DNA from: Candidatus Limnocylindrales bacterium
GTDB lineage: Bacteria > Chloroflexota > Limnocylindria > Limnocylindrales > CSP1-4
Reading direction: 5' to 3'
Assembly (NCBI GenBank): GCA_035720425.1
Contig: DASTOB010000210.1
Coordinates: 2,638-66,637 of the forward strand
Length of the DNA: 64,000 nucleotides
The position numbers were made by a program, and so were the translations under genes. Of this stretch, positions 1 to 64,000 are shown piece after piece (within the stretch, counting starts at the first letter, position 1; each line of letters starts with the position of its first letter). The notes below the pieces were generated by a model, which was given only the letters and a program-made list of their open reading frames with translations, was not told where the DNA came from and did not search any database.

Positions 1-1
1 T

Positions 2-175
2 TCCGGCGAGGGTCGCTGGACGGTCCAGGAGGCGATCGACCACGACGTCCCGGCGCCGGTCATCACGCTCTCGCTCCTCACTCGGTTCCGATCCCGCCAG
101 GACGACTCCTACGGCGCGAAGGTGCTCGCCGCCCTCCGCAATGAATTCGGCGGTCACGCGGTGAAGACCGAGTGA
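2..175 (+). CDS. gnd: 6-phosphogluconate dehydrogenase (decarboxylating), C-terminal fragment; 5' end lies outside the window
   Basis: Frame 2 translates to ...SGEGRWTVQEAIDHDVPAPVITLSLLTRFRSRQDDSYGAKVLAALRNEFGGHAVKTE*. This matches the conserved C-terminus of short-form 6PGDH. It sits directly upstream of zwf-opcA-pgl. Confidence 0.65.
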   Translation, partial: SGEGRWTVQEAIDHDVPAPVITLSLLTRFRSRQDDSYGAKVLAALRNEFGGHAVKTE

Positions 176-196
176 CGACCGAGTAACGACCGCGCC

Positions 197-1816
197 ATGA
201 CGACGCGGCTCGCCCCGAAGGACGCCCATCGAACGATGCGCGAGCTCCGGCTCGCGCACGAGGGCCGCCGGAAGGGCCCCGCGAGGCCGATCGACAACCC
301 ACTCCGCGAGGGCCTCCGCCTCGAGCGGATGCCGGACCCGTGCGTCGTCGTCCTGTTCGGAGGGACCGGCGACCTATCGGCCCGCAAGGTCGTCCCGGCG
401 CTCTACCAGCTGTGGCGGACGAACCTCCTGCCGCACGAGTTCGTCGTCCTCGCCCTGGGCCGGCGGGAGATGGACGATGAGGACTACCGGACCGAGGTCC
501 GGTCCGCGCTCGAGCGTTTCTCGCGGGTCCAGCCCCTCGACGAGACGGTCGCGAGCGCCTTCATCGAGCGAATCCTCTACCAGCGCCTCGACTTCGACGA
601 CGCCGGGGCGTTCGACGCGCTCGCGACTCGCCTGACCGCGATCGACGAGGACCATGCGACCGGCGGCAACCGGCTCTACTACCTCGCCACCCAGCCATCG
701 GCGTTCAGCGAGATCGTCGCCCAGCTCGGTCGGGTGGGGCTCGACCACGAGACACACGGCGGCGGCTGGCGGCGGATCGTCATCGAGAAGCCGTTCGGGC
801 ATGATCTCGACTCCGCGCGCCGGCTGAACCGCGACGTCGGCAAGGTCTTCCGCGAATCGCAGATCTACCGGATCGACCACTACCTCGGCAAGGAAACGGT
901 CCGCAACCTGCTCGTCTTCCGCTTCGGCAACGGCATCTTCGAGCCGATCTGGAACCGGCGCCACATCGACCACGTGCAGATCACGGTGGCCGAGTCGATC
1001 GGCGTCGAGGGCCGAGGGGCGTTCTACGAGGAGACCGGCGCGTCGCGCGACTTCCTCCAGAACCACCTCCTCCAGCTCCTGTCGCTCGTGGCCATGGAGC
1101 CCCCGGCCACGTTCGAGGCGAACGCGCTGCGCGACGAGAAGGTCAAGGTCCTGCGCGCGCTCCAGGACGTCACCCCGGAGATCGTCCGGCACGACGTCGT
1201 GCGTGGCCAGTACGGTCCGGGCTGGGTCGGCGGAACACCGGTGCCGGGCTACCGCGAGGAACCGAAGGTGGACGCCCACTCCGAGACCGAGACATTCGTC
1301 GCGGCGAAGCTCAGCATCGACGACTGGCGCTGGTCCGGCGTGCCGTTCTATGTCCGGGTGGGCAAGCGCCTCCCGAAGCGGTCGACCGAGATCGCGATCC
1401 AGTTCAAGGAAGTTCCCCACCGGCTGTTCGTCGAGTCGAGCTCCGATCCGGAGCCGAACCTGCTCGCGATCCGGATCCAGCCGGACGAGGGGATCATGCT
1501 CCGCTTCGGGGCCAAGATCCCGGGGCTCGGCATCGACGTCCGATCAGTGACGATGGACTTCACCTACGGCTCTGCCTTCGCCGTCGATTCACCGGACGCC
1601 TACGAGACGCTCATCCTCGACGCGCTCCTCGGTGATGCCTCGCTGTTCACGCGGGCCGACGAGGTCGAGACCGCGTGGGGCATCGTCGACCCGATCATCA
1701 TGGCCTGGGCGGACGACGGACCACCGGACTTCCCGAACTACGAGTCCGGAACGTGGGGGCCAGCGACGGCCGATGACCTGCTCGCGAGGGATGGGCGGAG
1801 ATGGCGGCGGATCTGA
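197..1816 (+). CDS. zwf: glucose-6-phosphate 1-dehydrogenase
   Basis: 539-aa ORF with the G6PD signature RIDHYLGKE and an N-terminal NADP-binding GxxGDLA motif (LFGGTGDLSARK). Confidence 0.95.
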   Translation: MTTRLAPKDAHRTMRELRLAHEGRRKGPARPIDNPLREGLRLERMPDPCVVVLFGGTGDLSARKVVPALYQLWRTNLLPHEFVVLALGRREMDDEDYRTEVRSALERFSRVQPLDETVASAFIERILYQRLDFDDAGAFDALATRLTAIDEDHATGGNRLYYLATQPSAFSEIVAQLGRVGLDHETHGGGWRRIVIEKPFGHDLDSARRLNRDVGKVFRESQIYRIDHYLGKETVRNLLVFRFGNGIFEPIWNRRHIDHVQITVAESIGVEGRGAFYEETGASRDFLQNHLLQLLSLVAMEPPATFEANALRDEKVKVLRALQDVTPEIVRHDVVRGQYGPGWVGGTPVPGYREEPKVDAHSETETFVAAKLSIDDWRWSGVPFYVRVGKRLPKRSTEIAIQFKEVPHRLFVESSSDPEPNLLAIRIQPDEGIMLRFGAKIPGLGIDVRSVTMDFTYGSAFAVDSPDAYETLILDALLGDASLFTRADEVETAWGIVDPIIMAWADDGPPDFPNYESGTWGPATADDLLARDGRRWRRI

Positions 1817-3032
1817 TCCGGTGACGCTCGAGACGGCCGGGGGCAACGCTGCGCCGACCCTGCGCTGGCGGTCACGGGCGCGCACGATCGAGGGCATCGA
1901 GAAGGAGCTGGCCCGGATCTGGTCGCAGCCGGACCTGACCACGACGGTCGACGGTGCACCCGGCCGGCACGTGGCCGCTCGCACGAGCGTGATGAACCTC
2001 GTCGTCGTCGCCCGCCGGCCGGAGACCGCGGAGCGCTGCGCGGCGACGATCCAGGCGCTCACCGGGCGCCACCCGTCGCGGACGCTCGTGGTGTCGCCGG
2101 CCGACCCGGACGGACCGTCCTGGCTCGACGCGCACATCCAGGCTCATTGCGTGCTGCCGCGCGAGGATGCCCCCGAGGTGTGCGCTGAAACGATCTTTCT
2201 GACCTGCGGCGGCGAGTCGGGCCGACACCTCGGCGCAGTCGTCGCACCGCTGCTCATCCACGACCTGCCGGTGACCCTGTGGTGGCCCGGCAACCCGCCC
2301 TTCGGCCGAACCGGCGCGACCGACCTCTTTGCCACGGCCGACCGACTGGTCGTCGACGGGTCCACGTTCGGCGAGAACGGCCTCGCCCGACTGGAGCGGA
2401 TGGCGCAGCTCATGTCCGAGCGGGACCTCTCGATCTTCGACTTCGCGCTCGTCCGCCAGGCGCGCTGGCGCGAGGCGATCGCGTCGGTCTTCGACATGCC
2501 GCCGTTCATGCCGTTCCTCCGCTCGATCCGCCGCATCGCCGTCACGTACGCGACCCACGACGAGTCGGGAGACCCGACGGCCACGAACATCGTCAAGCCG
2601 CTCTATCACGTGGCCTGGCTCGCGTCGCGGCTCGGCCTGGCCGTCGCGCGACCGCTCGAGGCGCTCCCCGTCCCCCGGCGCAGCACCGCGCCGCGGGGGT
2701 TCGCGGCGACGCTGCACGAGGGCCGCCGCCAAATCGCCGTCGTCATCCGCCCGGTCACCTCTCCGATGCCGGGCGGGACGACGCTCCGGGTCGAGCTCCT
2801 CGCCGAACGACGGGGCAGCGAGCTCCGGGCCGACGTGACGGCAGAGGCGGAGACGGTTCGCGTGCATGTGTGGCGGGACGGTGTCGAAGCCCTCGATCGG
2901 GCGTTCCAGGCACCCCGTCGGACCGACGTCGACCTGCTCGCCGAGGCGATCGAGACAGGCGGCGCGGACCCGGTAGCGCGCGATGCCCTCCGGGCCGCCG
3001 GCGCCCTCGGCGGCAGCGCGTCGGCCCGGTGA
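1791..3032 (+). CDS. opcA: OpcA, glucose-6-phosphate dehydrogenase assembly protein
   Basis: It lies immediately downstream of zwf and overlaps it, as is typical for actinobacterial zwf-opcA. The start is chosen at in-frame ATG 1791; GTG 1821 is also possible. The large upstream extension of the ORF is a GC artefact. Confidence 0.8.
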   Translation: MGGDGGGSDPVTLETAGGNAAPTLRWRSRARTIEGIEKELARIWSQPDLTTTVDGAPGRHVAARTSVMNLVVVARRPETAERCAATIQALTGRHPSRTLVVSPADPDGPSWLDAHIQAHCVLPREDAPEVCAETIFLTCGGESGRHLGAVVAPLLIHDLPVTLWWPGNPPFGRTGATDLFATADRLVVDGSTFGENGLARLERMAQLMSERDLSIFDFALVRQARWREAIASVFDMPPFMPFLRSIRRIAVTYATHDESGDPTATNIVKPLYHVAWLASRLGLAVARPLEALPVPRRSTAPRGFAATLHEGRRQIAVVIRPVTSPMPGGTTLRVELLAERRGSELRADVTAEAETVRVHVWRDGVEALDRAFQAPRRTDVDLLAEAIETGGADPVARDALRAAGALGGSASAR

Positions 3033-3802
3033 TCGAACCGACCGTCATCGTTCTGCCGGATCCCGCGGCGGTGACGGCCCAGGCGGCCGACCGGATCGCC
3101 GCGGCGCTGGCCGGAGCGGTCGAGGAGCACGGGCGCGCCGACTGGGCGACGACCGGCGGCTCGACGCCGGTGCCGATCTACCGGCTCCTCGCGTCGCCGC
3201 CACGGCGCGATCGCGTGCCGTGGGCGCGCGTCCACACCTGGTGGGGCGACGATCGGTTCGTCCCGGCGAGCGACACGCTGTCGAACGCGGCGCCCGCCCG
3301 CGAGCACCTGCTCGGCCCGCTCGGCATGCCCGAGGCGAACGTGCACGCCGTCCCGGCCGATGCCTCACTCGCCGCCGGCGAGACGGCCGACGCGTGTGCG
3401 GCGCGCTACGGGGCGGAGCTGCGCGCGAGCGGGCTCCCGACCGCCAGCGGCTGGCCGGTCTTCGACCTCGTCATCGTCGGGATCGGCTCCGATGGGCACC
3501 TGCTGTCGGTCTTTCCCGGATCGGCCACCTTCGATCGCCGCGAGTGGGTCCTCGGGATCCCGGCTCCGACCCATATCGAGCCGCACGTCCCGCGCGTCAC
3601 GCTCAACCCGAGGATCCTCGACGTCGCCCGGACGCTCCTCGTCATCGTCCACGGGAGCGGCAAGGCGGCGATCCTCGGCGAGGTCTTCGGCGCCGTCCGG
3701 GACGAGCGGCGCTGGCCGGCCCAGGTCGCGCGGCGCGCCGGGGCGACCTGGATCCTCGACGCCGCGGCGGCGGAGCGGCTGCCCGCCACGGCCGGCAGGT
3801 GA
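3029..3802 (+). CDS. pgl: 6-phosphogluconolactonase
   Basis: The C-terminal ~258 aa of ORF 2279..3802 carries TTGGSTPVPIY and VIVGIGSDGHLLSVFPG, both Pgl/NagB-family motifs. GTG start at 3029 just after the opcA stop. Confidence 0.85.
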   Translation: MIEPTVIVLPDPAAVTAQAADRIAAALAGAVEEHGRADWATTGGSTPVPIYRLLASPPRRDRVPWARVHTWWGDDRFVPASDTLSNAAPAREHLLGPLGMPEANVHAVPADASLAAGETADACAARYGAELRASGLPTASGWPVFDLVIVGIGSDGHLLSVFPGSATFDRREWVLGIPAPTHIEPHVPRVTLNPRILDVARTLLVIVHGSGKAAILGEVFGAVRDERRWPAQVARRAGATWILDAAAAERLPATAGR

Positions 3803-4614
3803 GCGTGCGCACCGTCGGGTCGGCCGACGGGACGCCGATCGCGGTCTTCGCGTCGGGCGATCCGTCCACCCCGCCGGTCCTCCTCGTCCATGGCACGACG
3901 GCGGACCACACCGCCTTTCGGACCATCGATCCGCTGCTCGGGGAGCGGTTCGCGGTCCATGCGATGGACCGGCGCGGCCGGGGAGCGAGCGGCGACGGCC
4001 CCGCATACGCGATCGAGCGCGAGTTCGAGGACGTCGCGGCGGTCGCGGATCGGCTGGCCGACGAGACCGGACGGCCGATCGGCGTCGTCGGCCACTCGTT
4101 CGGCGGGCGGTGCGGGCTCGGCGCGGCGATGCACACCCGAAGCATCGGCCGCCTCGTCGTCTACGAGGGCGCGCCGGAGCCGGCGGGCGCGTCGTTCGAC
4201 CCGCCGGGCTTCGTCGAGCGGTTCGAGCGGCTCCTCCTCGAGGGCCGACCGGCCGACGCCCTCGAGGCGTTCTTCCGGGACGTCGTCGGGATGGACGACG
4301 CCGCGCTCGCGGCATACCGCGACAACCCGATCTGGCCGGTGCGGGTCGCGGCCGCCGGGACGATCCTGCGCGAGATGACCGGAGCGGGATCTCCGGCGGC
4401 GGGAATCGACGCGCTCGGCGCCGTTGCGTGCCCGGTCCTGCAGGTCCTCGGCGGCGAGAGCCGGGACGTCTTCCGCGACGCGACCGAGGCCCTCGACGCA
4501 CGCCTGCGCGACGGTCAAATCGCGGTCATCCCGGGAGCGGCGCACGCCGCCCACCACACGCATCCGGACGCGTTCGTGGCGGCGGTCGCGCCGTTCCTCC
4601 TGCAGGTGACGTAG
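3799..4614 (+). CDS. alpha/beta-fold hydrolase
   Basis: GTG start overlapping the pgl stop. Nucleophile elbow GHSFGG, and N-terminal LLVHGTTADH. Confidence 0.75.
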   Translation: MSVRTVGSADGTPIAVFASGDPSTPPVLLVHGTTADHTAFRTIDPLLGERFAVHAMDRRGRGASGDGPAYAIEREFEDVAAVADRLADETGRPIGVVGHSFGGRCGLGAAMHTRSIGRLVVYEGAPEPAGASFDPPGFVERFERLLLEGRPADALEAFFRDVVGMDDAALAAYRDNPIWPVRVAAAGTILREMTGAGSPAAGIDALGAVACPVLQVLGGESRDVFRDATEALDARLRDGQIAVIPGAAHAAHHTHPDAFVAAVAPFLLQVT

Positions 4615-4664
4615 ACCCGACCCACCGATCCGGGTGACAGACGCGCCGCCCGGACGCGCCTACG

Positions 4665-6068
4665 GTGGTGGCGATGGCCCACTCTTCCGCCCTCGATCCC
4701 GGGTTCGGGGCGGCCAGCGCGGACCGATTCCGCGCGCTGCTGCGCCGCATCGTCCCGCTGGCCGTCGTGTTCGGCGCGCTCGAACTCCTTCTTGCCGCCC
4801 TCTACGGTGACGCCTCAACGGCGGGCGTCGGGGTCATGACCACCGGGTACGGACTGTGGCTCCTCGCAATCGCGAGCCGACTCGGCACGTGGTCGATCGG
4901 GCACATCGTCCTCGCCGCGTGGATGCCGATTCTGCCGCTCGCCGTTGTCGCGGCGGCACTCCAACCGCTTGCCGTTCCCGCCCTCACGATCGTGCCCCTC
5001 GTGGCGGCCGCCGCGACGCTCCCGTTCGAGCCCGACCCGGGCCGAATCCGCCGCCTCATGTTCGTGACCGGTTTGTCTGCGTTTGGGGTCATCGTCGTCG
5101 GGACGGCGGAGCCGTTCCCCACACTGCTGCCAGCGGCGCTGCACTATCCGTTCGTCGTCAGCACCTCCGCTGCCGCGGTCGGACTGTTCCTCTATCTGTT
5201 GTCCCAGTTCTCGTGGCGCCTTCGGGAGGCTCTGGGCGATGCGGTCCGCGCGACCGTGGAACTCGATGAGGCGCACCGCGAGCGACGCCGCATCGACCGC
5301 GAACTCCACGAGGCCCAGCGGGTCGCGAGCCTGGCCACCCTGGCCGGCGGCGTCGCACACGACTTCAACAACCTGCTGACCGCCGTCGTCGGCAACGCCG
5401 AGCTGGCGCTGAGCGACACGCCGGCCGACTCGCCCATTCGCGGCGAGCTCGAGGCGATCCGGGACGCCGCCAACCGGGCGGCGGAGTTGAGCCGCCTCAT
5501 GCATGTCTACTCGGCCGGAGCGCGGTTCACGACTGGGCGCGTCGCACTGCCAGCGCTCGTCGACGATCTCCGGCCGGATCTCGACGCGGCGCTCCCGGCG
5601 GGTGTCGAGCTCGTCGCAGAGCTCGATCGCGCGACACCGGACGTGCTCGGCGATCCGCGCGAGCTTCGGCGGATCGTGGAGCACCTCGTCGCGAACGCCG
5701 GGGAGGCGATCGCCGAGACGGGCGCAGAGTCGGGCGATCCCACGACCGACGGAGGCGCCCCACGCGGCACGATCACGATTCGGGTCGAGCGGCGCGAGGT
5801 GACGGCGGCCGACCTCGCGACGGCGGTCGGCGACGACCGCGCGGGACCGGGGTCGTACGCCGTCCTGACCGTCGACGATACCGGGCCGGGCGTCGACCCA
5901 TCGCTGCGCGAGCGGATCTGGGACCCCTTCGTGACGACACGCTTCGTCGGCCGCGGACTTGGGCTCGCGGCGGTGTTCGGCATCGTCCGCGGGCACCACG
6001 GCGCCGTCCGGGTCGACGACCGACCGGGCGGCGGCGCACGCTTCGAGGTCTTCCTGCCGCCGGCCTGA
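4665..6068 (+). CDS. membrane sensor histidine kinase (orphan)
   Basis: Hydrophobic N-terminal half with about 5 TM segments. H-box HDFNNLLTAV and a C-terminal HATPase_c with G-boxes (DDTGPG, GRGLGLA). Confidence 0.8.
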   Translation: MVAMAHSSALDPGFGAASADRFRALLRRIVPLAVVFGALELLLAALYGDASTAGVGVMTTGYGLWLLAIASRLGTWSIGHIVLAAWMPILPLAVVAAALQPLAVPALTIVPLVAAAATLPFEPDPGRIRRLMFVTGLSAFGVIVVGTAEPFPTLLPAALHYPFVVSTSAAAVGLFLYLLSQFSWRLREALGDAVRATVELDEAHRERRRIDRELHEAQRVASLATLAGGVAHDFNNLLTAVVGNAELALSDTPADSPIRGELEAIRDAANRAAELSRLMHVYSAGARFTTGRVALPALVDDLRPDLDAALPAGVELVAELDRATPDVLGDPRELRRIVEHLVANAGEAIAETGAESGDPTTDGGAPRGTITIRVERREVTAADLATAVGDDRAGPGSYAVLTVDDTGPGVDPSLRERIWDPFVTTRFVGRGLGLAAVFGIVRGHHGAVRVDDRPGGGARFEVFLPPA

Positions 6069-6123
6069 TCCCGGACGATGGATCGGCCGGCGCGGGTCGG
6101 CCCGGTCGTGCGAGACTCTCGGC

Positions 6124-6381
6124 GTGGACGTCCTCGGCTGGCTCGTCGTCGGATTCATCGCCGGGTGGTTGTCCGGCATGGTCGTGCCCGGCCGCAGCGC
6201 CCGCGGCTGCCTGCCGAACATCCTCGTAGGCGTGCTCGGCGCGATCGTCGGTGGATACCTCGCCCGCGAGCTGCGCATCGGCGACCCGAGCGGCTTCCTC
6301 GGCGCGGTCGTCGTCGCGTTCGTCGGGGCCGTCGTCGTGCGACTCGCCATCGGCCTGGTCGACGGGGATCGGTCGCGCTGA
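6124..6381 (+). CDS. GlsB/YeaQ/YmgE family small membrane protein
   Basis: About 85 aa with LGWLVVGFIAGWLSG...GVLGAIVGGYLA, matching the transglycosylase-associated protein family. GTG start inferred. Confidence 0.65.
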   Translation: MDVLGWLVVGFIAGWLSGMVVPGRSARGCLPNILVGVLGAIVGGYLARELRIGDPSGFLGAVVVAFVGAVVVRLAIGLVDGDRSR

Positions 6382-6465
6382 GGCTCCGGTTGGTCGCCGC
6401 ACGCGGACCGCAGCCGGCACGTTTGGGCCATTCGGACCGGGTCGCCCGCCCCGGTCGAGGGTAGG

Positions 6466-7626
6466 ATGGCCGGGTCAGGAGGCCTGCCGAACGCGATGAC
6501 CGACTCCCCCGCCGACTCCCGCGTCGACTCCCCCGCTCCGCAGCGACCCTACTCCCCCGGCCTCGAAGGGGTCGTCGCCGGCGAGACCGCGCTCGGGCAC
6601 GTCGACGGCGAACGCGGCCGGCTCACGTACCGCGGCTACCGGATCGGCGATCTCGTCGAGCACGGCACCTACCCCGCCGTCGCGAACCTGCTGTGGACCG
6701 GCGAGTGGGATCCCGGGTTCCGGTTGCCGACCGCACCCATTCCGCCCGCCGTCCTGGAAACGCTCCGCGCGCTCCCTGGCGACGCGAAGCCGATGGACGC
6801 GCTGCGCACGGCGGTGTCCGCGTGGGGCGCGACGCAGACACTCGACTGGCCGCCGACGGCCGACCAGGCGCGCGCGCTCACCGCGTTCTCGCCGTCCGCG
6901 CTGGCCGCCTTCGCCCGGCTGCGCGCCGGGCACGAGCCTGTCGCCCCCGATCCGTCGCTCGACCTGGTCGACGGCTTCCTCTATCAGCTGACCGGCGAGC
7001 GTGCCGACCCGGGCACGGTGCGCGCGCTCGACGCGTACTTCATCGTCGGTGCCGAGCACGGCTTCAATGCGTCGACGTTCACGGCCCGGGTCATCACCTC
7101 GACCCGCTCGGACATCGCGTCGGCGGTGGTCGGGGCGATCGGAACGATGAAGGGGCCGCTCCACGGCGGGGCGCCGTCGGAGGTCGTCGACCAGCTCGCC
7201 CAGGTTGGCTCAGTCGAGCACGCTGAGGAGTGGATCCGCGGCGCGTTCGAGCGCGGGGAGCGGCTCATGGGCTTCGGCCACCGCGTCTATCGCGCCTACG
7301 ACCCGCGCGCCGCCGCCCTCCGCAAGGTGGCCGAGTCGATGGAGCACAAGCCGGACTGGCTCGAACTCGCCATCGCCGTCGAGGACGTCGCGCTGCGCCT
7401 CCTCGCCGAGAAGAACCCGGACCGGCCGATCAAGACCAACGTCGAGTATTACGCGGCGCCGGTGCTCATGGGCGTCGGCCTCACGCCGGATCTGTTCCCG
7501 GCCACGTTCTCGCTGTCGCGCCACGCCGGCTGGACCGCCCACGTCCTCGAGCAGGCGGGCGCGAACCGGCTCATCCGGCCCGATGTGAACTACATCGGCC
7601 CCGGGGAGCGCGACCTGCCGGGCTGA
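6466..7626 (+). CDS. citrate synthase family protein (citrate or 2-methylcitrate synthase)
   Basis: GFGHRVYRAYDPRA and the catalytic His/Asp region. 386 aa. Confidence 0.9.
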   Translation: MAGSGGLPNAMTDSPADSRVDSPAPQRPYSPGLEGVVAGETALGHVDGERGRLTYRGYRIGDLVEHGTYPAVANLLWTGEWDPGFRLPTAPIPPAVLETLRALPGDAKPMDALRTAVSAWGATQTLDWPPTADQARALTAFSPSALAAFARLRAGHEPVAPDPSLDLVDGFLYQLTGERADPGTVRALDAYFIVGAEHGFNASTFTARVITSTRSDIASAVVGAIGTMKGPLHGGAPSEVVDQLAQVGSVEHAEEWIRGAFERGERLMGFGHRVYRAYDPRAAALRKVAESMEHKPDWLELAIAVEDVALRLLAEKNPDRPIKTNVEYYAAPVLMGVGLTPDLFPATFSLSRHAGWTAHVLEQAGANRLIRPDVNYIGPGERDLPG

Positions 7627-7629
7627 TCG

Positions 7630-7866
7630 CCGCGTCCGGCGTTCCGCGCCGCGTCCCGCGTTCCGCGCCGCGTCCGGCGATCCGCGCCGCGTCCCGCGTT
7701 CCGGCCCGCGTCGGACATTCCGAATTCGTACGCGTTGGGGGCGGCTTCCTCCCACCGGCCGTTGCTCCGATTTCGGATTCCGGTTTCGGATTCCGGTTTC
7801 GGATTCCGGTTTCGGATTACCGTTCGGTCGGAGATCGGTCCCCGTGCAGCGTACGAATTCGGAACA
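7630..7866. repeat. composite intergenic repeat between convergent citrate synthase and corA
   Basis: About 4.5 tandem copies of a ~19-bp unit CCGCGTCC(C/G)GCG(T/A)TCCGCG (7630-7710). A 16-bp perfect inverted repeat TTCCGAATTCGTACGC (7718-7733) and GCGTACGAATTCGGAA (7850-7865) brackets 3.5 copies of a 14-bp unit GATTCCGGTTTCG. Confidence 0.6.
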
Positions 7867-7884
7867 CCACGAGCACGGAACCCG

Positions 7885-8880
7885 CTACAGCCAGCCCCGC
7901 CTGCGGAAGTAGGCCACGAGCGCGACGAGCATCGCCGCCATGAGCCCCATGATCAGCCAGAACGCCGCCAGCTGGCCCTCGCCCGGCACCTCGACGTTCA
8001 TCCCGAAGATCGAGGCGATTAGCGTGAGCGGCAGGAGGATCACGCTCACCGCGGTGAGGATCCGGAACGAGTCGTTCAGTTGATGCGACAGGACCGATTC
8101 GTTCGTCGATTCGAGGCCCTCGACGACCTCCTTGTAGTTCTCGAGGATGTCCCACGTTCGCTCGGCCGCGTCGGAGATGTCGTCGAAGTAGATCTCGAGC
8201 TCCTCGGCCAGGTAGCGCTGCTTCGTCCGTTCGAGGTCACGCAGGACGGCGCGCTGGGGCCGGGTGATCTTGCGGAAGTTGAGGATCTCCTGCTTCGCCT
8301 CGCTGATGTCGCGGACGACGGCCTGCGATCGGCCCTCGAAGATGTCGTCCTCGATCCGCTCCAGTTTGGCGCCCATCTTGCGGAGCATCGGAAAGGCCGC
8401 GTCGACGTTCGTGTCGACGATCTTGTAGAGCAGGTAGCCGGAGCCCTTGGCGAAGACCTCCTCGCGCAGGTCGGCGCGCGAGGCGAGGCGATCGAACATG
8501 GCCGACAGCGGTGGCAGTGGCTCGTTCGGCAGGGTGATGAGGAAGTCCTGGCCGACGAACAGGTCGACCTCCGAGGTGAGCAGCCGCCCGGTCGGTTTAT
8601 CGAACACGGGAAAGTGCAGCACGATGAACAGGTAGTCGTCGTAACTGTCGAGTTTCGGTCGCTGGTTGCGCGATGCAACGTCCTCGAGGTCGAGCGGGTG
8701 GAACCCGAACTCCGCCTCAAGCCAGTCCCGGTCCGCCCCACGCGGTCGCTCGAGGTGGTACCAGCGCAGGCCGGCCGCCTCGATGAGCCGCCGCTCGGCG
8801 TGCTCCGGCGGCGGGATCGGAACGGCCGCGCCGACACTCGGCCGGCGGAGGTGTGGTCGCGGCAGGGGAAGCGTCGGCAC
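7885..8880 (-). CDS. corA: magnesium/cobalt transporter CorA
   Basis: C-terminal 2-TM region with the (Y/F)GMN signature (IFGMNVEVP). 331 aa. Confidence 0.9.
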   Translation of the reverse strand: MPTLPLPRPHLRRPSVGAAVPIPPPEHAERRLIEAAGLRWYHLERPRGADRDWLEAEFGFHPLDLEDVASRNQRPKLDSYDDYLFIVLHFPVFDKPTGRLLTSEVDLFVGQDFLITLPNEPLPPLSAMFDRLASRADLREEVFAKGSGYLLYKIVDTNVDAAFPMLRKMGAKLERIEDDIFEGRSQAVVRDISEAKQEILNFRKITRPQRAVLRDLERTKQRYLAEELEIYFDDISDAAERTWDILENYKEVVEGLESTNESVLSHQLNDSFRILTAVSVILLPLTLIASIFGMNVEVPGEGQLAAFWLIMGLMAAMLVALVAYFRRRGWL

Positions 8881-8928
8881 GCGGGCATCGTAGTCCGGGC
8901 GTCGGTTCCGTGAACGCGCGCCGCGGCG

Positions 8929-9600
8929 CTACCCCGGCGGCACGTCGAGCCAGCCCTCGCGGAGGGCGCGGGTGGCGAGCTCCGTCCGTGACGCCACCCC
9001 GAGGCGCTCGAACAGGCGGCGCAGGTGGGTCTCGACCGTCTTCGACCCGATCCCGAGCGCCGCGCCGATCTCGTCATTGCTCCGACCGTCGACGACGAGC
9101 CGGACGACCTCGAGCTCGCGGGCCGACAGCCGGACCGGCGAGCCCGGTCCCGTGCGCGGCCGACGCGCGAACGCGAGCCCGCCGGCGGCGGCGCGCCGGA
9201 TCGCGTCGACGAGCTCCGCGATCGGCGCGGTCTTGAGCACAAACCCGGCCGCGCCGAGACGGAGCGCCGCGTCGGCATACTGCGGGTAGTCGTAGGCGGT
9301 GACGACGACCACGGCGGGCAACGGGTGGTCCGCGGCAGCGGAGGAGAGCATCGTGAGGCCGCTGTCGGTGCCGAGGCGAATGTCGAGCAGGACGACGTCG
9401 ATGTCGGTCGTCGCGAGCAGGTCGGCGGTTTCAGTGAGCGAGCCCGCCGTGCCGACGACCGATAGGTCGGGCTGTGCCGCGAGCAGTGCCGCGGTGCCAT
9501 CGCGAACGACCGGGTGATCGTCGACGACGGCGACGCGGATCGGGTCGCGGCCGGCGAGCGCGCCGCGCCCGGCGTCCGGCGTCGTCAGCGCGGCCGCCAT
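8929..9600 (-). CDS. two-component response regulator, NarL/LuxR family
   Basis: Receiver domain (VVDDHPVVRDG, phospho-acceptor Asp region) plus a C-terminal LuxR HTH (LSARELEVVRLVVDGRSNDEIG). Confidence 0.9.
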   Translation of the reverse strand: MAAALTTPDAGRGALAGRDPIRVAVVDDHPVVRDGTAALLAAQPDLSVVGTAGSLTETADLLATTDIDVVLLDIRLGTDSGLTMLSSAAADHPLPAVVVVTAYDYPQYADAALRLGAAGFVLKTAPIAELVDAIRRAAAGGLAFARRPRTGPGSPVRLSARELEVVRLVVDGRSNDEIGAALGIGSKTVETHLRRLFERLGVASRTELATRALREGWLDVPPG

Positions 9601-11261
9601 TCGAGCGCGACGTGGGTCCCGCCCCCGGGCCAGCGCCGCACGTCGAGGATCGCCCCGATCTGCTCCGCACGCTGGGCCATGTTGAGGAGGCCGAACCGGC
9701 CGGCCTTTTCGGCTGCGTCGCCGGCGCCCTCCGGAATCCCGGGCCCGGCGTCGTCGATCGACAGCGAGGCGCCGTGGTCGGTCGCGTGATAGCGGACGAC
9801 GATCGGCGGCCGACCGTGCTTCACCGCGTTCGACAGCGCTTCCTGGGCGACGCGGAAGAAGGCGAGCTCGACGTCGGCCGGCGGACGCGTCCCGTCTGAG
9901 CGCTCGAGGCGCACCTCGCCGCCGGCCAGCCGCTCAATGCGCAGCACGAGCCAGTCGAGCGCGGGCCCCACGCCGAGGTCGTCGAGGATCGGCAGCCGCA
10001 GGTCGCCGCAGATCGCACGGAGCCGGTCCGACACCGTCCGGGCAAGATCGGCGCCCTCCGTGTCGCCTGCCGCGTCGAGCCGGCGGACGAGGAGCGTCAG
10101 CTCCTGGAGCGCGTCGTCGTGGATGTCGGCCGCCACCCGCGCCCGCTCCGCCTCCGTGGCCGCGACGACGAGGTCGCGCTGGAGCTGCGCGCGGGTCGCA
10201 AGTCGGGCGAGCGGGCGGATCGTGAACCGCCCGGCGACGAAGATCGCACCGAGCCACAGCGCGAGCGGGAAGATCCACGGCTCCCCGTCGGTCGCGAACG
10301 CAACCATTGGCGTGGCGCCGGCGACGGCGAACTCCGCCGACTCGAGGAGGCGCCCGCTCGACGAGCCGGGGTTCGTGCCCACGGTCAGCGGTCCGGCGGC
10401 GGCGAGTCCGGGGAGGAGCGGGACGGCCCCGGCGAGAATCCAGCGCACGGCGCCCGAGGCATCCGGCGACGCGAAACCGATCGGCATGAACCCCAGCACG
10501 GCCGCGGCCAGCGCGAACCCGACGACCGCCAGGCCGATGAGGCGCCGGTCGTACTCCTCGCGAATGAGCGAGATGAGCCCGTGCGCGAGCGGCAGCATCG
10601 CCGAGATCGAGAGCACGCCGGCGAGGCCGATCGCCGGCACCCACCACGTCGCCTCGAGCGGCTGGACGATGAGCGGCGCGGCGACGGCGACGGCCGCTGG
10701 GATCGCGAGCGGCCGGAGCGAGGCGCCGGCGCGACCGCTCGCGAGCAGCCAGCCTCCTGCCCCGAGGATGAGCACACCGAGCGCGAGCGGCACGCTCGAC
10801 GTGCCGTCGAAATAGTGGCTGTACCAGTAGCCGTTGACCGCGTAGCCGGTCTCGACGCTGCCGGCCTCGATGTCCCACGGCTGGATCAGACCGATCAAGG
10901 CGATCGGCTGGTGGATGAGCTCGTTGAGCGCGAAGTCGTCGATCGAAATCGGGGTCGGTTCCGCCGGCTCGATGCCGATCGGCTGCGGCTCCTCGTCTGG
11001 GTTCGGCCACTCGCTCGGGTATACGTACTGCGGCAGCGCGAGGAGCTGCGTCCCGTTCAGGTCGACGACGACCATCCCGGCCTGGACGCCATCCCGCGCG
11101 GCGAGGCTGCCCTCGGTGACGTGGGTCACGACGACGCGATCGCCGGCCTGCGCGAGGTAGATCCCGACGTCGACCCGTCCAACCGCGAGCGCGACAAGGC
11201 TCGCCACGATGCACAGGCCCGCGACGAGGAGCGCGAGGCGATCGCGGAGCTCGGTCGTCAT
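9585..11261 (-). CDS. sensor histidine kinase with large extracytoplasmic sensor domain (HisKA_3 type)
   Basis: H-box DIHDDALQELT (HisKA_3) and a C-terminal HATPase. It overlaps the downstream response regulator. The ORF extends to 11690 but I chose start ATG 11261 (MTTELRDRLALLVAG..., signal/TM-like); the longer start is possible. Confidence 0.75.
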   Translation of the reverse strand: MTTELRDRLALLVAGLCIVASLVALAVGRVDVGIYLAQAGDRVVVTHVTEGSLAARDGVQAGMVVVDLNGTQLLALPQYVYPSEWPNPDEEPQPIGIEPAEPTPISIDDFALNELIHQPIALIGLIQPWDIEAGSVETGYAVNGYWYSHYFDGTSSVPLALGVLILGAGGWLLASGRAGASLRPLAIPAAVAVAAPLIVQPLEATWWVPAIGLAGVLSISAMLPLAHGLISLIREEYDRRLIGLAVVGFALAAAVLGFMPIGFASPDASGAVRWILAGAVPLLPGLAAAGPLTVGTNPGSSSGRLLESAEFAVAGATPMVAFATDGEPWIFPLALWLGAIFVAGRFTIRPLARLATRAQLQRDLVVAATEAERARVAADIHDDALQELTLLVRRLDAAGDTEGADLARTVSDRLRAICGDLRLPILDDLGVGPALDWLVLRIERLAGGEVRLERSDGTRPPADVELAFFRVAQEALSNAVKHGRPPIVVRYHATDHGASLSIDDAGPGIPEGAGDAAEKAGRFGLLNMAQRAEQIGAILDVRRWPGGGTHVALEWRPR

Positions 11262-11390
11262 CCGGCCCGACGGTAGCAGACCGTTATCGGCCCCGACGTC
11301 CGGGAAATCCCGCAACGCCGCTCCGTTGGTCCAGGGGTGCTCACGCGACGCGCGGACGGCGAGGATGGCCCCGAAGACCGACGGAGGGAT

Positions 11391-12254
11391 GGGATGGATT
11401 TCGGGTTCGAGGCGAACGGCCTGGGCAAGCGATACCGGCGTCGCTGGGCACTCCGCGAGGTGGACGTCGCGGTGCCACAGGGCAGCATCACGGCGCTCGT
11501 CGGGCCGAACGGCGCCGGCAAGTCGACGATGATCAAGGCCGGAGTCGGCTTCGAACGCCCGACCACCGGCCGCGTCCTCGTCCACGGCGTCGATCCGTGG
11601 CGAGACCGCGCCCGGGCGATCGCCCAGGTCGGCTATGTGCCGCAGGCACCGTCGCTCTATCGCGAGCTGACCGTCGCCGACCACGTCCACCTGGCGGTCA
11701 CGCTTCGCCCGGGATTCGATCCCGTGCTCGCGCGAGCACGCCTCGATCAGCTCTCGATCCCGCTCGATTCGCGCGCCGACGAGCTGTCCGGCGGGCAGCA
11801 GGCGCAGGTGGGCCTGGCGCTCGCGCTGGGGGCGCGGGCGCCGGTCCTCCTCCTCGACGAGCCGCTCGCGTCACTCGATCCCCTCGCCCGGCGCGAGTTC
11901 CTCCACGTCCTCGTCGACGCCGTCCGCGCCGCCGGAGCGACGGCGCTCCTGTCGTCTCACGTCATCACCGACATCGAGCAGGCCTGCGACCGGCTGCTCG
12001 TCCTCGGCGGCGGCCGGAAGCTGCTCGACCTGTCGATCGCCGAGTCGCTTGCGGCGCACCGCATCGTCGACATGGCGTCGGCGGCGGACGACGTGGTCGG
12101 CACGTTCATGGATGCGACCGGCGAGTCCGTGTCCCTCGTCCGTTCCCGGGCCGCCGCACCGGCACACGGCCGACCGGCCACGCTCGAGGAGGTCGTGCTG
12201 GGCCATCTCGCGGCGGGACGGGATCGGCCGGCCGTCCGGCCGGTGGCCGCCTGA
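11391..12254 (+). CDS. ABC transporter ATP-binding protein
   Basis: Walker A GPNGAGKST, signature LSGGQQ, Walker B LLLDEP. Start chosen at ATG 11391 (MDFGFEANGL). Confidence 0.85.
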   Translation, partial: GMDFGFEANGLGKRYRRRWALREVDVAVPQGSITALVGPNGAGKSTMIKAGVGFERPTTGRVLVHGVDPWRDRARAIAQVGYVPQAPSLYRELTVADHVHLAVTLRPGFDPVLARARLDQLSIPLDSRADELSGGQQAQVGLALALGARAPVLLLDEPLASLDPLARREFLHVLVDAVRAAGATALLSSHVITDIEQACDRLLVLGGGRKLLDLSIAESLAAHRIVDMASAADDVVGTFMDATGESVSLVRSRAAAPAHGRPATLEEVVLGHLAAGRDRPAVRPVAA

Positions 12255-13234
12255 TGGTCGCCGCCGCGAGCACCGCGTCGCGCATCCTCGGCGCGAGCCG
12301 CATCACCGCCCGACTCCACCGCTTCGAGCTCATCGGCTTCGCCGGGCTGGCTGTGCTCGGCGTCCTCGCCACGATCGTCATCGCCGCCCAGCTCGACGCC
12401 GTCGGCTGGACCGCGGCCTGCGACGAGGCCATGCGCCGCGGCGCCGTGACTCCGCGCGACTGCGAGTTCAAGGTCAACGAGTTCTACGGCATCGTGTCGA
12501 GCCGCGGCTGGATCGTGTCCGGCCTCACCGGCTTCGTTCCGCTCGCGGCGGCGCTGCTCATCGGGGTCGCGGTCGTCGGCCGCGAGATCGAGCGCGGCAC
12601 GACGCGGCTTGCCTGGGCCCTCACGCCATCACGGCTGCGCTGGCTCGCCCAGCGCCTCGTGCCGGTGCTCCTGTTCGTGGCCGTCATCGGGCTCGTCCTC
12701 GGCGCCGCCGCGGATCGCTGGATCGCGGCGGCGGAACCCGGAATCGACCCCGCCAACGCGTTCGCGGGATTCGGGACCCGGGGTCCCGTCCTCGCCGCTC
12801 GTGCGCTGTTCGTCCTCGCGCTGGCGGTCGCGGTCGGAGCGGCACTCGGCCGTGCCCTGCCTGCGGTCATGGTCGGCGGCGCCATCGCGATCATGGGGAT
12901 CGTCGGGGGCTCCGAGGTCCACCAGCGGATCCTTCGCTCAGAGGCCGTGGTCATCGACGAGGCGGCCTTCGAGCCGGGCGACCTGTGGATCGACCAGCGA
13001 TTCCGGCTCGCCGACGGGACGCTCATCGGTTGGGACGACGTCGAACGCTACGACCCGCCGCCAGCCGAGTTCGACGACGAAACGGTCTGGCCGACCCTGC
13101 CGATGGTGACGATCGGGGTCCCCGGCTCGCGCTACGGCGAGGTGGCCGTGCGCGAGATCGCGGCGCTCGGCGGCGGCATGGTCGTCCTGCTCGGCCTGAC
13201 CGCGGCGATCGTCACGCGGCGGCGCCCCGGATAG
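12254..13234 (+). CDS. ABC-2 type transporter permease
   Basis: ATGA overlap with the ATPase stop. Polytopic hydrophobic protein. Confidence 0.65.
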   Translation: MVAAASTASRILGASRITARLHRFELIGFAGLAVLGVLATIVIAAQLDAVGWTAACDEAMRRGAVTPRDCEFKVNEFYGIVSSRGWIVSGLTGFVPLAAALLIGVAVVGREIERGTTRLAWALTPSRLRWLAQRLVPVLLFVAVIGLVLGAAADRWIAAAEPGIDPANAFAGFGTRGPVLAARALFVLALAVAVGAALGRALPAVMVGGAIAIMGIVGGSEVHQRILRSEAVVIDEAAFEPGDLWIDQRFRLADGTLIGWDDVERYDPPPAEFDDETVWPTLPMVTIGVPGSRYGEVAVREIAALGGGMVVLLGLTAAIVTRRRPG

Positions 13235-13275
13235 CCCCGATCCGGCACGACGCGCGATGATATGGCCACGCACTG

Positions 13276-14196
13276 ATGGCCAACCAACGCGTGACTGCAC
13301 TCGACACCGCGCCCTCGACCGCGCGCCGCTGGGCGGATGGCGCGGCACGCCGACTCGCTCGGCTGCCGCCGCTCCGCGCCCTCAAGTCGCGCCCGATCGT
13401 TGGGCTCGCGGCCGCGCTCGGCGCATGGGCGGTCGTCGTCGCCTTCTCGGAGCCGTGGGGTCGGCTGTGGGGCACCGGCCAGGACGCCCGCTGCTACTGG
13501 CAGGCCAGCCTCGCCAACCCGTACCTCCACTCCGAGTGGAACGACCCGATCGCGTACGTCTACTCGCCGGCCTTCCTCCAGCTCGTGAGCCCGCTCACCG
13601 CGCTTCCGTGGCAGCTGTTCATGGCGGCCTGGACGGCGATCCTCATCGGCTCGGCGGCGTTCCTGACCGGGCCGCGCCTGCTCGCCGCCGGCCTCCTCTT
13701 CCCGTTCACGGCCATGGAGATCGCGGGCGGCAACGTCTCCCTGCCGATCGCGGTCGCGATCGTGCTCGGGTTCCGCTGGCCGGCGACATGGGCGCTCATC
13801 CTGCTCACGAAGATCACGCCCGGCATCGCCCTCCTGTGGTTCGCCGTCCGGCGTGAGTGGCGCGCGCTCGCCATCGCGGCCGCCGCGACGGCGGCGATCG
13901 TCGCCCTGTCCGCGCTCGTGATGCCCGCGGCCTGGCGCGAGTGGATCGACGTGATCATCGGCAACACCGGCAAGGGCGGCACATGGGCGTCGGTGCCGAT
14001 TCCGCTGTGGATCCGCCTCCCCGCGGCGGTCGCCGTCGTCGTCTGGGGTGCCCGGACGGACCGCCCGTGGACCGTCCCGGTGAGCGCCATGCTCGCCCTC
14101 CCGGCACTGTGGTACGGCGGGATCTCGATGCTCCTCGCCGTCATCCTCCTCCGCGACGCCGATCGAGCGCGACGATGGCTGCCGCACCCGCGATGA
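13276..14196 (+). CDS. polytopic membrane protein, DUF2029/GT87-like (possible glycosyl/mannosyltransferase)
   Basis: Multiple TM segments and a conserved aromatic-rich loop. The family resemblance is from memory only. Confidence 0.45.
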   Translation: MANQRVTALDTAPSTARRWADGAARRLARLPPLRALKSRPIVGLAAALGAWAVVVAFSEPWGRLWGTGQDARCYWQASLANPYLHSEWNDPIAYVYSPAFLQLVSPLTALPWQLFMAAWTAILIGSAAFLTGPRLLAAGLLFPFTAMEIAGGNVSLPIAVAIVLGFRWPATWALILLTKITPGIALLWFAVRREWRALAIAAAATAAIVALSALVMPAAWREWIDVIIGNTGKGGTWASVPIPLWIRLPAAVAVVVWGARTDRPWTVPVSAMLALPALWYGGISMLLAVILLRDADRARRWLPHPR

Positions 14197-15376
14197 ACAC
14201 GATCGCCCCGACCACGAACGGCCCGGACACGCCGGCCACGCCGACGACGACCGCGGCGGACGCAGGTCCGACGATGCCCGCCGCGTAGAGCGGCAGGTAG
14301 ACGAGGTTGAGCGTGGCCGAACGCCGCTCCGCCGGAACCTCGGTCGCGAGGAGCCCGAAGACCATCGCCCCCACGGCCGACGCCGACGCGGCGAAGACGA
14401 GCGCCACGACGGCGAGCAGCGCGACGGACGGCGCGACCGGCATGAGCCCCAGCGCGACGCCGCCGACGACGAGCGACCCGACGAGCACGGGCCGGAACCC
14501 GATCCGATCGCCGAGCGCGCCGCCGAGCGGTGAGACGAGCGCCCCGACGAGGGCCGCCGTCCCGGCGACGAGGGCGATCCCGCTCGCGAGCCCGGGCCCG
14601 ACGCCGACCAGCCCCTCGACGAGGACCGGCACGTACGGCCGGCTCATCTGGTTCGACAGGAACGCGATCCCGTAGATCGCGAAGATGCGCCGGACCGCCG
14701 GGTCCGCGAGCACGCCGCGGACCGCGCCGTAGGCGAGCGTCAGGACCCGGCCGCTCGGGATCACCTCCGGCCGGACCTCGCGCGAGCCGAACGTCACGAG
14801 CAGCGCGGTCGCGACCGACAGGGCGGCCGACAGCCAGAAGACGGCCGACAGGGACCACCCGGCGCCGTCGATGAGGAGCCCGGCCAGGGCCGGACCGACG
14901 GCGAACCCGATCGGGCCCGAGGCGCCGAACAGGGCGATCGTCGTGCCGAGCCGGGCGCGCGGCGTCACGTCGCGGATGCCGGCCAGCATGACCCCGGTGT
15001 TCCCGAGCTGGAAGCCGATCAGGAGGATGCTCAGCGCGAGCTGCCACGGCTCGCGACTGAGCGCGACGCCGGCGAACACGACCGCCTCGACGATCGCGCT
15101 GCGGACGATGACCGCCTTTCGGCTGTACTTGTCCGCCCACACGCCCCAGAGCGGCACGAGCGGCGCGCCGACGACGAACAGGAGCGCCCCGAAGATCCCG
15201 ATGAAGGGCAGCCGATCCGCCTCCGGCACCCCCATCTCGCGCAGGTAGGACGGCAAGAGGGCGAAGATCTGGCTGACCCCGGCACCCTCGATGAGCGAGG
15301 TGATCCAGAAGACCGCGACGAGGGTCCGCCAGTCCTGTCGTGGATGGGCCGTGGCGGCCGGCGCGGTCGGGGTCAT
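14141..15376 (-). CDS. MFS transporter
   Basis: 12-TM profile over 411 aa. Confidence 0.8.
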   Translation of the reverse strand: MTPTAPAATAHPRQDWRTLVAVFWITSLIEGAGVSQIFALLPSYLREMGVPEADRLPFIGIFGALLFVVGAPLVPLWGVWADKYSRKAVIVRSAIVEAVVFAGVALSREPWQLALSILLIGFQLGNTGVMLAGIRDVTPRARLGTTIALFGASGPIGFAVGPALAGLLIDGAGWSLSAVFWLSAALSVATALLVTFGSREVRPEVIPSGRVLTLAYGAVRGVLADPAVRRIFAIYGIAFLSNQMSRPYVPVLVEGLVGVGPGLASGIALVAGTAALVGALVSPLGGALGDRIGFRPVLVGSLVVGGVALGLMPVAPSVALLAVVALVFAASASAVGAMVFGLLATEVPAERRSATLNLVYLPLYAAGIVGPASAAVVVGVAGVSGPFVVGAIVFIAGAAAIVALDRRRGGG

Positions 15377-15502
15377 GCGCCGGCGAGCCTAGCCGATGCG
15401 ACGCATCCGCGCGGCGGCGTTGCGACGTACCCGACACCACGACCCGACACCAAAGAGGAGTTCGGCCCCGATCGCGCTAGACTCGGCCGACGGAGGTAGG
15501 AC

Positions 15503-16372
15503 GTGGCCCGCTGGATCAACCGACTCATCGACGCCCAGGCTCGCTGGGCGAAGCCGTTCGGCGACTTCAACCACCGCTGGCTGTCGGCCCTCTTCCGCCC
15601 GATCCGCCCGGTCAAGGAGTTCCTCCACGGTCGCTGGCTCGGCACCCACCCGCTCCACGCCGCCGCGACCGACGTTCCGGTCGGCGCGCTGACCGTCGCC
15701 GTCGTGCTCGAGATCGCGGGTCAGCCCGGCGCCGCCGGCATCGCGACGGTCATCGGCCTGCTCGGCATGGTCGCCTCGACCGTGACCGGCCTCGCCGACT
15801 ACACGGACACCGACGGATCCGCCCGCACGAAGGCGACCGTCCACGCCACGATCATGGTCCTCGGCGTCGTCGTCCTCGTCGGGTCCGTGCTCGCCCGCGC
15901 CGCCGCTCAGGCCGGGTCGCCGCTGCCCGCCGCGCTCCTCGTCGCCGGCTTCCTCGTCGTCGTGGTCGGTGCCTACGTCGGCGGCGACGTCGTGTTCGCC
16001 CTCGGCAACATGGTCGACCGTCACGCCTGGCGCAGCCGGGGCACGAAGTGGGCGCCGCTCGACCTGGGCGGCTCGACGGAGATCCCGGAGGGCGTTTTGG
16101 TCAAGGCAAAGGCGGGCCCGAATGCCCTCGTCCTCGTCCGGACCGGCTCGACCATCCTCGCGCTGCACGAGCAGTGCGCCCACGCGGGCGGCCCGCTGGC
16201 GCAGGGACGGATCGTCGACGGCTGCGTCGAGTGCCCGTGGCACGCGTCGCGCTTCCGCCTCGCGGACGGAGCTGCCGTCGCGGGGCCGACGCTCTACGAC
16301 CAGCCGGCCTATGAAGTCCGCGCGGCGGAGAGCGGCGCGGGCTACGAGGTGCGCCGCACGTTCCGCCGGTAG
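15503..16372 (+). CDS. membrane-anchored Rieske [2Fe-2S] domain protein (DUF2231-like N-terminus)
   Basis: N-terminal TM segments. C-terminal Rieske box CAHAGGPL...CPWHASRF. Confidence 0.75.
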   Translation: MARWINRLIDAQARWAKPFGDFNHRWLSALFRPIRPVKEFLHGRWLGTHPLHAAATDVPVGALTVAVVLEIAGQPGAAGIATVIGLLGMVASTVTGLADYTDTDGSARTKATVHATIMVLGVVVLVGSVLARAAAQAGSPLPAALLVAGFLVVVVGAYVGGDVVFALGNMVDRHAWRSRGTKWAPLDLGGSTEIPEGVLVKAKAGPNALVLVRTGSTILALHEQCAHAGGPLAQGRIVDGCVECPWHASRFRLADGAAVAGPTLYDQPAYEVRAAESGAGYEVRRTFRR

Positions 16373-16400
16373 CCGTCCGAGGCGTAGCCACCATTCCGGG

Positions 16401-16937
16401 ATGGACATCGTCCTCCCCGATCCGTCGGTCGTCGTGCTGATCGGACCGGCGGGCGCCGGCAAGTCGACGTTCGCGGCGCGCCACTTCGCGGCCGACGAGG
16501 TCCTGTCCTCCGATGCGTTCCGGGCCATCGTGGCCGGGAACGAGGCGGACCAGTCGGCCACCCGAGCGGCCTTTGCCGCGCTCCATCGCGCCCTCGTCCG
16601 GCGTCTGGCGGCCGGGCGGCTGACCGTCGTCGACGCCACGAACGTGGAGCGCCATGCGCGGCGCGCGATCCTCGCGCGGGCGCGCGTAGCCGGCGTTCCG
16701 GCCGTCGCGATCGTGTTCGATCTCGGTCTCGACCTCGTCCTCGCGCGCAACGCCGGGCGGCGTGAGCGGGTCGTCGAACCAACCGTGGTCGAGCGTCACC
16801 GCGCCATGCTTGCGCGGCTGCTCGCCGAGAGCGGCGGCGAGACCCTGGCGGCCGAAGGATTCGCAGCCGTTCACCGGCTCACGACGCCCGATGCCATCGA
16901 GCGCGTTCGGTTCAGCCGGCGGAACCCGCCGCGATGA
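16401..16937 (+). CDS. P-loop kinase, AAA_33 / polynucleotide-kinase-like domain protein
   Basis: Walker A GPAGAGKST at the N-terminus. About 178 aa, resembling the PNKP/zeta-toxin kinase fold. Confidence 0.6.
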   Translation: MDIVLPDPSVVVLIGPAGAGKSTFAARHFAADEVLSSDAFRAIVAGNEADQSATRAAFAALHRALVRRLAAGRLTVVDATNVERHARRAILARARVAGVPAVAIVFDLGLDLVLARNAGRRERVVEPTVVERHRAMLARLLAESGGETLAAEGFAAVHRLTTPDAIERVRFSRRNPPR

Positions 16938-17775
16938 GCACGATGGCGAGGAGCGCGCAGGCGATCCCGATCGCGTGGCTTCGGCCGAGGCGCTCCTTGA
17001 GCACCGCGGTGGCGAGGATGACCGTCGTCACCGGGTAGAGCGACGAGAGCACGGCGGCGATCGCGAGCGGACCGACCTGGGCCGCGGCGAGGAACAGGCC
17101 GTTGCCGGCCATGTCGAGCAGGCCGACGAGCGCGACCGCGGGAAGGATGCGCCGCCCGAGCCGCCACCGGCGCCGGGCCACCGCGATCGTGCACGCGATG
17201 AGCAGGATCTGGACCGCGCGGAGGATGACGAGCGGACCGAACACGAGACCGTCGGACACGCGCGACAGCGTCACGGCGAGCAGACCGAGGCCGAAACCAG
17301 CGGCGAGCGCGTACGGCAGCCCGCTGGGACGGCCGTCCGGCCCGCCATCGGCCGCGCGCGAGACGAGCACGACGGCCACGATGGCGAGTCCGATGCCGAC
17401 GGCCTGTCCGACCGCGGGCACCCCCTCGAGCGCGATCCCGACGACAACCGGCACGCTCGCCGCGAGCACGCCGGTGACCGGTGCGACGACGCCCATCCGG
17501 CCGGCCGCGAGCCCGCCGTAGAGCGACACGATCCCGATCGCCCCGAACACGCCGGAGACGGCCGACCAGACCACGTCCTCCGGACCCGGCACGGGCTCGC
17601 CGCGCGCGATCGCGACGAGCAGCGCGGCGAGGAGTCCGACGATCGGCGCCACGAGCGCGACGCCGAAGAGCGGCGAGCGCCGGCTCGTCAGCCCGCCGCC
17701 GAAGTCCGCGGCACCCCACGCGAGCGCCGCCCCGAGGCCGAGCGCGATGACCGCTCCGTCAGCTCCCTCAGGCAC
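16912..17775 (-). CDS. EamA/DMT family transporter
   Basis: 10-TM profile with Gly-rich duplicated EamA halves. Confidence 0.75.
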   Translation of the reverse strand: MPEGADGAVIALGLGAALAWGAADFGGGLTSRRSPLFGVALVAPIVGLLAALLVAIARGEPVPGPEDVVWSAVSGVFGAIGIVSLYGGLAAGRMGVVAPVTGVLAASVPVVVGIALEGVPAVGQAVGIGLAIVAVVLVSRAADGGPDGRPSGLPYALAAGFGLGLLAVTLSRVSDGLVFGPLVILRAVQILLIACTIAVARRRWRLGRRILPAVALVGLLDMAGNGLFLAAAQVGPLAIAAVLSSLYPVTTVILATAVLKERLGRSHAIGIACALLAIVLIAAGSAG

Positions 17776-19951
17776 CGTCGCCGACCGCGGCAGGAGCGCC
17801 GTCGTCGATCGCGGTCGGTGCCGGCAACTCGACGACCGCGTCCGCGGCCGCGTCGTACCGCTCCGACGTCGTGAGGTAGATGACCTGGAAGTCGCGCGCC
17901 AGGTCCCGCAGCATCTCGATCGCCGTGCCTGCGCGGGTGCCGTCGAACGTGACGAACGGATCGTCGAGCAGGAGCGGAGGACGCCGGTCGCCGGTCACGA
18001 GCCGGACGAGCCCGATACGCGCCGCGAGGTAGACGAGGTCCACGGTGCCCTGGCTCAATTGTTCGACCTCGACCCAGTCCCCCTTCTCGGGCGCGAGCAC
18101 CTCGATGCCGAGGGTCTTGTCGTCGACGCGGACCCGCCGATAGCGGCCCGCGGTGATCCGTTCGAGGTCGCCCACCATGCGCTGCTCGAGGTAGCGCGTG
18201 GCCGTCTTCATGGTTGCCTGCTCGGCGTGCTCGATCGCCCGCAGCGTCGCCTCGTAGACGCGGGCGCGGCGCTGGAGCGCCGCGAGCTGCTCGCGCCAGC
18301 CGGCGAGACGCTCCGCATGGGCGGCGACCTGCTCCGCATCGACGGCGTTCGCCTCGACCCGCGCCCGGGCGTTTGCCTCATCGTCGCGGGCTCGCTCGAC
18401 GGCACCTTCCGCGTCGCGCACCTCGACCTCGAGGCGCTCGCGTGCCCGCGGCTCCTTGGCGATGGGCCCGAGTGCCTCGAGCGCATGGGTCTTCTGCTCC
18501 ACCTCGAGCGCGGCCGCGTCGCGCAGGGCGGGCAGCGTGTCCGGCGGCTCCTTGCCGACGAGGCCGTCGAGCTGGGCCTCGAGCGTGGTGATCCGCTGGA
18601 CGTGCGCATCCTCGCGTGCGAGCAGGTCCTCGGCGGCGGCAAGGTCCTCGAGCCCGAGGGACCCGAGCTGCTGCGCCGTGTCCGCCTCCGCGCGGCGGAG
18701 CTCCTGTTCCATCTCGGATCGGCCGCGCAGGCGACGGTCGATCTCGACCTCTCGCAGCTGCGTCTGCATCCGATCCGACCGGCGCAACCAGAATGCGACG
18801 AAGGCGAGCACGAGCCCGACGCCGGCGACCGCGGCACCGGCGTACTGCGCCTCGATCGGGATCGGAAACAGGTCGAGCGTCTCGGCGACGAACGTCCCAC
18901 CGGCGACGATGACGCCAACCACGACGAGGACGATCGCCCAGCGCGACAGCGGACGCCACGTGGGCTCCGGTGGGACCTCGAACTGGACTTCGACCTCGCC
19001 TGCGAGGGCGGCCCGCAGCTCGCGGATCTGGCCGTCCAAGGCGCGCAGCCGTTCGACGACCTGGCGGACGACCGGCAGCGGGTTGGGCGACGGATGACTC
19101 GCCGCGAGTTGCGCGATCTCGTCACGTACGTCGACGGCCTGTCGGAACCGATCGAAGCGGCCCTGGGCGACGTCGCGCTCGGCGACGAGTCGCTCCGCCT
19201 GGCGGGCCTTCTCGAATAGCGAGCGCCGCTCCACGAGCGCCGTCTCCGCGTCGGCCCGGCGCTCGCGTGCCTGGGACAGCGAATCGCGGTCCCGCTCCAG
19301 TTGCGCGAGCGCCAGCTCGCCCTGTTCGACCGCCGCCGCATCTTGGGCCACCGCGTCCTCGGCGACCTTGAGGCGACCCGGGTTCTTCGCTCCGCGCGCG
19401 TTCAGGTCCGCGAGCGCCCGCTCGAGCTTCTTGCGTGCCTTCGAGGTACCGCGATCGGCGCCGCTGATCGACGCCTGGAGGCGATCGCGCAGGGCCGACT
19501 CGTCCCGGGCGAGGTCGTCGACCTCGTGGTGGCGAACCGACGCGGTCGATCGGAAGAAGGCCTCGGTCGGCACACCGGTCAGGTCGGCGACGAGCTCGTC
19601 CGCCCGCGCCGGATCGGTCACGACCTCGCCGTCGAACTCGAGCCGGACGGCACCCTTCGTGCCGCGGAACGCCTTCGACAGCCTGCCGGCGCGGATCCCG
19701 TCCTCGTCATCCTGCTCGAACTCGATCGTGATCTCCGGGCGCGATCCGTCGGCCGCGTCCCACGGGCGGAGGCCGTCGAGATCGGCCGACGCGGAGGTGA
19801 CCTTGCGGGTCAGGACGAGCTCGATCGCGCGCTGCAGGGTGGTCTTGCCGGCCTCGTTCGGGCCGCGTACGACGGTGAGGCCCGGGGCGAGCGCCAGGTC
19901 GAGGTCCCGATAGCGCCGGAAGTCCCGGAGCTGGAGCCGCCGGATCCTCAC
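17768..19951 (-). CDS. sbcC: SbcC-like DNA repair ATPase (exonuclease SbcCD ATPase subunit)
   Basis: N-terminal Walker A GPNEAGKTT after RIRRLQLRDFRRY. Long coiled-coil middle. C-terminal signature/D-loop region LLLDDPFVTFD. GTG start overlaps the sbcD stop (GTGA). 728 aa. Confidence 0.8.
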   Translation of the reverse strand: MRIRRLQLRDFRRYRDLDLALAPGLTVVRGPNEAGKTTLQRAIELVLTRKVTSASADLDGLRPWDAADGSRPEITIEFEQDDEDGIRAGRLSKAFRGTKGAVRLEFDGEVVTDPARADELVADLTGVPTEAFFRSTASVRHHEVDDLARDESALRDRLQASISGADRGTSKARKKLERALADLNARGAKNPGRLKVAEDAVAQDAAAVEQGELALAQLERDRDSLSQARERRADAETALVERRSLFEKARQAERLVAERDVAQGRFDRFRQAVDVRDEIAQLAASHPSPNPLPVVRQVVERLRALDGQIRELRAALAGEVEVQFEVPPEPTWRPLSRWAIVLVVVGVIVAGGTFVAETLDLFPIPIEAQYAGAAVAGVGLVLAFVAFWLRRSDRMQTQLREVEIDRRLRGRSEMEQELRRAEADTAQQLGSLGLEDLAAAEDLLAREDAHVQRITTLEAQLDGLVGKEPPDTLPALRDAAALEVEQKTHALEALGPIAKEPRARERLEVEVRDAEGAVERARDDEANARARVEANAVDAEQVAAHAERLAGWREQLAALQRRARVYEATLRAIEHAEQATMKTATRYLEQRMVGDLERITAGRYRRVRVDDKTLGIEVLAPEKGDWVEVEQLSQGTVDLVYLAARIGLVRLVTGDRRPPLLLDDPFVTFDGTRAGTAIEMLRDLARDFQVIYLTTSERYDAAADAVVELPAPTAIDDGAPAAVGDGA

Positions 19952-21114
19952 AGTGCCACCTCGTGGCCGGCGAGCAGGAGTCGACCCAGCCGAAGCACGT
20001 CGCGGAGCTCCGCCGCCTCCTCCGGCGACCCGCCGGCCTCGAGCTCCGCGATGCGCGCCTCGACGTCGCGAATGAACGCACCGGCGATCGTGTCGGCCGG
20101 CGGCAAGGCGCCCTCGGTGAGGGCCGGCAGCGAGGCGTCGCGGACGCGCACCCGGAGGAACGACGCGCGGAGCGCCGCCTCCACCTCGTCGACGTCGAGG
20201 TCCAGCTCGTCGGGGCGCACGCCGGTCAGGCGGACGTCGAGCACGAGGTCGGGGTCCGCTCGGCCGCTCAGGGTCTCGACGAGCGCCGGCTGGCTGGCGA
20301 TCGAGGCCGCGTCGAGTTCGACCCGTTCGAAGCGCGTCCGGCCCACCGCCCGCTCCTCGACCGCGACGGTCCTGGCGGCGCCCTTCTGGTCCAGCTGCAC
20401 GAGCAGCACCTTGCCGGCCCGGTCCTGGTCCACCGCCACCGGCTCGGGCGCGCCGGCGTAGGCATACGTAACGGCACCGGCCGTGCCCTGCTGGGTCGAA
20501 TGCCAATGACCGAGCGCGAGGTAGTCGAGACCGGACGCGGCGATCTCGTCGGTCGTGACGACGACCTCGTCGCGGTCCGTCTTGCCGGGGATTGCGATCG
20601 CCGCGTGGACGAGGCCCACCTTCCAGGTGGCGCGGTCGTCGCTCGCGGCGGCGAGGCCGGCGAGTGGGCTGTGCGGGGCACGTTTCGTCGCAAAGACGGT
20701 CCCGTATACGACAAGGTCGCAGCTGGCGAGGTGGACCTCCGGCCGGTCCGGCGTAAGGACGGTCACGAGGTCGTCGTCCGGCGTGCTGCCGGCGAGCGCC
20801 TTGAGGTCGTGAGCCCGGTAGATCGACGACCGATCGTAGACGTCGTGGGTGCCGGGGATGATGACGGTCCGGATCGACGCCCCGACGAGGCGCTTCAGTT
20901 CCGCCGCCACGCGCTCGACCGATCGGCGCGGCTGGGTGTTCGAGTCGAACAGGTCGCCGGCGATGAGGACGACGTCGACCTTATCCGCGATGGCGAGGTC
21001 GACCGTGGCAACGAACGCGGCGAACTGCCGCTCGCGCTGGGCGGTCGCCTGTTCGCCGAGGTCCGCGTGGCGAGCGCCGAGATGGACGTCCGCGGTGTGC
21101 AGCAATCGGAGCAT
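19948..21114 (-). CDS. sbcD: SbcD/Mre11-type metallophosphoesterase nuclease
   Basis: LLHTADVHLG and GDLFD phosphoesterase motifs. Sits upstream of sbcC with translational coupling. Confidence 0.85.
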   Translation of the reverse strand: MLRLLHTADVHLGARHADLGEQATAQRERQFAAFVATVDLAIADKVDVVLIAGDLFDSNTQPRRSVERVAAELKRLVGASIRTVIIPGTHDVYDRSSIYRAHDLKALAGSTPDDDLVTVLTPDRPEVHLASCDLVVYGTVFATKRAPHSPLAGLAAASDDRATWKVGLVHAAIAIPGKTDRDEVVVTTDEIAASGLDYLALGHWHSTQQGTAGAVTYAYAGAPEPVAVDQDRAGKVLLVQLDQKGAARTVAVEERAVGRTRFERVELDAASIASQPALVETLSGRADPDLVLDVRLTGVRPDELDLDVDEVEAALRASFLRVRVRDASLPALTEGALPPADTIAGAFIRDVEARIAELEAGGSPEEAAELRDVLRLGRLLLAGHEVAL

Positions 21115-21509
21115 CCCGGAGCAGCCTGCCTCCCAATCCGTCGGTTCCGGTCGACGCGATCGGGGCGCCGGGCCGGGCCGGATCGGACCGCCGAGCGGCC
21201 CGCCGGCCTGGCGCGAGCTAGGAGCCCCCTGACCCTCGCTCGCCGCCCCGAATCTCGCCGGTCATTGTGACAGGTCGCGTGTCACGACCGCCAGCCGCAC
21301 CGTGGATTCCCGCGCGAATCGGCCTGCAACGCCTGCTTCCCGGAACCGTTGTATCCTGCCCGGCACTTGACACCGGTGCGCCCCGAGCAGGGACTCCACA
21401 GACGGCACCTGGGTCGCGCGGCCCCGGCACTCCCCGCGATCGCTCGTCCCATCCGTCGGTCGGCCTGCCCCGGACGTGCCACGGCGACACCGCGCTCGGG
21501 AGGCTCATC

Positions 21510-21848
21510 GTGACCTACGTCGACCGAACCCTGATCTGCGTCGATTGCGGCGTGGAGTTCATCCACTCGGCGGCCGATCAGGAGTACTACGTGGCGAAGG
21601 GCTTCGCCAGCGATCCCAAGCGCTGCGCCAGCTGCCGTGCCAGCCGCCGGGCGGCCCGCGACTCCGGCTACGACGTCCGCGACATCGGCGGGCCGCGAGG
21701 CTACGAGCGCAGCGATGAACGACCCGCGCGCGAGTACTTCGCGGTGATCTGCTCGTCGTGCGGAAACCAGGCCCAGGTCCCGTTCAAGCCGCGGATGGAC
21801 CGCCCGGTCTACTGCTCCGACTGCTTCCGCCAGGTCAAGCCGGACTGA
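21510..21848 (+). CDS. double zinc-ribbon (2x CxxC...CxxC) protein
   Basis: CVDCG...CASC and CSSCG...CSDC. 112 aa with a GTG start. Confidence 0.65.
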   Translation: MTYVDRTLICVDCGVEFIHSAADQEYYVAKGFASDPKRCASCRASRRAARDSGYDVRDIGGPRGYERSDERPAREYFAVICSSCGNQAQVPFKPRMDRPVYCSDCFRQVKPD

Positions 21849-21860
21849 GCGCCGCCCGCG

Positions 21861-22613
21861 TCACGGCCCGACGCGGAAGACCTCGCCGCGCCGGTATCGC
21901 TCGCGGTGGCGCCCGCGCCAGACCGTGACCCGTGCCGCGCCGTGGACCTGCCACGATCCGTCGCGCCCGACGATCGCCGTTCCCTCGTCGATCCCGAGCA
22001 CGACCGACCCACGCGGCGCCTGGAGCGCGAGGAGCGCCGACAGCGGCTCCGGCCAGGCGTCGTAGTGGGGAATGACGGCGGCGTTCGCGACGACCCCGAG
22101 CCCGTTTCGCCAGCGCAGCGGCCAGGGCAGCAGTCGCCGGCGGAAATCGAACGTCCGCCCGGCGAGGACCATCGCACCGGCGGAGCAGCCGGCCAGCACC
22201 GCGCCGCGCAGGTGCGCGTCGCGGATCGCGTCCCCGACCGGCGTTCCGCCGAGGGCCGCGAGGAGGTACGCCGGCTTGCCGCCGGACAGGTAGACGAGGT
22301 CGGCCTCGCCGACGGCCTGGACCATCGCCGCGTCGGCCGCGTCGACCCGGTCGCGGACGAGGACCGGCTCCACCTCCGCCCCGAGCGACCGGAAGTGCTG
22401 CAGGCCGAGGGTCGCCCAGCGGTCGAAGACCTCTGCGCCGTCGGCGTAGCTCGCGGTCGGCAGGATCACGACACGGGGTCGCACGCGGCCGGTCGCGTCG
22501 AGCAATCCGCGATCGAATTCGGCCATCGCGGGAAGGAACTCACCGGCGCCGACGAGCGCCACGGGACCCGGCACGTCGCGAAGTCTACCCGGACTCCGGC
22601 AGACCACCCCCAC
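21861..22613 (-). CDS. peptidase S51 / class-I glutamine amidotransferase-like (dipeptidase E / cyanophycinase family)
   Basis: VVILPTAS...LVYLSGG and a GCSAGA nucleophile elbow. Start uncertain. Confidence 0.6.
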   Translation of the reverse strand: MGVVCRSPGRLRDVPGPVALVGAGEFLPAMAEFDRGLLDATGRVRPRVVILPTASYADGAEVFDRWATLGLQHFRSLGAEVEPVLVRDRVDAADAAMVQAVGEADLVYLSGGKPAYLLAALGGTPVGDAIRDAHLRGAVLAGCSAGAMVLAGRTFDFRRRLLPWPLRWRNGLGVVANAAVIPHYDAWPEPLSALLALQAPRGSVVLGIDEGTAIVGRDGSWQVHGAARVTVWRGRHRERYRRGEVFRVGP

Positions 22614-22630
22614 GGCCTATCCTGTCGCGG

Positions 22631-24187
22631 ATGACCTCCACCCAGCGCTGGACCCTGGCCGTGGCGATCCTCGGCTCGGCGATCGTCTTTCTCGACGGAA
22701 CGATCGTCAACGTCGCGCTCCAGCGCATCGGCGCCGAGCTGCCGACGTCGATCGTCGGCGTGCTCGAGGGCCAGACGTACGTCACGAGCGGCTACCTCGC
22801 GACGCTCGCCGCGCTGCTCATCCTGGCCGGCGCCCTGGCCGACTACTACGGGCGGCGACGCATCTTCGGTATCGGCCTCGCCGGGTTCGGCGTCAGCTCC
22901 GTGCTGTGCGGGCTGGCCCCCAGCCTCGAGCTGCTCGCCCTGTTCCGGGTCCTCCAGGGCGCCACCGGCGCGCTCCTCGTGCCGGGTTCGCTGTCGATCA
23001 TCACGGCGACCTTCGACGGACCGGCCCGCGCGCGGGCCTTTGGCATCTGGGCGGCGGCGACGTCGGGGACCACGCTGCTCGGCCCGATCGTCGGCGGCCT
23101 GCTCGTGGACGGCGTGTCATGGCGGGCCGCGTTCCTGGCCAACGTGCCGCTCATCGCGATCGCCCTTTACGCGACCGTGCGCTACATGGAGGAGTCGCGC
23201 GACGAGACGGCCACGGGCCGGTTCGACTGGCTCGGGGCGATCGTCGTCGCGATCGCGGTCGGTGGACTCGCGTTCGGCGCGATCCGGGGACAGGAGAACG
23301 AGTGGCAGGACCCGCTCGCGTTCGCGGCGCTTGGCCTCGGCGCCGTCGCGACCGTGCTCTTCCCGATCCTCATGGCGCGCCGGCCCAACCCGCTCGTGCC
23401 GCTGGCGCTGTTCCGGATCCGCGCCTTCGCGGTGATCAACCTCTCGACGCTGCTCATCTACGGTGCGCTCTACGGGGCGTTCGGCTTCCAGAGCCTGTTC
23501 CTGCAGGGCACCCTCGGCTACACCGCCCTCGCCGCCGGCCTGGTCGGCATCCCGTCGTCGGTGCTCCTGACGACGCTGTCGGCGAGAGTCGGGTCGATCG
23601 CCGGCCGGATCGGCGTCCGGCCGTTCCTCACCGTGGGCCCGTTCATCATGGCCGCGGGTCTTGCCTGGTGGGCGCGGATCCCGTCGTCGAGCGAAGGCTG
23701 GCAGGCCAGCCTCGCGACGCCGGCCAGCCTCGTCCCGAGCGGATCGGTGCTCATCGACGTCATCCCCGCCGTGATCCTGTTCGGGGTCGGCATCTCCCTC
23801 GTCGTGGCGCCCCTCACGAGCGCGCTCATGGCATCCGTGCCGGTCCGCAACGCCGGGCTCGGGTCGGCCATCAACAATGCCGTCTCGCGGGTGGGCCAGC
23901 CCCTGCTCGCCGCGGTCATCTTCATCGTCGTGAGCGGCTCGTTCTATGCGACGCTCGCCGAGCGGGTGCCCGGGCTCGACCCGACCGCGCCGGAGACGCG
24001 AGCGGCCGTCCAGCCGCTCAACCGGCCGGTTCCGGGCACGGACGTCCGGATCGCCGATGCCGCGCGCGTCGCGTCGACCGATGCGTACCGCCTCGCGATG
24101 CTCGTCGGCGCGGCGCTCCTCGTGGCCGGCGGCGTGACGAACTGGATTGGGCTCCGCGATCGTCCGGAGGAGCGTCGCTCGGGATGA
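22631..24187 (+). CDS. MFS transporter, DHA2 (14-TMS drug:H+ antiporter) family
   Basis: 518 aa. The N-terminus (MTSTQRWTLAVAILGSAIVFLDGTIVNVAL) is typical of EmrB/QacA-like transporters. Confidence 0.85.
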   Translation: MTSTQRWTLAVAILGSAIVFLDGTIVNVALQRIGAELPTSIVGVLEGQTYVTSGYLATLAALLILAGALADYYGRRRIFGIGLAGFGVSSVLCGLAPSLELLALFRVLQGATGALLVPGSLSIITATFDGPARARAFGIWAAATSGTTLLGPIVGGLLVDGVSWRAAFLANVPLIAIALYATVRYMEESRDETATGRFDWLGAIVVAIAVGGLAFGAIRGQENEWQDPLAFAALGLGAVATVLFPILMARRPNPLVPLALFRIRAFAVINLSTLLIYGALYGAFGFQSLFLQGTLGYTALAAGLVGIPSSVLLTTLSARVGSIAGRIGVRPFLTVGPFIMAAGLAWWARIPSSSEGWQASLATPASLVPSGSVLIDVIPAVILFGVGISLVVAPLTSALMASVPVRNAGLGSAINNAVSRVGQPLLAAVIFIVVSGSFYATLAERVPGLDPTAPETRAAVQPLNRPVPGTDVRIADAARVASTDAYRLAMLVGAALLVAGGVTNWIGLRDRPEERRSG

Positions 24188-24205
24188 GCGGCCTGGGCGG
24201 CCGGG

Positions 24206-24625
24206 TTACGCGGCCGGTGGGGCTCCGGAGCCGCCTGCCGGCTTGGCCGCCGCCTGGTACTCCTGCCAGGCGCCCCACGCGACGAGCGCCGCTCCGGCCG
24301 GAAGCCCGAGCAGAACGATCGCGTCGACGCCGAGCAGCCACTCGAGGTTCCGCAGCAGGTTGAGCAGGAGCAGGATCGCCGTGATCCCGCCGACGGCGAG
24401 CAGGATCGTCGCGACCGGCACCGGCCACGTGACCGACATGTTCGGCGCGTACTTCACGAAGAGGATCGCGAGGACGGCGATCCCGACGAGCACGCCGAGC
24501 GTCGGCCCGTCCCGCCAGCTGAACACGAATCCGATCAACGCCGCGGCGATGAGGACGATGCCGCCGTAGGCGGCGAGCCGCTCGTTGGCATTGAGCTTCC
24601 CCCACACTTCCTGGACCTGGGGCAC
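24206..24625 (-). CDS. hypothetical small membrane protein
   Basis: 139 aa with 3-4 TM segments. No recognisable motif. Confidence 0.45.
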   Translation of the reverse strand: MPQVQEVWGKLNANERLAAYGGIVLIAAALIGFVFSWRDGPTLGVLVGIAVLAILFVKYAPNMSVTWPVPVATILLAVGGITAILLLLNLLRNLEWLLGVDAIVLLGLPAGAALVAWGAWQEYQAAAKPAGGSGAPPAA

Positions 24626-24803
24626 GGGCCTTCCCTCCTGTTCCAGTCGACGCGAGCGAGCCGATCACAGGAGAGCGTAGCGACCTGCCGCCCGTACGGC
24701 TAGGGGGTCGACGCGTCGACGCCGTCGCGCAGGCCGATCCTCGCCGGCCGGCGCGACCCGACCGTGGCATCCTCGCCGGAACGCAGGAGGGCCAGCCACG
24801 ACG

Positions 24804-26459
24804 GTGTCGCGATCGGATCGACCGGCCGATCTCGTGTTCATCGGCGGCCGGATCGAGACGATCGACCCGGCCCGGAGCACGGTGTCCGCGCTTGCCGTGC
24901 ACGGCGGGCGGATCGTGGCTCGCGGCCCGGATGCCGCGGTACGTGAACTGATCGGCCCCCGGACCCGCGTGGTCGAGCTGCGCGGACGGACCCTCCTCCC
25001 GGGCTTCCAGGACGCTCACGTCCACCCGATCTCGGCCGAGCTCGACGCGATGCGATGCAACCTGCTCGTCGCCCGCGGCGCGGACGCCTACCTCTCGGTC
25101 GTCGCCGAGTACGCGCGGACGCACCCCGGCGAGGCGTGGATTGTCGGCGGCGGCTGGTACATGCCGGACTTTCCGGGCGGCACCCCGCGCCGGGAGGCGC
25201 TCGACCGCGTGGTCCCTGATCGCCCGGTCTACCTCGAGAACCGCGACGGCCACGGCGCGTGGGTGAACAGCCGGGCGCTCGCCATGGCGGGGATCGACGA
25301 CGCGACGCCGGACCCTCCGAACGGTCGGATCGAGCGCGATCCGGACGGCACCGCGACCGGGACCCTCCACGAGGCCGCGATTCATCTCGTCACGCCGCTG
25401 CTGCCGCCGGACGCCCAGGATGAGCTCGAGACGGCCCTCGTCGAGGGTCAGGCGCGGCTCCATGCGTTCGGCATCACTGCCTGGCAGGACGCGCGCGTCT
25501 CGCCGGGCAGCGAGGAGCCGGCGTACACGCGCCTCGCGACGGCCGGCCGGTTGAGCGCGCGGGTCGTCGGCGCGATGCGCTGGGATCCGCGCCGGGGCAC
25601 TGACCAGATCGACGAACTCGTCGAGCGACGGCGGGCCGCGAGCGTGGGCCGCTATGCCGCCACGAGCGTGAAGTTCTACCTCGACGGCGTGATGGAGAAC
25701 TTCACCGCGTCGATGCTCGAACCGTACGGCGACGGACGCGGCGGGACGACCGGCAATCACGGACTGCGCCCGATCGATCCCGCCGTGCTCGCGGATGCCG
25801 TTACCCGGCTCGACGCACTCGGCTTCCAGGCGCACTTCCACGCCATCGGCGATCGGGCCGTCCGCGATGCGCTCGATGCCGTCGAGGCCGCCCGCCGCGC
25901 GAACGGCCCGTCCGACACGCGCCCGCACATCGCCCACATCCAGCTCATCGATCCGGCGGACCTGCCGCGCTTCAAGGGGCTCGGCGTGGCAGCGAATGCG
26001 CAGGCCTACTGGGCCTGTCACGAGGACCAGATGGACGACCTCACGGTCCCGTTCATCGGCGACCGATGGCGGCTCCAGTATCCGTTCCGCTCGCTCCGCG
26101 ACGCCGGCGCGCTGCTCGCCATGGGCTCCGATTGGAGCGTCTCGACGCCGAACCCGCTGCTCCAGATCGAGCTCGCCGTCGAACGCGTCTGGGACGGGCA
26201 TCGCGGCGGCCGGGAGCCGTTCCTGCCGGACGAGCGGATCGAGCTCGTCGATGCGCTCGCCGCGTTCACCGCGGGATCGGCGTGGGTCAATCACCTCGAC
26301 GCCGAGACGGGAAGCCTCGAGGTCGGCAAGGCGGCCGACCTCACCGTGCTCGACCGGGACCTGTTCGATCGGTCGGCCGGGGCGATCGGGGAGGCTCGCG
26401 TCGTGGCGACCTTCGTCGACGGGGAGCCGGTGTGCGAGACGCCGGACCTCGACGGATGA
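24804..26459 (+). CDS. amidohydrolase family (Amidohydro_3) metal-dependent hydrolase
   Basis: FQDAHVHP metal-binding HxH near the N-terminus. 551 aa. Confidence 0.85.
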   Translation: MSRSDRPADLVFIGGRIETIDPARSTVSALAVHGGRIVARGPDAAVRELIGPRTRVVELRGRTLLPGFQDAHVHPISAELDAMRCNLLVARGADAYLSVVAEYARTHPGEAWIVGGGWYMPDFPGGTPRREALDRVVPDRPVYLENRDGHGAWVNSRALAMAGIDDATPDPPNGRIERDPDGTATGTLHEAAIHLVTPLLPPDAQDELETALVEGQARLHAFGITAWQDARVSPGSEEPAYTRLATAGRLSARVVGAMRWDPRRGTDQIDELVERRRAASVGRYAATSVKFYLDGVMENFTASMLEPYGDGRGGTTGNHGLRPIDPAVLADAVTRLDALGFQAHFHAIGDRAVRDALDAVEAARRANGPSDTRPHIAHIQLIDPADLPRFKGLGVAANAQAYWACHEDQMDDLTVPFIGDRWRLQYPFRSLRDAGALLAMGSDWSVSTPNPLLQIELAVERVWDGHRGGREPFLPDERIELVDALAAFTAGSAWVNHLDAETGSLEVGKAADLTVLDRDLFDRSAGAIGEARVVATFVDGEPVCETPDLDG

Positions 26460-26562
26460 CGTAGGCGGATTGCGGTCGTCCGTCGATCGTCGTCTGCGCG
26501 TGGATCGCCGATGCTGGGCCTGCAGTCGCCGATCGAGCGCTGCAGAAGGGAGCCACGGCACG

Positions 26563-26790
26563 ATGAACGCTCACGCCCTCCAGCCGGACCTCGGCCTCGT
26601 CCTCGCGCACGCCCGGCTCTATGAGCGCCTGGCCGAGAGCGCGCTCGACCGCCGCCGAGCGAACGACCGCCCCGGCTTCGGCGACCGGGCCATCCAGCTG
26701 ATCGCCCGCCTTCGCTCCGCGATCACGCAACCGGCCCCGACCGCGACCGGCACCCTCCCCACGCTGACCGACTACCCCTACGCCCGCTGA
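26563..26790 (+). CDS. hypothetical small protein
   Basis: 75-aa in-frame tail of ORF 25795..26790 with an ATG. No similarity recognised. Confidence 0.25.
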   Translation: MNAHALQPDLGLVLAHARLYERLAESALDRRRANDRPGFGDRAIQLIARLRSAITQPAPTATGTLPTLTDYPYAR

Positions 26791-26876
26791 TCCGCCGCGG
26801 GGCTGATCTCTCCCAGCCCCGCTCCTGGCTCCCGGCGACGACGCCCGCATCCTCCTCCGCGGGCGTCGTCGCTTCT

Positions 26877-27494
26877 TCATGTGGCGAGGTCGCCTGGCAC
26901 GTCGACGTCGCGGAGCGTCGCAGCGTCGGGATCGAGCGGCCGCCAAGCTCCTTCCTCGAGGTCGCGGGTGCGCAGCACCGCGAGCAGGGCACGCAGGCTG
27001 CGCTCGCCGTCGGCGATCAGGCGGGCCGCCGCTTCGGTTGCGGAGCCCGTGCGCAGAACGATCGGGAGCGGCTCGCGCCGCCCACGCCGCTCGAGCGCGA
27101 CTGCCTCCGCGTCGGTGCCCGCCGCGAGTGACCGGAGCAGGGCCCGAATCACGTCCGGAACGAGCGAGGGCATGTCGCCCGCGGCGACGACGACGCACGA
27201 CTCCCGAGCCCGCTCGAGACCGGCCAGCAGCCCGACGAGCGGTCCGCCATCCGTCGTCGGGTCGCGCACGACTCGAACCGGAACGCCGACCTCCAGGGTC
27301 GCCGGGAGCGCTGGGCCGTCGCCGACGGGACCGATCACGACGAGTACCTCGGTCGTCGCCTGCGCGACGGCGAGGATCGCGTGATGGACGAGCGGACGGC
27401 TGTCGAACGGCTCGACCAGCTTGTCGCGTCCGAAGCGGCTCGATCGACCGCCGGCGAGGACGATCCCGGACGCGGCCGGCAGCTCGCCGATCAT
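26877..27494 (-). CDS. mobA: molybdenum cofactor guanylyltransferase MobA-like
   Basis: GIVLAGGRSSRFGRDK N-terminal NTP-transferase motif. The ATG overlaps the selB stop (ATGA). Confidence 0.7.
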   Translation of the reverse strand: MIGELPAASGIVLAGGRSSRFGRDKLVEPFDSRPLVHHAILAVAQATTEVLVVIGPVGDGPALPATLEVGVPVRVVRDPTTDGGPLVGLLAGLERARESCVVVAAGDMPSLVPDVIRALLRSLAAGTDAEAVALERRGRREPLPIVLRTGSATEAAARLIADGERSLRALLAVLRTRDLEEGAWRPLDPDAATLRDVDVPGDLAT

Positions 27495-29434
27495 CGCCCG
27501 GACGGACCGCCGACCGGCCTGCGCGGGCCGGGCACGTGGCCCGCAGGCGTCCTCGCCAGGACGCCGCGCCGCCCGAACTCCTCGAGCAGGGCCATGACGT
27601 ACTTGCGGCTCGATCCGATCGCGTCGCGATAGGCCGCCGGCATGAGCGGCGCCTGCTCGGCCATGGCCACGGCGACCGACTCGAGCCGGGCGTAGGTCGG
27701 CGTCGCGAACGCGAGATCGTCGTCGACGCGAACGATCTCGCCGGCCGCCTCGAGCATCCGAACCGCGTCCGACGAGCATCCCGCCGCACGCACCGCCTCG
27801 GCCAGGGACGGCGGCGTCGGCGTGTCGAGGCCCGCCACGAGGCGGTCGAGCGCCGCCCGTGCATGCGGCGACGGCCCGACCGACGCACCGGGACGGAGCA
27901 GCCGTTCCCCGCTGCGGGCCAGGCGACCCGCCCGCACGAGCGCGTCGATGAACGCGGTCGCGGCTGCGTCGGCTCCCTCACGGTCGACCGTGGCCGCACG
28001 GCGGAGCGCGGTCGCCACGGCATCCCGGACGATCGGCGCGGGGGCGCCGGGCATGACCGTGTCATGGCCCGCGCTGGCGGCCTCGACCGCAGCCGACGCT
28101 TCGGTCACGAGGCGCGCCGCGACATCCGGGGCGAGGGCGACCGGACCGGCCACGAGGAGACCGGGCGTCGTCGGTCCCCCGTTCCCGCCCGCCTCGGCCA
28201 CGCGCGACACCGGCAGCGCACCGTGCAGCTCGACGAGGGGGGCGGCCATGGCCTCGAGGCGGGCTGCGGCGGTCGCGAAGGCCCCGAGGCGAGCCGCGGT
28301 CGCGCGGCGCCGCGAGACCCCGCGCGCCGGTAGGGGGTCGAGGACGACACCGCCGGCGAGTGCCGCCCCGGCCGCCGCGTCGCGCAGGACGAACCGGTCG
28401 CCGATCGCCGCCGCCATCGGCCGGTCGAGGCGGAGCACGGCGGTTGCCGCGCCGTCGTCGAGCGGCCCGGCCTCGCGTCCGGATCGGACGACGCGGGCGG
28501 CCGCGTGATCTGTGCCGAGATGGAGCATCACGATCGCGCCGTCGGCTGGGAGCGACGCCGGCGGCGGCGCGGCGGCGCGGAGCGGGACCGGCGGGCGCAA
28601 CACGGCGAGCAGGCGCGACGTCTCGACCACGTCCGGTCCGCCGGCCAGGACGTGCCCGCGCGCCAGTCGGTCGACGCTCGGCCCGGCGATGGCGAGCGCC
28701 GTGCGTCCGGGCCCCGCGCGCTCGACCGTGCCGCCATGGACCTGGATTTCCCGGATCCGGACCGTCTCGCGTTCGGCATAACCCGGCACGAGCCGAAGCG
28801 TCGATCCACGGGTGATCGGTTCGCCCCGGAGTGTCCCCGTCACGACCGTGCCGCGCCCGCGCACGACGAACGCGCGGTCGATCGCGAGGCGCGACGGCCG
28901 CGCCTCGAGTCGTTTCGCTGCGTGAACCGCGTCGCGCAGCTCCGCGAGCGCCATGCGCAGCGCGTCGAGCCCGTCGCCTCGCGTCGCCGAAACCGGCAGC
29001 ACCGGTGCGCCGGCGACGCTCGTGCGCGCGAGCAGCGACCGGGTCGCGGCCACGACCTCCTCGAGCCGCTCCGGCGGGACGAGATCCGCCTTCGTGACCA
29101 CCGCGATGCCATGGCGGATCGCGAGCGCGTCGAGCAGCTCGAGGTGCTCGAACGTCTGCGCGCGCGGCCCGTCGTCGGCGGCGACGACGAGGAGGGCCGC
29201 GTCGATCTCGCCGGCCCCGACGAGCATGTTGCCGACGAGCCGATCGTGGCCGGGCACGTCGACGAAGTCGATCTCGGACCCGTCGTCGAGGCGGAGGTGG
29301 GCGTAGCCCACGTCGATCGTCATGCCCCGCTGCCGCTCCTCAGGAAGCCGATCGGCGTCGATCCCGGTCAGCGCGCGGAGCAGCGCCGTCTTGCCGTGGT
29401 CGATGTGGCCGGCGGTCCCGACGACGACCGTCAC
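27491..29434 (-). CDS. selB: selenocysteine-specific elongation factor SelB
   Basis: GTP-binding GHIDHGKT and DxPGH, followed by long winged-helix C-terminal domains. GTG start overlaps the selA stop. Confidence 0.9.
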
Positions 29435-30810
29435 GACCGATCCCCGAGCGCGGCGCGGACGGCCCCGGTGAGGTCCGCGTCACGCGCCGGGTCCACCGTC
29501 CGCAGGTCGAGCACGACGCGGCCGTCCTCGATCCGGCCGACGACGGCCGGTTCGCCGCCGCGCAACCGGCCGAGCAGCCGATCGGCGGACCGGGCCCGGA
29601 GCGCAAGGCCGACCGACGGGAGCCTCTCGCCCGGGAGGCTGCCGCCGCCGACGGTCGAATGCAGGTCGACGATCGCGACCGCCTCACCGATCGTTCGGGC
29701 GAGCGAAGCGGCGCGCTCGCGGAGCGCGTCGACCGACGTGGCGAGCATGCGCCAGACCGGCACCTCTGCCGTGGCCCGGCCCGCCGCGTACAGGGCGAGC
29801 GTCGCCGCGACGGCCACAAGCGTCGCCTTGTCCGGGCGCATCGCGCGCGCGAGCGGGTCCCGCCGCAGCCGCGCCACGAGGTCCGCGCCGCCGACGACGA
29901 GCCCGGCCTGGGGCCCGCCGACGAGCTTGTCGCCGCTGAACGTGACGAGATCGGCGCCGGCGGCGAGTCGCTCGGACGGCATCGGCTCGTGGGCGAGCCC
30001 GACCGTGGCGGTGTCGAGCAGGGCGCCGCTGCCGAGGTCGTCGACCACGAGCGCCCCGTGAGCGTGCGCGAGCTCGGCGACCGCGACGGGATCGGGATCC
30101 TCGGTGAAGCCCTCCTGGCGGAAGTTCGATCGGTGCACGCGCAGGACGAGGCGCGCCCGCCCGTCGGCCAGCGGAGGCTCGAAGTCGGCCGCCCGGGTCC
30201 GGTTCGTCGTGCCCACCTCGATGAGCCGCGCGCCCGCGCGGCGGACGATCTCCGGGATGCGCACGCCGCCGCCGATCTCGACGAGCTCGCCGCGCGAGAC
30301 GGCCACGCCGCGGCCGCGCCCGGCCAGACCGACGGCGAGGGCGACCGCCGCCGCGTTGTTGTTCGTGACGAGCGCGTCCTCCGCACCGGTCAGCTCGACG
30401 AGCAGCGCCTCCGCCGCGCGGAAGCGGTGGCCGCGCCGCCCGGTGTCGCGGTCCAGCTCGAGCAGGAGCGGATCGGCCGCCGCAGTTCGGGCCGCCTCGA
30501 TCGCCGCGCGCGGCCACGGCGCGCGCCCAAGGTTCGTGTGGATGACCACGCCCGTCGCATTGATGACCGGCGTCAGCCCCGTGGACCAGGCGCGTTCCGT
30601 CGCTTCGAGCCGGCGGACGACCTCGGCCGCGAGCGCCGCGACATCGCGCGCCGCCGCCTGCCCGTCGCCCAGTCGCGCCCGTTCCTCGGCGACGACCGCA
30701 CGCGCCGCCGCGGCAAGGGCGGCATGCTCACGCGGCGCCTGGAGGGCGGCCCGAACGGCGACGAGGACCGCCTCGACGGCGGGCGGTCGGACCGGACGCT
30801 GGATGGCCAT
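29431..30810 (-). CDS. selA: L-seryl-tRNA(Sec) selenium transferase SelA
   Basis: PLP-fold with [14 protein letters not shown] (Lys in SGDK). Start taken at ATG 30810 (MAIQRP...); the ORF extends further upstream. Confidence 0.9.
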
Positions 30811-30822
30811 CGGGCGAGGCGA

Positions 30823-30922
30823 CCTCCATGGCGGGAGCGCATGGGAGTCGAACCCACCGCGCAACGCCGAGCGCCGCGCCACTGGTTTTGAAGACCAGGG
30901 GACCCACCGGGACCCGACCGCT
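30823..30922 (-). tRNA. selC: tRNA-Sec (selC), anticodon UCA
   Basis: Reverse complement reads GGCGGGAGCGGTCGGGTCCCGGTGGGTCCCCTGGTCTTCAAAACCAGTGG...CGCTCCCGCCA. Extended acceptor stem, 6-bp anticodon stem, loop CUUCAAA with anticodon UCA, and a long variable arm. CCA is not encoded. Confidence 0.85.
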
Positions 30923-30977
30923 CCCGCCCGATGGTAGCGCGGCGGCCGTCCGATCCCCGTCCGCCTATGATCGACCG

Positions 30978-32027
30978 GTGATCCCACGCTCTGCGGAGCC
31001 GCCGCTCCGCCTGACCGAACTGACCGACTGCGGCGGCTGCGCGGCGAAGCTCGGGGCGGACCTGCTGGCCGACGCGCTGGCGGGCCTCGGTGCGGCCGAT
31101 GCACCCGCCGCGCTCATCGCCGGCCTCACGCCCCCGGACGACGCCGCGGTCTACCGCGTGTCGGACGACCTCGCGATCATCGGGACGCTCGACTTCTTCC
31201 CGCCGCTCGTCGACGACCCGCGGACGTTCGGCGAGATCGCGGCGGCCAACGCCGTGTCGGACGTGTTCGCGATGGGTGGACGGGTCCTGTTCGCCCTGTC
31301 GATCGCGGCGTTTCCGGAGGAGCTGCCACGCGACGTGCTCGCCGCCGTGTTCGACGGGGCGGCGTCGGTCGTGCGGGCGGCGGGCGGCACGCTCGCCGGC
31401 GGCCACACGATCCGCGACCCGGAGCCGAAGTACGGGTTGGCCGTGATCGGCGCGGCGGCCCCATCGCGGCTGCTGCGCAAGGGCGGCGCCAGGCCAGGTG
31501 ACGTGCTGCTCCTGACGAAGCGACTGGGCACGGGGCTCCTCGTCAGCGGCCGGCGCCAGGGCAGAACGGCGGATACGGATTTCGCGGCCGCCATCGACCA
31601 GATGCGCGAGCTCAACCGGGCCGCCTCGGAGGTGCTCGTCGATCACGGCGTCGCGGCGGCCACGGACGTCACCGGCTTCGGGCTGCTCGGTCACGGCCTC
31701 GAGATGGCGCGGGCCGGCGGCGTGCGGCTCGCGTTCGAGGCGGCCGCGCTGCCGGCACTCGGGGGTGCGCTCGCGCTCGCCGCGGCCGGGGTCGAGACCG
31801 GCGGCGCCGCCCACAATCGGCGCTTCGTGGCGCCGTCGCTCGACCGCGTCCCAGGCGTGTCCGACGAACTCGTCGCGCTCGCCCACGACCCGCAGACCTC
31901 CGGCGGCCTCCTCGCGGCGGTGCCGCCCGGATCGCTCGCCGCCGTCCAGGCGGACCTCGACGCGCGCGGCGTCGACCACTGGCGGGTTGGGTCGGTCCAG
32001 CCCGGCGAGGGCGTGTCGCTCTCGTAG
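30978..32027 (+). CDS. selD: selenide, water dikinase SelD (Cys-type)
   Basis: N-terminal LTELTDCGGCAAK (the position of the SelD Sec/Cys) and AIR-synthase-like domains. GTG start. Confidence 0.85.
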   Translation: MIPRSAEPPLRLTELTDCGGCAAKLGADLLADALAGLGAADAPAALIAGLTPPDDAAVYRVSDDLAIIGTLDFFPPLVDDPRTFGEIAAANAVSDVFAMGGRVLFALSIAAFPEELPRDVLAAVFDGAASVVRAAGGTLAGGHTIRDPEPKYGLAVIGAAAPSRLLRKGGARPGDVLLLTKRLGTGLLVSGRRQGRTADTDFAAAIDQMRELNRAASEVLVDHGVAAATDVTGFGLLGHGLEMARAGGVRLAFEAAALPALGGALALAAAGVETGGAAHNRRFVAPSLDRVPGVSDELVALAHDPQTSGGLLAAVPPGSLAAVQADLDARGVDHWRVGSVQPGEGVSLS

Positions 32028-32103
32028 CGGGCGACTGGCGGTGTACCCGGACCGCGGCGCGGACTACACTCGACGGCGTCGTCAACCCGCACGGAGGCAC
32101 CGA

Positions 32104-34017
32104 GTGCCGAAGCGCTACGTTCGACTGACCCAGCCCCTCGTCCGCGACACGAGGGGGAGCGACTTCCGCCCAACGACGTGGGACGAGGCGCTCGACCGGG
32201 TGGTCGCCGGGTTCACGGCCGCGAAGGCGGCCAAGGGCCCGACGACGTTCGGCGTGTTCAGCTGCAGCAAGGCGACCAACGAGGTCAACTTCGCGGCGCA
32301 GAAGTTTAGCCGGACGGTCCTGGGCAGCAACAACATCGACAGCTGCAACCGCACCTGACACGCGCCGTCTGTCGCCGGTCTGGCGACCGTCTTCGGCGCT
32401 GGTGGCGGAACCAGCTCATATCGTGAGGTCGAGGACACCGATCTGATCGTCCTCTGGGGCAGCAACGCCCGAGAGACGCATCCGATCTTCTTCCACCACG
32501 TCCTGCGCGGCGTCCACAACGGCGCCCGCCTCTACGCGGTCGACCCGCGACGGACGGATTCGGCCGAGTGGGCGGACGGCTGGCTCGGCCTCGACGTCGG
32601 CTCCGACATCGCCCTCGCGAACGCAGTCGGCCGCGAGATCATCGCCGCCGGCCTCCACCATCGCGCGTTCATCGACCGAGCGAGCACCGGGTTCGACGCC
32701 TACGCGGCCGGCGTCGAGCCGTACACGCTCGACTACGCCGAGCGCGAGACCGGTGTCCCGGCCGACCTCATCCGCGAGCTCGCCCACGCCTACGCAACGG
32801 CCGACCGGGCGATGATCTGCTGGACCCTCGGCATCACCGAGCACCACAACGCGGTCGACAACGTTCTTGCGCTCATCAACCTCGCCCTGCTGACCGGGCA
32901 CGTCGGTCGCTACGGGAGTGGCCTCAATCCCCTCCGCGGTCAGAACAACGTCCAGGGCGGCGGCGACATGGGCGCCCTCCCGGACCGCCTGCCCGGGTTC
33001 CAGCACGTCGAGAACGAGGCACTCCGGGCCCGCTTCGACGAGGCGTGGGGCGTTCCCGTGCCGCCGAAGCGTGGCTGGCACCTGTCCGGCATGTTCGACG
33101 CGATGGAGCGCGGCGACCTGACCGCGGTCTACGTGATCGGCGAGAACCCCGTCCAGTCCGAGGCGGACCAGACGCGGGCGATCCACCTCCTCACCGGCCT
33201 CGAGTTCCTCGTCGTGCAGGACCTGTTCCTCACGAAGACGGCCGAATTGGCCGACGTCGTCCTCCCCGCCGCCGCGGCATGGGCGGAGAGCGAGGGTACC
33301 GTCACGAACTCGGAGCGGCGCGTCCAGCGCGTGCGCAAGGCGATCGATCCGCCCGGCGATGCGCGCGACGACCTTGCGATCATCGTCGAGCTGGCACGGC
33401 GGATGGGCCACGACTGGGGCACCCAGACGGCGGAGGACGTCTGGAACGAGGTCCGCCGCCTGTCGCCGGTTCACGCCGGGATGAGCTACCGGAGGCTCGA
33501 GGAGCTCGGCGGCATCCAGTGGCCGTGCTACGACGAGGACCACCCGGGCGAGCTGTTCCTCCACAGCCGCCTGTGGGAGGACCCGGTTCCGGGCAACCGC
33601 GTCCCGTTCGTGGCGGTCGAGCACGATCCGCCGGTCGACAAGCTCGACGACGACTTCCCGATCCGGCTCACCACCGGCCGACGGCTCGACTCGTACAACA
33701 CCGGCGTCCAGACGGCCGGCTACTCGTCTCCGCTGCGTCGCGGCGAGTCGCTCGACATCAGTCCGGAGGACGCGGAGCGCCTCGGACTCGCCGAGGGCGA
33801 GGTCGTCCGCGTCACGTCGCGGCGCGGGTCGGTCGAGGTGCCGATCCGGATCGACCCGTCGCTCCGCCCCGGCCTCACCTTCATGACCCTCCACTTCCAG
33901 GACGACGTGGCCACGAACCTGCTCACGATCGACGCGACGGACCCCAAGTCCGGCACGGCGGAGTTCAAGGCGACCGCGATCCGGATCGAGAAGGTCGCGG
34001 CGGCGCTGCCCGCCTAA
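32104..34017 (+). CDS. fdhA: formate dehydrogenase catalytic (molybdopterin) subunit, selenocysteine-containing, lacking the N-terminal Fe-S domain
   Basis: Two ORFs (31765..32358 and 32812..34017) lie in the same frame, separated only by TGA 32356-32358. The context SCNRT-U-HAPSVAGL matches the FdhF Sec motif (CARV-U-HGPSVAGL). C-terminal molybdopterin-dinucleotide-binding domain. GTG start with an upstream GGAGG. Confidence 0.85.
32359..32398 (+). promoter_or_regulatory. bacterial SECIS element immediately 3' of the Sec UGA
   Basis: Lower stem CGCCG/CGGCG, internal loop, upper stem GUCGCC/GGCGAC, apical loop GGUCU. This closely parallels the E. coli fdhF SECIS (UGACACGG...GGUUGCAGGUCUGCACC). 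Confidence 0.65.
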
Positions 34018-34523
34018 GGATCGACCGGGAGCGGGCCGGGCGATGAGGCCTCGGTCCCACCACCGACGGCGAGCAACCCGAGCGCCGGAACGATGAGCAG
34101 GGCGAGCACGACTGCCGTGACGACGATCTTCTCCCTGATCGTCCAGTACGACGACATCCATACGAGCCCGAGCCCCAGCAGCGGTCCGAACACCGGGAGC
34201 AGGATCATTCCGAGGGTAAGGAGGAGGGCGGCGGCAACCTCAACGGCGCCCCAGCGCTGGGTCGCACGACCCGCGCCGCCGGAGTCCTCCGGACCGGGAG
34301 CGTTGACCGAGTCCGCCTCCGCATCGACGATTGCCTCGGGCGACCCGAGTCGGTCGAGCGCCGTCCGCACCGTCGCCTCGTCGCGGCTCCCGGCCTCGTC
34401 CAGGGCAAGCTCGATGTGGCCGCGGATCTCCTCGACGAGCTCAGACCGTCGGGCGGCAGGCAGCCGTCGCGCCTCGGTGCCGAGACGCTCGAGGTAGGCG
34501 CGCACGAGCGCATCGCCGGTCAT
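34014..34523 (-). CDS. membrane protein partner of PadR (DUF1700/HAAS-like)
   Basis: The ATG overlaps the padR stop (ATGA). Soluble N-terminal part plus C-terminal TM helices. Confidence 0.5.
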   Translation of the reverse strand: MTGDALVRAYLERLGTEARRLPAARRSELVEEIRGHIELALDEAGSRDEATVRTALDRLGSPEAIVDAEADSVNAPGPEDSGGAGRATQRWGAVEVAAALLLTLGMILLPVFGPLLGLGLVWMSSYWTIREKIVVTAVVLALLIVPALGLLAVGGGTEASSPGPLPVDP

Positions 34524-34870
34524 GTCCCACCTCCCGGACTCGTGATCAGTCGGTCGACGGCATCCCTGAACGCCGTCCAGTCCGCGACGAAGCCATCGAG
34601 TGCGCGGCGCCCGCGGTCCGTCGCACGGTAGTAACGCCGCGGCGGCCCCGCGTCGGACTCGCGCCACGTCGTCTCGACAAGTCCATCGCGGCGCAGCCGC
34701 GCGAGCAACGGGTAGATCGTCCCCTCGCCCGCCAGCAGGCCGCGCGACGACAGGACCCGCACGAGGTCGAAGGCATACCCGTCGCGTTCGCGGACCAGGG
34801 CGAGCACGCAGAACTCGACGACACCGCGTCGCAGCTCGCTGAGCGGCTTCCGTGTCTCGCCGGGTATCAT
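34520..34870 (-). CDS. PadR family transcriptional regulator
   Basis: 116 aa with GYAFDLVRVL...GTIYPLLARLRRDGLVE, a winged HTH. Confidence 0.85.
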   Translation of the reverse strand: MIPGETRKPLSELRRGVVEFCVLALVRERDGYAFDLVRVLSSRGLLAGEGTIYPLLARLRRDGLVETTWRESDAGPPRRYYRATDRGRRALDGFVADWTAFRDAVDRLITSPGGGT

Positions 34871-34939
34871 GCGTCACATGGTAGTCTCGCCAGCGCGCGT
34901 GTCAACTCCTCGCCGGCCGTACGTGAGTGGGATCCTGTG

Positions 34940-35332
34940 TCAGGCCGGTCGGACGACCGGCAGGCCCAGGCCCCGGGCGGCCGCCGCGAGCCGGTCATCG
35001 TAGGTCACGAACGCGTCGAGTTCGGCGCCCAGGGACAGCGCCGTCGCCAGGTGGACGGCGTCCAGTGTTCGAAGCAAAGGGGGCTGTATGGCCGACGCCG
35101 ACCGAGCGATGACGTCGTCAAGGGCGAGGGTCACGAGCGTCGCCAGCACCGAGCGAAGGTGAACAGCGTCGTGGGACCTGCGGGCCACCGCGCGGCGGGT
35201 CTCGATAACGCCGAGCACGCTCGTCGCGACTCGCTCCACCTCGACGAACCAACGGACCATCGAATTCGTGTCTGGTTCATGAAGGACGAGCTTCACGATC
35301 GCGGAGGCATCGACATACGCCAGCCGGGTCAT
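34940..35332 (-). CDS. vapC: PIN-domain toxin VapC
   Basis: 130 aa with an N-terminal YVDASAIV acidic motif, plus D and TYD. Confidence 0.8.
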   Translation of the reverse strand: MTRLAYVDASAIVKLVLHEPDTNSMVRWFVEVERVATSVLGVIETRRAVARRSHDAVHLRSVLATLVTLALDDVIARSASAIQPPLLRTLDAVHLATALSLGAELDAFVTYDDRLAAAARGLGLPVVRPA

Positions 35333-35628
35333 CGATCGTCCTCGTCACGCATCTCCTGGAGGATCTCCGACAGCGGGCGCCCCGGGATCTTCGGGGGCGG
35401 CGGGACCGTCCGGTGGTCCACCGTGGCCGCGGTCGCCCGGCCCTCGGCGATGAGCCGATCGAGGATCGACATCCTTGAGGCTCGCTTCGGCTCGAGGAGC
35501 GCAACGACCTCGCCGCGCTCCGTCACCTCGAGCGTCTCGCCGGCCTTCACGCGACGGAGATAGACCGACAGGTTCTGGCGCAGCTCACGCACGCCGACGC
35601 GCGCCGGGCGATCCACGGTCTCGCTCAT
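35329..35628 (-). CDS. vapB: antitoxin (Phd/YefM-like) of the vapBC pair
   Basis: Stop overlaps the vapC start (ATGA). Contains VRELRQNLSVYLRRV. The start is ambiguous between ATG 35628 and ATG 35637. Confidence 0.6.
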   Translation of the reverse strand: MSETVDRPARVGVRELRQNLSVYLRRVKAGETLEVTERGEVVALLEPKRASRMSILDRLIAEGRATAATVDHRTVPPPPKIPGRPLSEILQEMRDEDDR

Positions 35629-35748
35629 GTAGCACATGGTAGCACATCGGCCGTGACGAGATCCGCGACGACCCCTTGACACGCCGGTCGGGGCTGGCAC
35701 GCTTCCGCGGTCCGGCACGCGTCGCGGTCGGCCAGAGGAGGAACGCAC

Positions 35749-36069
35749 ATGGCGCACTACCTGTTCCGCGCGTCATACACGGAGTCGGGGGTCCAGGGGC
35801 TCATGAAGGAGGGCGGCTCCGCCCGGATGGCGGTCGTCGAGAAGCTCTTCGCGAGCGTCGGCGGTCGGGTCGAGGCGGCGTACTGGGCGTTCGGTGACGA
35901 CGACTTCATCCTCATCGCCGAGCTGCCGGACAACCAGGCGGCCGCACGGGCCGCGCTGACCGTCTCGTCGTCGGGCGCCGTTCGCGTCACCACGACGGTG
36001 CTCCTGACGGCGGCCGAGGTCGACGCGGCGACGAGCGCGCGCGCGGAGTACCGAGCTCCCGGCGCCTGA
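35749..36069 (+). CDS. GYD domain protein
   Basis: 106 aa. MAHYLFRASYTESGVQGL...GGRVEAAYWAFGDDDFILIAELPD. Confidence 0.6.
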   Translation: MAHYLFRASYTESGVQGLMKEGGSARMAVVEKLFASVGGRVEAAYWAFGDDDFILIAELPDNQAAARAALTVSSSGAVRVTTTVLLTAAEVDAATSARAEYRAPGA

Positions 36070-36138
36070 CCCGAGCGGCCCGCCGAAATGGGGGCGCCCG
36101 TTTGACGTGCCGACGCGACCGCGCGTAGCGTCGCGGTC

Positions 36139-36963
36139 GTGACCAATCCGTGGCAGGCTCCGAGCCGCGACCCATCCGTCGAGCGGCTGCTTCGACGTCC
36201 GGCGCCGGCTCCGGAACCGCAACCGTCGCGCCTCCGGGACCCGGCCCGGGCGCTCATCCTCGTCGGGGCGGCCGTCGTCATCGTCGCATCGCCCCTGCCA
36301 TGGCTCGTGCGCGTCGGCAATCCGCCGCCCCAGACGGTGACCGGCTGGTCCGGCGTCGCCGACGGCTTCTTCCTGGCCGTCGCCGCGATCGGCCTGGCCG
36401 TCCTCGCCTGGAGTCGGTCCGCCGACGACTCGCCGTCGATCCTCCTCCGAGCCCTGCCCGCGGTGCTCGGCGCGGTCGCCGTCGCGTTCGGGATCGGCGC
36501 ACTCCGGTCGATGGAGAACCGGATCCATATCTGGGAGCGCGAAGGCGCCACCGGCGTGCACCAGCCGGCGTTGTGGATCTTCCTGGCCGGTGCGGCCGTG
36601 CTCGCGATGGGCGGAATCTGGCTCGGGACGCGCCGGCTCCGCGACCGATCGCGACCGCGTGTCGTCGTGGCGATTTCTGCCGACACGGCTCGCTGGGCGA
36701 TCTTCGGGATGATCGGCACGGTCGTCGGCGTCGCCGTGGTCGCCCTGGCCGTGCTCAACTCGGGACTCGATCCGGTGGCGATGTCGCTGCCGCTCCTCGT
36801 CGGCGTCATGGTCGGCGCGATCGTCGGGGGGAACGCCGGTGCATGGCTGGCCCGCGCGATCGGGGCGCGACCACCCGGTGGCGACCGACCTCCACTCGAT
36901 CGGGTCATTCCCACCCTCCGAACCCGCGGCCCGGCCGGCTCGCAGGATCGGGACGTGCGGTAA
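36139..36963 (+). CDS. hypothetical polytopic membrane protein
   Basis: 6-7 TM segments. No motif recognised. Confidence 0.45.
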   Translation: MTNPWQAPSRDPSVERLLRRPAPAPEPQPSRLRDPARALILVGAAVVIVASPLPWLVRVGNPPPQTVTGWSGVADGFFLAVAAIGLAVLAWSRSADDSPSILLRALPAVLGAVAVAFGIGALRSMENRIHIWEREGATGVHQPALWIFLAGAAVLAMGGIWLGTRRLRDRSRPRVVVAISADTARWAIFGMIGTVVGVAVVALAVLNSGLDPVAMSLPLLVGVMVGAIVGGNAGAWLARAIGARPPGGDRPPLDRVIPTLRTRGPAGSQDRDVR

Positions 36964-36990
36964 GGCGCGGTCGGCCTACACTCAGCGGCG

Positions 36991-38847
36991 ATGGACCTCC
37001 ACGTCATCGGGCCGCTCGCCTCGCCGGCCGAACGGGCAGCGGTCGACGGGGTGCTCGGGCCAGCGACATCGGGCTGGGCGGGTGGCGCCCGTAACCCCGC
37101 CACCGACGGACATGCGGCGCGCGGCGGCCACGCGGCGAGGTCACGACGCGACCTCCTGCTGCCAGCGCTCCATGCGCTCCAGGACCGGGTCGGTTGGATC
37201 AGCCAGCCCGCGCTCAACTACGTCAGTCGCCGGCTGACCGTCCCGCCGGCCGAGGCGTACGGCGTCGCGACGTTCTACGCGCTCTTCTCGACGACGCAGC
37301 GGCCACCCGTCGTCGCCCACGTCTGTGACGACATCGCGTGCCGGCTGGCGGGCGCGGAAGAGGTGTGTGCGGACCTCGAGGCAGCGGTGGGGCCGGAAGG
37401 ATCGCCGATCCGCCACGGGACGACGACCTGGCAGCGGAGCCCGTGCCTGGGCCTGTGCGACCGGGCGCCCGCGGCGATGCTGACCGTCGCCGGCGAGGTC
37501 CCGGCGCGCTGGTCATTCGGCCCGGTCGACGCCGAGCAGATCGTCCTGTGGTTCGACCCCGCGGACCACGGGTGGAGCGAGACCGCCGACGCGGACCTGC
37601 CACAACCGCCGAGCGAACGGTCGCGGCTGCTCGGCCGGGTCGGCGTCGTCGACCCCGGCTCGCTCGACGACTACCGCGCCCACGGCGGCTACGAGGGACT
37701 GACCCGCGCCCTCGCGATCGGCCGCGAGGCCGTCATCGCCGAGGTCACCGCGTCGAAGCTCGTCGGCCGCGGCGGCGCCGCCTTCCCGACCGGACGCAAG
37801 TGGGCCGCCGTGGCCGCCCAGCCGGCCCGGCCGCACTATCTCGTCTGCAACGCCGACGAGTCGGAGCCGGGCACGTTCAAGGACCGCGTGCTCCTCGAGG
37901 GCGATCCGTTCGCGGTCGTCGAGGCGATGACGATCGCGGCGTTCGCGACCGGCTGCGAGCGGGGCTACCTGTACATCCGCGGCGAGTACCCGCTGGCCGA
38001 GGAGCGGGTCGCCGGTGCGATCGCATCGGCCCGCGAGGCCGGCCTGCTCGGCCCGGACATCGCGGGATCCGGCTTCGCCTTCGACATCGAGGTTCGGCGC
38101 GGCGCCGGTGCCTACATCTGCGGCGAGGAGACCGCGCTGTTCGAATCGATCGAGGGCAAGCGCGGCGAGCCGCGCAACAAGCCGCCGTTCCCGGTGGAGG
38201 TGGGCCTGTTCGGCAAGCCGACCGTCGTCAACAACGTCGAGACGCTCGTCAACGTCCCGCTCATCGTCCGCGGCGGCGGCGAGGCGTTTGCGCGGATCGG
38301 CACGGACGGCTCGAGCGGGCCAAAGCTGTTCTGCCTGTCCGGTCACGTTGCGAAACCCGGTGTGTACGAGGTCGAGTTCGGGACGACGCTCCGCGAGCTC
38401 ATCGAGGCCGGCGGCGGCGTGCCGGGCAGCCGGGCGCTCAAGACCGTCCTGCTCGGCGGCGCCGCCGGGGTGTTCGTCGGCCCCGATGCCCTCGACACGC
38501 CGCTCACGTTCGAGGCGACGCGGGCGATCGGCGCCACCCTCGGGTCCGGCGTCGTGATGGTCTTCGACGAGACCGCCGACCTCGCCGGCACGCTCCGAAG
38601 GATCGCCCAGTTCTTCCGCGACGAGTCCTGCGGGCAGTGCGTCCCGTGCCGGGTCGGCACCGTACGCCAGGAGGAGCTGCTCGCCCGCCTCGTCGCCGGT
38701 CGCCCGCACGGCAGCGCCGCGGATGAGCTCGCGCTCCTGCGGGAGATCGGCCAGGCGATGCGCGACGCCTCGATCTGCGGCCTCGGCCAGACCGCCAGCT
38801 CGGCCATCGAATCGGCCGTTCGCCAGCCGGCGCTCGTGTCGGTATGA
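36991..38847 (+). CDS. fused NuoE-like/NuoF-like diaphorase subunit of NAD-dependent formate dehydrogenase (FdsG-FdsB fusion)
   Basis: N-terminal thioredoxin-like 2Fe-2S (NuoE) region, then an FMN/NADH-binding NuoF core (GRGGAAFPTG, CNADESEPGTFKD) and a 4Fe-4S motif CGQCVPCR. Confidence 0.85.
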   Translation: MDLHVIGPLASPAERAAVDGVLGPATSGWAGGARNPATDGHAARGGHAARSRRDLLLPALHALQDRVGWISQPALNYVSRRLTVPPAEAYGVATFYALFSTTQRPPVVAHVCDDIACRLAGAEEVCADLEAAVGPEGSPIRHGTTTWQRSPCLGLCDRAPAAMLTVAGEVPARWSFGPVDAEQIVLWFDPADHGWSETADADLPQPPSERSRLLGRVGVVDPGSLDDYRAHGGYEGLTRALAIGREAVIAEVTASKLVGRGGAAFPTGRKWAAVAAQPARPHYLVCNADESEPGTFKDRVLLEGDPFAVVEAMTIAAFATGCERGYLYIRGEYPLAEERVAGAIASAREAGLLGPDIAGSGFAFDIEVRRGAGAYICGEETALFESIEGKRGEPRNKPPFPVEVGLFGKPTVVNNVETLVNVPLIVRGGGEAFARIGTDGSSGPKLFCLSGHVAKPGVYEVEFGTTLRELIEAGGGVPGSRALKTVLLGGAAGVFVGPDALDTPLTFEATRAIGATLGSGVVMVFDETADLAGTLRRIAQFFRDESCGQCVPCRVGTVRQEELLARLVAGRPHGSAADELALLREIGQAMRDASICGLGQTASSAIESAVRQPALVSV

Positions 38848-39854
38848 CCGTCGACCCGATCCTGTTCAGCCCGCCGGCGAGGCCGTCGCGGCCGCCCGCC
38901 CCGCCGCCGGCCGAGGCGCCGCCGCCGGTCGAGCTCACCATCGACGGGGCGGCGGTGTCGGTCCCCGCCGGGTCGACCATCCTCGACGCCTGCCGGGCCG
39001 AGGGCATCGACACGCCGACGCTCTGCTACGCCGACAACCTGACCCCGGTCAACGTGTGCCGCGTGTGCGTCGTCGAGGTGACCGGCGCGCGCGTGCTCGT
39101 GCCGGCCTGCTCGCGTCCGGTCGAGGCCGGGATGGACGTCCGGACCGATTCCGAACGCGTCCGACACAGCCGGAAGATGGTCCTCGAGTTCCTCGGCTCG
39201 TCGGTCGACGTGTCGCTCGCCGGTCCGGCCCAGCCGGACGGCTCGATCGGCGCCTACATGGAGCGCTACCGGGCGGATCCGACACGGTACGGCCCGCCGG
39301 CCGCACCGGCCGACGCCGGGGAGCGCGATGCCCACGTCGCCGGTCATCATCACGTGCCGTCGGGCGACGAGGCCACACACGCCGCCACGGTCGCCCAGCC
39401 GGTCACGGTCGACAACGACCTGTATGTCCGCGACTACGCGAAGTGCATCCTCTGCTACAAGTGCGTCGAGGCATGCGGCGAAGACGCCCAGAACACGTTC
39501 GCGATCGCCGTCGCCGGGCGTGGCTTCGACGCCCGGATCTCGACCGAGCAGGCGGTGCCGCTGCCGGAATCGGCGTGCGTCTACTGCGGCAACTGCATCG
39601 GCGTGTGCCCCACCGGCGCCCTCATGTTCCGCTCGGAGTTCGAGATGCGCGAGGCGGGCACGTGGGACGAGGGCGCCCAGACGGTGACCGAGACGATCTG
39701 CCCGTACTGCGGTGTCGGCTGCGCCGTCGACCTCCACGTCCAGGACAACACAATCGTGAAGGTCACCTCGCCGCTCGACTCGTCGGTGACCGACGGGCAC
39801 CTGTGCATCAAGGGCCGCTTCGGCTTCCAGTTCGTCCAGAACCGTGGAGAGTGA
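38844..39854 (+). CDS. NuoG-like Fe-S domain protein, the N-terminal half of FDH alpha as a separate gene
   Basis: 2Fe-2S ferredoxin-like start, 4Fe-4S motifs (CILCYKCVEAC, CVYCGNCIGVCP), and the FdhF-type N-terminal cluster ICPYCGVGC...HLCIKGRFG. It then terminates. The ATG overlaps the upstream stop. Confidence 0.8.
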   Translation: MTVDPILFSPPARPSRPPAPPPAEAPPPVELTIDGAAVSVPAGSTILDACRAEGIDTPTLCYADNLTPVNVCRVCVVEVTGARVLVPACSRPVEAGMDVRTDSERVRHSRKMVLEFLGSSVDVSLAGPAQPDGSIGAYMERYRADPTRYGPPAAPADAGERDAHVAGHHHVPSGDEATHAATVAQPVTVDNDLYVRDYAKCILCYKCVEACGEDAQNTFAIAVAGRGFDARISTEQAVPLPESACVYCGNCIGVCPTGALMFRSEFEMREAGTWDEGAQTVTETICPYCGVGCAVDLHVQDNTIVKVTSPLDSSVTDGHLCIKGRFGFQFVQNRGE

Positions 39855-40455
39855 CCGGACCGGTCGGATCATCCTCCTCAACGGCACGTCGAGCTCCGGC
39901 AAGACGTCGCTGGTCCGGGCCCTCCAGGACCGGCTGCCGGACCCGTGGCTCGAGCTCGGGATCGATCGGTTCGTCTTCGCCCTGCCACGGCGCTACCTGA
40001 ATCAGCCGGGCTGGTCCGACGTGTTCCGGTACATCCGGAAGGACGGATCGGCGGACGGGCCGTTCACGATCGAACCGGGCCCGTTGGGGCGCCGCCTCGT
40101 CGGCGGGATGCACCGAACCGCCGCGGCGCTGGCCGAGGTCGGCATCGACGTGATCGTCGACCACGTCCTGCTCGAACGGGCGTGGCTCGACGAGTGCCGA
40201 CGCCTGTGGGCGCCATTCCCGGTGCTGTTCGTCGGGGTGCGCTGCCCCCTCGAGGTCGTGCTCCGCCGGGAGCGGGAGCGCAACGATCGGACGATCGGCC
40301 AGGCGGAGGCCCAGTTCGGCGTCGTCCATCAGTGGGGCGGGTATGACGTCGAGATCGACACGTCCATCGTGCCGGCGGCCGAGGCAGCCGAGGCCGTCGC
40401 ATCGGCCGTCGCGGCGGGGTTTCCTGATCGGCCATTCCGCCGCCTGGCGATCTGA
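39844..40455 (+). CDS. P-loop kinase, chloramphenicol-phosphotransferase-like (CPT) family
   Basis: IILLNGTSSSGKTS Walker A. About 200 aa. The GTG start overlaps the end of the preceding gene. Confidence 0.55.
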   Translation: MESDRTGRIILLNGTSSSGKTSLVRALQDRLPDPWLELGIDRFVFALPRRYLNQPGWSDVFRYIRKDGSADGPFTIEPGPLGRRLVGGMHRTAAALAEVGIDVIVDHVLLERAWLDECRRLWAPFPVLFVGVRCPLEVVLRRERERNDRTIGQAEAQFGVVHQWGGYDVEIDTSIVPAAEAAEAVASAVAAGFPDRPFRRLAI

Positions 40456-40462
40456 CGCCGAC

Positions 40463-41332
40463 TCAGCCGCCCAGCAGTTCGCGCAGGTCGATCCGGCCGT
40501 CGTGGCTGTAGACGTTGAAGCCGTCGCCGCGCAGGAAGCCGACCAGCGTCACGCCGAGCCGCTCGGCGGCGGCGATCGCGAGGTCCGTCGGGGCCGATAC
40601 GGCGCACACGATCGGGATGCCGGCGACCGCCGCCTTCTGGACGATCTCGAAGCTGACCCTGCCGCTGACCATGAGGATCCGATCGTGGAGCGGCAGCGCG
40701 CCGGCGAGCACCTGCGAGCCGACGAGCTTGTCGAGGGCGTTGTGCCGGCCGACGTCCTCGCGGATGGCGACGAGTCGGCCGTCCGGAGCGAACAGGCCGG
40801 CGGCGTGGACGCCGCCGCTGGCCTCGAAGTCGACCTGGGCGGCCCGGAGGGCGTCAGGGAGGGCAAGGATCACTTGGCGTGCCACGACGGGCTCGCCGTC
40901 GGGGAGCGGATCGCAGCGCACGGCGACCTCGTCGAGCGATGCCTTGCCGCAGATCCCGCAGCTTGCCGTGGCGACGAAGTGGCGCTCCGCGACGCGGCTC
41001 GCGTCGAACGGGCGCGACAGGCGGACGATCACCTCGTCGTCCGGCTGGCTCGTCCGGGCCGGGTCGCCGAACGTCACCCGGACGACCTCGTCGCCCGCGA
41101 TGAGGCCTTCGGTGCGCAGGAAGCCGACGGCAAGCTCTGCCTCGTGGCCGGGCGTCCGCATCGTCACCGCGACCGACACCGGTTCCTGGCCGGGCCCCGC
41201 GGCTCGGATCTCCATCGGGTCCTCGCCGGCGACCACGTCGGCGCGGACCTCGAGCTCCGATCCGCGGACCGCGACGACGCGCGCCGACGCGAGGTGGCGG
41301 GTCGGCGGCCGGAGCGCCTCGTTCGTGGCCAT
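40463..41332 (-). CDS. fdhD: formate dehydrogenase accessory sulfurtransferase FdhD
   Basis: Conserved SCGICGK cysteine motif. 289 aa. Confidence 0.85.
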   Translation of the reverse strand: MATNEALRPPTRHLASARVVAVRGSELEVRADVVAGEDPMEIRAAGPGQEPVSVAVTMRTPGHEAELAVGFLRTEGLIAGDEVVRVTFGDPARTSQPDDEVIVRLSRPFDASRVAERHFVATASCGICGKASLDEVAVRCDPLPDGEPVVARQVILALPDALRAAQVDFEASGGVHAAGLFAPDGRLVAIREDVGRHNALDKLVGSQVLAGALPLHDRILMVSGRVSFEIVQKAAVAGIPIVCAVSAPTDLAIAAAERLGVTLVGFLRGDGFNVYSHDGRIDLRELLGG

Positions 41333-41392
41333 GGTCGGCCGAGTCTACAGGCGGCGCGCCTCAGGAGCCGCGCCTCCTGCGCGGCGACCGGG

Positions 41393-43297
41393 TTACAGGC
41401 CGGGCAGCCCGCCGCTCACCGTGATGTTGCCCTTCGACACGACCCCGAACGCGCCGTAGCCGGTCCCGGTGACGATGCGGAACGTGTCGGCGCCGGCCTT
41501 GCCGAGATCCTCCACCTCGACGACGAAGCCCACGCCGGGCACCCCGTCGACCGTCGCCCGGCCGGTGATGGTCGCGCGACTTCCCGCGATCGTGAGCGAG
41601 TCGATGGCCGTTGCGTCGACCCTCGTCCCGGAGGTCCGGTCGCGGAAGTGGACGCCGCCGGTCGGAGTTGGCGCGCCGAGGACGTAGGCGACGTCGAACC
41701 CGAACTGCGCCTGGCCGCCGACCGCGGTGCCACGCAGGATCGTGAACTCGGCCAGCTCACCCGCCAGCTGCCCGCCGCCGCCGGTCGAGCCCGGCGTGTT
41801 CGTCGGTCGGACGATGCAGCCGAGGCCGTCGCAGTCCGAGAAGGCGTATACGTCGAGGCCACGGGCCATGTCGCCCGCGTAGATGAACCCCTTGTACTCC
41901 TTGGCCGACCACGTGTCCGCTCCCGGCATGACGATCCAGCCGAGCGTGTTCGCCCACGTCGAACGCGGGTCCTCGGCGATGCCGTCGGCCGCGCTCGACG
42001 GTCCGGCGAAGTCGAGGTGCCAGACGCCGGCGCCGTAGTGGGCGGTCACGAGCTCGCGGCCCGGCAGCGACGAGACACCGTCGAAGCCGGCGGCGATCGG
42101 TCCGGGACCGGCGGAGCCGTTGCCCCCGTTCCTGAAGACGTGGATCGTGCAGCCCCGCTCCGTCCGGCCGATCGCCGTCAACGCCGGGGCGAGGGGGTCG
42201 ATCGCGAGCGTCGGGTTGGGATACACCCATGTGCCGAGCTTGCGCGGCGCCCCGAGATCGTCGAGCGACCAGAAGTGGGCCCCGCCGATCTTGCCGGTCG
42301 GGCTCTGGTTGCACGCGGTCTCGGTCAGCCCGCCGCCCGCCTCGTCGGTCACGACGAGGATTCGGCCGTCCGACGACGTGTCGGCCTGGTGGGCCAGCTG
42401 GATGATCTGGCCGTCGGCGCCCTGCCCCGGCGCCGCCACGTTCGGGATGGTCGCGAGGACGGTCGGCACCCGACCGTCGAGCACGCCGGACACGTCGACG
42501 ACGCGGGTCGAGTCGAGACCCGCCGAGTAGAGGGTGTTCCCGTCGCGCGAGAACGACACGTCGTGCGCGTCGTCGACGATCGAATCGGGCAGGAATCGTG
42601 CGAGCGTCGGCGTCGCGCCGCGGATGTCGACGGCCTCGAGGCCGACGAACGAGGTGTTCACGGAGATCCACTCGCCGGACGGATGGATGGTGACCGTGTG
42701 GGCGCCCGACGATCCCTGGCTCGACAGGTAGCAGTCGACGAGCTGCGTCTGGAACGTCGCCGACACGGGGTCGAATTCGAGTCGAACGATGTCGATGCCG
42801 GCGCGGGTGAGGCCCGTCGTCCCGCTGCCCTTGTCGCGGAGGCAGGTCGAGGTCGCCCCGCTCACCCCGAGCGAGTCGAAGCCGAGGACGAGCAGGTCGC
42901 CGCGGAGGGAGACGTCGTTCTGGTAGCCCGGGTCGGTGTACGCCCCGGCCGACGTGGGATGTGCCGGATCGGTGATGTCGAAGATCCGCGTGCCGCCGCC
43001 CATCGTGCCGAGGAACGCGTAGTCGTGGACCGTTCCGTCGGCGGCGGTCCGGGACTGGAACTCGATGTCCGTGCCGACGAACCCGCACACGTTGGCGAGG
43101 TGGGACAGGTTCTTGGCACTGCGCGGTGCGAGCCCGGGCGTCGAGAGGGCCTCGCAGGGCAGCGCGACGCCGCGCACCGGATCGAGCGGTTCCTCCTGCG
43201 CCGACGATCCGGGGATCGGCATCACCTGGCCGACGAGCAGGATTCCGAGACCGACGGCCACCGGGCGAGCCAGGGCGAACAAGCGACGCGGCGACAT
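41393..43297 (-). CDS. secreted repeat protein, probable beta-propeller (LVIVD-like)
   Basis: Signal peptide MSPRRLFALARPVAVGLGILLV...AQE. Repeated G/D/T-rich blades. The longer ORF to 43627 was rejected. Confidence 0.45.
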   Translation of the reverse strand: MSPRRLFALARPVAVGLGILLVGQVMPIPGSSAQEEPLDPVRGVALPCEALSTPGLAPRSAKNLSHLANVCGFVGTDIEFQSRTAADGTVHDYAFLGTMGGGTRIFDITDPAHPTSAGAYTDPGYQNDVSLRGDLLVLGFDSLGVSGATSTCLRDKGSGTTGLTRAGIDIVRLEFDPVSATFQTQLVDCYLSSQGSSGAHTVTIHPSGEWISVNTSFVGLEAVDIRGATPTLARFLPDSIVDDAHDVSFSRDGNTLYSAGLDSTRVVDVSGVLDGRVPTVLATIPNVAAPGQGADGQIIQLAHQADTSSDGRILVVTDEAGGGLTETACNQSPTGKIGGAHFWSLDDLGAPRKLGTWVYPNPTLAIDPLAPALTAIGRTERGCTIHVFRNGGNGSAGPGPIAAGFDGVSSLPGRELVTAHYGAGVWHLDFAGPSSAADGIAEDPRSTWANTLGWIVMPGADTWSAKEYKGFIYAGDMARGLDVYAFSDCDGLGCIVRPTNTPGSTGGGGQLAGELAEFTILRGTAVGGQAQFGFDVAYVLGAPTPTGGVHFRDRTSGTRVDATAIDSLTIAGSRATITGRATVDGVPGVGFVVEVEDLGKAGADTFRIVTGTGYGAFGVVSKGNITVSGGLPGL

Positions 43298-43385
43298 GGC
43301 TGGAGCTCCTCCCACGCTGTGATGGGGTTGTAGGCGCCGGGCGACGTTCAACCCATCCCCGCGGTCGCGGTGGGCATTGCAGTTG

Positions 43386-43640
43386 TGTTTCACGGACGTC
43401 ATCTCGCCGGCCTCCCGGATCCGTTCTTCGGGGAGCGACGAATCCGGCGAACGGGCCGCCAATCCCGGCCGGCCTCCCGGATCCGTTCTTCGGGGAGCGA
43501 CGAATCCGGCGAACGGGCCGCCAATCCCGGCCGGCGTCCCGGATCTGTTCTTCGTGGAGGGACGAACCCGGCCATCGGCCCGGCATCGGAGCCCGCGAAC
43601 CGCATTTCGTTCTTCCGGGAGCACCAACCACGCTTTCGGC
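43386..43640. repeat. tandem ~58-bp repeat array (2 perfect and 2 degenerate copies) in a divergent intergenic region
   Basis: GGCCTCCCGGATCCGTTCTTCGGGGAGCGACGAATCCGGCGAACGGGCCGCCAATCCCGGCC is repeated exactly twice, then followed by decayed copies. Confidence 0.7.
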
Positions 43641-43704
43641 CGGATTGCCCGACGATTCGCGGCCCGGCCACCCGCGCGTCGAGCCCTCGTACACTCTCCG
43701 GGCG

Positions 43705-44211
43705 ATGGACGACCGACCCATCCTTACCCCCGGCGAGCGCTCGTTCGTGGCCGACGCGCGTCGTGCGATCCTCGCGACGGTGAGCCCGAGCGGGGCGCCG
43801 CGTCTCGTCCCTGTCTGCTTCGTCGTCGCGCCCGGTGGCGATCGGCTGGGGCGGCCGATGCTCTACTCCCCGATCGATGAGAAACCGAAGGCGAGCCCGG
43901 ATCCGCGCGCCCTCAGCCGCGTCCAGGACCTGCTCGTGCTTCCGGACGTGAGCCTCCTGGTCGATCGCTGGGACGAGGACTGGACCCGACTGGCGTGGGT
44001 CCGCCTCTACGGCCGCGGGGTCCTGCTCGAGCCGCAGCCGCATGAACGGGAGGAGCACGCGATGGCGGTCGGCCTGCTCCGGGCGAAGTACGCGCAGTAC
44101 GCGTCCCACCGCCTCGAGGAGCGGCCGATCATCCGAATCGTCGTCGACCGATCCCGCAGCTGGGGCGCCGTCGCCGATGGGTTGCCGGAGGCTGAGCATG
44201 CCGTCGGCTGA
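43705..44211 (+). CDS. pyridoxamine 5'-phosphate oxidase (PPOX) family / F420-dependent-like protein
   Basis: 168 aa. RRAILATVSPSGAPRLVPVCFVV split-barrel N-terminus. Confidence 0.6.
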   Translation: MDDRPILTPGERSFVADARRAILATVSPSGAPRLVPVCFVVAPGGDRLGRPMLYSPIDEKPKASPDPRALSRVQDLLVLPDVSLLVDRWDEDWTRLAWVRLYGRGVLLEPQPHEREEHAMAVGLLRAKYAQYASHRLEERPIIRIVVDRSRSWGAVADGLPEAEHAVG

Positions 44212-44219
44212 GCGGTGAT

Positions 44220-44700
44220 GCGTGGGTGCCGTTGCTCGCGCCTCGCGCGGAGCGGCCGTGCGAATCGTCCCCATTCGTACCGGAGCCGCTAGAGCTCCTC
44301 GCCGTCGCAGTGGTCTGCCCTCATCGCCGGCCGTAAGGCGCTCGGCACCGCCTCCATTCATGTCGCCACGGGGGCCGAGTGCACAAGGATCGGCGCTCAA
44401 GATCCGGCCGTCCGCTTATTGACATAGCTGCACCGGGCGCATGAATGGGGTCGATCCGCCGACGCTCAAGCCACTGGCCGGGGCGCGGCGCGAGGCCCGG
44501 AGGCCTCTCCACGCGGCCCTTGTCGCTGCGACACGAATGGGACCGATCCGCCTGCCCGAAAACCCGACGCCAGCGCGACGCGCGCCCAACAACCCGACGC
44601 CGGGCCGATCCGCGCCCGAAAAGCCGACGCCGGGACGATCCGCCCGCCCCAAGCCCGACGCCGGGGCAGCCTGCCAGCCCGCAAGCCGGCGCGCGGACGA
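44220..44700. repeat. repeat-rich non-coding segment: CCCCATTCATG-core repeats plus ~30-bp tandem units
   Basis: The motifs CGTCCCCATTCGT, CCTCCATTCATG, CGCATGAATGGGGTCGATCCGCC and CGACACGAATGGGACCGATCCGCC recur. Tandem CCCGAAAA(C/G)CCGACGCC units sit at 44560-44690. The segment 44388-44450 is a near-exact inverted copy of 47668-47735. Confidence 0.55.
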
Positions 44701-44706
44701 CCCGAG

Positions 44707-45942
44707 CTACGCCCCGCGGTCGAGGAACAACGCCCCGGCCACGGGACGGAGACAGTGCGTCGTGCTCATCGCCTGGTGGTAGCCGCCACCGTTGAGCAGC
44801 GCGACGATGTCGCCCTCCTCGACCGGCATCATCGGGTAGTCCTCGGCGAACACGTCGCCGGCCTCGTTGATGTGGCCGGCCACCGTGACGGTCCACGCGC
44901 GCGCCGCCGCCGCGTCGCGGCACAGCACGAGCTCCTGCGCGTAGCGGTAGATGAAATACGCGTTGTTGACGTTCCAGCCGAGGTCGAGGCCGACGAACAG
45001 CACGCTCCCGCGCTGCTCGACGGTCACCACCTCGCCGATCAGGATCGCCGCGTCCTTGGTCAGGTAGTCGCCCGGCTCGCACGCGACGACGACGTCGAGA
45101 GGCCCCAGATGCCGGGTCAGCACGGCGGCCCAGGCGTCGACGTCGACCGGCGGCTCGTCGTCGCGCGCCGGACGACCGAGCCCGCCACCAACGTTCACCT
45201 CCCGCAGCGGGTGGCCGGCGTCGATGAGCCGCCGCGCCGTCGCCGCCACGCGGGCCGTCGTGCGCTCGACGTCGGCGAGCCGGTCGCCGAGCCAGCCCGA
45301 CCCAGCGTGGACGTGGACCGTGTCGACGACGAGTCCGTGGCGGGCCGCCGCGGCGAGCGCGTGGTCGAGCCGGTCGTCGCCGATCCCGAACTTGGTCGGG
45401 CGCTCGCCGCTGTACTCGAGCCCGGCGTGATACCCGACGCCGGATCCCGGGTTGACCCGAAGGCCGATCCGCGAGCCCGGCGCCCTTCGGCCGTACCGCT
45501 CGACCTGGCTGACCGCGTCGAGGTTGACGTGCACGCCGTGCTCGAGGAGGACGTCGAGGTCTCGCTCCGAGACGTTCGTTCCGGTGAAGCTGATCTCGTC
45601 GGCCCGCCAGCCATGGGCGAGCGCATGGAGCACCTCGCCCGGCGAGCACGCGTCGATACCGACCGACTCCGCGGCGCCGGGCGGCCCGAGGCCACGAAGC
45701 ACCTCGAGAACCTCCGGCTCGCGGTTCGCCTTGAGCGCGAAGCGCACGACGTGGCGCAACCCGGCGCGGCCAAGGGCGCCGTGGAGGTCGCGCACCGCCT
45801 CGGCCACCCGGGCGCGGTCGTACACGAAGAGCGGCGTCCCGTGCCGCCGGGCCAGGGCCTCCGCGTCGCGGCCGGCGATCGACAGCCGGCCGCCCACGAT
45901 CCCGAGCCCCGGCCGGACCCACCATGGGTCGGCGGTCGTCAC
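44707..45942 (-). CDS. lysA: diaminopimelate decarboxylase
   Basis: Orn/DAP/Arg decarboxylase fold with FALKAN (PLP Lys). GTG start at 45942 overlaps the upstream stop. The longer ORF to 46335 was rejected. Confidence 0.85.
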   Translation of the reverse strand: MTTADPWWVRPGLGIVGGRLSIAGRDAEALARRHGTPLFVYDRARVAEAVRDLHGALGRAGLRHVVRFALKANREPEVLEVLRGLGPPGAAESVGIDACSPGEVLHALAHGWRADEISFTGTNVSERDLDVLLEHGVHVNLDAVSQVERYGRRAPGSRIGLRVNPGSGVGYHAGLEYSGERPTKFGIGDDRLDHALAAAARHGLVVDTVHVHAGSGWLGDRLADVERTTARVAATARRLIDAGHPLREVNVGGGLGRPARDDEPPVDVDAWAAVLTRHLGPLDVVVACEPGDYLTKDAAILIGEVVTVEQRGSVLFVGLDLGWNVNNAYFIYRYAQELVLCRDAAAARAWTVTVAGHINEAGDVFAEDYPMMPVEEGDIVALLNGGGYHQAMSTTHCLRPVAGALFLDRGA

Positions 45943-46196
45943 ACGCGGGCGCGCGCCTGGCCCGATCCGGGTACCCAGCGATCCGGTCCGGGCTCGACGT
46001 CGACCCCGAGCGCCTCGAGCAGGCGGCGCGCCGCGGCGCCGACCTCGTCGACGGCGGCGTCGAACGCCTCCGAATTCCGGGCCGACGGGGCGCGGTAGCC
46101 GCTCACCTTGCGCACGAACTGGCGAGCAGCGGCCTCGATCTCGCCGGTCGTGGCGGCCGTCTCGGCGCGCCGGAGGGTCTTGATGCTGCGACACAT
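45939..46196 (-). CDS. DUF2277 family protein
   Basis: 85 aa beginning MCRSIKTLRR...EIEAAARQFVRKVSGY. Family recalled from memory. Confidence 0.55.
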   Translation of the reverse strand: MCRSIKTLRRAETAATTGEIEAAARQFVRKVSGYRAPSARNSEAFDAAVDEVGAAARRLLEALGVDVEPGPDRWVPGSGQARARV

Positions 46197-46234
46197 GAGC
46201 GCAGCGTAACGGGTATCGCGGGTACCGTATCCCG

Positions 46235-47152
46235 GTGACCGCGTCCATTCCGACCCGCCGTCGGCCCGGTCTCCGGTGGTGGGTTGTCCGGCTCGCGGCC
46301 GGCGTCGTCATCGGCCTCGTCGTCGCGCTCGCCATCGACGTCGTGCGGCTCGGCGGGCCCGAGCGCTGGTTCGCTGCGCATCGGCTGCCGCCGCCCTACC
46401 TGCCGATCGGCCGAACGATCGTCGTGGACGGCGCGCCCACCTACCTCGACTGTCGCGGCTCCGGATCGCCGACGGTCATCCTCGAGTCCGGCCTCGGCAC
46501 CGGGGCGGCGGGTTGGGGCTTCGTGCTCGACGACACCGCGGCCCTCACGCGGACGTGCACGTGGGACCGGCCCGGGATCGGCAACAGCGCTTCGATCGGG
46601 CGGCACGACGCGGCGGACGCGGCCGCGCGCCTGCGGTCGACGCTCGACGCGGCCGGCGAGCCCGGCCCGTTCATCGTCGTAGGCCACTCGCTCGGCGGCG
46701 TCTACGCGCGAGTCTTCTCGGCCGCCCACGCGGATGAGGTCGTCGGCGCCGTCCTCGTCGATCCGTACCTGCCGGACATCCATCCCGTGCGCGAGGTCGA
46801 CCTGCCGGCGGCGCTGCGCGACACGTGGCTCGCCGGTCTCGACGAGACCAACCGGCTCATCGAGGCGACCGAGGACCTCGACTGGGCGGCGACCGCCGAC
46901 CAGCTCGCGGACGCAGATCTCGGCGACCTGCCGCTCGAGCTCCTGTTCGTCGAGCAGCGCTTCCGCTGGGAAGATGCGTTCGAGCCGTACGAGGCCGCCC
47001 TCATCGCGGCCTGGCAGCCGCTCGTCCTCGGCCTGTCGGGCGACGCGCGCCTGACGATCGCGGTGAACGCCACGCACATGATCCAGTGGGACAAACCGGA
47101 CCTCGTGGTGGCCGCGATTCGGCGGCTCGTCGAGGAGGCGCGCGCAGACTGA
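46235..47152 (+). CDS. alpha/beta hydrolase
   Basis: GHSLGG nucleophile elbow. N-terminal TM/signal. Confidence 0.8.
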   Translation: MTASIPTRRRPGLRWWVVRLAAGVVIGLVVALAIDVVRLGGPERWFAAHRLPPPYLPIGRTIVVDGAPTYLDCRGSGSPTVILESGLGTGAAGWGFVLDDTAALTRTCTWDRPGIGNSASIGRHDAADAAARLRSTLDAAGEPGPFIVVGHSLGGVYARVFSAAHADEVVGAVLVDPYLPDIHPVREVDLPAALRDTWLAGLDETNRLIEATEDLDWAATADQLADADLGDLPLELLFVEQRFRWEDAFEPYEAALIAAWQPLVLGLSGDARLTIAVNATHMIQWDKPDLVVAAIRRLVEEARAD

Positions 47153-47399
47153 TGAGGCGGCGCGTGCGGACCGCTGAGGCGGCCGGCCTCGCGGTGCGGT
47201 GCGTACCCCGTCAGGATTGACTCAAGTTCCCGCCTCGCACGCTCGGCGACGCGGCGATTCGAGCAGATCCTGATGTTGGCCGGGCGTGCCGGCCCTGATT
47301 CTCATTCACGGCTGGGGAACCGGCAGGGTCCCCGGGCACGAGTCGCCGGGCGGGAGGGCCGGGCGCCGCGGTCCACGACCGTGGGGCGGTCAATTCGGG

Positions 47400-48130
47400 T
47401 CGTCTGCGCGCCGACTTGCGGGCGGGCGTATCGGCACCGGCGTCGGCCGTCGGGCGGGCGGAGCGCCCGGCGCGCTCGGCCGTCGGGCGGGCGGAGCGCC
47501 CGGGCGCCGGCCCGTCGGGCGGGCGGAGCGTTCGGGCGGGCGGAGCGCCCGGTGCGCTCGGCCGTCGGGCGCGACGATCGTCCCCATTGGTGTCGCTGCG
47601 CCAAGGCCCGCGCGCAGGGCCTCAGCGGTTCCCGCGCCGCGCCGTGCCGGCAGCTTGACCGTGGCCGGATCGGCCCCATTCATGCGCCCGGCGCGCCGAT
47701 GTGGATAAGCGGACGGCCGGATCTGGAGCGCCGATCGTTGTCCGCCCGCTCGCTCTTGCGTCATGAATGGGGGCGCTGCGGAGCGCCATATTCTTGGCGG
47801 TGGGAACAGACGCGACGACGCCGCGGAGCCCAAGCGGCTCCGGCACGAACGGGGACGATTCTCACGGCCTTTTCCCGTCTGGCGCACGGTTCGTGGAGGC
47901 GGCGGCGGGCGCGGTGCCCGGCGCTCCCTGCCCGCAGCACCGTGCCGAGCACGCCGCCTGTGCCGAGCCAACACCGCGGCCGACCCACGACCCCTGCCGA
48001 GCCACAACCCCTGCCGACCCACAACCGCGGCCGAGCTACGACCCCTGCCGAGCCACAACCCCTGCCGAGCCAACACCGCGGCCGACCCACGACCCCTGCC
48101 GAGCCACAACCCCTGCCGACCCACGACCGC
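47400..48130. repeat. gene-free repeat-rich region: 33-bp tandem GGCCGTCGGGCGGGCGGAGCGCCCGG units, CCCCATTCATG-core repeats, and 4 copies of a ~33-bp CGAGCCACAACCCCTGCCGACCCACAACCGCGGC unit
   Basis: Direct inspection. No credible ORF spans it; 47273..48907 and 47390..48157 are read-throughs of repeats. Confidence 0.55.
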
Positions 48131-48227
48131 CGCCGGCACCGCGGCCGATGGTGTCACGGTGCACCGAACGATCGGCCCCTTCGACCCGGGACGCCAGGAC
48201 CAGGGTCAGGCGGCGGCCGCCGGGGCG

Positions 48228-49370
48228 ATGCTCGGCCGCGTGACGCCTGCGACCCGCTCGCCACGCCGCCGGACCGCCCCCCGAGCCTCGATCGCCTGGG
48301 CCGTGGGGCTGAGCGTGCTCATCTCGTTCGGTGCGGCGCCCGCGTTCGCGGCGGAACCGGAGCCGACGCCGACGGCCGACCCGGCCGCGGAGCCGACGGC
48401 CGACCCGGCAGCGGAGCCGACGGCCACGCCGACGCCGACGCCGGAACCGACGCCTCCGCCGACACCCGACCCGACCCCGGAACCGACGCCTCCACCCGCG
48501 CCGACACCCGAACCGACGCCGACACCCGCACCGACGCCGACTCCCACGCCGGAGCCGCCACCTGCCCCGACCCCCTCTCCGGCACCACTGCCGCCCCCGG
48601 AGCCAACCCCTCCGCCCGCGCCCGCTCCGACGCCCGCTCCGACGTGGACGAGACCTGCGGTCGCGCCCGCCTGGCTCAACCTGTACTCGCCGACATCGTT
48701 CCTCTACCAGGACCCCAATCCGCATGCCTGCACCGCGACGGCAACGCAGATCATGCTCAACATCGTCGCGGCAACGGGCAGCGGGGGAAGCGGCTTCGCG
48801 TGGCTCCCGACGACGGACAGCGCGACCCGCGACGCCCTCCTCGCATGGGAACGCGGGAACGACACACTGCCGGCCGGTCGCGGGTCGGACCCGCACGGCT
48901 GGCGTAACGCGCTCAACGCCTTCGGTTGGGGCGGGAGCGCGCAGTACCAGGGCAACCGAGTGTACGAGGACGTCGCCTATCCGACCTTCGACGCCGCCGT
49001 CAAGGACGCGGTCCGCGCGCTCATCCTGACCGGCAAGCCGGTCGGCATCCTCGGCTGGCGCGGGCGTCACGCCCAGTTCATCACCGGCTACTACGGGCTG
49101 CGTGGCGATCCGTTTGCCCGAAACCGCCGGGGCGGGTACACGAACGCCTTTCGCATCGGCGGCTTCTACCTCACCGATCCCCTCGCGTCGTCGGGCATCG
49201 TGAATCGTCGCGTGTCGTACGGGACCCTTCGGAACTCCCGGAACGGCCGGGTGCGATTCGCCCCGTACTTCGAACGGGACAGCCGCCTCGACGACCCGTA
49301 CACGGCCGGCGCCCGTCCGTCGTGGCGAGAGTGGTACCGGCGCTACGTGGTGATCCTGCCCGTCCGCTGA
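48228..49370 (+). CDS. secreted protein with Pro/Thr-rich linker and C-terminal papain-fold Peptidase_C39_2-like domain
   Basis: Signal peptide ...AWAVGLSVLISFGAAPAFA. An (EPTPxP)n linker. Cys in ACTATATQIMLNIV and GKPVGILGWRGRHAQFITGY (G-H motif). Paralog of 58052..58831. Confidence 0.6.
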   Translation: MLGRVTPATRSPRRRTAPRASIAWAVGLSVLISFGAAPAFAAEPEPTPTADPAAEPTADPAAEPTATPTPTPEPTPPPTPDPTPEPTPPPAPTPEPTPTPAPTPTPTPEPPPAPTPSPAPLPPPEPTPPPAPAPTPAPTWTRPAVAPAWLNLYSPTSFLYQDPNPHACTATATQIMLNIVAATGSGGSGFAWLPTTDSATRDALLAWERGNDTLPAGRGSDPHGWRNALNAFGWGGSAQYQGNRVYEDVAYPTFDAAVKDAVRALILTGKPVGILGWRGRHAQFITGYYGLRGDPFARNRRGGYTNAFRIGGFYLTDPLASSGIVNRRVSYGTLRNSRNGRVRFAPYFERDSRLDDPYTAGARPSWREWYRRYVVILPVR

Positions 49371-49390
49371 CCGGCTATCGTCAGCGCTGC

Positions 49391-50770
49391 ATGGACCGCT
49401 GGCAGACGATCATCGAGCCGTTCCGGATCCACTCGGTCGAACCGATCCGCCTGACGAGCGTCGATGAGCGTGACGCCGCGCTCGAGGCGGCTGGCTGGAA
49501 CCTGTTCAACCTTCACGCCGACGACGTGCTCATCGACCTCCTGACCGACTCCGGGACCGGCGCGATGTCGCGCGACCAGTGGGCCGGGATCCAGCACGGC
49601 GACGAGTCGTACGCGGGCTCGCCGTCCTGGTTCGTCTTCCGCGACGCCGTCACGAACCTGTTCCCGTTCCGCCACGTCATACCCACCCACCAGGGTCGGG
49701 CGGCCGAGAAGATCCTGTTCAGCGTCCTCGGTGGCCCCGGCAAGGTCATCCCGAACAACACCCACTTCGACACGACCCGGGCGAACGTCGAGTTCACCGG
49801 CGCCGAGGCCGTCGACCTCGTGATCGCCGAGGGTCGGATCCCGTCGGCGGAACACCCGTTCAAGGGCAACCTGGACGTCGATGCGCTCGAGCGCCTGCTG
49901 GAGGAGCGCGCCGGCGACGTCCCGGTCGTGTTCGTGACGATCACGAACAACTCCGGCGGCGGCCAGCCGGTCTCGCTCCGCAACCTCCGCGCCGTGCGCG
50001 CGGCCTGCGACCGCCACGGCGTCCCGCTCTTCCTCGACGCGTGCCGCTTCGCCGAGAACGCGTGGTACATCCACGAGCGCGAGGAGGGCCAGCGCGATCG
50101 GCCGATTCCCGACATCGTCCGTGAGATCGCCGGGCTCGCCGACGGGATGACGATGAGCGCCAAGAAGGACGGCCTCGCGAACATCGGCGGCTGGCTCGCC
50201 CTCGACGACGACGCGCTCGCCGAGCAGTGCCGCAACCTGCTCATCCTGACCGAGGGCTTTCCGACCTACGGCGGCCTCGCCGGGCGCGACCTCGAGGCGA
50301 TCGCGCAGGGCCTGCGCGAGGTGGTCGAGGAGGACTACCTGCGCTACCGGGTCCGCTCGACGGCGTACCTCGGCGAGGCGCTCGACCGGGCCGGCGTGCC
50401 GGTCGTCAAGCCGTTCGGCGGCCACGCCGTCTACCTTGACGCGCGGGCGCTCCTGCCGCACATCCCGCCGCTCGAGTACCCGGGTCAGGCCCTCGCGATC
50501 GCCCTCTACCGCGAGGGCGGCATCCGCGGCTGCGAGATCGGGACGGTCATGTTCGGCCGCCACCCGGATGGGTCGGAAACGCCGGCCGCGATGGACCTCG
50601 TCCGACTCGCCATCCCGCGCCGGACCTACACGCAGAGCCATGTCGACTACGTCATCGAAGTCGTCACCTGGGTGGCCAGCCGGGCGGCCGACCTGCGCGG
50701 GGTGCGGATCGTCGACGAGCCGCCCGCCCTCCGCCACTTCACCGCGCGCTTCGAGTCGATCACCGGATGA
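49391..50770 (+). CDS. tnaA: tryptophanase / tyrosine phenol-lyase family beta-eliminating lyase
   Basis: 459 aa with SAKKDGLANIGG (PLP Lys). N-terminal MDRWQTIIEPFRIHSVEPI. Confidence 0.85.
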   Translation: MDRWQTIIEPFRIHSVEPIRLTSVDERDAALEAAGWNLFNLHADDVLIDLLTDSGTGAMSRDQWAGIQHGDESYAGSPSWFVFRDAVTNLFPFRHVIPTHQGRAAEKILFSVLGGPGKVIPNNTHFDTTRANVEFTGAEAVDLVIAEGRIPSAEHPFKGNLDVDALERLLEERAGDVPVVFVTITNNSGGGQPVSLRNLRAVRAACDRHGVPLFLDACRFAENAWYIHEREEGQRDRPIPDIVREIAGLADGMTMSAKKDGLANIGGWLALDDDALAEQCRNLLILTEGFPTYGGLAGRDLEAIAQGLREVVEEDYLRYRVRSTAYLGEALDRAGVPVVKPFGGHAVYLDARALLPHIPPLEYPGQALAIALYREGGIRGCEIGTVMFGRHPDGSETPAAMDLVRLAIPRRTYTQSHVDYVIEVVTWVASRAADLRGVRIVDEPPALRHFTARFESITG

Positions 50771-51216
50771 CCGGCGACGACGCCCGGGCCGTTGTCGATC
50801 GGCTTGGGCTCGCGCCGCACCCGGAGGGCGGCTGGTTCGTCGAGACGTGGCGGGCGGCGGCCATACGCGAGGGAGAGCGCCCCGTCGCGAGCGCGATCCT
50901 CTACCTGCTCGCGGCGGGCGAGCGGTCGCACTGGCACCGCGTCGACGCTGCGGAGATCTGGCAGTGGTCGGCCGGCGCGGCGCTCGAGCTGCGAATCGCA
51001 CCAGCGGACGGCGGCGGTCCGATCGAGACGATCCGGCTCGGCGGCGAGGTCGCGGCCGGCGAGCGACCGCAGGCGGTGGTCCCGGCCGGGGCGTGGCAAT
51101 CGGCCGCGCCGCTCGGCGCGTGGAGCCTCGTCGGCTGCATCGTCGCGCCGGCCTTCGAGTACGCCGGCTTCGAGCTCGCCCCGGCGGGCTGGGAGCCGGC
51201 AACCGGCTCAGGCTGA
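50767..51216 (+). CDS. cupin domain protein
   Basis: The ATGA overlap with the tnaA stop indicates translational coupling. 149 aa with an HWH-type cupin motif (ERSHWHRV). Confidence 0.55.
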   Translation: MTGDDARAVVDRLGLAPHPEGGWFVETWRAAAIREGERPVASAILYLLAAGERSHWHRVDAAEIWQWSAGAALELRIAPADGGGPIETIRLGGEVAAGERPQAVVPAGAWQSAAPLGAWSLVGCIVAPAFEYAGFELAPAGWEPATGSG

Positions 51217-51221
51217 GCGGA

Positions 51222-51878
51222 TCAGCCCCACTTCCAGTAGATCGGGCCCGTCCAGCAGTGGCCGAGGGCGGTGCACGCCGCGCCCGACAGGTCCCACGTC
51301 CGGCCCGGCACGTACGGTCCGCGGTCGATGACCGGGACGACGATCTCCGCGCCGTTGTACGGGTTCCGGAACCGGACCATCGTGCCGCACGGCAGCGAGC
51401 GGTGGGCGACGCCCATGATCGTCGTCGTGTAGGCCAGGCCGCAGGCCGTTCGCTTGCCGTAGAAACCGGGGCCGTAGAAGCTGATCTCCCGGTCGTACCG
51501 CCACGCGTTGACGAAGACCACCCGCGCCTTCGACTCAGGCTGGTCGACCGCCGCCCGATCCGGCAGGGCCGGCACGTCGAGCGGCTCGACGAGCACGGCG
51601 GACGCGTCGATCCGACCGTCCGAACGGTACGCGGGGTCGAGCGGCGGGATCGTCACCACCGTCGCCCGGGACAGGGACGCCGCGTCGACCTCGCGGAAGA
51701 GCGTGGCGTCGACCGACTCAGCGATGCCCGGTACGCTGGAACCGACCGATCCGGGGACGGCGACCATGGCGAGGGCGGCGATGACCGCCGCTCCCGCGAC
51801 GACTCTCTGAGGTCGCACGTCTCGCCGGAATCTACCAGCGCGGCCGGGCGGCCGTGGCCCGATCCGGTCACGGAGCAT
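51222..51878 (-). CDS. RlpA-like (DPBB) septal lytic transglycosylase family protein
   Basis: C-terminal double-psi beta-barrel: GLAYTTTIMGVAHRSLPCGTMVRFRNP...VVPVIDRGPY. N-terminal TM. Confidence 0.7.
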   Translation of the reverse strand: MLRDRIGPRPPGRAGRFRRDVRPQRVVAGAAVIAALAMVAVPGSVGSSVPGIAESVDATLFREVDAASLSRATVVTIPPLDPAYRSDGRIDASAVLVEPLDVPALPDRAAVDQPESKARVVFVNAWRYDREISFYGPGFYGKRTACGLAYTTTIMGVAHRSLPCGTMVRFRNPYNGAEIVVPVIDRGPYVPGRTWDLSGAACTALGHCWTGPIYWKWG

Positions 51879-51907
51879 GACATCGGCGTGACAGACTGAC
51901 CCGACCG

Positions 51908-52804
51908 ATGCCGAGCCGCACGATTCCGCTCGCCGTCCCGCTCGACCTGCGCCTGACGCTCGGCCTGCACACGCGCGGACCGGGCGATCCCGCGATGCGC
52001 GTCGGCCGCACGACCGCGGTCCGGGCCACGCGGACGCCCGATGGGCCGGCCGCGATCGGCCTCGAGCTCGTCGCGGGTGCCGTTCGGGCCGAGGCATACG
52101 GGCCGGGCGCGGAGCGCGTCCTCGCCGGGCTGCCGGCCCTGCTCGGTCTCGACGACGACCCGTCGGTCCTCGTGCCCGCCAACCCGCTCGTCGCGGAGCT
52201 CGCACGGCGGCTGCGCGGCCTGCGGATCGGTCGGACCGGCGCGGTCATGGAGGCGCTCGTGCCGGCGATCCTCGAGCAGAAGGTCACCGGGCAGGAGGCG
52301 TCACGCGCCTACCGCGGCCTCGTCCGCCGCTTCGGCGAACCGGCACCGGGCCCGTTCGGCCTCCGTCTGCTGCCGGCCCCGGAGACGCTCGCGACGCTCC
52401 CGTACCACGCGTTCCATCCGCTCGGCGTGGAGCAGCGTCGGGCGGACGTCATCCGTCGAGCGGCGCGGGTGGCCGCGCGGCTCGAGGAGGCCGTCGGGAT
52501 GGACGCGGATGCGGCGGAGGCGCGGCTTCGGTCGGTGAACGGGGTCGGCGCGTGGACGGCCGCCGAGGTGCGCGCCCGGGCACTCGGCGACCCGGATACC
52601 GTGAGCGTCGGCGACTTCCACCTCAAGCATCTCGTCGCCTGGACCCTGGCCGGTGAGCCGCGCGGCACGGACGAGCGGATGCTCGAGCTGCTCGAGCCCT
52701 ACCGGGGCCAGCGCGGCCGCGTGATCCGCCTCCTGGAGGCGAGCGGGCTCGCCGCCCCGCGCTTCGGCCCCCGCCTGTCGGCCCGCTCGATCGCCGGGAT
52801 CTGA
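51908..52804 (+). CDS. alkA: DNA-3-methyladenine glycosylase II family (AlkA/HhH-GPD)
   Basis: HhH-GPD region: LRSVNGVGAWTAAEV with a catalytic Asp downstream. Confidence 0.7.
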   Translation: MPSRTIPLAVPLDLRLTLGLHTRGPGDPAMRVGRTTAVRATRTPDGPAAIGLELVAGAVRAEAYGPGAERVLAGLPALLGLDDDPSVLVPANPLVAELARRLRGLRIGRTGAVMEALVPAILEQKVTGQEASRAYRGLVRRFGEPAPGPFGLRLLPAPETLATLPYHAFHPLGVEQRRADVIRRAARVAARLEEAVGMDADAAEARLRSVNGVGAWTAAEVRARALGDPDTVSVGDFHLKHLVAWTLAGEPRGTDERMLELLEPYRGQRGRVIRLLEASGLAAPRFGPRLSARSIAGI

Positions 52805-52882
52805 GCGGGCCCCGGCACCGGGTCAATTCGGCGGTCTGAACCGGACCTCGGGGTACACTCGCGCCCTCGCCGGACACGACCG

Positions 52883-56616
<3,734 letters not shown>

Positions 56617-56620
<4 letters not shown>

Positions 56621-57996
56621 GCACCCCCACGCCGCCGTCCCGCCCGGTCCGGCTCGACGTCGTCGTCCTCCTGCCCAGGTCGAGCACGGGGACGTCCGTC
56701 CTGGCGCGAACCGCGGACGGGCTCCGGCTGCCGACCGTCACGGCCGAGGCGTCGGACGAGGAGCCGAGCCTGTCGGCGCTGGCCGACGCGGTCGCCGGGC
56801 TGCTCGGGAGCGAGCCGGTTCCCCTCCGCATCGTCCCGCTTGATGCTGTCGGGGCGGGCCGCAGCACGACGTACCTGCTCGAGCTCGCGCCGATCGAGGG
56901 ACTCGTGCCTCCGGCCGGGTTCGACTGGATCGAGGCTGGTACCGTCGAACCGGCCATCGATCCGGAGCCGGCCGGGGCCACGGTCAGGCGCTGGGTGGAC
57001 GAGCGCCGAAACGGGCCCAGCCCGCGACGTCCGGCGTGGTCGCATCCCGGCTGGCTCGAGCGCGCCGGCGCCTGGATGACGAACCGGATGGCACGAGCCG
57101 GACTCACGGCGTCCGGGACGCCCCGCCTGCACTACCTGTGGGGCCTGTCGGCCGTCGTCCGGGCCGACACGGATCGCGGCGCGGCGTTCCTCAAGGCCTG
57201 CGCCACCGTCTTTCGGACCGAACCGCGGCTCACGGCGACCCTGGCCGGCGCGTCGCCGGACCTCCTGCCGGAGGTCATCGCGACGAGCGACGAGGACTGC
57301 TGGCTGCTCATGGGCGACCTCGGCGGCACGCTCCTCGGCAACGAGCCGGTCGATCGGTGGGCCGACGGGCTCGATGCCCTCGCGACGATCCAGCGGCGCT
57401 GGGTCGGCCGTGACGGCGAGCTGGCGGCCGCCGGTTTCGAGGATCGCGGCCTCGAGGCCCTCGCCCGCCGCCTGCCGGCCCTGATCGACGATCCGGCCGT
57501 CGGGAGTCTCGACGCGGACGCCCGGCGGAGCCTGGCGACAGCCCTGCCGCGCCTGATCGACGCGTGTCATGCACTCGCCGAGCTCGGCCCTCCGGCGACC
57601 GTCGTGCACGGCGACTTCCACCCGTGGAACGTCGCCCGACGGGACGGGCAGATGGTCGTGTTCGACTGGTCCGACGCGGCGATCGGGCATCCGTTCCTCG
57701 ACCTCGTGACGTGGGTCGGTCGCACGCCGGACGTCGCGGCCCGGCGGCGGATGGTCGACCGCTACGTCGCCCACTGGTCGGACTTCGTGCCGGCGAGCCG
57801 GGCGGACGAGGCGGTGCGGCTCGCCCTGCCCCTCGGGGCGATCCGCCAGGTCGAGAGCTATCGACGCATCCTCGACTCGCTCGACCCGGACGACCACTGG
57901 GACCTCGCCCTCGCCGGCGCGAGCTACGCGCGGCGCACGCTGGCGCTCCTCCGGGACGGGCTCGAGGCGCCGCTCGGGCGCGACGGCGGCGCGTGA
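56617..57996 (+). CDS. phosphotransferase (APH / choline-kinase-like) family protein
   Basis: The GTG overlaps the metH stop (GTGA). Brenner motif HGDFHPWNV plus DWSDA. Confidence 0.7.
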
Positions 57997-58051
57997 TCCG
58001 TCACCCAATCCACCGGCGGCACGACGTCGTATCCATGACGGATGACAGGCG

Positions 58052-58831
58052 TTGAATCCGGGTCGTAGATTCCTGCTCGTGACGCACCGTCGACGCGGAC
58101 GCCTGGGGCGCCTCGCGATCGCTCTCCTCCTGGCGGCCCAGGCGATCGTCGTCGCGGGACCCGTTCCGGCCGGCGCGGCGACGGCCTTTCGACTCGACGT
58201 GTCGACGCCGACCGACTTCGTGGCCCAGACGAACTTCGTCCAGTGCGTCGGGGCGAGCATGCAGATGATGCTCAACATGATCGAGGCGGAGGACGACCGC
58301 ACGGCGGCCGAACAGCTCCGGCTCCAGGACATCGCGCGCTACTACAGCGGCTCGCGGCCGGACGGCCGGCAGCGCCAGGGAGCAAGCGTCCGTGGCTGGT
58401 CGGCCGGGCTCAACCTCGAGGGAGCCGGACCGTATCGGCTGGTCGGCACGACGACGATCGAGGAGGCGATGCGGGTCGCGGCCACGGCGATCAGCCAGAC
58501 CGGCAAGCCGGTGGGCCTGCTCGTCTGGCGCGGACGGCACGCCTGGGTCATGAGCGGGTTCACGGCGACCGCGGATCCCTCGACGACGGCGGACTTCACC
58601 GTCACCGAGGCGATCGTCCTCGACCCGCTCTACCCGCACGGCTCGAAGACATGGGGACCCAGCCCCAAACCGCGCGAGGCGCTATCGATCAGCGAACTCG
58701 GGCGCCAGTTCGTGCAGCGCCGCACGGGCCAGAGCGCTCGGAGCTGGCTTTCCTCATTCGCCGGTCAGTACGTGATGGTCGTCCCGATGCGAGCGATGCT
58801 CGATCGGCACGTGGGGCTGCTCCCGGCCTGA
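58052..58831 (+). CDS. secreted papain-fold Peptidase_C39_2-like protein (paralog of 48228..49370)
   Basis: Signal peptide LAIALLLAAQAIVVAGPVPAGAA. QCVGASMQMMLNMI and GKPVGLLVWRGRHAWVMSGF align to the same motifs in the paralog. Confidence 0.6.
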   Translation: MNPGRRFLLVTHRRRGRLGRLAIALLLAAQAIVVAGPVPAGAATAFRLDVSTPTDFVAQTNFVQCVGASMQMMLNMIEAEDDRTAAEQLRLQDIARYYSGSRPDGRQRQGASVRGWSAGLNLEGAGPYRLVGTTTIEEAMRVAATAISQTGKPVGLLVWRGRHAWVMSGFTATADPSTTADFTVTEAIVLDPLYPHGSKTWGPSPKPREALSISELGRQFVQRRTGQSARSWLSSFAGQYVMVVPMRAMLDRHVGLLPA

Positions 58832-58844
58832 TCGATCGCCTCGG

Positions 58845-60374
58845 TCACTGCGCCGACGCGCCTCCCGCGAGCGCCGCGGCGACGCCGGCGACGGCGGCGT
58901 CCGACAGGGCGCCGACGCTGCCGAGCGCGACGAGCCGGGCGGGCGCCAGGCGGGCGGCCTCCATTGCAGCCTCCGGTGGCAATGGGCCGGTTGGCGGGAC
59001 GAGCAGGAGCGGACCACCGCGCGGGCCGGCCGACAGGGCATCCGGGAAGTTCAGGCCGGTGGCGAGGTCGACGAACGGCGCGCCGGCCTCGTACAGCGCC
59101 GCGGATACGGCCGCCGCGGTCGCGTAGCGCGTGGCGCCGGCGAGCCGATCGACGTCGGCGGAATAGGCGCGGAGTGCCTCGAGCGTCGCGTCGGACACGA
59201 CGCTCGGGCCGCCGAGGACGCGGATGCGCGCCGGCTGGAGCCTGGTCAGTTCGGTGGCGACCGCCTCCGGCACGCCGTCGCCGGGCACGAGGAGCACGGG
59301 GCCGCCGAGTCGCGCCCCGGCGGCCGCGCCGACGAGCGCGTCCGGGAAGTTCATGCCGGTCGCCACGAAGGCGATCGGCACGCCCGGCGCGAACGTTGCC
59401 GCAGAGGCTGCCGCCGCCGTCTCGTAGCGCGTCGCACCGGCGATCCGGGTCACGGTCGGGGCATACGCCGCGAGCGCGGTGAGCACGTCGTCACCGACGA
59501 CGGACGGTCCGCCGAGCACGACGATGGATGCGGGCTGGAGGCGGACGAGCTCCGCCGCGACCGACTCGCTCAGCCCGGTCGCGCCGACGAGCAGGACCGG
59601 CCCTCCGAGCCGCGCGGCCGCCGGGCCGGCGGCGAGGGCATCGGGAAAGTCGAGCCCGGTCGCGACGAAGACGACCGGCACGCCGGTCCCGAACGTCGCA
59701 GCGGAGACGGCCGCGCCGGTTGCGAAGCGGTCCGGTCCGGCGAGGCGCTCGCCGCTGGCGATGACGAGTCCGGGGTCGAGGTAGATGCGCAGGATGTCCG
59801 CCATCGGCATCCCCGCCAGGGCGCAGGCCCGGACGCCGCGCTGGGCGAGCCGGGTGCGGATCGAGGACAGGTCCGCGCCGCACGTGTCGGCCGTACCCGG
59901 GCCGTATCCGGACAGGAAGAACGTTCCGCTCTTGCGGAGCGTGAGCGGCCACGTGGCGGTGACCGCGGCGAGGTGGTTCGCGTGCGGCGTCCGGGCGGGG
60001 TCGTACTTCTGGTCGTTCGTGTCGTCGCGCACGTGGTAGCACGCACCCGTCGGGGTGACGTAGGCGGTGCGCGGGCGCATGAGGTAGTACCAGGCGTACT
60101 GCTTGACCGCGATCGCCCCCGCCTTCAGCGCCTCCGCCGGATAGGTCGACGGCCACTCCCAGGCGAGGACGTTCTCGACGTAGGCGCGGAACGGGACCGT
60201 GTCGACCGTGCCGCTGGCAACCCGCAGGACGCGGATCTCGGGCGGGACGCTGAACGACGTCGGCCACGCCGGGCAGGGGCCGCCGGGCGCGGCGACGACC
60301 GGGTGGGCGGATCCGGCGCCCGCGGCGGCGACGAGGAGCGCGGCGAGCAGGACGAGGACGGCACGGCGAGGCAT
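58845..60374 (-). CDS. secreted SpoIID/LytB-domain protein with three cell-wall-binding (CWB2) repeats
   Basis: Signal peptide. N-terminal SpoIID-like region (VENVLAWEWP...AVKQYAWYY). 3 repeats of ...GAT(R/D)(Y/F)(E/A)T(A/G)AA...G(V/A)P(V/I)(V/A)FVATG(L/M)(D/N)FPDAL... Confidence 0.65.
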   Translation of the reverse strand: MPRRAVLVLLAALLVAAAGAGSAHPVVAAPGGPCPAWPTSFSVPPEIRVLRVASGTVDTVPFRAYVENVLAWEWPSTYPAEALKAGAIAVKQYAWYYLMRPRTAYVTPTGACYHVRDDTNDQKYDPARTPHANHLAAVTATWPLTLRKSGTFFLSGYGPGTADTCGADLSSIRTRLAQRGVRACALAGMPMADILRIYLDPGLVIASGERLAGPDRFATGAAVSAATFGTGVPVVFVATGLDFPDALAAGPAAARLGGPVLLVGATGLSESVAAELVRLQPASIVVLGGPSVVGDDVLTALAAYAPTVTRIAGATRYETAAAASAATFAPGVPIAFVATGMNFPDALVGAAAGARLGGPVLLVPGDGVPEAVATELTRLQPARIRVLGGPSVVSDATLEALRAYSADVDRLAGATRYATAAAVSAALYEAGAPFVDLATGLNFPDALSAGPRGGPLLLVPPTGPLPPEAAMEAARLAPARLVALGSVGALSDAAVAGVAAALAGGASAQ

Positions 60375-60511
60375 TGCCGCCCGACGCTACGGATCGCGGA
60401 CCCTCCCGCATAACCCCCCAACCGTCCCATCCCGACCGGACCCGATCGGGCCGGGTCGAAGAGCCGGGCGCGGGACCGGGCATCCGGCCCCTGGGCACCC
60501 CGCCCGGTCGC

Positions 60512-61450
60512 TCAGGGCAGAAGCTGGCGCAGGGCGAACAGGACGTTGGCCGGCCGCTCCGCGAGGCGGCGCATGTACCACGGGTACCAGTGCGTCCCGT
60601 ACGAGATGAGGGCGACGACGCGGTACCCCTCGCGGACGAGGCGGTGCTGCTCGCGCACGCGGATCCCGTACAGCATCTCGACCTCGAACGACTCGCGCGT
60701 CAGTCCGAGCGCGGTGGCGTGTTCCGCGACCTGCGCGACGAGCGTCGTGTCGTGCGTCCCGAGCCCCAGCCTCACCGGCCGCTCCGGATGATCGCGGCCG
60801 GCCCGCAGGAGCGTGACGGCAAGGGCGAGGAAGCTCGCGTCGATCTCCGTCCGCCGCTTGAACGCGATCGCAGCCGGCTCGTCATACGCCCCCTTCACGA
60901 GTCGCACGGCCGGCCCGAGCGGGAGCAGGCGCTCGACATCCGCGGCCGTCCGGCGCAGGTACGCCTGGAGGCAGATGCCCGTCTGCGGCTGCGTCTCGCG
61001 CAGCCGCTCGTAGAGCCGGATCGTCGGCTCGACGTACGGACTCCCCTCCATGTCGATCCACAGGTACGAGCCGAGCTCGGCCGCCCGGCCAGATAGCCGC
61101 TCGAGCCGGCGGAGCGTCGCGTCGGGATCGAGATCGAGGCCCAGCTGGGTCGGCTTGACCGACACCTCGCCGCGGATCCCCGCGCCGACGATCCGCTCGA
61201 GCAGCTCGAGGTAGTGCGCCTCCACGGCGTCGGCCTCGGCCGATTCGGTGATGTTCTCGCCGAGGTGCGTGTAGATGGTCGGGATGCCGGCCGCCTCGAG
61301 CGGCCCGGCCGCGGCCAGCGCCGCGTCGATGTCCTCGCCGGGCATGAACCGGCGAACGGCACGGCGCATGAAGCGCAGGCGCGGCAGCCGCTCGCGCAGC
61401 CACGCGTTCCGCGCGAGCCACAGGAGGATGCGCCGCAGCAGGCTGGTCAT
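60512..61450 (-). CDS. proline dehydrogenase
   Basis: 312 aa with the PutA-like PRODH TIM-barrel motif AVRLVKGAY. Confidence 0.8.
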   Translation of the reverse strand: MTSLLRRILLWLARNAWLRERLPRLRFMRRAVRRFMPGEDIDAALAAAGPLEAAGIPTIYTHLGENITESAEADAVEAHYLELLERIVGAGIRGEVSVKPTQLGLDLDPDATLRRLERLSGRAAELGSYLWIDMEGSPYVEPTIRLYERLRETQPQTGICLQAYLRRTAADVERLLPLGPAVRLVKGAYDEPAAIAFKRRTEIDASFLALAVTLLRAGRDHPERPVRLGLGTHDTTLVAQVAEHATALGLTRESFEVEMLYGIRVREQHRLVREGYRVVALISYGTHWYPWYMRRLAERPANVLFALRQLLP

Positions 61451-61463
61451 CGAAGAGCCTCCG

Positions 61464-62231
61464 TCACGGAAGAGCCTTGATCATGCCGCCGTCGATCGGG
61501 ACGATCGCACCGTTCACGTAGCTCGCGGCCGGAGAGAGGAGGAACGCCCCGAGGCGGCCGACCTCCGCCGGTTCGCCGTACCGCCCGAGCGGGATGCGCT
61601 CGATCGTCTGTCGCCGGATCTCCTCGACCGGCAGGCCCGTCGCCGCCGAGCGCCCGGCGTCGATCTCGGCGATCCGGGCGGTCGCGACCCGGCCCGGCGC
61701 GATGCCGTTGATCCTGACCGGCGCGATCTCCGCGACGAGGGACTTGATGAGCCCGGCCAGGCCGGGCCGCATGAGGTTCGACGTCGTCAGGCCCGGGATC
61801 GGCTCCCGGGCACTCGACGACAGGATGACGAGGATCGCCGGCCGATCGGACGCGCGCAGGTGGGGCAGGGCCGCGCGGAGCAGGCGGAGCGCGCTCCGGA
61901 GCGTGCCGTCGAACGCCCGCTCCCAGTCGTCCTCGGTGAGGTCCTCGAATCGACCGCCGGGCGGGCCGCCGCTGTTGACGAGCAGCAGATCGAGCCCCCC
62001 GAACGCGTCGGCTGCCGCGGTGACCGCCATGGCCGGCCCGTCCGCCGTGGCGAGGTCGACCGGGACCGCGAGGCCGCCGATCCGCGTCGCGCGCTCCGCG
62101 AGCCGGTCCGCGGAGCGCGCCGCGACGGCCACCCGAGCGCCCTCCGCCGCGAGCGCGTCGGCGATCGCACCGCCGAGACCGCCGGATGCCCCGCCGACGA
62201 GCGCCCGAGCGCCGCCGAGCCCCAGATCCAT
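61464..62231 (-). CDS. SDR family oxidoreductase
   Basis: N-terminal GGASGGLG Rossmann motif and a YxxxK region. Confidence 0.85.
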   Translation of the reverse strand: MDLGLGGARALVGGASGGLGGAIADALAAEGARVAVAARSADRLAERATRIGGLAVPVDLATADGPAMAVTAAADAFGGLDLLLVNSGGPPGGRFEDLTEDDWERAFDGTLRSALRLLRAALPHLRASDRPAILVILSSSAREPIPGLTTSNLMRPGLAGLIKSLVAEIAPVRINGIAPGRVATARIAEIDAGRSAATGLPVEEIRRQTIERIPLGRYGEPAEVGRLGAFLLSPAASYVNGAIVPIDGGMIKALP

Positions 62232-62332
62232 GCCGTCCTCCGGTCGCCGCGGGCGCGGATCGGCCGCGTCCGTCCGCTCGGCCGATGGTACGGAACCGGC
62301 GACCGGAGCGTCAGGGCCGTTCGGCCCGCGCG

Positions 62333-62605
62333 TCAGCCGCCGGCCATCGCCGGCAGGAGGAGGACCGTGTCGGCCGGACCGACCGGCGTCGCGAGCTCGT
62401 CGAGGTGGCGCACGTCCGTGCCGTTGACGAACACGTTGACGAACCGGTTCAGCGACCCGTCGGCGCCGAGGACGGACGCCTCGATGCCCGGGTGCGCGGC
62501 GACGAGCGCCGTGAGCACCTCGCCAACCGTCGCGCCGGCCACGTCGACCGTCTTGGCGCCGTTCGTCGCCGGCCGGAGGGTCGGCGGAATGCGCACCGTG
62601 CTCAT
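62333..62605 (-). CDS. MoaD/ThiS-family sulfur-carrier-like protein (CysO-like)
   Basis: 90 aa ending in a -GG C-terminus (LLLPAMAGG*). The ATG overlaps the thrC stop. Confidence 0.6.
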   Translation of the reverse strand: MSTVRIPPTLRPATNGAKTVDVAGATVGEVLTALVAAHPGIEASVLGADGSLNRFVNVFVNGTDVRHLDELATPVGPADTVLLLPAMAGG

Positions 62606-63903
62606 GCGCCGAGCCACTCGAGGAACGCGTCGAGGTCTGGCGGGATCGGATCGGCCAGGCCGGGCCCGCCCCGCTCCGCCCGCCGCCCGGCCAGCCCGAA
62701 CGACGACGCGTCCGGCGTCTTGAGCCCGTTCCCGGTCAGGAGCACGACGACCTCGTCGTCCGGTCCGATGATCCCGGCCGCTCGCGCCTGGGCGGCCGCC
62801 GCAAGGGTCACGCCGCCGGCCGTCTCGGGGTGGATGCCCTCGGTCGCCGCGACCCGCCGGATCGCCTCGGCCGCTGCGGCGTCGGTCACCGCCTCGATCG
62901 ACCCCCGGCTCGCCCGTGCCTGTTCGAGCGCGTAGCGCCCGTCGGCCGGCGAGCCGATGGCGAGCGAGCGGACGATCGTGTCCGGGACCCGGACCGGGGT
63001 GATCTCGTCCGTGCCGGCGGCATAGGCCGTCGCGACCGGCGCGCAGCCGGCCGCCTGGCCGCCGACGAAGCGGACGGGTTTCTCCTCGACGAGCCCGAGC
63101 CGGACGAGCTCGGCGATTCCCTTGGCGAGCTTCGTGTACAGGGCACCCGAGGCGATCGGCGCGACGATCACGTCCGGCAGGCGCCAGCCGAGGTCCTCGG
63201 CGACCTCGAACGCGAGCGTCTTCGATCCCTCCGCGTAGAACGGGCGGAGGTTGACGTTGACGAAGCCCCAGCCCGTCTCGTCGGCGATCTCGAGGCACAG
63301 CCGGTTGACGTCGTCGTACGTGCCGGTGACCGGGATGACCGACGCGCCGTAGGCGAGTGCGTGATCGATCTTGGCCGGCTCGAGATCGGCCGGGATGACG
63401 ACGTAGGCCGGAAGGCCGATGGCGGCGGCAGCGGCCGCCGTGGCACCCGCGAGATTGCCGGTCGAGGCACAGGCCAGCGCCGGCAGGTTCCACTCCGCCG
63501 CCCGCGCCGCGGCGATCGCGACGGCGCGGTCCTTGAATGACAACGTCGGGTTGCGCGTGTCGTCCTTGAGCCACAGCCGCTCGATGCCGATCTCCGGGCC
63601 CAGGCGGGTGGCGGCGACGAGCGGCGTGGAACCGACGGCGAGGCCGCGCGCGGGCTGCTCGTCGGCCGGCAGGAGCTCGAGATAGCGCCAGATCCCCGGC
63701 CGCCGGGCCTCGATCCGCTCGCGGGTCAGGACGCCGTCGAGCGCGTCGTAGTCGTAGTCGACCTCGAGCGGGCCGAAACAGGCCGCGCACACGTAGGACG
63801 GCCCGAGCGGCTCCGGCCGCGCACAGTTGCGACAGCGCAGGCCCCGGATTCGCGCGCCCGGCGCGGCGTCGGATCCGGGTGGGGTCAGCAGCTCGGTCGT
63901 CAT
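62602..63903 (-). CDS. thrC: threonine synthase-family PLP enzyme with N-terminal zinc ribbon
   Basis: CRNC...CAAC zinc ribbon. PLP-Lys motif TLSFKDR. 433 aa. Confidence 0.8.
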   Translation of the reverse strand: MTTELLTPPGSDAAPGARIRGLRCRNCARPEPLGPSYVCAACFGPLEVDYDYDALDGVLTRERIEARRPGIWRYLELLPADEQPARGLAVGSTPLVAATRLGPEIGIERLWLKDDTRNPTLSFKDRAVAIAAARAAEWNLPALACASTGNLAGATAAAAAAIGLPAYVVIPADLEPAKIDHALAYGASVIPVTGTYDDVNRLCLEIADETGWGFVNVNLRPFYAEGSKTLAFEVAEDLGWRLPDVIVAPIASGALYTKLAKGIAELVRLGLVEEKPVRFVGGQAAGCAPVATAYAAGTDEITPVRVPDTIVRSLAIGSPADGRYALEQARASRGSIEAVTDAAAAEAIRRVAATEGIHPETAGGVTLAAAAQARAAGIIGPDDEVVVLLTGNGLKTPDASSFGLAGRRAERGGPGLADPIPPDLDAFLEWLGA

Positions 63904-64000
63904 CGGAACGGCTCCTCTGTCCTGCCGCGCCTCGCGGGACGCGGTGGTGGGCGTGGGAGCGTCGGGGGACCGAGAAACCGGAAGACCCTTCCTGTGAGGG

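Follow-up and report, generated by a model that had tools for sequence, protein, structure and literature searches.

Two predicted secreted papain-fold proteins of a Limnocylindrales bacterium belong to an unnamed family distantly related to Peptidase_C39_2

The window analysed here, a stretch of 64,000 nucleotides from a contig of Candidatus Limnocylindrales bacterium, encodes two related proteins (paralogues 1 and 2; Table 1). We estimate a probability of about three in four that both are cysteine hydrolases with a single papain-fold domain (clan CA), exported by the Sec route and belonging to an unnamed, Limnocylindria-centred family of distant relatives of Peptidase_C39_2 (PF13529). The original prediction, made from the DNA alone, had already described them as secreted papain-like hydrolases, and this overall reading is supported here by residue conservation, by a structural model and by a link to PF13529.

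Table 1. Positions of the two paralogues, their candidate functional sites and selected neighbouring genes in the window
Feature	Position	Strand	Details
Paralogue 1 gene	48228..49370	+	380 aa from ATG 48228; family HMM E=9e-90
Predicted Sec-type signal peptide, paralogue 1	48228..48350	+	residues 1-41; likely cleavage between AFA and AE
Pro/Thr-rich low-complexity linker, paralogue 1	48351..48650	+	residues 42-141
Predicted papain-fold catalytic domain, paralogue 1	48666..49367	+	residues ~147-380; AlphaFold2 and Foldseek
Gln161 (Q23 in domain numbering), paralogue 1	48708..48710	+	candidate oxyanion-hole residue, 7 before Cys
Cys168 (C30 in domain numbering), paralogue 1	48729..48731	+	candidate nucleophile; sole Cys of the protein
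His281 (H143 in domain numbering), paralogue 1	49068..49070	+	candidate general base
Asp317 (D179 in domain numbering), paralogue 1	49176..49178	+	candidate third triad residue; D-P-L motif
Tryptophanase/tyrosine-phenol-lyase family gene	49391..50770	+	Pfam Beta_elim_lyase E=1.7e-74; 20 nt after paralogue 1 stop
RlpA-like DPBB gene	51222-~51800	-	
Paralogue 2 gene	58052..58831	+	259 aa from TTG 58052; family HMM E=1e-55
Predicted signal peptide, paralogue 2	58052..58177	+	residues 1-42; likely cleavage between AGA and A
Gln59...Cys65 motif QTNFVQC, paralogue 2	58226..58246	+	Cys65 is the sole Cys of the protein
His163 in WRGRHAW, paralogue 2	58538..58540	+	candidate active-site His
Asp191 in LDPLY, paralogue 2	58622..58624	+	candidate active-site Asp
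SpoIID + 3xCWB2 wall protein gene	58845..60374	-	Pfam; convergent with paralogue 2

Both open reading frames announced by the original prediction are present on the forward strand, and they are indeed paralogous: BLASTP aligns the two proteins with 31% identity over 140 aa (E=5e-15), and a family HMM run on the six-frame translation of the window matched exactly these two ORFs. The shared motifs quoted at that stage occur in both proteins, as QDPNPHACTATATQIMLNI and GKPVGILGWRGRHAQFITGY in paralogue 1 and as QTNFVQCVGASMQMMLNM and GKPVGLLVWRGRHAWVMSGF in paralogue 2. The ATG of paralogue 1 is an in-frame start within a longer ORF (47763-49370, +). The identical protein in the public record (P0001), entitled 'hypothetical protein, Candidatus Limnocylindrales bacterium', has 403 aa and starts at GTG 48159, 23 codons upstream. 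For paralogue 2, the public record (P0121) is a protein of 250 aa, nine residues shorter, and identical over 97% of the paralogue 2 query.

Both proteins carry export signals, as had been proposed, which we predicted by inspection alone. The N-terminus of paralogue 1 contains six Arg and no acidic residues followed by the hydrophobic 15-mer IAWAVGLSVLISFGA (KD 1.99), and that of paralogue 2 contains seven Arg followed by the hydrophobic 15-mer LAIALLLAAQAIVVA (KD 2.66). An N-terminal hydrophobic segment is found in 73/76, 118/118 and 89/105 members of the homologue sets, the 118 being close homologues of paralogue 2. The long Pro/Thr linker described for one of the proteins is that of paralogue 1, with 48 P, 22 T, 15 A and 9 E per 100 aa; it is encoded by short tandem DNA repeats (48349-48557), and similar linkers are present in 35 of 76 close homologues as well as in the extended ORF of locus L002. 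After cleavage of the signal peptide, the catalytic domain would lie outside the membrane, carried on a spacer of ~100 Pro/Thr-rich residues in paralogue 1 and placed almost directly behind the signal peptide in paralogue 2.

Neither Pfam (2025 copy) nor NCBIfam (2026) names the family. Scans of both window proteins against these two collections gave no match reaching threshold, and a PHROGs scan gave nothing usable. A sub-threshold match of paralogue 2 to DUF6211 (E=0.039) was dismissed as noise. The family comprises ~790 clusters at the 50% identity level, and species-representative genomes contain 403 of its loci, almost all in uncultured Limnocylindria/Chloroflexota. It is confined almost entirely to MAGs of Limnocylindrales/Chloroflexota, uncultured bacteria of soils.

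The candidate Cys/His pair is invariant in all 302 full-length family domains, 64 distant representatives included, and the absence of the Cys from homologues, which would have spoken against the original prediction, was encountered in none of them. The Gln is conserved in 98% of these domains (91% of the distant representatives, the others having Glu) and the Asp in 99% (94% of the distant representatives, where Ser can replace it). Asn40, part of an M-L-N motif, is conserved in ~100% of the 302 domains, and a single Cys per domain is found in 296 of 301. Strong conservation also extends to a helical insert, G-S-D-P-x-G-W-R-N-A-L-N-x-x-G-W-G, and, in the branch of the family that contains paralogue 1, to a C-terminal D-S-x-x-D-D-P-Y region.

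An AlphaFold2 model of the paralogue 1 domain, based on a 56-sequence alignment, reached a pLDDT of 96.7 and a pTM of 0.93. It superseded a first model from a 32-sequence alignment (pLDDT 73.7), whose top five matches were clan CA proteins with non-significant scores. In the model, C30 is the first residue of helix 30-45, H143 is the first residue of strand 143-151 and D179 directly follows strand 174-178, which is the clan CA layout with Cys at a helix N-terminus, His on a beta-strand and Cys before His. The best 50 Foldseek matches in the PDB are all clan CA cysteine peptidases (C1, C78, C66, C10 and C39), and the best include papain, cathepsins, IdeS/IdeC, SpeB, interpain and UfSP. Modelling thus bears out the papain-like fold that had been anticipated from the motifs, and by this predicted structure both proteins are papain-like in fold and belong to clan CA. 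They resemble papain (C1), streptopain and interpain (C10) and IdeS (C66) in fold class, catalytic layout and secretion, these being among the top matches. However, the PDB matches are weak, with TM of only 0.27-0.45 normalised to the query, a best E of ~8e-4 and 8-15% identity, and the window proteins further differ from C1, C10 and C66 proteases by the lack of a pro-domain and of a Pfam match. No close solved structure was present among the Foldseek PDB matches (TM <= 0.45 normalised to the query), and PDB chains searched with a single sequence, with the profiles A1 and A3 and with the members P0326 and P0269 gave matches at chance level only.

If the standard papain mechanism applies, the sole Cys at the helix N-terminus (C168 in paralogue 1, C65 in paralogue 2) would attack the amide carbonyl after activation by the invariant His on the facing beta-strand (H281/H163). 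The Asp of the D-P motif (D317/D191) would orient this His, and the Gln located 6-7 residues before the Cys would form the oxyanion hole.

Judged from sequence profiles, the family is a distant relative of Peptidase_C39_2, at the edge of detection. The 'C39_2-like' guess of the original prediction holds in this sense: 20 of 67 diverse family members match PF13529 weakly, and among these P0338, which shares 40% identity with paralogue 2 (E=2e-45), scores 25.4 bits, above the curated gathering threshold of 24 bits. P0339 reaches 23.5 bits and the other matching members 12-22 bits. The window proteins themselves gave no match to the profile at E<=1, so that the Pfam search suggested at the outset succeeded through their relatives but not directly. 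Because both lie below the Pfam threshold, we consider paralogues 1 and 2 as relatives, not members, of PF13529. The matches span profile positions ~6-143, nearly the full length, and that of P0338 starts two residues before the Gln (Q78) and ends just past D218-P219, thus coinciding with the Gln...Asp-Pro span. The family shares with PF13529 the order Gln, Cys, His and Asp and a stand-alone layout, with a signal peptide (and in some cases a linker) followed by one domain that is not fused to an ABC transporter. It differs from PF13529 by its own M-L-N motif with Asn40, by the helical insert, by the C-terminal region of the paralogue 1 branch and by its near-restriction to Chloroflexota MAGs, and most of the family, like the window proteins, scores under the PF13529 threshold. 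The only other enzymatic Pfam match among the 67 members was to C70 (three members). Identity with NlpC/P60 (PF00877) or CHAP (PF05257) was rejected, as neither appears among the matches of these members at E<=1. PF13529 and PF03412 are sister families, and in the literature examined a firmly established natural substrate is reported for none of its members (PMC10318531). A C39-like peptidase of B. anthracis has served as an HHpred template (PMC3314691).

The gene neighbourhood is as first described, with the lyase and cupin genes after paralogue 1, the SpoIID/CWB2 gene facing paralogue 2 and an RlpA-like gene nearby. A function had also been argued from this context, and this argument did not stand, since the tryptophanase, cupin, RlpA and SpoIID/CWB2 neighbours are shared by none of 80 related loci. 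Nothing convincing recurs as a neighbour across these 80 loci (MMPL is present at 15), and no conserved neighbouring wall-synthesis gene was found around the related loci. A HypF-like neighbour cluster was discarded, its linkage seeming due to low-complexity Pro/Arg sequence. Tandem duplication is not general, with one copy at 74 loci and two at five. The place of the SpoIID/CWB2 gene is taken by a luciferase-like gene at loci L004 and L006. In L006, the cupin gene directly follows an abhydrolase gene; paralogue 1 and the lyase gene therefore seem to have been inserted into a backbone that is otherwise conserved and in which paralogue 2 is located. The conserved, 'housekeeping' gene of the pair would be paralogue 2; paralogue 1, with its long spacer, would be an additional copy specific to the lineage. 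No Rfam RNA family was found between 43000 and 64000, and a promoter scan of 47100-51400 gave 0 promoter-like sites, with terminator-like sites at background level.

One could imagine that paralogue 1, the lyase and the cupin form an operon, for example for the extracellular release of aromatic amino acids or peptides that the lyase would degrade. Paralogue 1 and the lyase gene are on the same strand, the lyase ATG following after only 20 nt, no terminator-like site was found between them, and the end of the lyase gene and the start of the Cupin_5 gene share an ATGA (50767-50770). We nevertheless regard such an operon as very improbable. It is largely refuted by synteny: a lyase or cupin gene lies within 5 kb at 0/80 related loci, three long contigs carrying homologues 57-59% identical have unrelated neighbours, and the L006 arrangement makes paralogue 1 and the lyase an insertion. 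Moreover, paralogue 1 is predicted to be exported, whereas the lyase has no signal peptide. The lyase itself scores 669 bits against the NCBIfam tryptophanase subfamily, below both equivalog cutoffs. A role as classical C39 bacteriocin-leader peptidases would fit the sister relationship of PF13529 and PF03412 (PMC10318531) and a weak structural match to the double-glycine peptidase domain 6mpz_D (TMt 0.57, E=0.028), with which the clan CA core is shared, but its probability is close to nil, as it is refuted by architecture. Classical C39 peptidases are reduced cytoplasmic N-terminal domains on ABC exporters that cut double-glycine leaders (PMC10318531), whereas the family proteins are larger, exported and stand-alone. 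Neither in the window nor in six related contigs does an ABC transporter gene adjoin a family gene, and none of the 67 members matches PF03412. It is also improbable that the papain-like scaffold supports non-peptidase chemistry, either acyl transfer or transamidation of the BtrH or phytochelatin synthase type or a glycosidase-like activity. Papain-fold families do include acyltransferases and deamidases (PMC10318531), and one family member has a faint Phytochelatin match (E=0.16). In addition, hydrolysis of pNP-beta-galactoside, and not of peptides, was recently reported for a C39-like protein from an archaeon that carries a Q-C-H motif (PMC13642728). Against such chemistry, that archaeal protein has Asn where the family has Asp, and its reported activity is very low (PMC13642728). 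The family conserves the full Gln/Cys/His/Asp set that is typical of hydrolytic peptidases, and its supported Pfam links are to C39_2 and C70 peptidases only.

As for the substrate, our best guess, which we put forward tentatively, is that they cleave a peptide or amide bond in the cell wall, either in the stem or in the cross-bridge of peptidoglycan; if correct, both paralogues would be wall-remodelling hydrolases. The idea of a role at the envelope lost its support from gene context, and it survives solely because of CWB2 fusions in homologues and a structural match to an endolysin. In two homologues, P0256 and P0308, the family domain is joined to a triplet of CWB2 wall-binding repeats. Among the viral matches, the endolysin of Gordonia phage OneUp superposes best (prob 0.99, TM 0.45/0.53, RMSD 4.6 A), a likeness drawn from predicted structures and annotation, and the viral structural match of lowest E is a cyanophage 'peptidoglycan-binding protein'. 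A C39-like domain is a recognised cysteine-protease module (N5) in the LysA endolysins of actinophages (PMC3314691), and C39_2 is listed as a lysin catalytic domain in phages of Gram-positive hosts (PMC8223927). In both paralogues, the domain follows the signal peptide or linker too closely to leave space for a pro-peptide. Papain- and SpeB-type enzymes are zymogens with a pro-peptide, and a missing pro-peptide is typical of wall hydrolases. Alternatively, the proteins could be secreted or wall-anchored proteases that cut proteins and not peptidoglycan, either maturing or shedding those of the surface or S-layer or digesting external protein as a nutrient. The leading PDB matches are without exception true proteases, CWB2 triplets or subtilisin-like/fn3, PKD or ankyrin modules occur in some homologues, and the CWB2 protein of the window could itself be a substrate-type protein. 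In Clostridioides difficile, Cwp84, a CWB2-anchored C1A enzyme with a pro-peptide, matures or sheds surface/S-layer proteins. P0256 and P0308 resemble it in pairing three CWB2 repeats with a papain-fold domain, but the two window proteins have no CWB2 repeats and no sequence relationship to Cwp84 was detected. The CWB2 fusions suit a Cwp84-like surface-protein protease equally well. We find protein cutting possible but rather doubtful, as broad-specificity secreted papain-like proteases usually need the pro-peptide that both proteins lack, the viral protein that superposes best is an endolysin, and the family is small and compact, like wall hydrolases of the C39_2, CHAP and NlpC/P60 types.

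Since uncharacterised secreted papain-like hydrolases are common, the family is mechanistically unsurprising. Nevertheless, a protein family without a name now has a confident predicted fold and active-site assignment, derived from conservation and modelling, and it extends a poorly characterised branch of the papain superfamily, that of C39_2. Limnocylindria are an abundant, uncultured class, common in soils and freshwater, whose cell envelope is essentially unstudied, and a predicted exported Cys-His-Asp hydrolase family, sometimes fused to CWB2 repeats, offers a concrete handle on this envelope. It is even conceivable, although we think it unlikely, that the family is a main extracellular envelope hydrolase of Limnocylindria, either as a lineage-specific replacement of the usual NlpC/P60- or CHAP-type wall endopeptidases or as a Cwp84-like processor of CWB2-anchored envelope proteins. 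If so, the insert GSDPxGWRNALNxxGWG would define a novel way for the papain scaffold to bind its substrate.

The two exported proteins, paralogues 1 and 2, belong to an unnamed, Limnocylindria-centred branch that adjoins Peptidase_C39_2 (PF13529 in Pfam). Both genes lie on the plus strand where the original prediction had placed them; their products are recorded publicly as 'hypothetical protein, Candidatus Limnocylindrales bacterium', with paralogue 1 started at a GTG 23 codons upstream of ATG 48228. The proteins are 31% identical over 140 residues (BLASTP, E=5e-15), and a family HMM run on the six-frame translation of the 64-kb window (G+C ~73%) matched exactly these two ORFs. The proposed paralogy is thus confirmed, and the shared motifs quoted at the time occur verbatim in both proteins. 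Both N-termini likewise resemble signal peptides, as proposed. Paralogue 1 begins with an Arg-rich stretch (six Arg, no acidic residue), a hydrophobic segment (IAWAVGLSVLISFGA) and an AFA-AE site, followed by a 100-residue spacer (48 Pro, 22 Thr, 15 Ala, 9 Glu) encoded by short tandem DNA repeats and by a globular domain of ~235 residues. The N-terminus of paralogue 2 is equivalent (seven Arg, hydrophobic LAIALLLAAQAIVVA, AGA-A), and its domain begins a few residues past this site. Each protein contains exactly one cysteine.

Coordinates of the features discussed, in positions of the window
Feature	Position	Strand	Description
Tandem repeat, 62-nt unit	43406-43629		2.7-3.5 copies, two identical
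Inverted repeat, first arm	44254-44740		30-33-nt tandem sub-repeats at 44543-44665
Decarboxylase-like gene	44707-46335	-	between the arms
Alpha/beta-hydrolase gene	46235-47152	+	between the arms
Insertion relative to L006	47153-50766		3.6 kb: repeat spacer, paralogue 1 and lyase
Inverted repeat, second arm	47357-47869		30-33-nt tandem sub-repeats at 47418-47538
Tandem array, 17-nt unit	47961-48135		~10 copies of TGCCGAGCCACAACCCC; also scored at periods 34 and 51
Strongest negative GC skew of the window	48001-50000		-0.129; here lie the C-rich codons of the paralogue 1 Pro/Thr linker
Paralogue 1	48228-49370	+	ATG 48228 to TGA 49368-49370; 380-aa ORF
Tryptophanase-family lyase	49391-50770	+	starts 20 nt after paralogue 1
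APH-family phosphotransferase gene	~56620-57996		between metH and paralogue 2
Paralogue 2	58052-58831	+	259-aa ORF; 250 aa in the public version
SpoIID gene with three CWB2 repeats	58845-60374	-	convergent with paralogue 2

In a collection of 5.8 billion sequences, the domain of paralogue 1 has 563 relatives and paralogue 2 has 3,278, all unnamed and none carrying a precomputed Pfam domain. An exhaustive search of 1.84 billion cluster representatives with a two-branch profile returned 787 clusters at E<=1e-3, of which 172 reach E<=1e-30. One-genome-per-species references contain 403 matching loci, the best 80 of which come nearly all from Limnocylindrales, 'uncultured Chloroflexia' or Chloroflexota MAGs; the other two sit on short contigs that carry the labels Acidimicrobiales and Verrucomicrobiia, and may be binning errors. 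Many homologues are annotated as 231 aa, starting at a conserved 'MNLF'. Because the ORF at one related locus (L002, 5533-6696) runs on upstream through another Pro/Thr linker, we read these entries as truncated gene calls, probably due to the low-complexity linker or to indels in long-read assemblies. Export appears to be a trait of the whole family: among sequences with an intact N-terminus, a hydrophobic segment is found in 73 of 76 members resembling paralogue 1, 118 of 118 resembling paralogue 2 and 89 of 105 distant members.

Conservation was assessed over 302 full-length domains, including 64 distant 50%-cluster representatives (numbering of the paralogue 1 domain). The cysteine proposed as catalytic, C30, is invariant, as are H143, G141 and G149, and N40 is conserved at ~100%. 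Q23 (98%, otherwise Glu) and D179, which lies in a D-P motif (99%, otherwise Ser), are near-invariant. C30 is the only cysteine in 296 of 301 domains. Being alone in the protein, the conserved cysteine cannot be half of a disulfide, and a lone invariant cysteine in an exported family looks like a nucleophile.

A first AlphaFold2 model based on 32 sequences was mediocre (pLDDT 73.7). Each of its five best PDB matches was a peptidase of clan CA (papain-like cysteine peptidases), none of them significant. A second model, with trimmed distant representatives added (56 sequences), reached a pLDDT of 96.7 and a pTM of 0.93. In this predicted structure C30 opens a long helix (30-45), H143 opens a beta-strand (143-151), and D179 directly follows the neighbouring strand (174-178), a layout that reproduces the papain arrangement. 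The best 50 PDB matches are all clan CA cysteine peptidases, from families C1 (papain, actinidin, cathepsins), C78 (UfSP), C66 (IdeS/IdeC/Mac-1), C10 (SpeB, interpain) and C39 (a double-glycine domain), with modest scores (best E 8e-4; TM 0.27-0.45 normalised to query). The modelled fold class is therefore clearly papain-like, as originally predicted, and the family has no close relative among solved structures.

Neither paralogue matches any model in Pfam and NCBIfam scans. Scanned singly, 67 diverse members gave PF13529 in 20 cases and Peptidase_C70 in three, no other enzymatic family collecting votes, and the PF13529 matches span nearly all of the 143-position profile. One member, P0338, passes the curated cutoff (25.4 bits versus 24; its neighbour in score, P0339, reaches 23.5 bits). 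Over 226 residues P0338 shares 40% identity with paralogue 2 (E=2e-45). Its PF13529 match starts two residues before the Gln and stops just past the Asp-Pro. Homology can thus be traced step by step from both paralogues to the curated family, and the putative catalytic residues are collinear along this chain. The C39_2-like reading is thus supported, and the family sits just outside the Pfam boundary of PF13529, from which it differs by a conserved insert (GSDPxGWRNALNxxGWG) and an M-L-N motif of its own. A published account of PF13529 itself presents its members as single-domain peptidases that bear extra 'decorations' and have no established function (PMC10318531).

The paralogues would attack an extracellular amide bond by thiol-imidazole catalysis. 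As to the substrate, we tentatively favour a cell-wall peptide (probability roughly 0.4), on four grounds. Two family members (P0256 and P0308) carry three CWB2 wall-binding repeats ahead of the papain-like domain. The closest viral structural analogue of the modelled domain is an actinophage endolysin: in a predicted-structure library, the best-superposing viral match was that of Gordonia phage OneUp (probability 0.99, TM 0.45/0.53, RMSD 4.6 A over 205 columns); ranked by E-value, a cyanophage 'putative peptidoglycan-binding protein' came first there. In mycobacteriophage LysA endolysins, C39-like domains form the recognised cysteine-protease module N5 (PMC3314691), and lysins from phages of Gram-positive hosts include C39_2 among their catalogued catalytic domains (PMC8223927). 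Finally, both paralogues are devoid of a pro-peptide.

The main rival is a protease that cuts surface or external proteins. It fits the PDB matches and the subtilisin-like/fn3, PKD and ankyrin modules fused to some family members, and we regard it as only somewhat less probable. Non-peptidase chemistry on a papain-like scaffold is known within this fold (PMC10318531), and a recent report claims it for a C39-like protein from an archaeon (PMC13642728); for this family it is possible but unlikely. A classical double-glycine leader peptidase role is effectively excluded.

The neighbourhood had been described accurately: the lyase (Pfam E=1.7e-74), a Cupin_5 gene whose start overlaps the lyase stop by ATGA, an RlpA-like DPBB gene beyond it on the opposite strand, and the convergent SpoIID/CWB2 gene. 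With 669 bits the lyase passes NCBIfam's model of the tryptophanase subfamily, and it falls below two TnaA equivalog cutoffs (527 versus 750; 480 versus 826) and that of tyrosine phenol-lyase (520 versus 721), so that its substrate may be either Trp or Tyr. The weight that the original prediction gave to this context did not hold: the lyase, cupin, RlpA-like or SpoIID/CWB2 gene was found within 5 kb at 0 of 80 related genome loci, no other recurrent neighbour emerged there, and homologues of paralogue 1 (57-59% identical) on three long contigs have unrelated neighbours. A functional operon of paralogue 1 and the lyase is effectively excluded.

The related locus L006 shares a collinear backbone (abhydrolase, Cupin_5, DPBB, HhH-GPD, MetH and paralogue 2; products 48-74% identical) and has a luciferase-like gene downstream of the paralogue 2 orthologue. 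There (144-1538) Cupin_5 follows the abhydrolase after 36 nt with nothing between. From this collinearity, and from the partial agreement of another locus (L004), paralogue 2 belongs to a conserved chromosomal backbone, whereas paralogue 1, together with the lyase and the 1-kb spacer full of repeats, appears to be a lineage-specific insertion. The inserted lyase has nevertheless gained its overlap with the resident cupin gene. At L006 metH is directly followed by the paralogue 2 orthologue, and the APH-family gene of the window forms a second insertion.

The 17-nt array stops 24 nt short of the GTG (48159) annotated as the start of paralogue 1, appears to lie in non-coding DNA, and could be a regulatory array or a slippage-prone repeat. 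The arms of the ~500-nt inverted repeat are 73% identical over 518 nt, with a core of 166 nt at 77-81%, and flank a 2.6-kb segment. This repeat has no Rfam match. It could be an intergenic element that occurs dispersed, or its arms could mark the two ends of a mobile or invertible segment.

CWB2 repeats, familiar chiefly from the S-layer and Cwp proteins of Clostridioides, are seen here in a Chloroflexota SpoIID-domain protein. Together with the fusions in P0256 and P0308, their presence hints that Limnocylindria anchor envelope proteins via CWB2. Although not surprising to specialists, the family helps to annotate an abundant uncultured lineage and offers a handle on its envelope.

Follow-up and report, generated by a model that had tools for sequence, protein, structure and literature searches.

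At one end of the window, as the whole 64,000-nucleotide stretch of analysed DNA is called here, two overlapping genes were identified that probably form a metM-metO module (probability about 85%), i.e., a gene pair for the synthesis of homocysteine, and so of methionine, by a protein-thiocarboxylate route. The system as such is already known as the MetM/MetO route, and the window pair is very probably its Chloroflexota (Limnocylindria-type) case; no new kind of system was revealed. The sequence-only reading that preceded this analysis had proposed that the sulfur for a ThrC-like PLP enzyme may come from a protein thiocarboxylate, in a route to sulfur amino acids rather than to threonine. This proposal gained support from the MetM/MetO precedent, a riboswitch in relatives, the conserved Gly-Gly terminus of the carrier, the separate clade of the enzyme and a second thrC in the actinomycete Nonomuraea. 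The following features were assigned:

52883 to 56620, plus strand: metH, B12-dependent methionine synthase, with matches to all five MetH Pfam domains; context, outside the operon
62333 to 62605, minus strand: metO-like gene for a 90-aa sulfur-carrier protein of the ThiS/MoaD/CysO fold, from the open reading frame, Pfam ThiS and the SAMP1 model
62602 to 62605, minus strand: ATGA overlap of the metM-like TGA with the metO-like ATG, suggesting translational coupling from the sequence
62602 to 63903, minus strand: metM-like gene for a ThrC-family PLP enzyme of 433 aa, from the open reading frame, PALP, TIGR00260 and the clade signature
63532 to 63534, minus strand: codon of lysine K124 in NPTLSFKDR, predicted to form the Schiff base with PLP and aligned with K61 of Thermus thermophilus ThrC
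63778 to 63834, minus strand: four-cysteine N-terminal ribbon CRNC...CAAC, codons 24 to 42 (C24-x2-C27...C39-x2-C42)
63904 to 64000, minus strand: 3' part of the 5' leader, with part of a hairpin (loop and 3' arm) predicted to follow a SAM-I aptamer, from alignment to the related loci L001, L089 and L090 and from folding
63912 to 63917, minus strand: GAGGAG, ribosome-binding site read from the sequence, 8 nt upstream of the metM-like ATG

Precedent in Actinomycetota

In Streptomyces albulus, the ThrC homologue MetM forms homocysteine from O-phosphohomoserine and MetO-thiocarboxylate, as the work of Hasebe et al. (2024, Appl Environ Microbiol 90:e01247-24) is summarized in PMC12172450 and the GapMind 2026 preprint. 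In the same summaries, MoeZ and Mec are named as pathway partners, a SAM riboswitch is placed upstream, and MetM is described as 'often misannotated' as threonine synthase. As far as these summaries go, the window pair resembles the S. albulus system in that a ThrC-homologous PLP enzyme adjoins a ThiS/MoaD-type carrier. An upstream SAM riboswitch like that of S. albulus is predicted for the window pair from the leaders of relatives. Further likenesses, predicted for the window pair, are that the genes for the E1 (MoeZ) and Mec lie elsewhere and that the output enters methionine synthesis. The window pair differs in belonging to the Chloroflexota, and to the Limnocylindria type as judged by its nearest relatives.

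The likeness to the S. albulus proteins was judged through a Nonomuraea proxy and through identities quoted second-hand: the window enzyme shared 53% identity with the ThrC-like protein that is under riboswitch control in Nonomuraea, the window carrier shared 43% with the ThiS-like partner of that protein, and a Microcystis homologue is 51.6% identical to MetM (PMC12172450). The Nonomuraea chromosome harbors the module of riboswitch, ThrC-like gene and ThiS-like gene, plus a separate canonical thrC.

The ThrC-like enzyme and canonical threonine synthases

The metM-like gene product matched Pfam PALP (E = 2.2e-68) and passed the thrC model TIGR00260 with 245.6 bits (cutoff 167.1), while PRK08197, with 279.5 bits, stayed under its cutoff of 303. 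No recorded protein was identical to it in an exact-sequence look-up. The N-terminal zinc ribbon and the TLSFKDR motif that the sequence-only reading had attributed to the gene were both located. The four ribbon cysteines (C24, C27, C39 and C42) were invariant across 15 aligned homologues and present in the Nonomuraea homologue too, and probably form a metal-binding zinc ribbon. K124 was likewise invariant among the aligned homologues.

The phylogenetic comparison with bona fide ThrC suggested earlier was carried out, and signature residues were compared with a canonical set of five sequences, i.e., four crystallized ThrCs and the Nonomuraea canonical ThrC. Both the neighbor-joining tree and the signature residues placed the window protein in a clade of its own, apart from canonical ThrC. 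In T. thermophilus numbering, the canonical set shares G58, T88, S155, N157, R160 and V-G-N-A-G-N at 186-191, whereas the window protein and its whole clade carry G58L, T88L, S155N, N157R, R160Y and IASGAL in place of VGNAGN. The resulting clade signature (L88/N155/R157/Y160/IASGA) is shared by the Nonomuraea ThrC-like protein. T88, S155 and R160 are residues that we take to bind the substrate phosphate in ThrC; since they are changed, substrate binding in the window enzyme is presumably not simply ThrC-like, a point that counts against the metM-metO reading. In practice, the residue signature STGNL, VNxNLRPxY and PIASG tells MetM-like enzymes from ThrC.

Canonical ThrCs (PDB 2ZSJ, 6CGQ, 1UIM and 2D1F) have in common with the window enzyme the fold, the PLP lysine, the STGN loop, the C-terminal TGNGLK and, presumably, the substrate O-phosphohomoserine. 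What sets the window protein apart is an additional Cys4 ribbon region of 66 aa, outside the alignment with the crystallized ThrCs (which begins only at residue ~67), and a conserved C-terminal tail. In addition, window-type genes are SAM-controlled and linked to a carrier gene.

Could the pair nevertheless be an ordinary threonine synthase gene next to one for an unrelated or accessory ubiquitin-fold protein? The TIGR00260 score, the solved structures nearest to the enzyme (all threonine synthases) and the finding that no other thrC was seen within the 64-kb window would fit. However, the identity to the crystallized ThrCs was just 35-39%, T88, S155, R160 and the VGNAGN loop have given way to other residues, control in relatives is by SAM and not by threonine, the tight coupling to a GG-terminated carrier is conserved, and Nonomuraea has a separate canonical ThrC beside its equivalent module. 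TIGR00260 does not discriminate between MetM-like proteins and ThrC, because the Nonomuraea MetM-like protein passes it too (270 bits). An ordinary threonine synthase is thus highly improbable.

The carrier protein

The overlap between the stop codon of the thrC-like gene and the start of a 90-aa reading frame, claimed earlier, was present as ATGA at 62602 to 62605. The small protein, which had been described as ending in AMAGG and as a sulfur carrier by type, closes with LLPAMAGG directly before its stop codon, and this description was borne out by a match to Pfam ThiS (E = 7.1e-13) and by its best solved relative, Mycobacterium tuberculosis CysO (3DWG_C, 1.4e-17). The ThiS/MoaD protein 4N6E_B of A. 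orientalis was matched with 6.9e-16. As the last residues are exactly Gly-Gly, no C-terminal trimming would be needed.

With 65.6 bits, the carrier scored just above the cutoff of 60 of the NCBIfam SAMP1 equivalog. SAMPs and TtuB act as sulfur carriers as well as modifiers. On these grounds the small protein might mainly be a SAMP/ubiquitin-like modifier, with the neighboring enzyme as its target or unrelated to it. This is extremely unlikely: the carrier is nearer to CysO than to the SAMP1 structures (8.6e-9), its Nonomuraea orthologue fell below the SAMP1 cutoff (55.9 bits), and the coupling to a PLP enzyme together with the SAM riboswitch favors a metabolic role.

The relationship to CysO, which is proven to supply a PLP enzyme with sulfur as a thiocarboxylate, would also agree with a CysM/CysO-like route, in which O-phosphoserine and the carrier thiocarboxylate give cysteine, and SAM riboswitches control cysteine genes too in some bacteria. 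Such a route is very unlikely here, since within the PALP fold the enzyme groups with ThrC and not with CysK/CysM, and the neighbor is metH and not a set of cys genes. Cysteine synthase A (PRK10717), the only cysteine-synthase model among the best 25 matches listed, reached 42.5 bits, far short of its cutoff of 387. The characterized homologue MetM, moreover, uses O-phosphohomoserine according to the summaries cited above.

Conservation of the pair

In one search of genome contigs, related loci were retrieved exclusively from Chloroflexota metagenome-assembled genomes, at 67-76% identity. Among 80 related genome loci, 79 could be assessed, and the carrier reading frame lay directly downstream of the enzyme gene in 73 of them. 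The 4-nt overlap of the window pair recurred in most related loci, and LPAMAGG was kept by all of their carriers with a complete C-terminus. The absence of a conserved GG terminus from orthologues, which the sequence-only reading had named as evidence that would speak against it, was therefore not what these loci displayed. The arrangement of ThrC-like enzyme and carrier is not due to chance. Six related loci with riboswitch and enzyme had no adjoining carrier gene; these count against the metM-metO reading.

As a separate observation, the carriers of some relatives bear a conserved Cys-x-Cys tail beyond the GG.

A predicted SAM-I riboswitch in the leader

Within the window, just 97 nt of sequence precede the start codon of the metM-like gene, too little for the aptamer to be visible. 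When the terminal 300 nt were scanned with Rfam, the matches were accordingly no more than noise, the predicted aptamer lying beyond the edge. Positions 64000 to 58170 of the window aligned with positions 9904 to 15695 of the related locus L001 (89%), and there RF00162 was found at 9778-9885 with 73.6 bits. In L089 and L090, the two close relatives with sequence extending beyond the window end (88-91% identical to the window), a SAM-I aptamer starts 18 nt past that point. RF00162 was also found upstream of the homologous gene in locus L002, in 11 of 11 further loci having enough upstream sequence, and upstream of the Nonomuraea ThrC-like gene; both core SAM riboswitch motifs were present in 77 of 82 related loci. 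From these relatives, we infer a SAM-I riboswitch in the leader of the window gene, just past the window edge. A terminator scan of the L001 leader revealed no canonical intrinsic terminator.

The riboswitch also bears on a catabolic explanation. A cyanobacterial MetM-like homologue acts as a threonine deaminase and did not raise methionine (PMC12172450), a finding that counts against the metM-metO reading. By analogy with this Microcystis aeruginosa MetM-like 'ThrC', which has a metO-like neighbor, deaminase activity and induction by threonine (PMC12172450), the main role of the window enzyme could be threonine deamination or degradation, with the carrier unrelated or regulatory. However, the Microcystis gene has no SAM riboswitch (PMC12172450), whereas the window clade has one almost universally. 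In addition, it is not evident why a catabolic enzyme would require translational coupling to a GG carrier. The deaminase activity, for its part, was recorded at high threonine, and canonical ThrCs show it as a side activity too. Deamination as the main role is thus highly unlikely.

Pathway context

The metH gene lies ~6 kb from the pair and is syntenic in L001. An APH-family gene after metH was considered as a type II homoserine kinase and rejected, as it had no specific NCBIfam match. The sequence-only reading had suggested looking for a MoeB/ThiF-like E1 and a JAMM/Mec protease adjacent to the pair or elsewhere; an adjacent location was not borne out, with no E1 (ThiF/MoeZ) and no JAMM/Mec among the ~50 reading frames of the 64-kb window, and none in the flanks of the pair in five related loci (L001, L002, L086, L087 and L088), which counts against the metM-metO reading. 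Close to the pair in L088, another PALP gene was inspected as a candidate thrC and rejected, being CBS/cysteine-synthase-like.

Proposed mechanism

For the metM-metO module of the window, we infer the substrate, the chemistry and the E1 and hydrolase partners as follows. An E1 of the MoeZ/MoeB type, with its gene elsewhere in the genome, would adenylate the MetO-like carrier at its C-terminal Gly-Gly, and the carrier would then be converted to the thiocarboxylate MetO-COSH. The ThrC-like enzyme would bind O-phospho-L-homoserine on K124 and eliminate the phosphate, and the MetO thiocarboxylate would then attack C-gamma, in place of the water addition that gives threonine. Resolution of the adduct, possibly via a Mec/JAMM hydrolase, would yield free homocysteine and regenerated MetO, and MetH would methylate homocysteine to methionine. 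When SAM is plentiful, the SAM-I riboswitch in the leader would turn expression off.

Variants of this scheme may be envisaged for the Limnocylindria-type MetM-like enzymes, namely another substrate or mode of sulfur delivery (e.g., direct sulfide or persulfide), docking of the carrier by the zinc ribbon, or a carrier that is also a SAMP-like modifier. Room for these three alternatives is left by the T88L/S155N/R160Y pocket, the invariant Cys4 ribbon, and the relatives with Cys-x-Cys-tailed or no adjoining carriers. Taken together, the variants are unlikely.

Comparison with other systems and significance

In the CysM-CysO-Mec-MoeZR system of M. tuberculosis, a GG carrier is thiocarboxylated by MoeZR and hands its sulfur on to a PLP enzyme whose substrate is an O-phospho amino acid, and the same logic is predicted for the window pair. 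CysM, however, is of the CysK/CysM type and carries out a beta-replacement on O-phosphoserine, whereas the window enzyme is of the ThrC type and is expected to carry out a gamma-replacement on O-phosphohomoserine; in addition, the window pair has no adjacent mec gene.

In Wolinella succinogenes, the sulfur of homocysteine made by the HcyS-HcyF-HcyD-MetY pathway (Krishnamoorthy and Begley 2011) reportedly also comes from a protein thiocarboxylate, as predicted for the window pair. This pathway differs in that MetY is a fold type I enzyme acting on O-acetylhomoserine, that no ThrC homologue is involved, and that the HcyS carrier, unlike the window carrier, needs proteolytic maturation.

Methanogen cysteate synthase is likewise a ThrC homologue recruited for a sulfur nucleophile and an O-phospho amino acid, but it uses sulfite and O-phosphoserine and no carrier protein. 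Its model, TIGR03844, gave 61.9 bits with the window enzyme, far under the cutoff of 324.9.

Current NCBI family models would name the pair "threonine synthase" and "ubiquitin-like small modifier protein 1" (SAMP1). Limnocylindria-type Chloroflexota are abundant in soil and freshwater, and metabolic reconstructions made for them with these names would overlook the step that forms homocysteine and assign them a threonine synthase in error; recognizing the module of riboswitch, metM and metO corrects such misreconstruction. The range of the module covers at least the Actinomycetota and the Chloroflexota.

Overlapping genes for a ThrC-like enzyme and a GG-terminated carrier

The sequence-only reading had placed a threonine-synthase-family PLP enzyme, coupled to a MoaD/ThiS-like carrier, at the end of the window (G+C content of 73%). 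Both ORFs were recovered there, and each feature of that observation was confirmed:

62602..63903, minus strand: ThrC-like (metM-like) gene, 433 aa; PALP, TIGR00260
62333..62605, minus strand: carrier (metO-like) gene, 90 aa; Pfam ThiS, NCBIfam SAMP1

The enzyme matched Pfam PALP (2.2e-68) and NCBIfam TIGR00260 thrC (245.6 bits; cutoff 167.1), and scored 279.5 against PRK08197, under the cutoff of 303. The proposed N-terminal zinc ribbon was seen as four cysteines, C24, C27, C39 and C42 (Cys-x2-Cys...Cys-x2-Cys), for which zinc binding is predicted, and the TLSFKDR motif was found within NPTLSFKDR. Since the crystallised threonine synthases 2ZSJ, 6CGQ, 1UIM and 2D1F (35–39% identity) aligned only from about residue 67, the Cys4 ribbon is an added N-terminal module. 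The sequence GAGGAG is located 8 nt 5' of the enzyme ATG.

As claimed, the enzyme stop and the carrier start share an ATGA (62602-62605). The carrier ends in LLPAMAGG followed by the stop codon and matched Pfam ThiS (7.1e-13). A role as SAMP-like protein modifier is a rival reading: the NCBIfam SAMP1 model was passed, if barely (65.6 bits; cutoff 60), but M. tuberculosis CysO (3DWG_C, 1.4e-17) is a closer relative, being the best solved one together with an Amycolatopsis ThiS/MoaD protein (4N6E_B). In NCBIfam release 20.0, the window pair passed the cutoffs of TIGR00260 (thrC) and NF041918 (SAMP1); neither this pair nor the Nonomuraea gerenzanensis locus L083 matched any model for MetM or MetO. 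Automatic annotation with these models would name the pair "threonine synthase" and "ubiquitin-like small modifier protein 1".

The pair is conserved in Chloroflexota

A genome scan returned 80 loci with 67–76% identity, all from Chloroflexota MAGs (Limnocylindria/Limnocylindrales where named), and the window's organism probably belongs to the same class. Of the 79 loci that could be assessed, 73 had the carrier ORF directly behind the enzyme gene, in most cases with the identical 4-nt overlap. Loss of the GG terminus in orthologs would have spoken against the sequence-only reading; LPAMAGG was kept in every carrier with a complete C-terminus. About 50 carriers stop right behind GG, like that of the window, and 22 extend 1–45 residues further, 11 of these with a conserved ...C[SA]C[PT][GEKR]R... 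tail. The cysteine-tailed carriers (loci L003, L005, L006, L007, L010, L011, L013, L015, L020, L033 and L052) run 20–45 residues past GG, as ...GTHGGxCSCPGRVAxR or ...CACPGRASxG. Thiocarboxylation would first require removal of such a tail, unless the tail serves a function of its own. A DUF4395 gene follows tailed carriers in L002 and L087.

In six loci (L026, L043, L051, L055, L060 and L079), the MetM-like gene was present with no MetO-like ORF across the fetched locus; here, a carrier gene may lie at another site, or the enzyme may draw sulfur from a different donor. Neighbouring genes differed from contig to contig (L001, L002, L086, L087 and L088), and the flanks of these five contained no ThiF/MoeZ or JAMM gene. 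MAG MFD02199.bin.2.130 carries two copies of riboswitch, MetM-like and MetO-like genes on separate contigs (L030 and L057).

A SAM-I riboswitch precedes the pair in relatives

An exact-match look-up of the enzyme gave no hit. The JGI contig L001 encodes a 96%-identical enzyme and shares its gene order with the window (PALP, ThiS, SDR, proline dehydrogenase, SpoIID/CWB2, a hypothetical gene and MetH), with 89% DNA identity starting at the last base of the window. Rfam detected a SAM-I riboswitch (RF00162; 73.6 bits) in L001, 116 nt upstream of the enzyme start codon. On the 1.39-Mb contig L002, a second one (73.9 bits) precedes the gene of a homologue with 75% identity. The same held for 11 of 11 further loci whose upstream sequence was long enough; five of the six loci without a carrier are among them. 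With a two-motif pattern drawn from 13 Rfam hits (92% identical), both motifs were found upstream in 77 of 82 loci and one motif in three more; the remaining two had no upstream sequence. The conserved unit is riboswitch, enzyme and carrier.

When metagenome contigs were scanned with the terminal 33 nt, three were found that are 88–91% identical to the window. In the two reaching further, the aptamer begins 18 nt beyond the window end; therefore, 63904-64000 would be the 3' part of a riboswitch leader. By homology, the window's own genome would carry the SAM-I riboswitch. Folding placed an 11-bp hairpin after the aptamer, its loop and 3' arm lying within 63904-64000. In L001, a promoter-like TTGACC-17-TAGGAT lies ahead of the aptamer, and the terminator scan scored no canonical terminator in the leader.

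Module enzymes are separate from canonical threonine synthases

A corresponding locus was found by tblastn of a plasmid collection on NZ_LT559118.1 (PLSDB title "Nonomuraea gerenzanensis plasmid I"; 11.85 Mb, just 10 annotated features). From its size, this record is evidently the chromosome filed as a plasmid; groEL, thrC and a metM/metO module are all encoded on it. The locus comprises a SAM-I riboswitch (68.7 bits), a ThrC-like gene also encoding a Cys4 ribbon (53% identity to the window enzyme) and a 91-aa carrier ending in AVAGG (43% identity), with groEL downstream. A canonical ThrC (65% identity to M. tuberculosis ThrC) is encoded 9 Mb away; therefore, the module enzyme is a thrC paralogue in at least that genome.

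Five canonical ThrCs (the four with crystal structures and the one from Nonomuraea) were aligned with the module enzymes of the window and of Nonomuraea and with six homologues from Limnocylindria. Canonical ThrCs share G58, T88, S155, N157, R160 and V-G-N-A-G-N at 186-191 (T. thermophilus numbering). The module enzymes instead have L/H58, L88, N155 (T in one homologue), R157, Y160 and I-A-S-G-(A/S)-x. In ThrC, T88, S155 and R160 presumably hold the substrate or product phosphate and thereby steer water addition. Neighbour-joining separated module enzymes, including the window protein, from canonical ThrCs. PRK08197 represents a third, ribbon-bearing ThrC-like subfamily (e.g., on a Chlorohelix plasmid), distinct from both. 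That the window gene encodes an ordinary ThrC is unlikely in view of the SAM control read in relatives, coupling to a carrier and the altered active site.

Probable assignment to the MetM/MetO system and proposed mechanism

As described in papers citing Hasebe et al. (2024, Appl Environ Microbiol 90:e01247-24), the MetM/MetO route comprises the carrier MetO, the hydrolase Mec, the sulfur ligase MoeZ and MetM, a MetO-thiocarboxylate-dependent homocysteine synthase. According to PMC12172450, Streptomyces albulus metM has a SAM riboswitch upstream, and MetM prevents methionine auxotrophy. The window pair likewise combines a ThrC-like enzyme with a carrier, and a SAM riboswitch precedes the pair in relatives. 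These data support its being a Chloroflexota representative of this already known system, currently misnamed. The case for membership is built on architecture, regulation and the actinomycete proxy, which also support the earlier proposal of a protein-thiocarboxylate sulfur donor rather than threonine synthesis. The practical gain is improved annotation and a residue signature.

Two other activities were considered. In M. tuberculosis, MoeZR makes CysO-COSH, CysM uses it on O-phosphoserine and Mec hydrolyses the adduct (PMC3227635); an analogous cysteine synthesis is unlikely here, since the enzyme falls outside the CysK/CysM type. Threonine deaminase is a rival, as this activity is reported for a Microcystis homologue in PMC12172450; however, the same paper describes the Microcystis gene as lacking a riboswitch, and ThrCs are known to deaminate as a side reaction.

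Gene anatomy, conservation, regulation in relatives and clade placement come from the data above; for the chemistry and partner proteins of a MetM/MetO-type pair, we infer the following. A distal MoeZ-type E1 would adenylate and thiocarboxylate the terminal glycine of the carrier; as GG is the very end of the window carrier, its C-terminus would need no processing before activation. The ThrC-like enzyme would form the O-phosphohomoserine aldimine, eliminate phosphate and accept the carrier thiocarboxylate at C-gamma. Homocysteine would be freed and the carrier recycled, directly or via a Mec-type hydrolase, and MetH would make methionine. SAM bound to the leader would repress the operon. The window encodes MetH:

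52883..56620: metH; all five MetH domains matched

None of the roughly 50 window ORFs with GC3 support was identified as an E1, Mec, thrB or second thrC gene. Directly after the metH stop lies an APH-family phosphotransferase gene (56620-57996, plus strand; PF01636, 5.7e-16). L001 has no DNA matching 56617-58169, so this stretch of about 1.5 kb is present only in the window. Type II homoserine kinases belong to the APH family; the gene matched no specific model, and that it supplies O-phosphohomoserine is only a guess.

A selenocysteine region elsewhere in the window

A complete selenocysteine toolkit was observed at 27491-34017, with FdhD encoded further along:

27491..29434, minus strand: selB
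29431..~30800, minus strand: selA
30833..30925, minus strand: tRNA-Sec (Rfam, 70.4 bits)
30828..32027, plus strand: selD-like gene
40463..41332: FdhD

The molybdopterin oxidoreductase directly after the selD-like gene contains an in-frame TGA (32356-32358; motif SCNRT-U-HAPSVAGL) and is probably a selenocysteine formate dehydrogenase.
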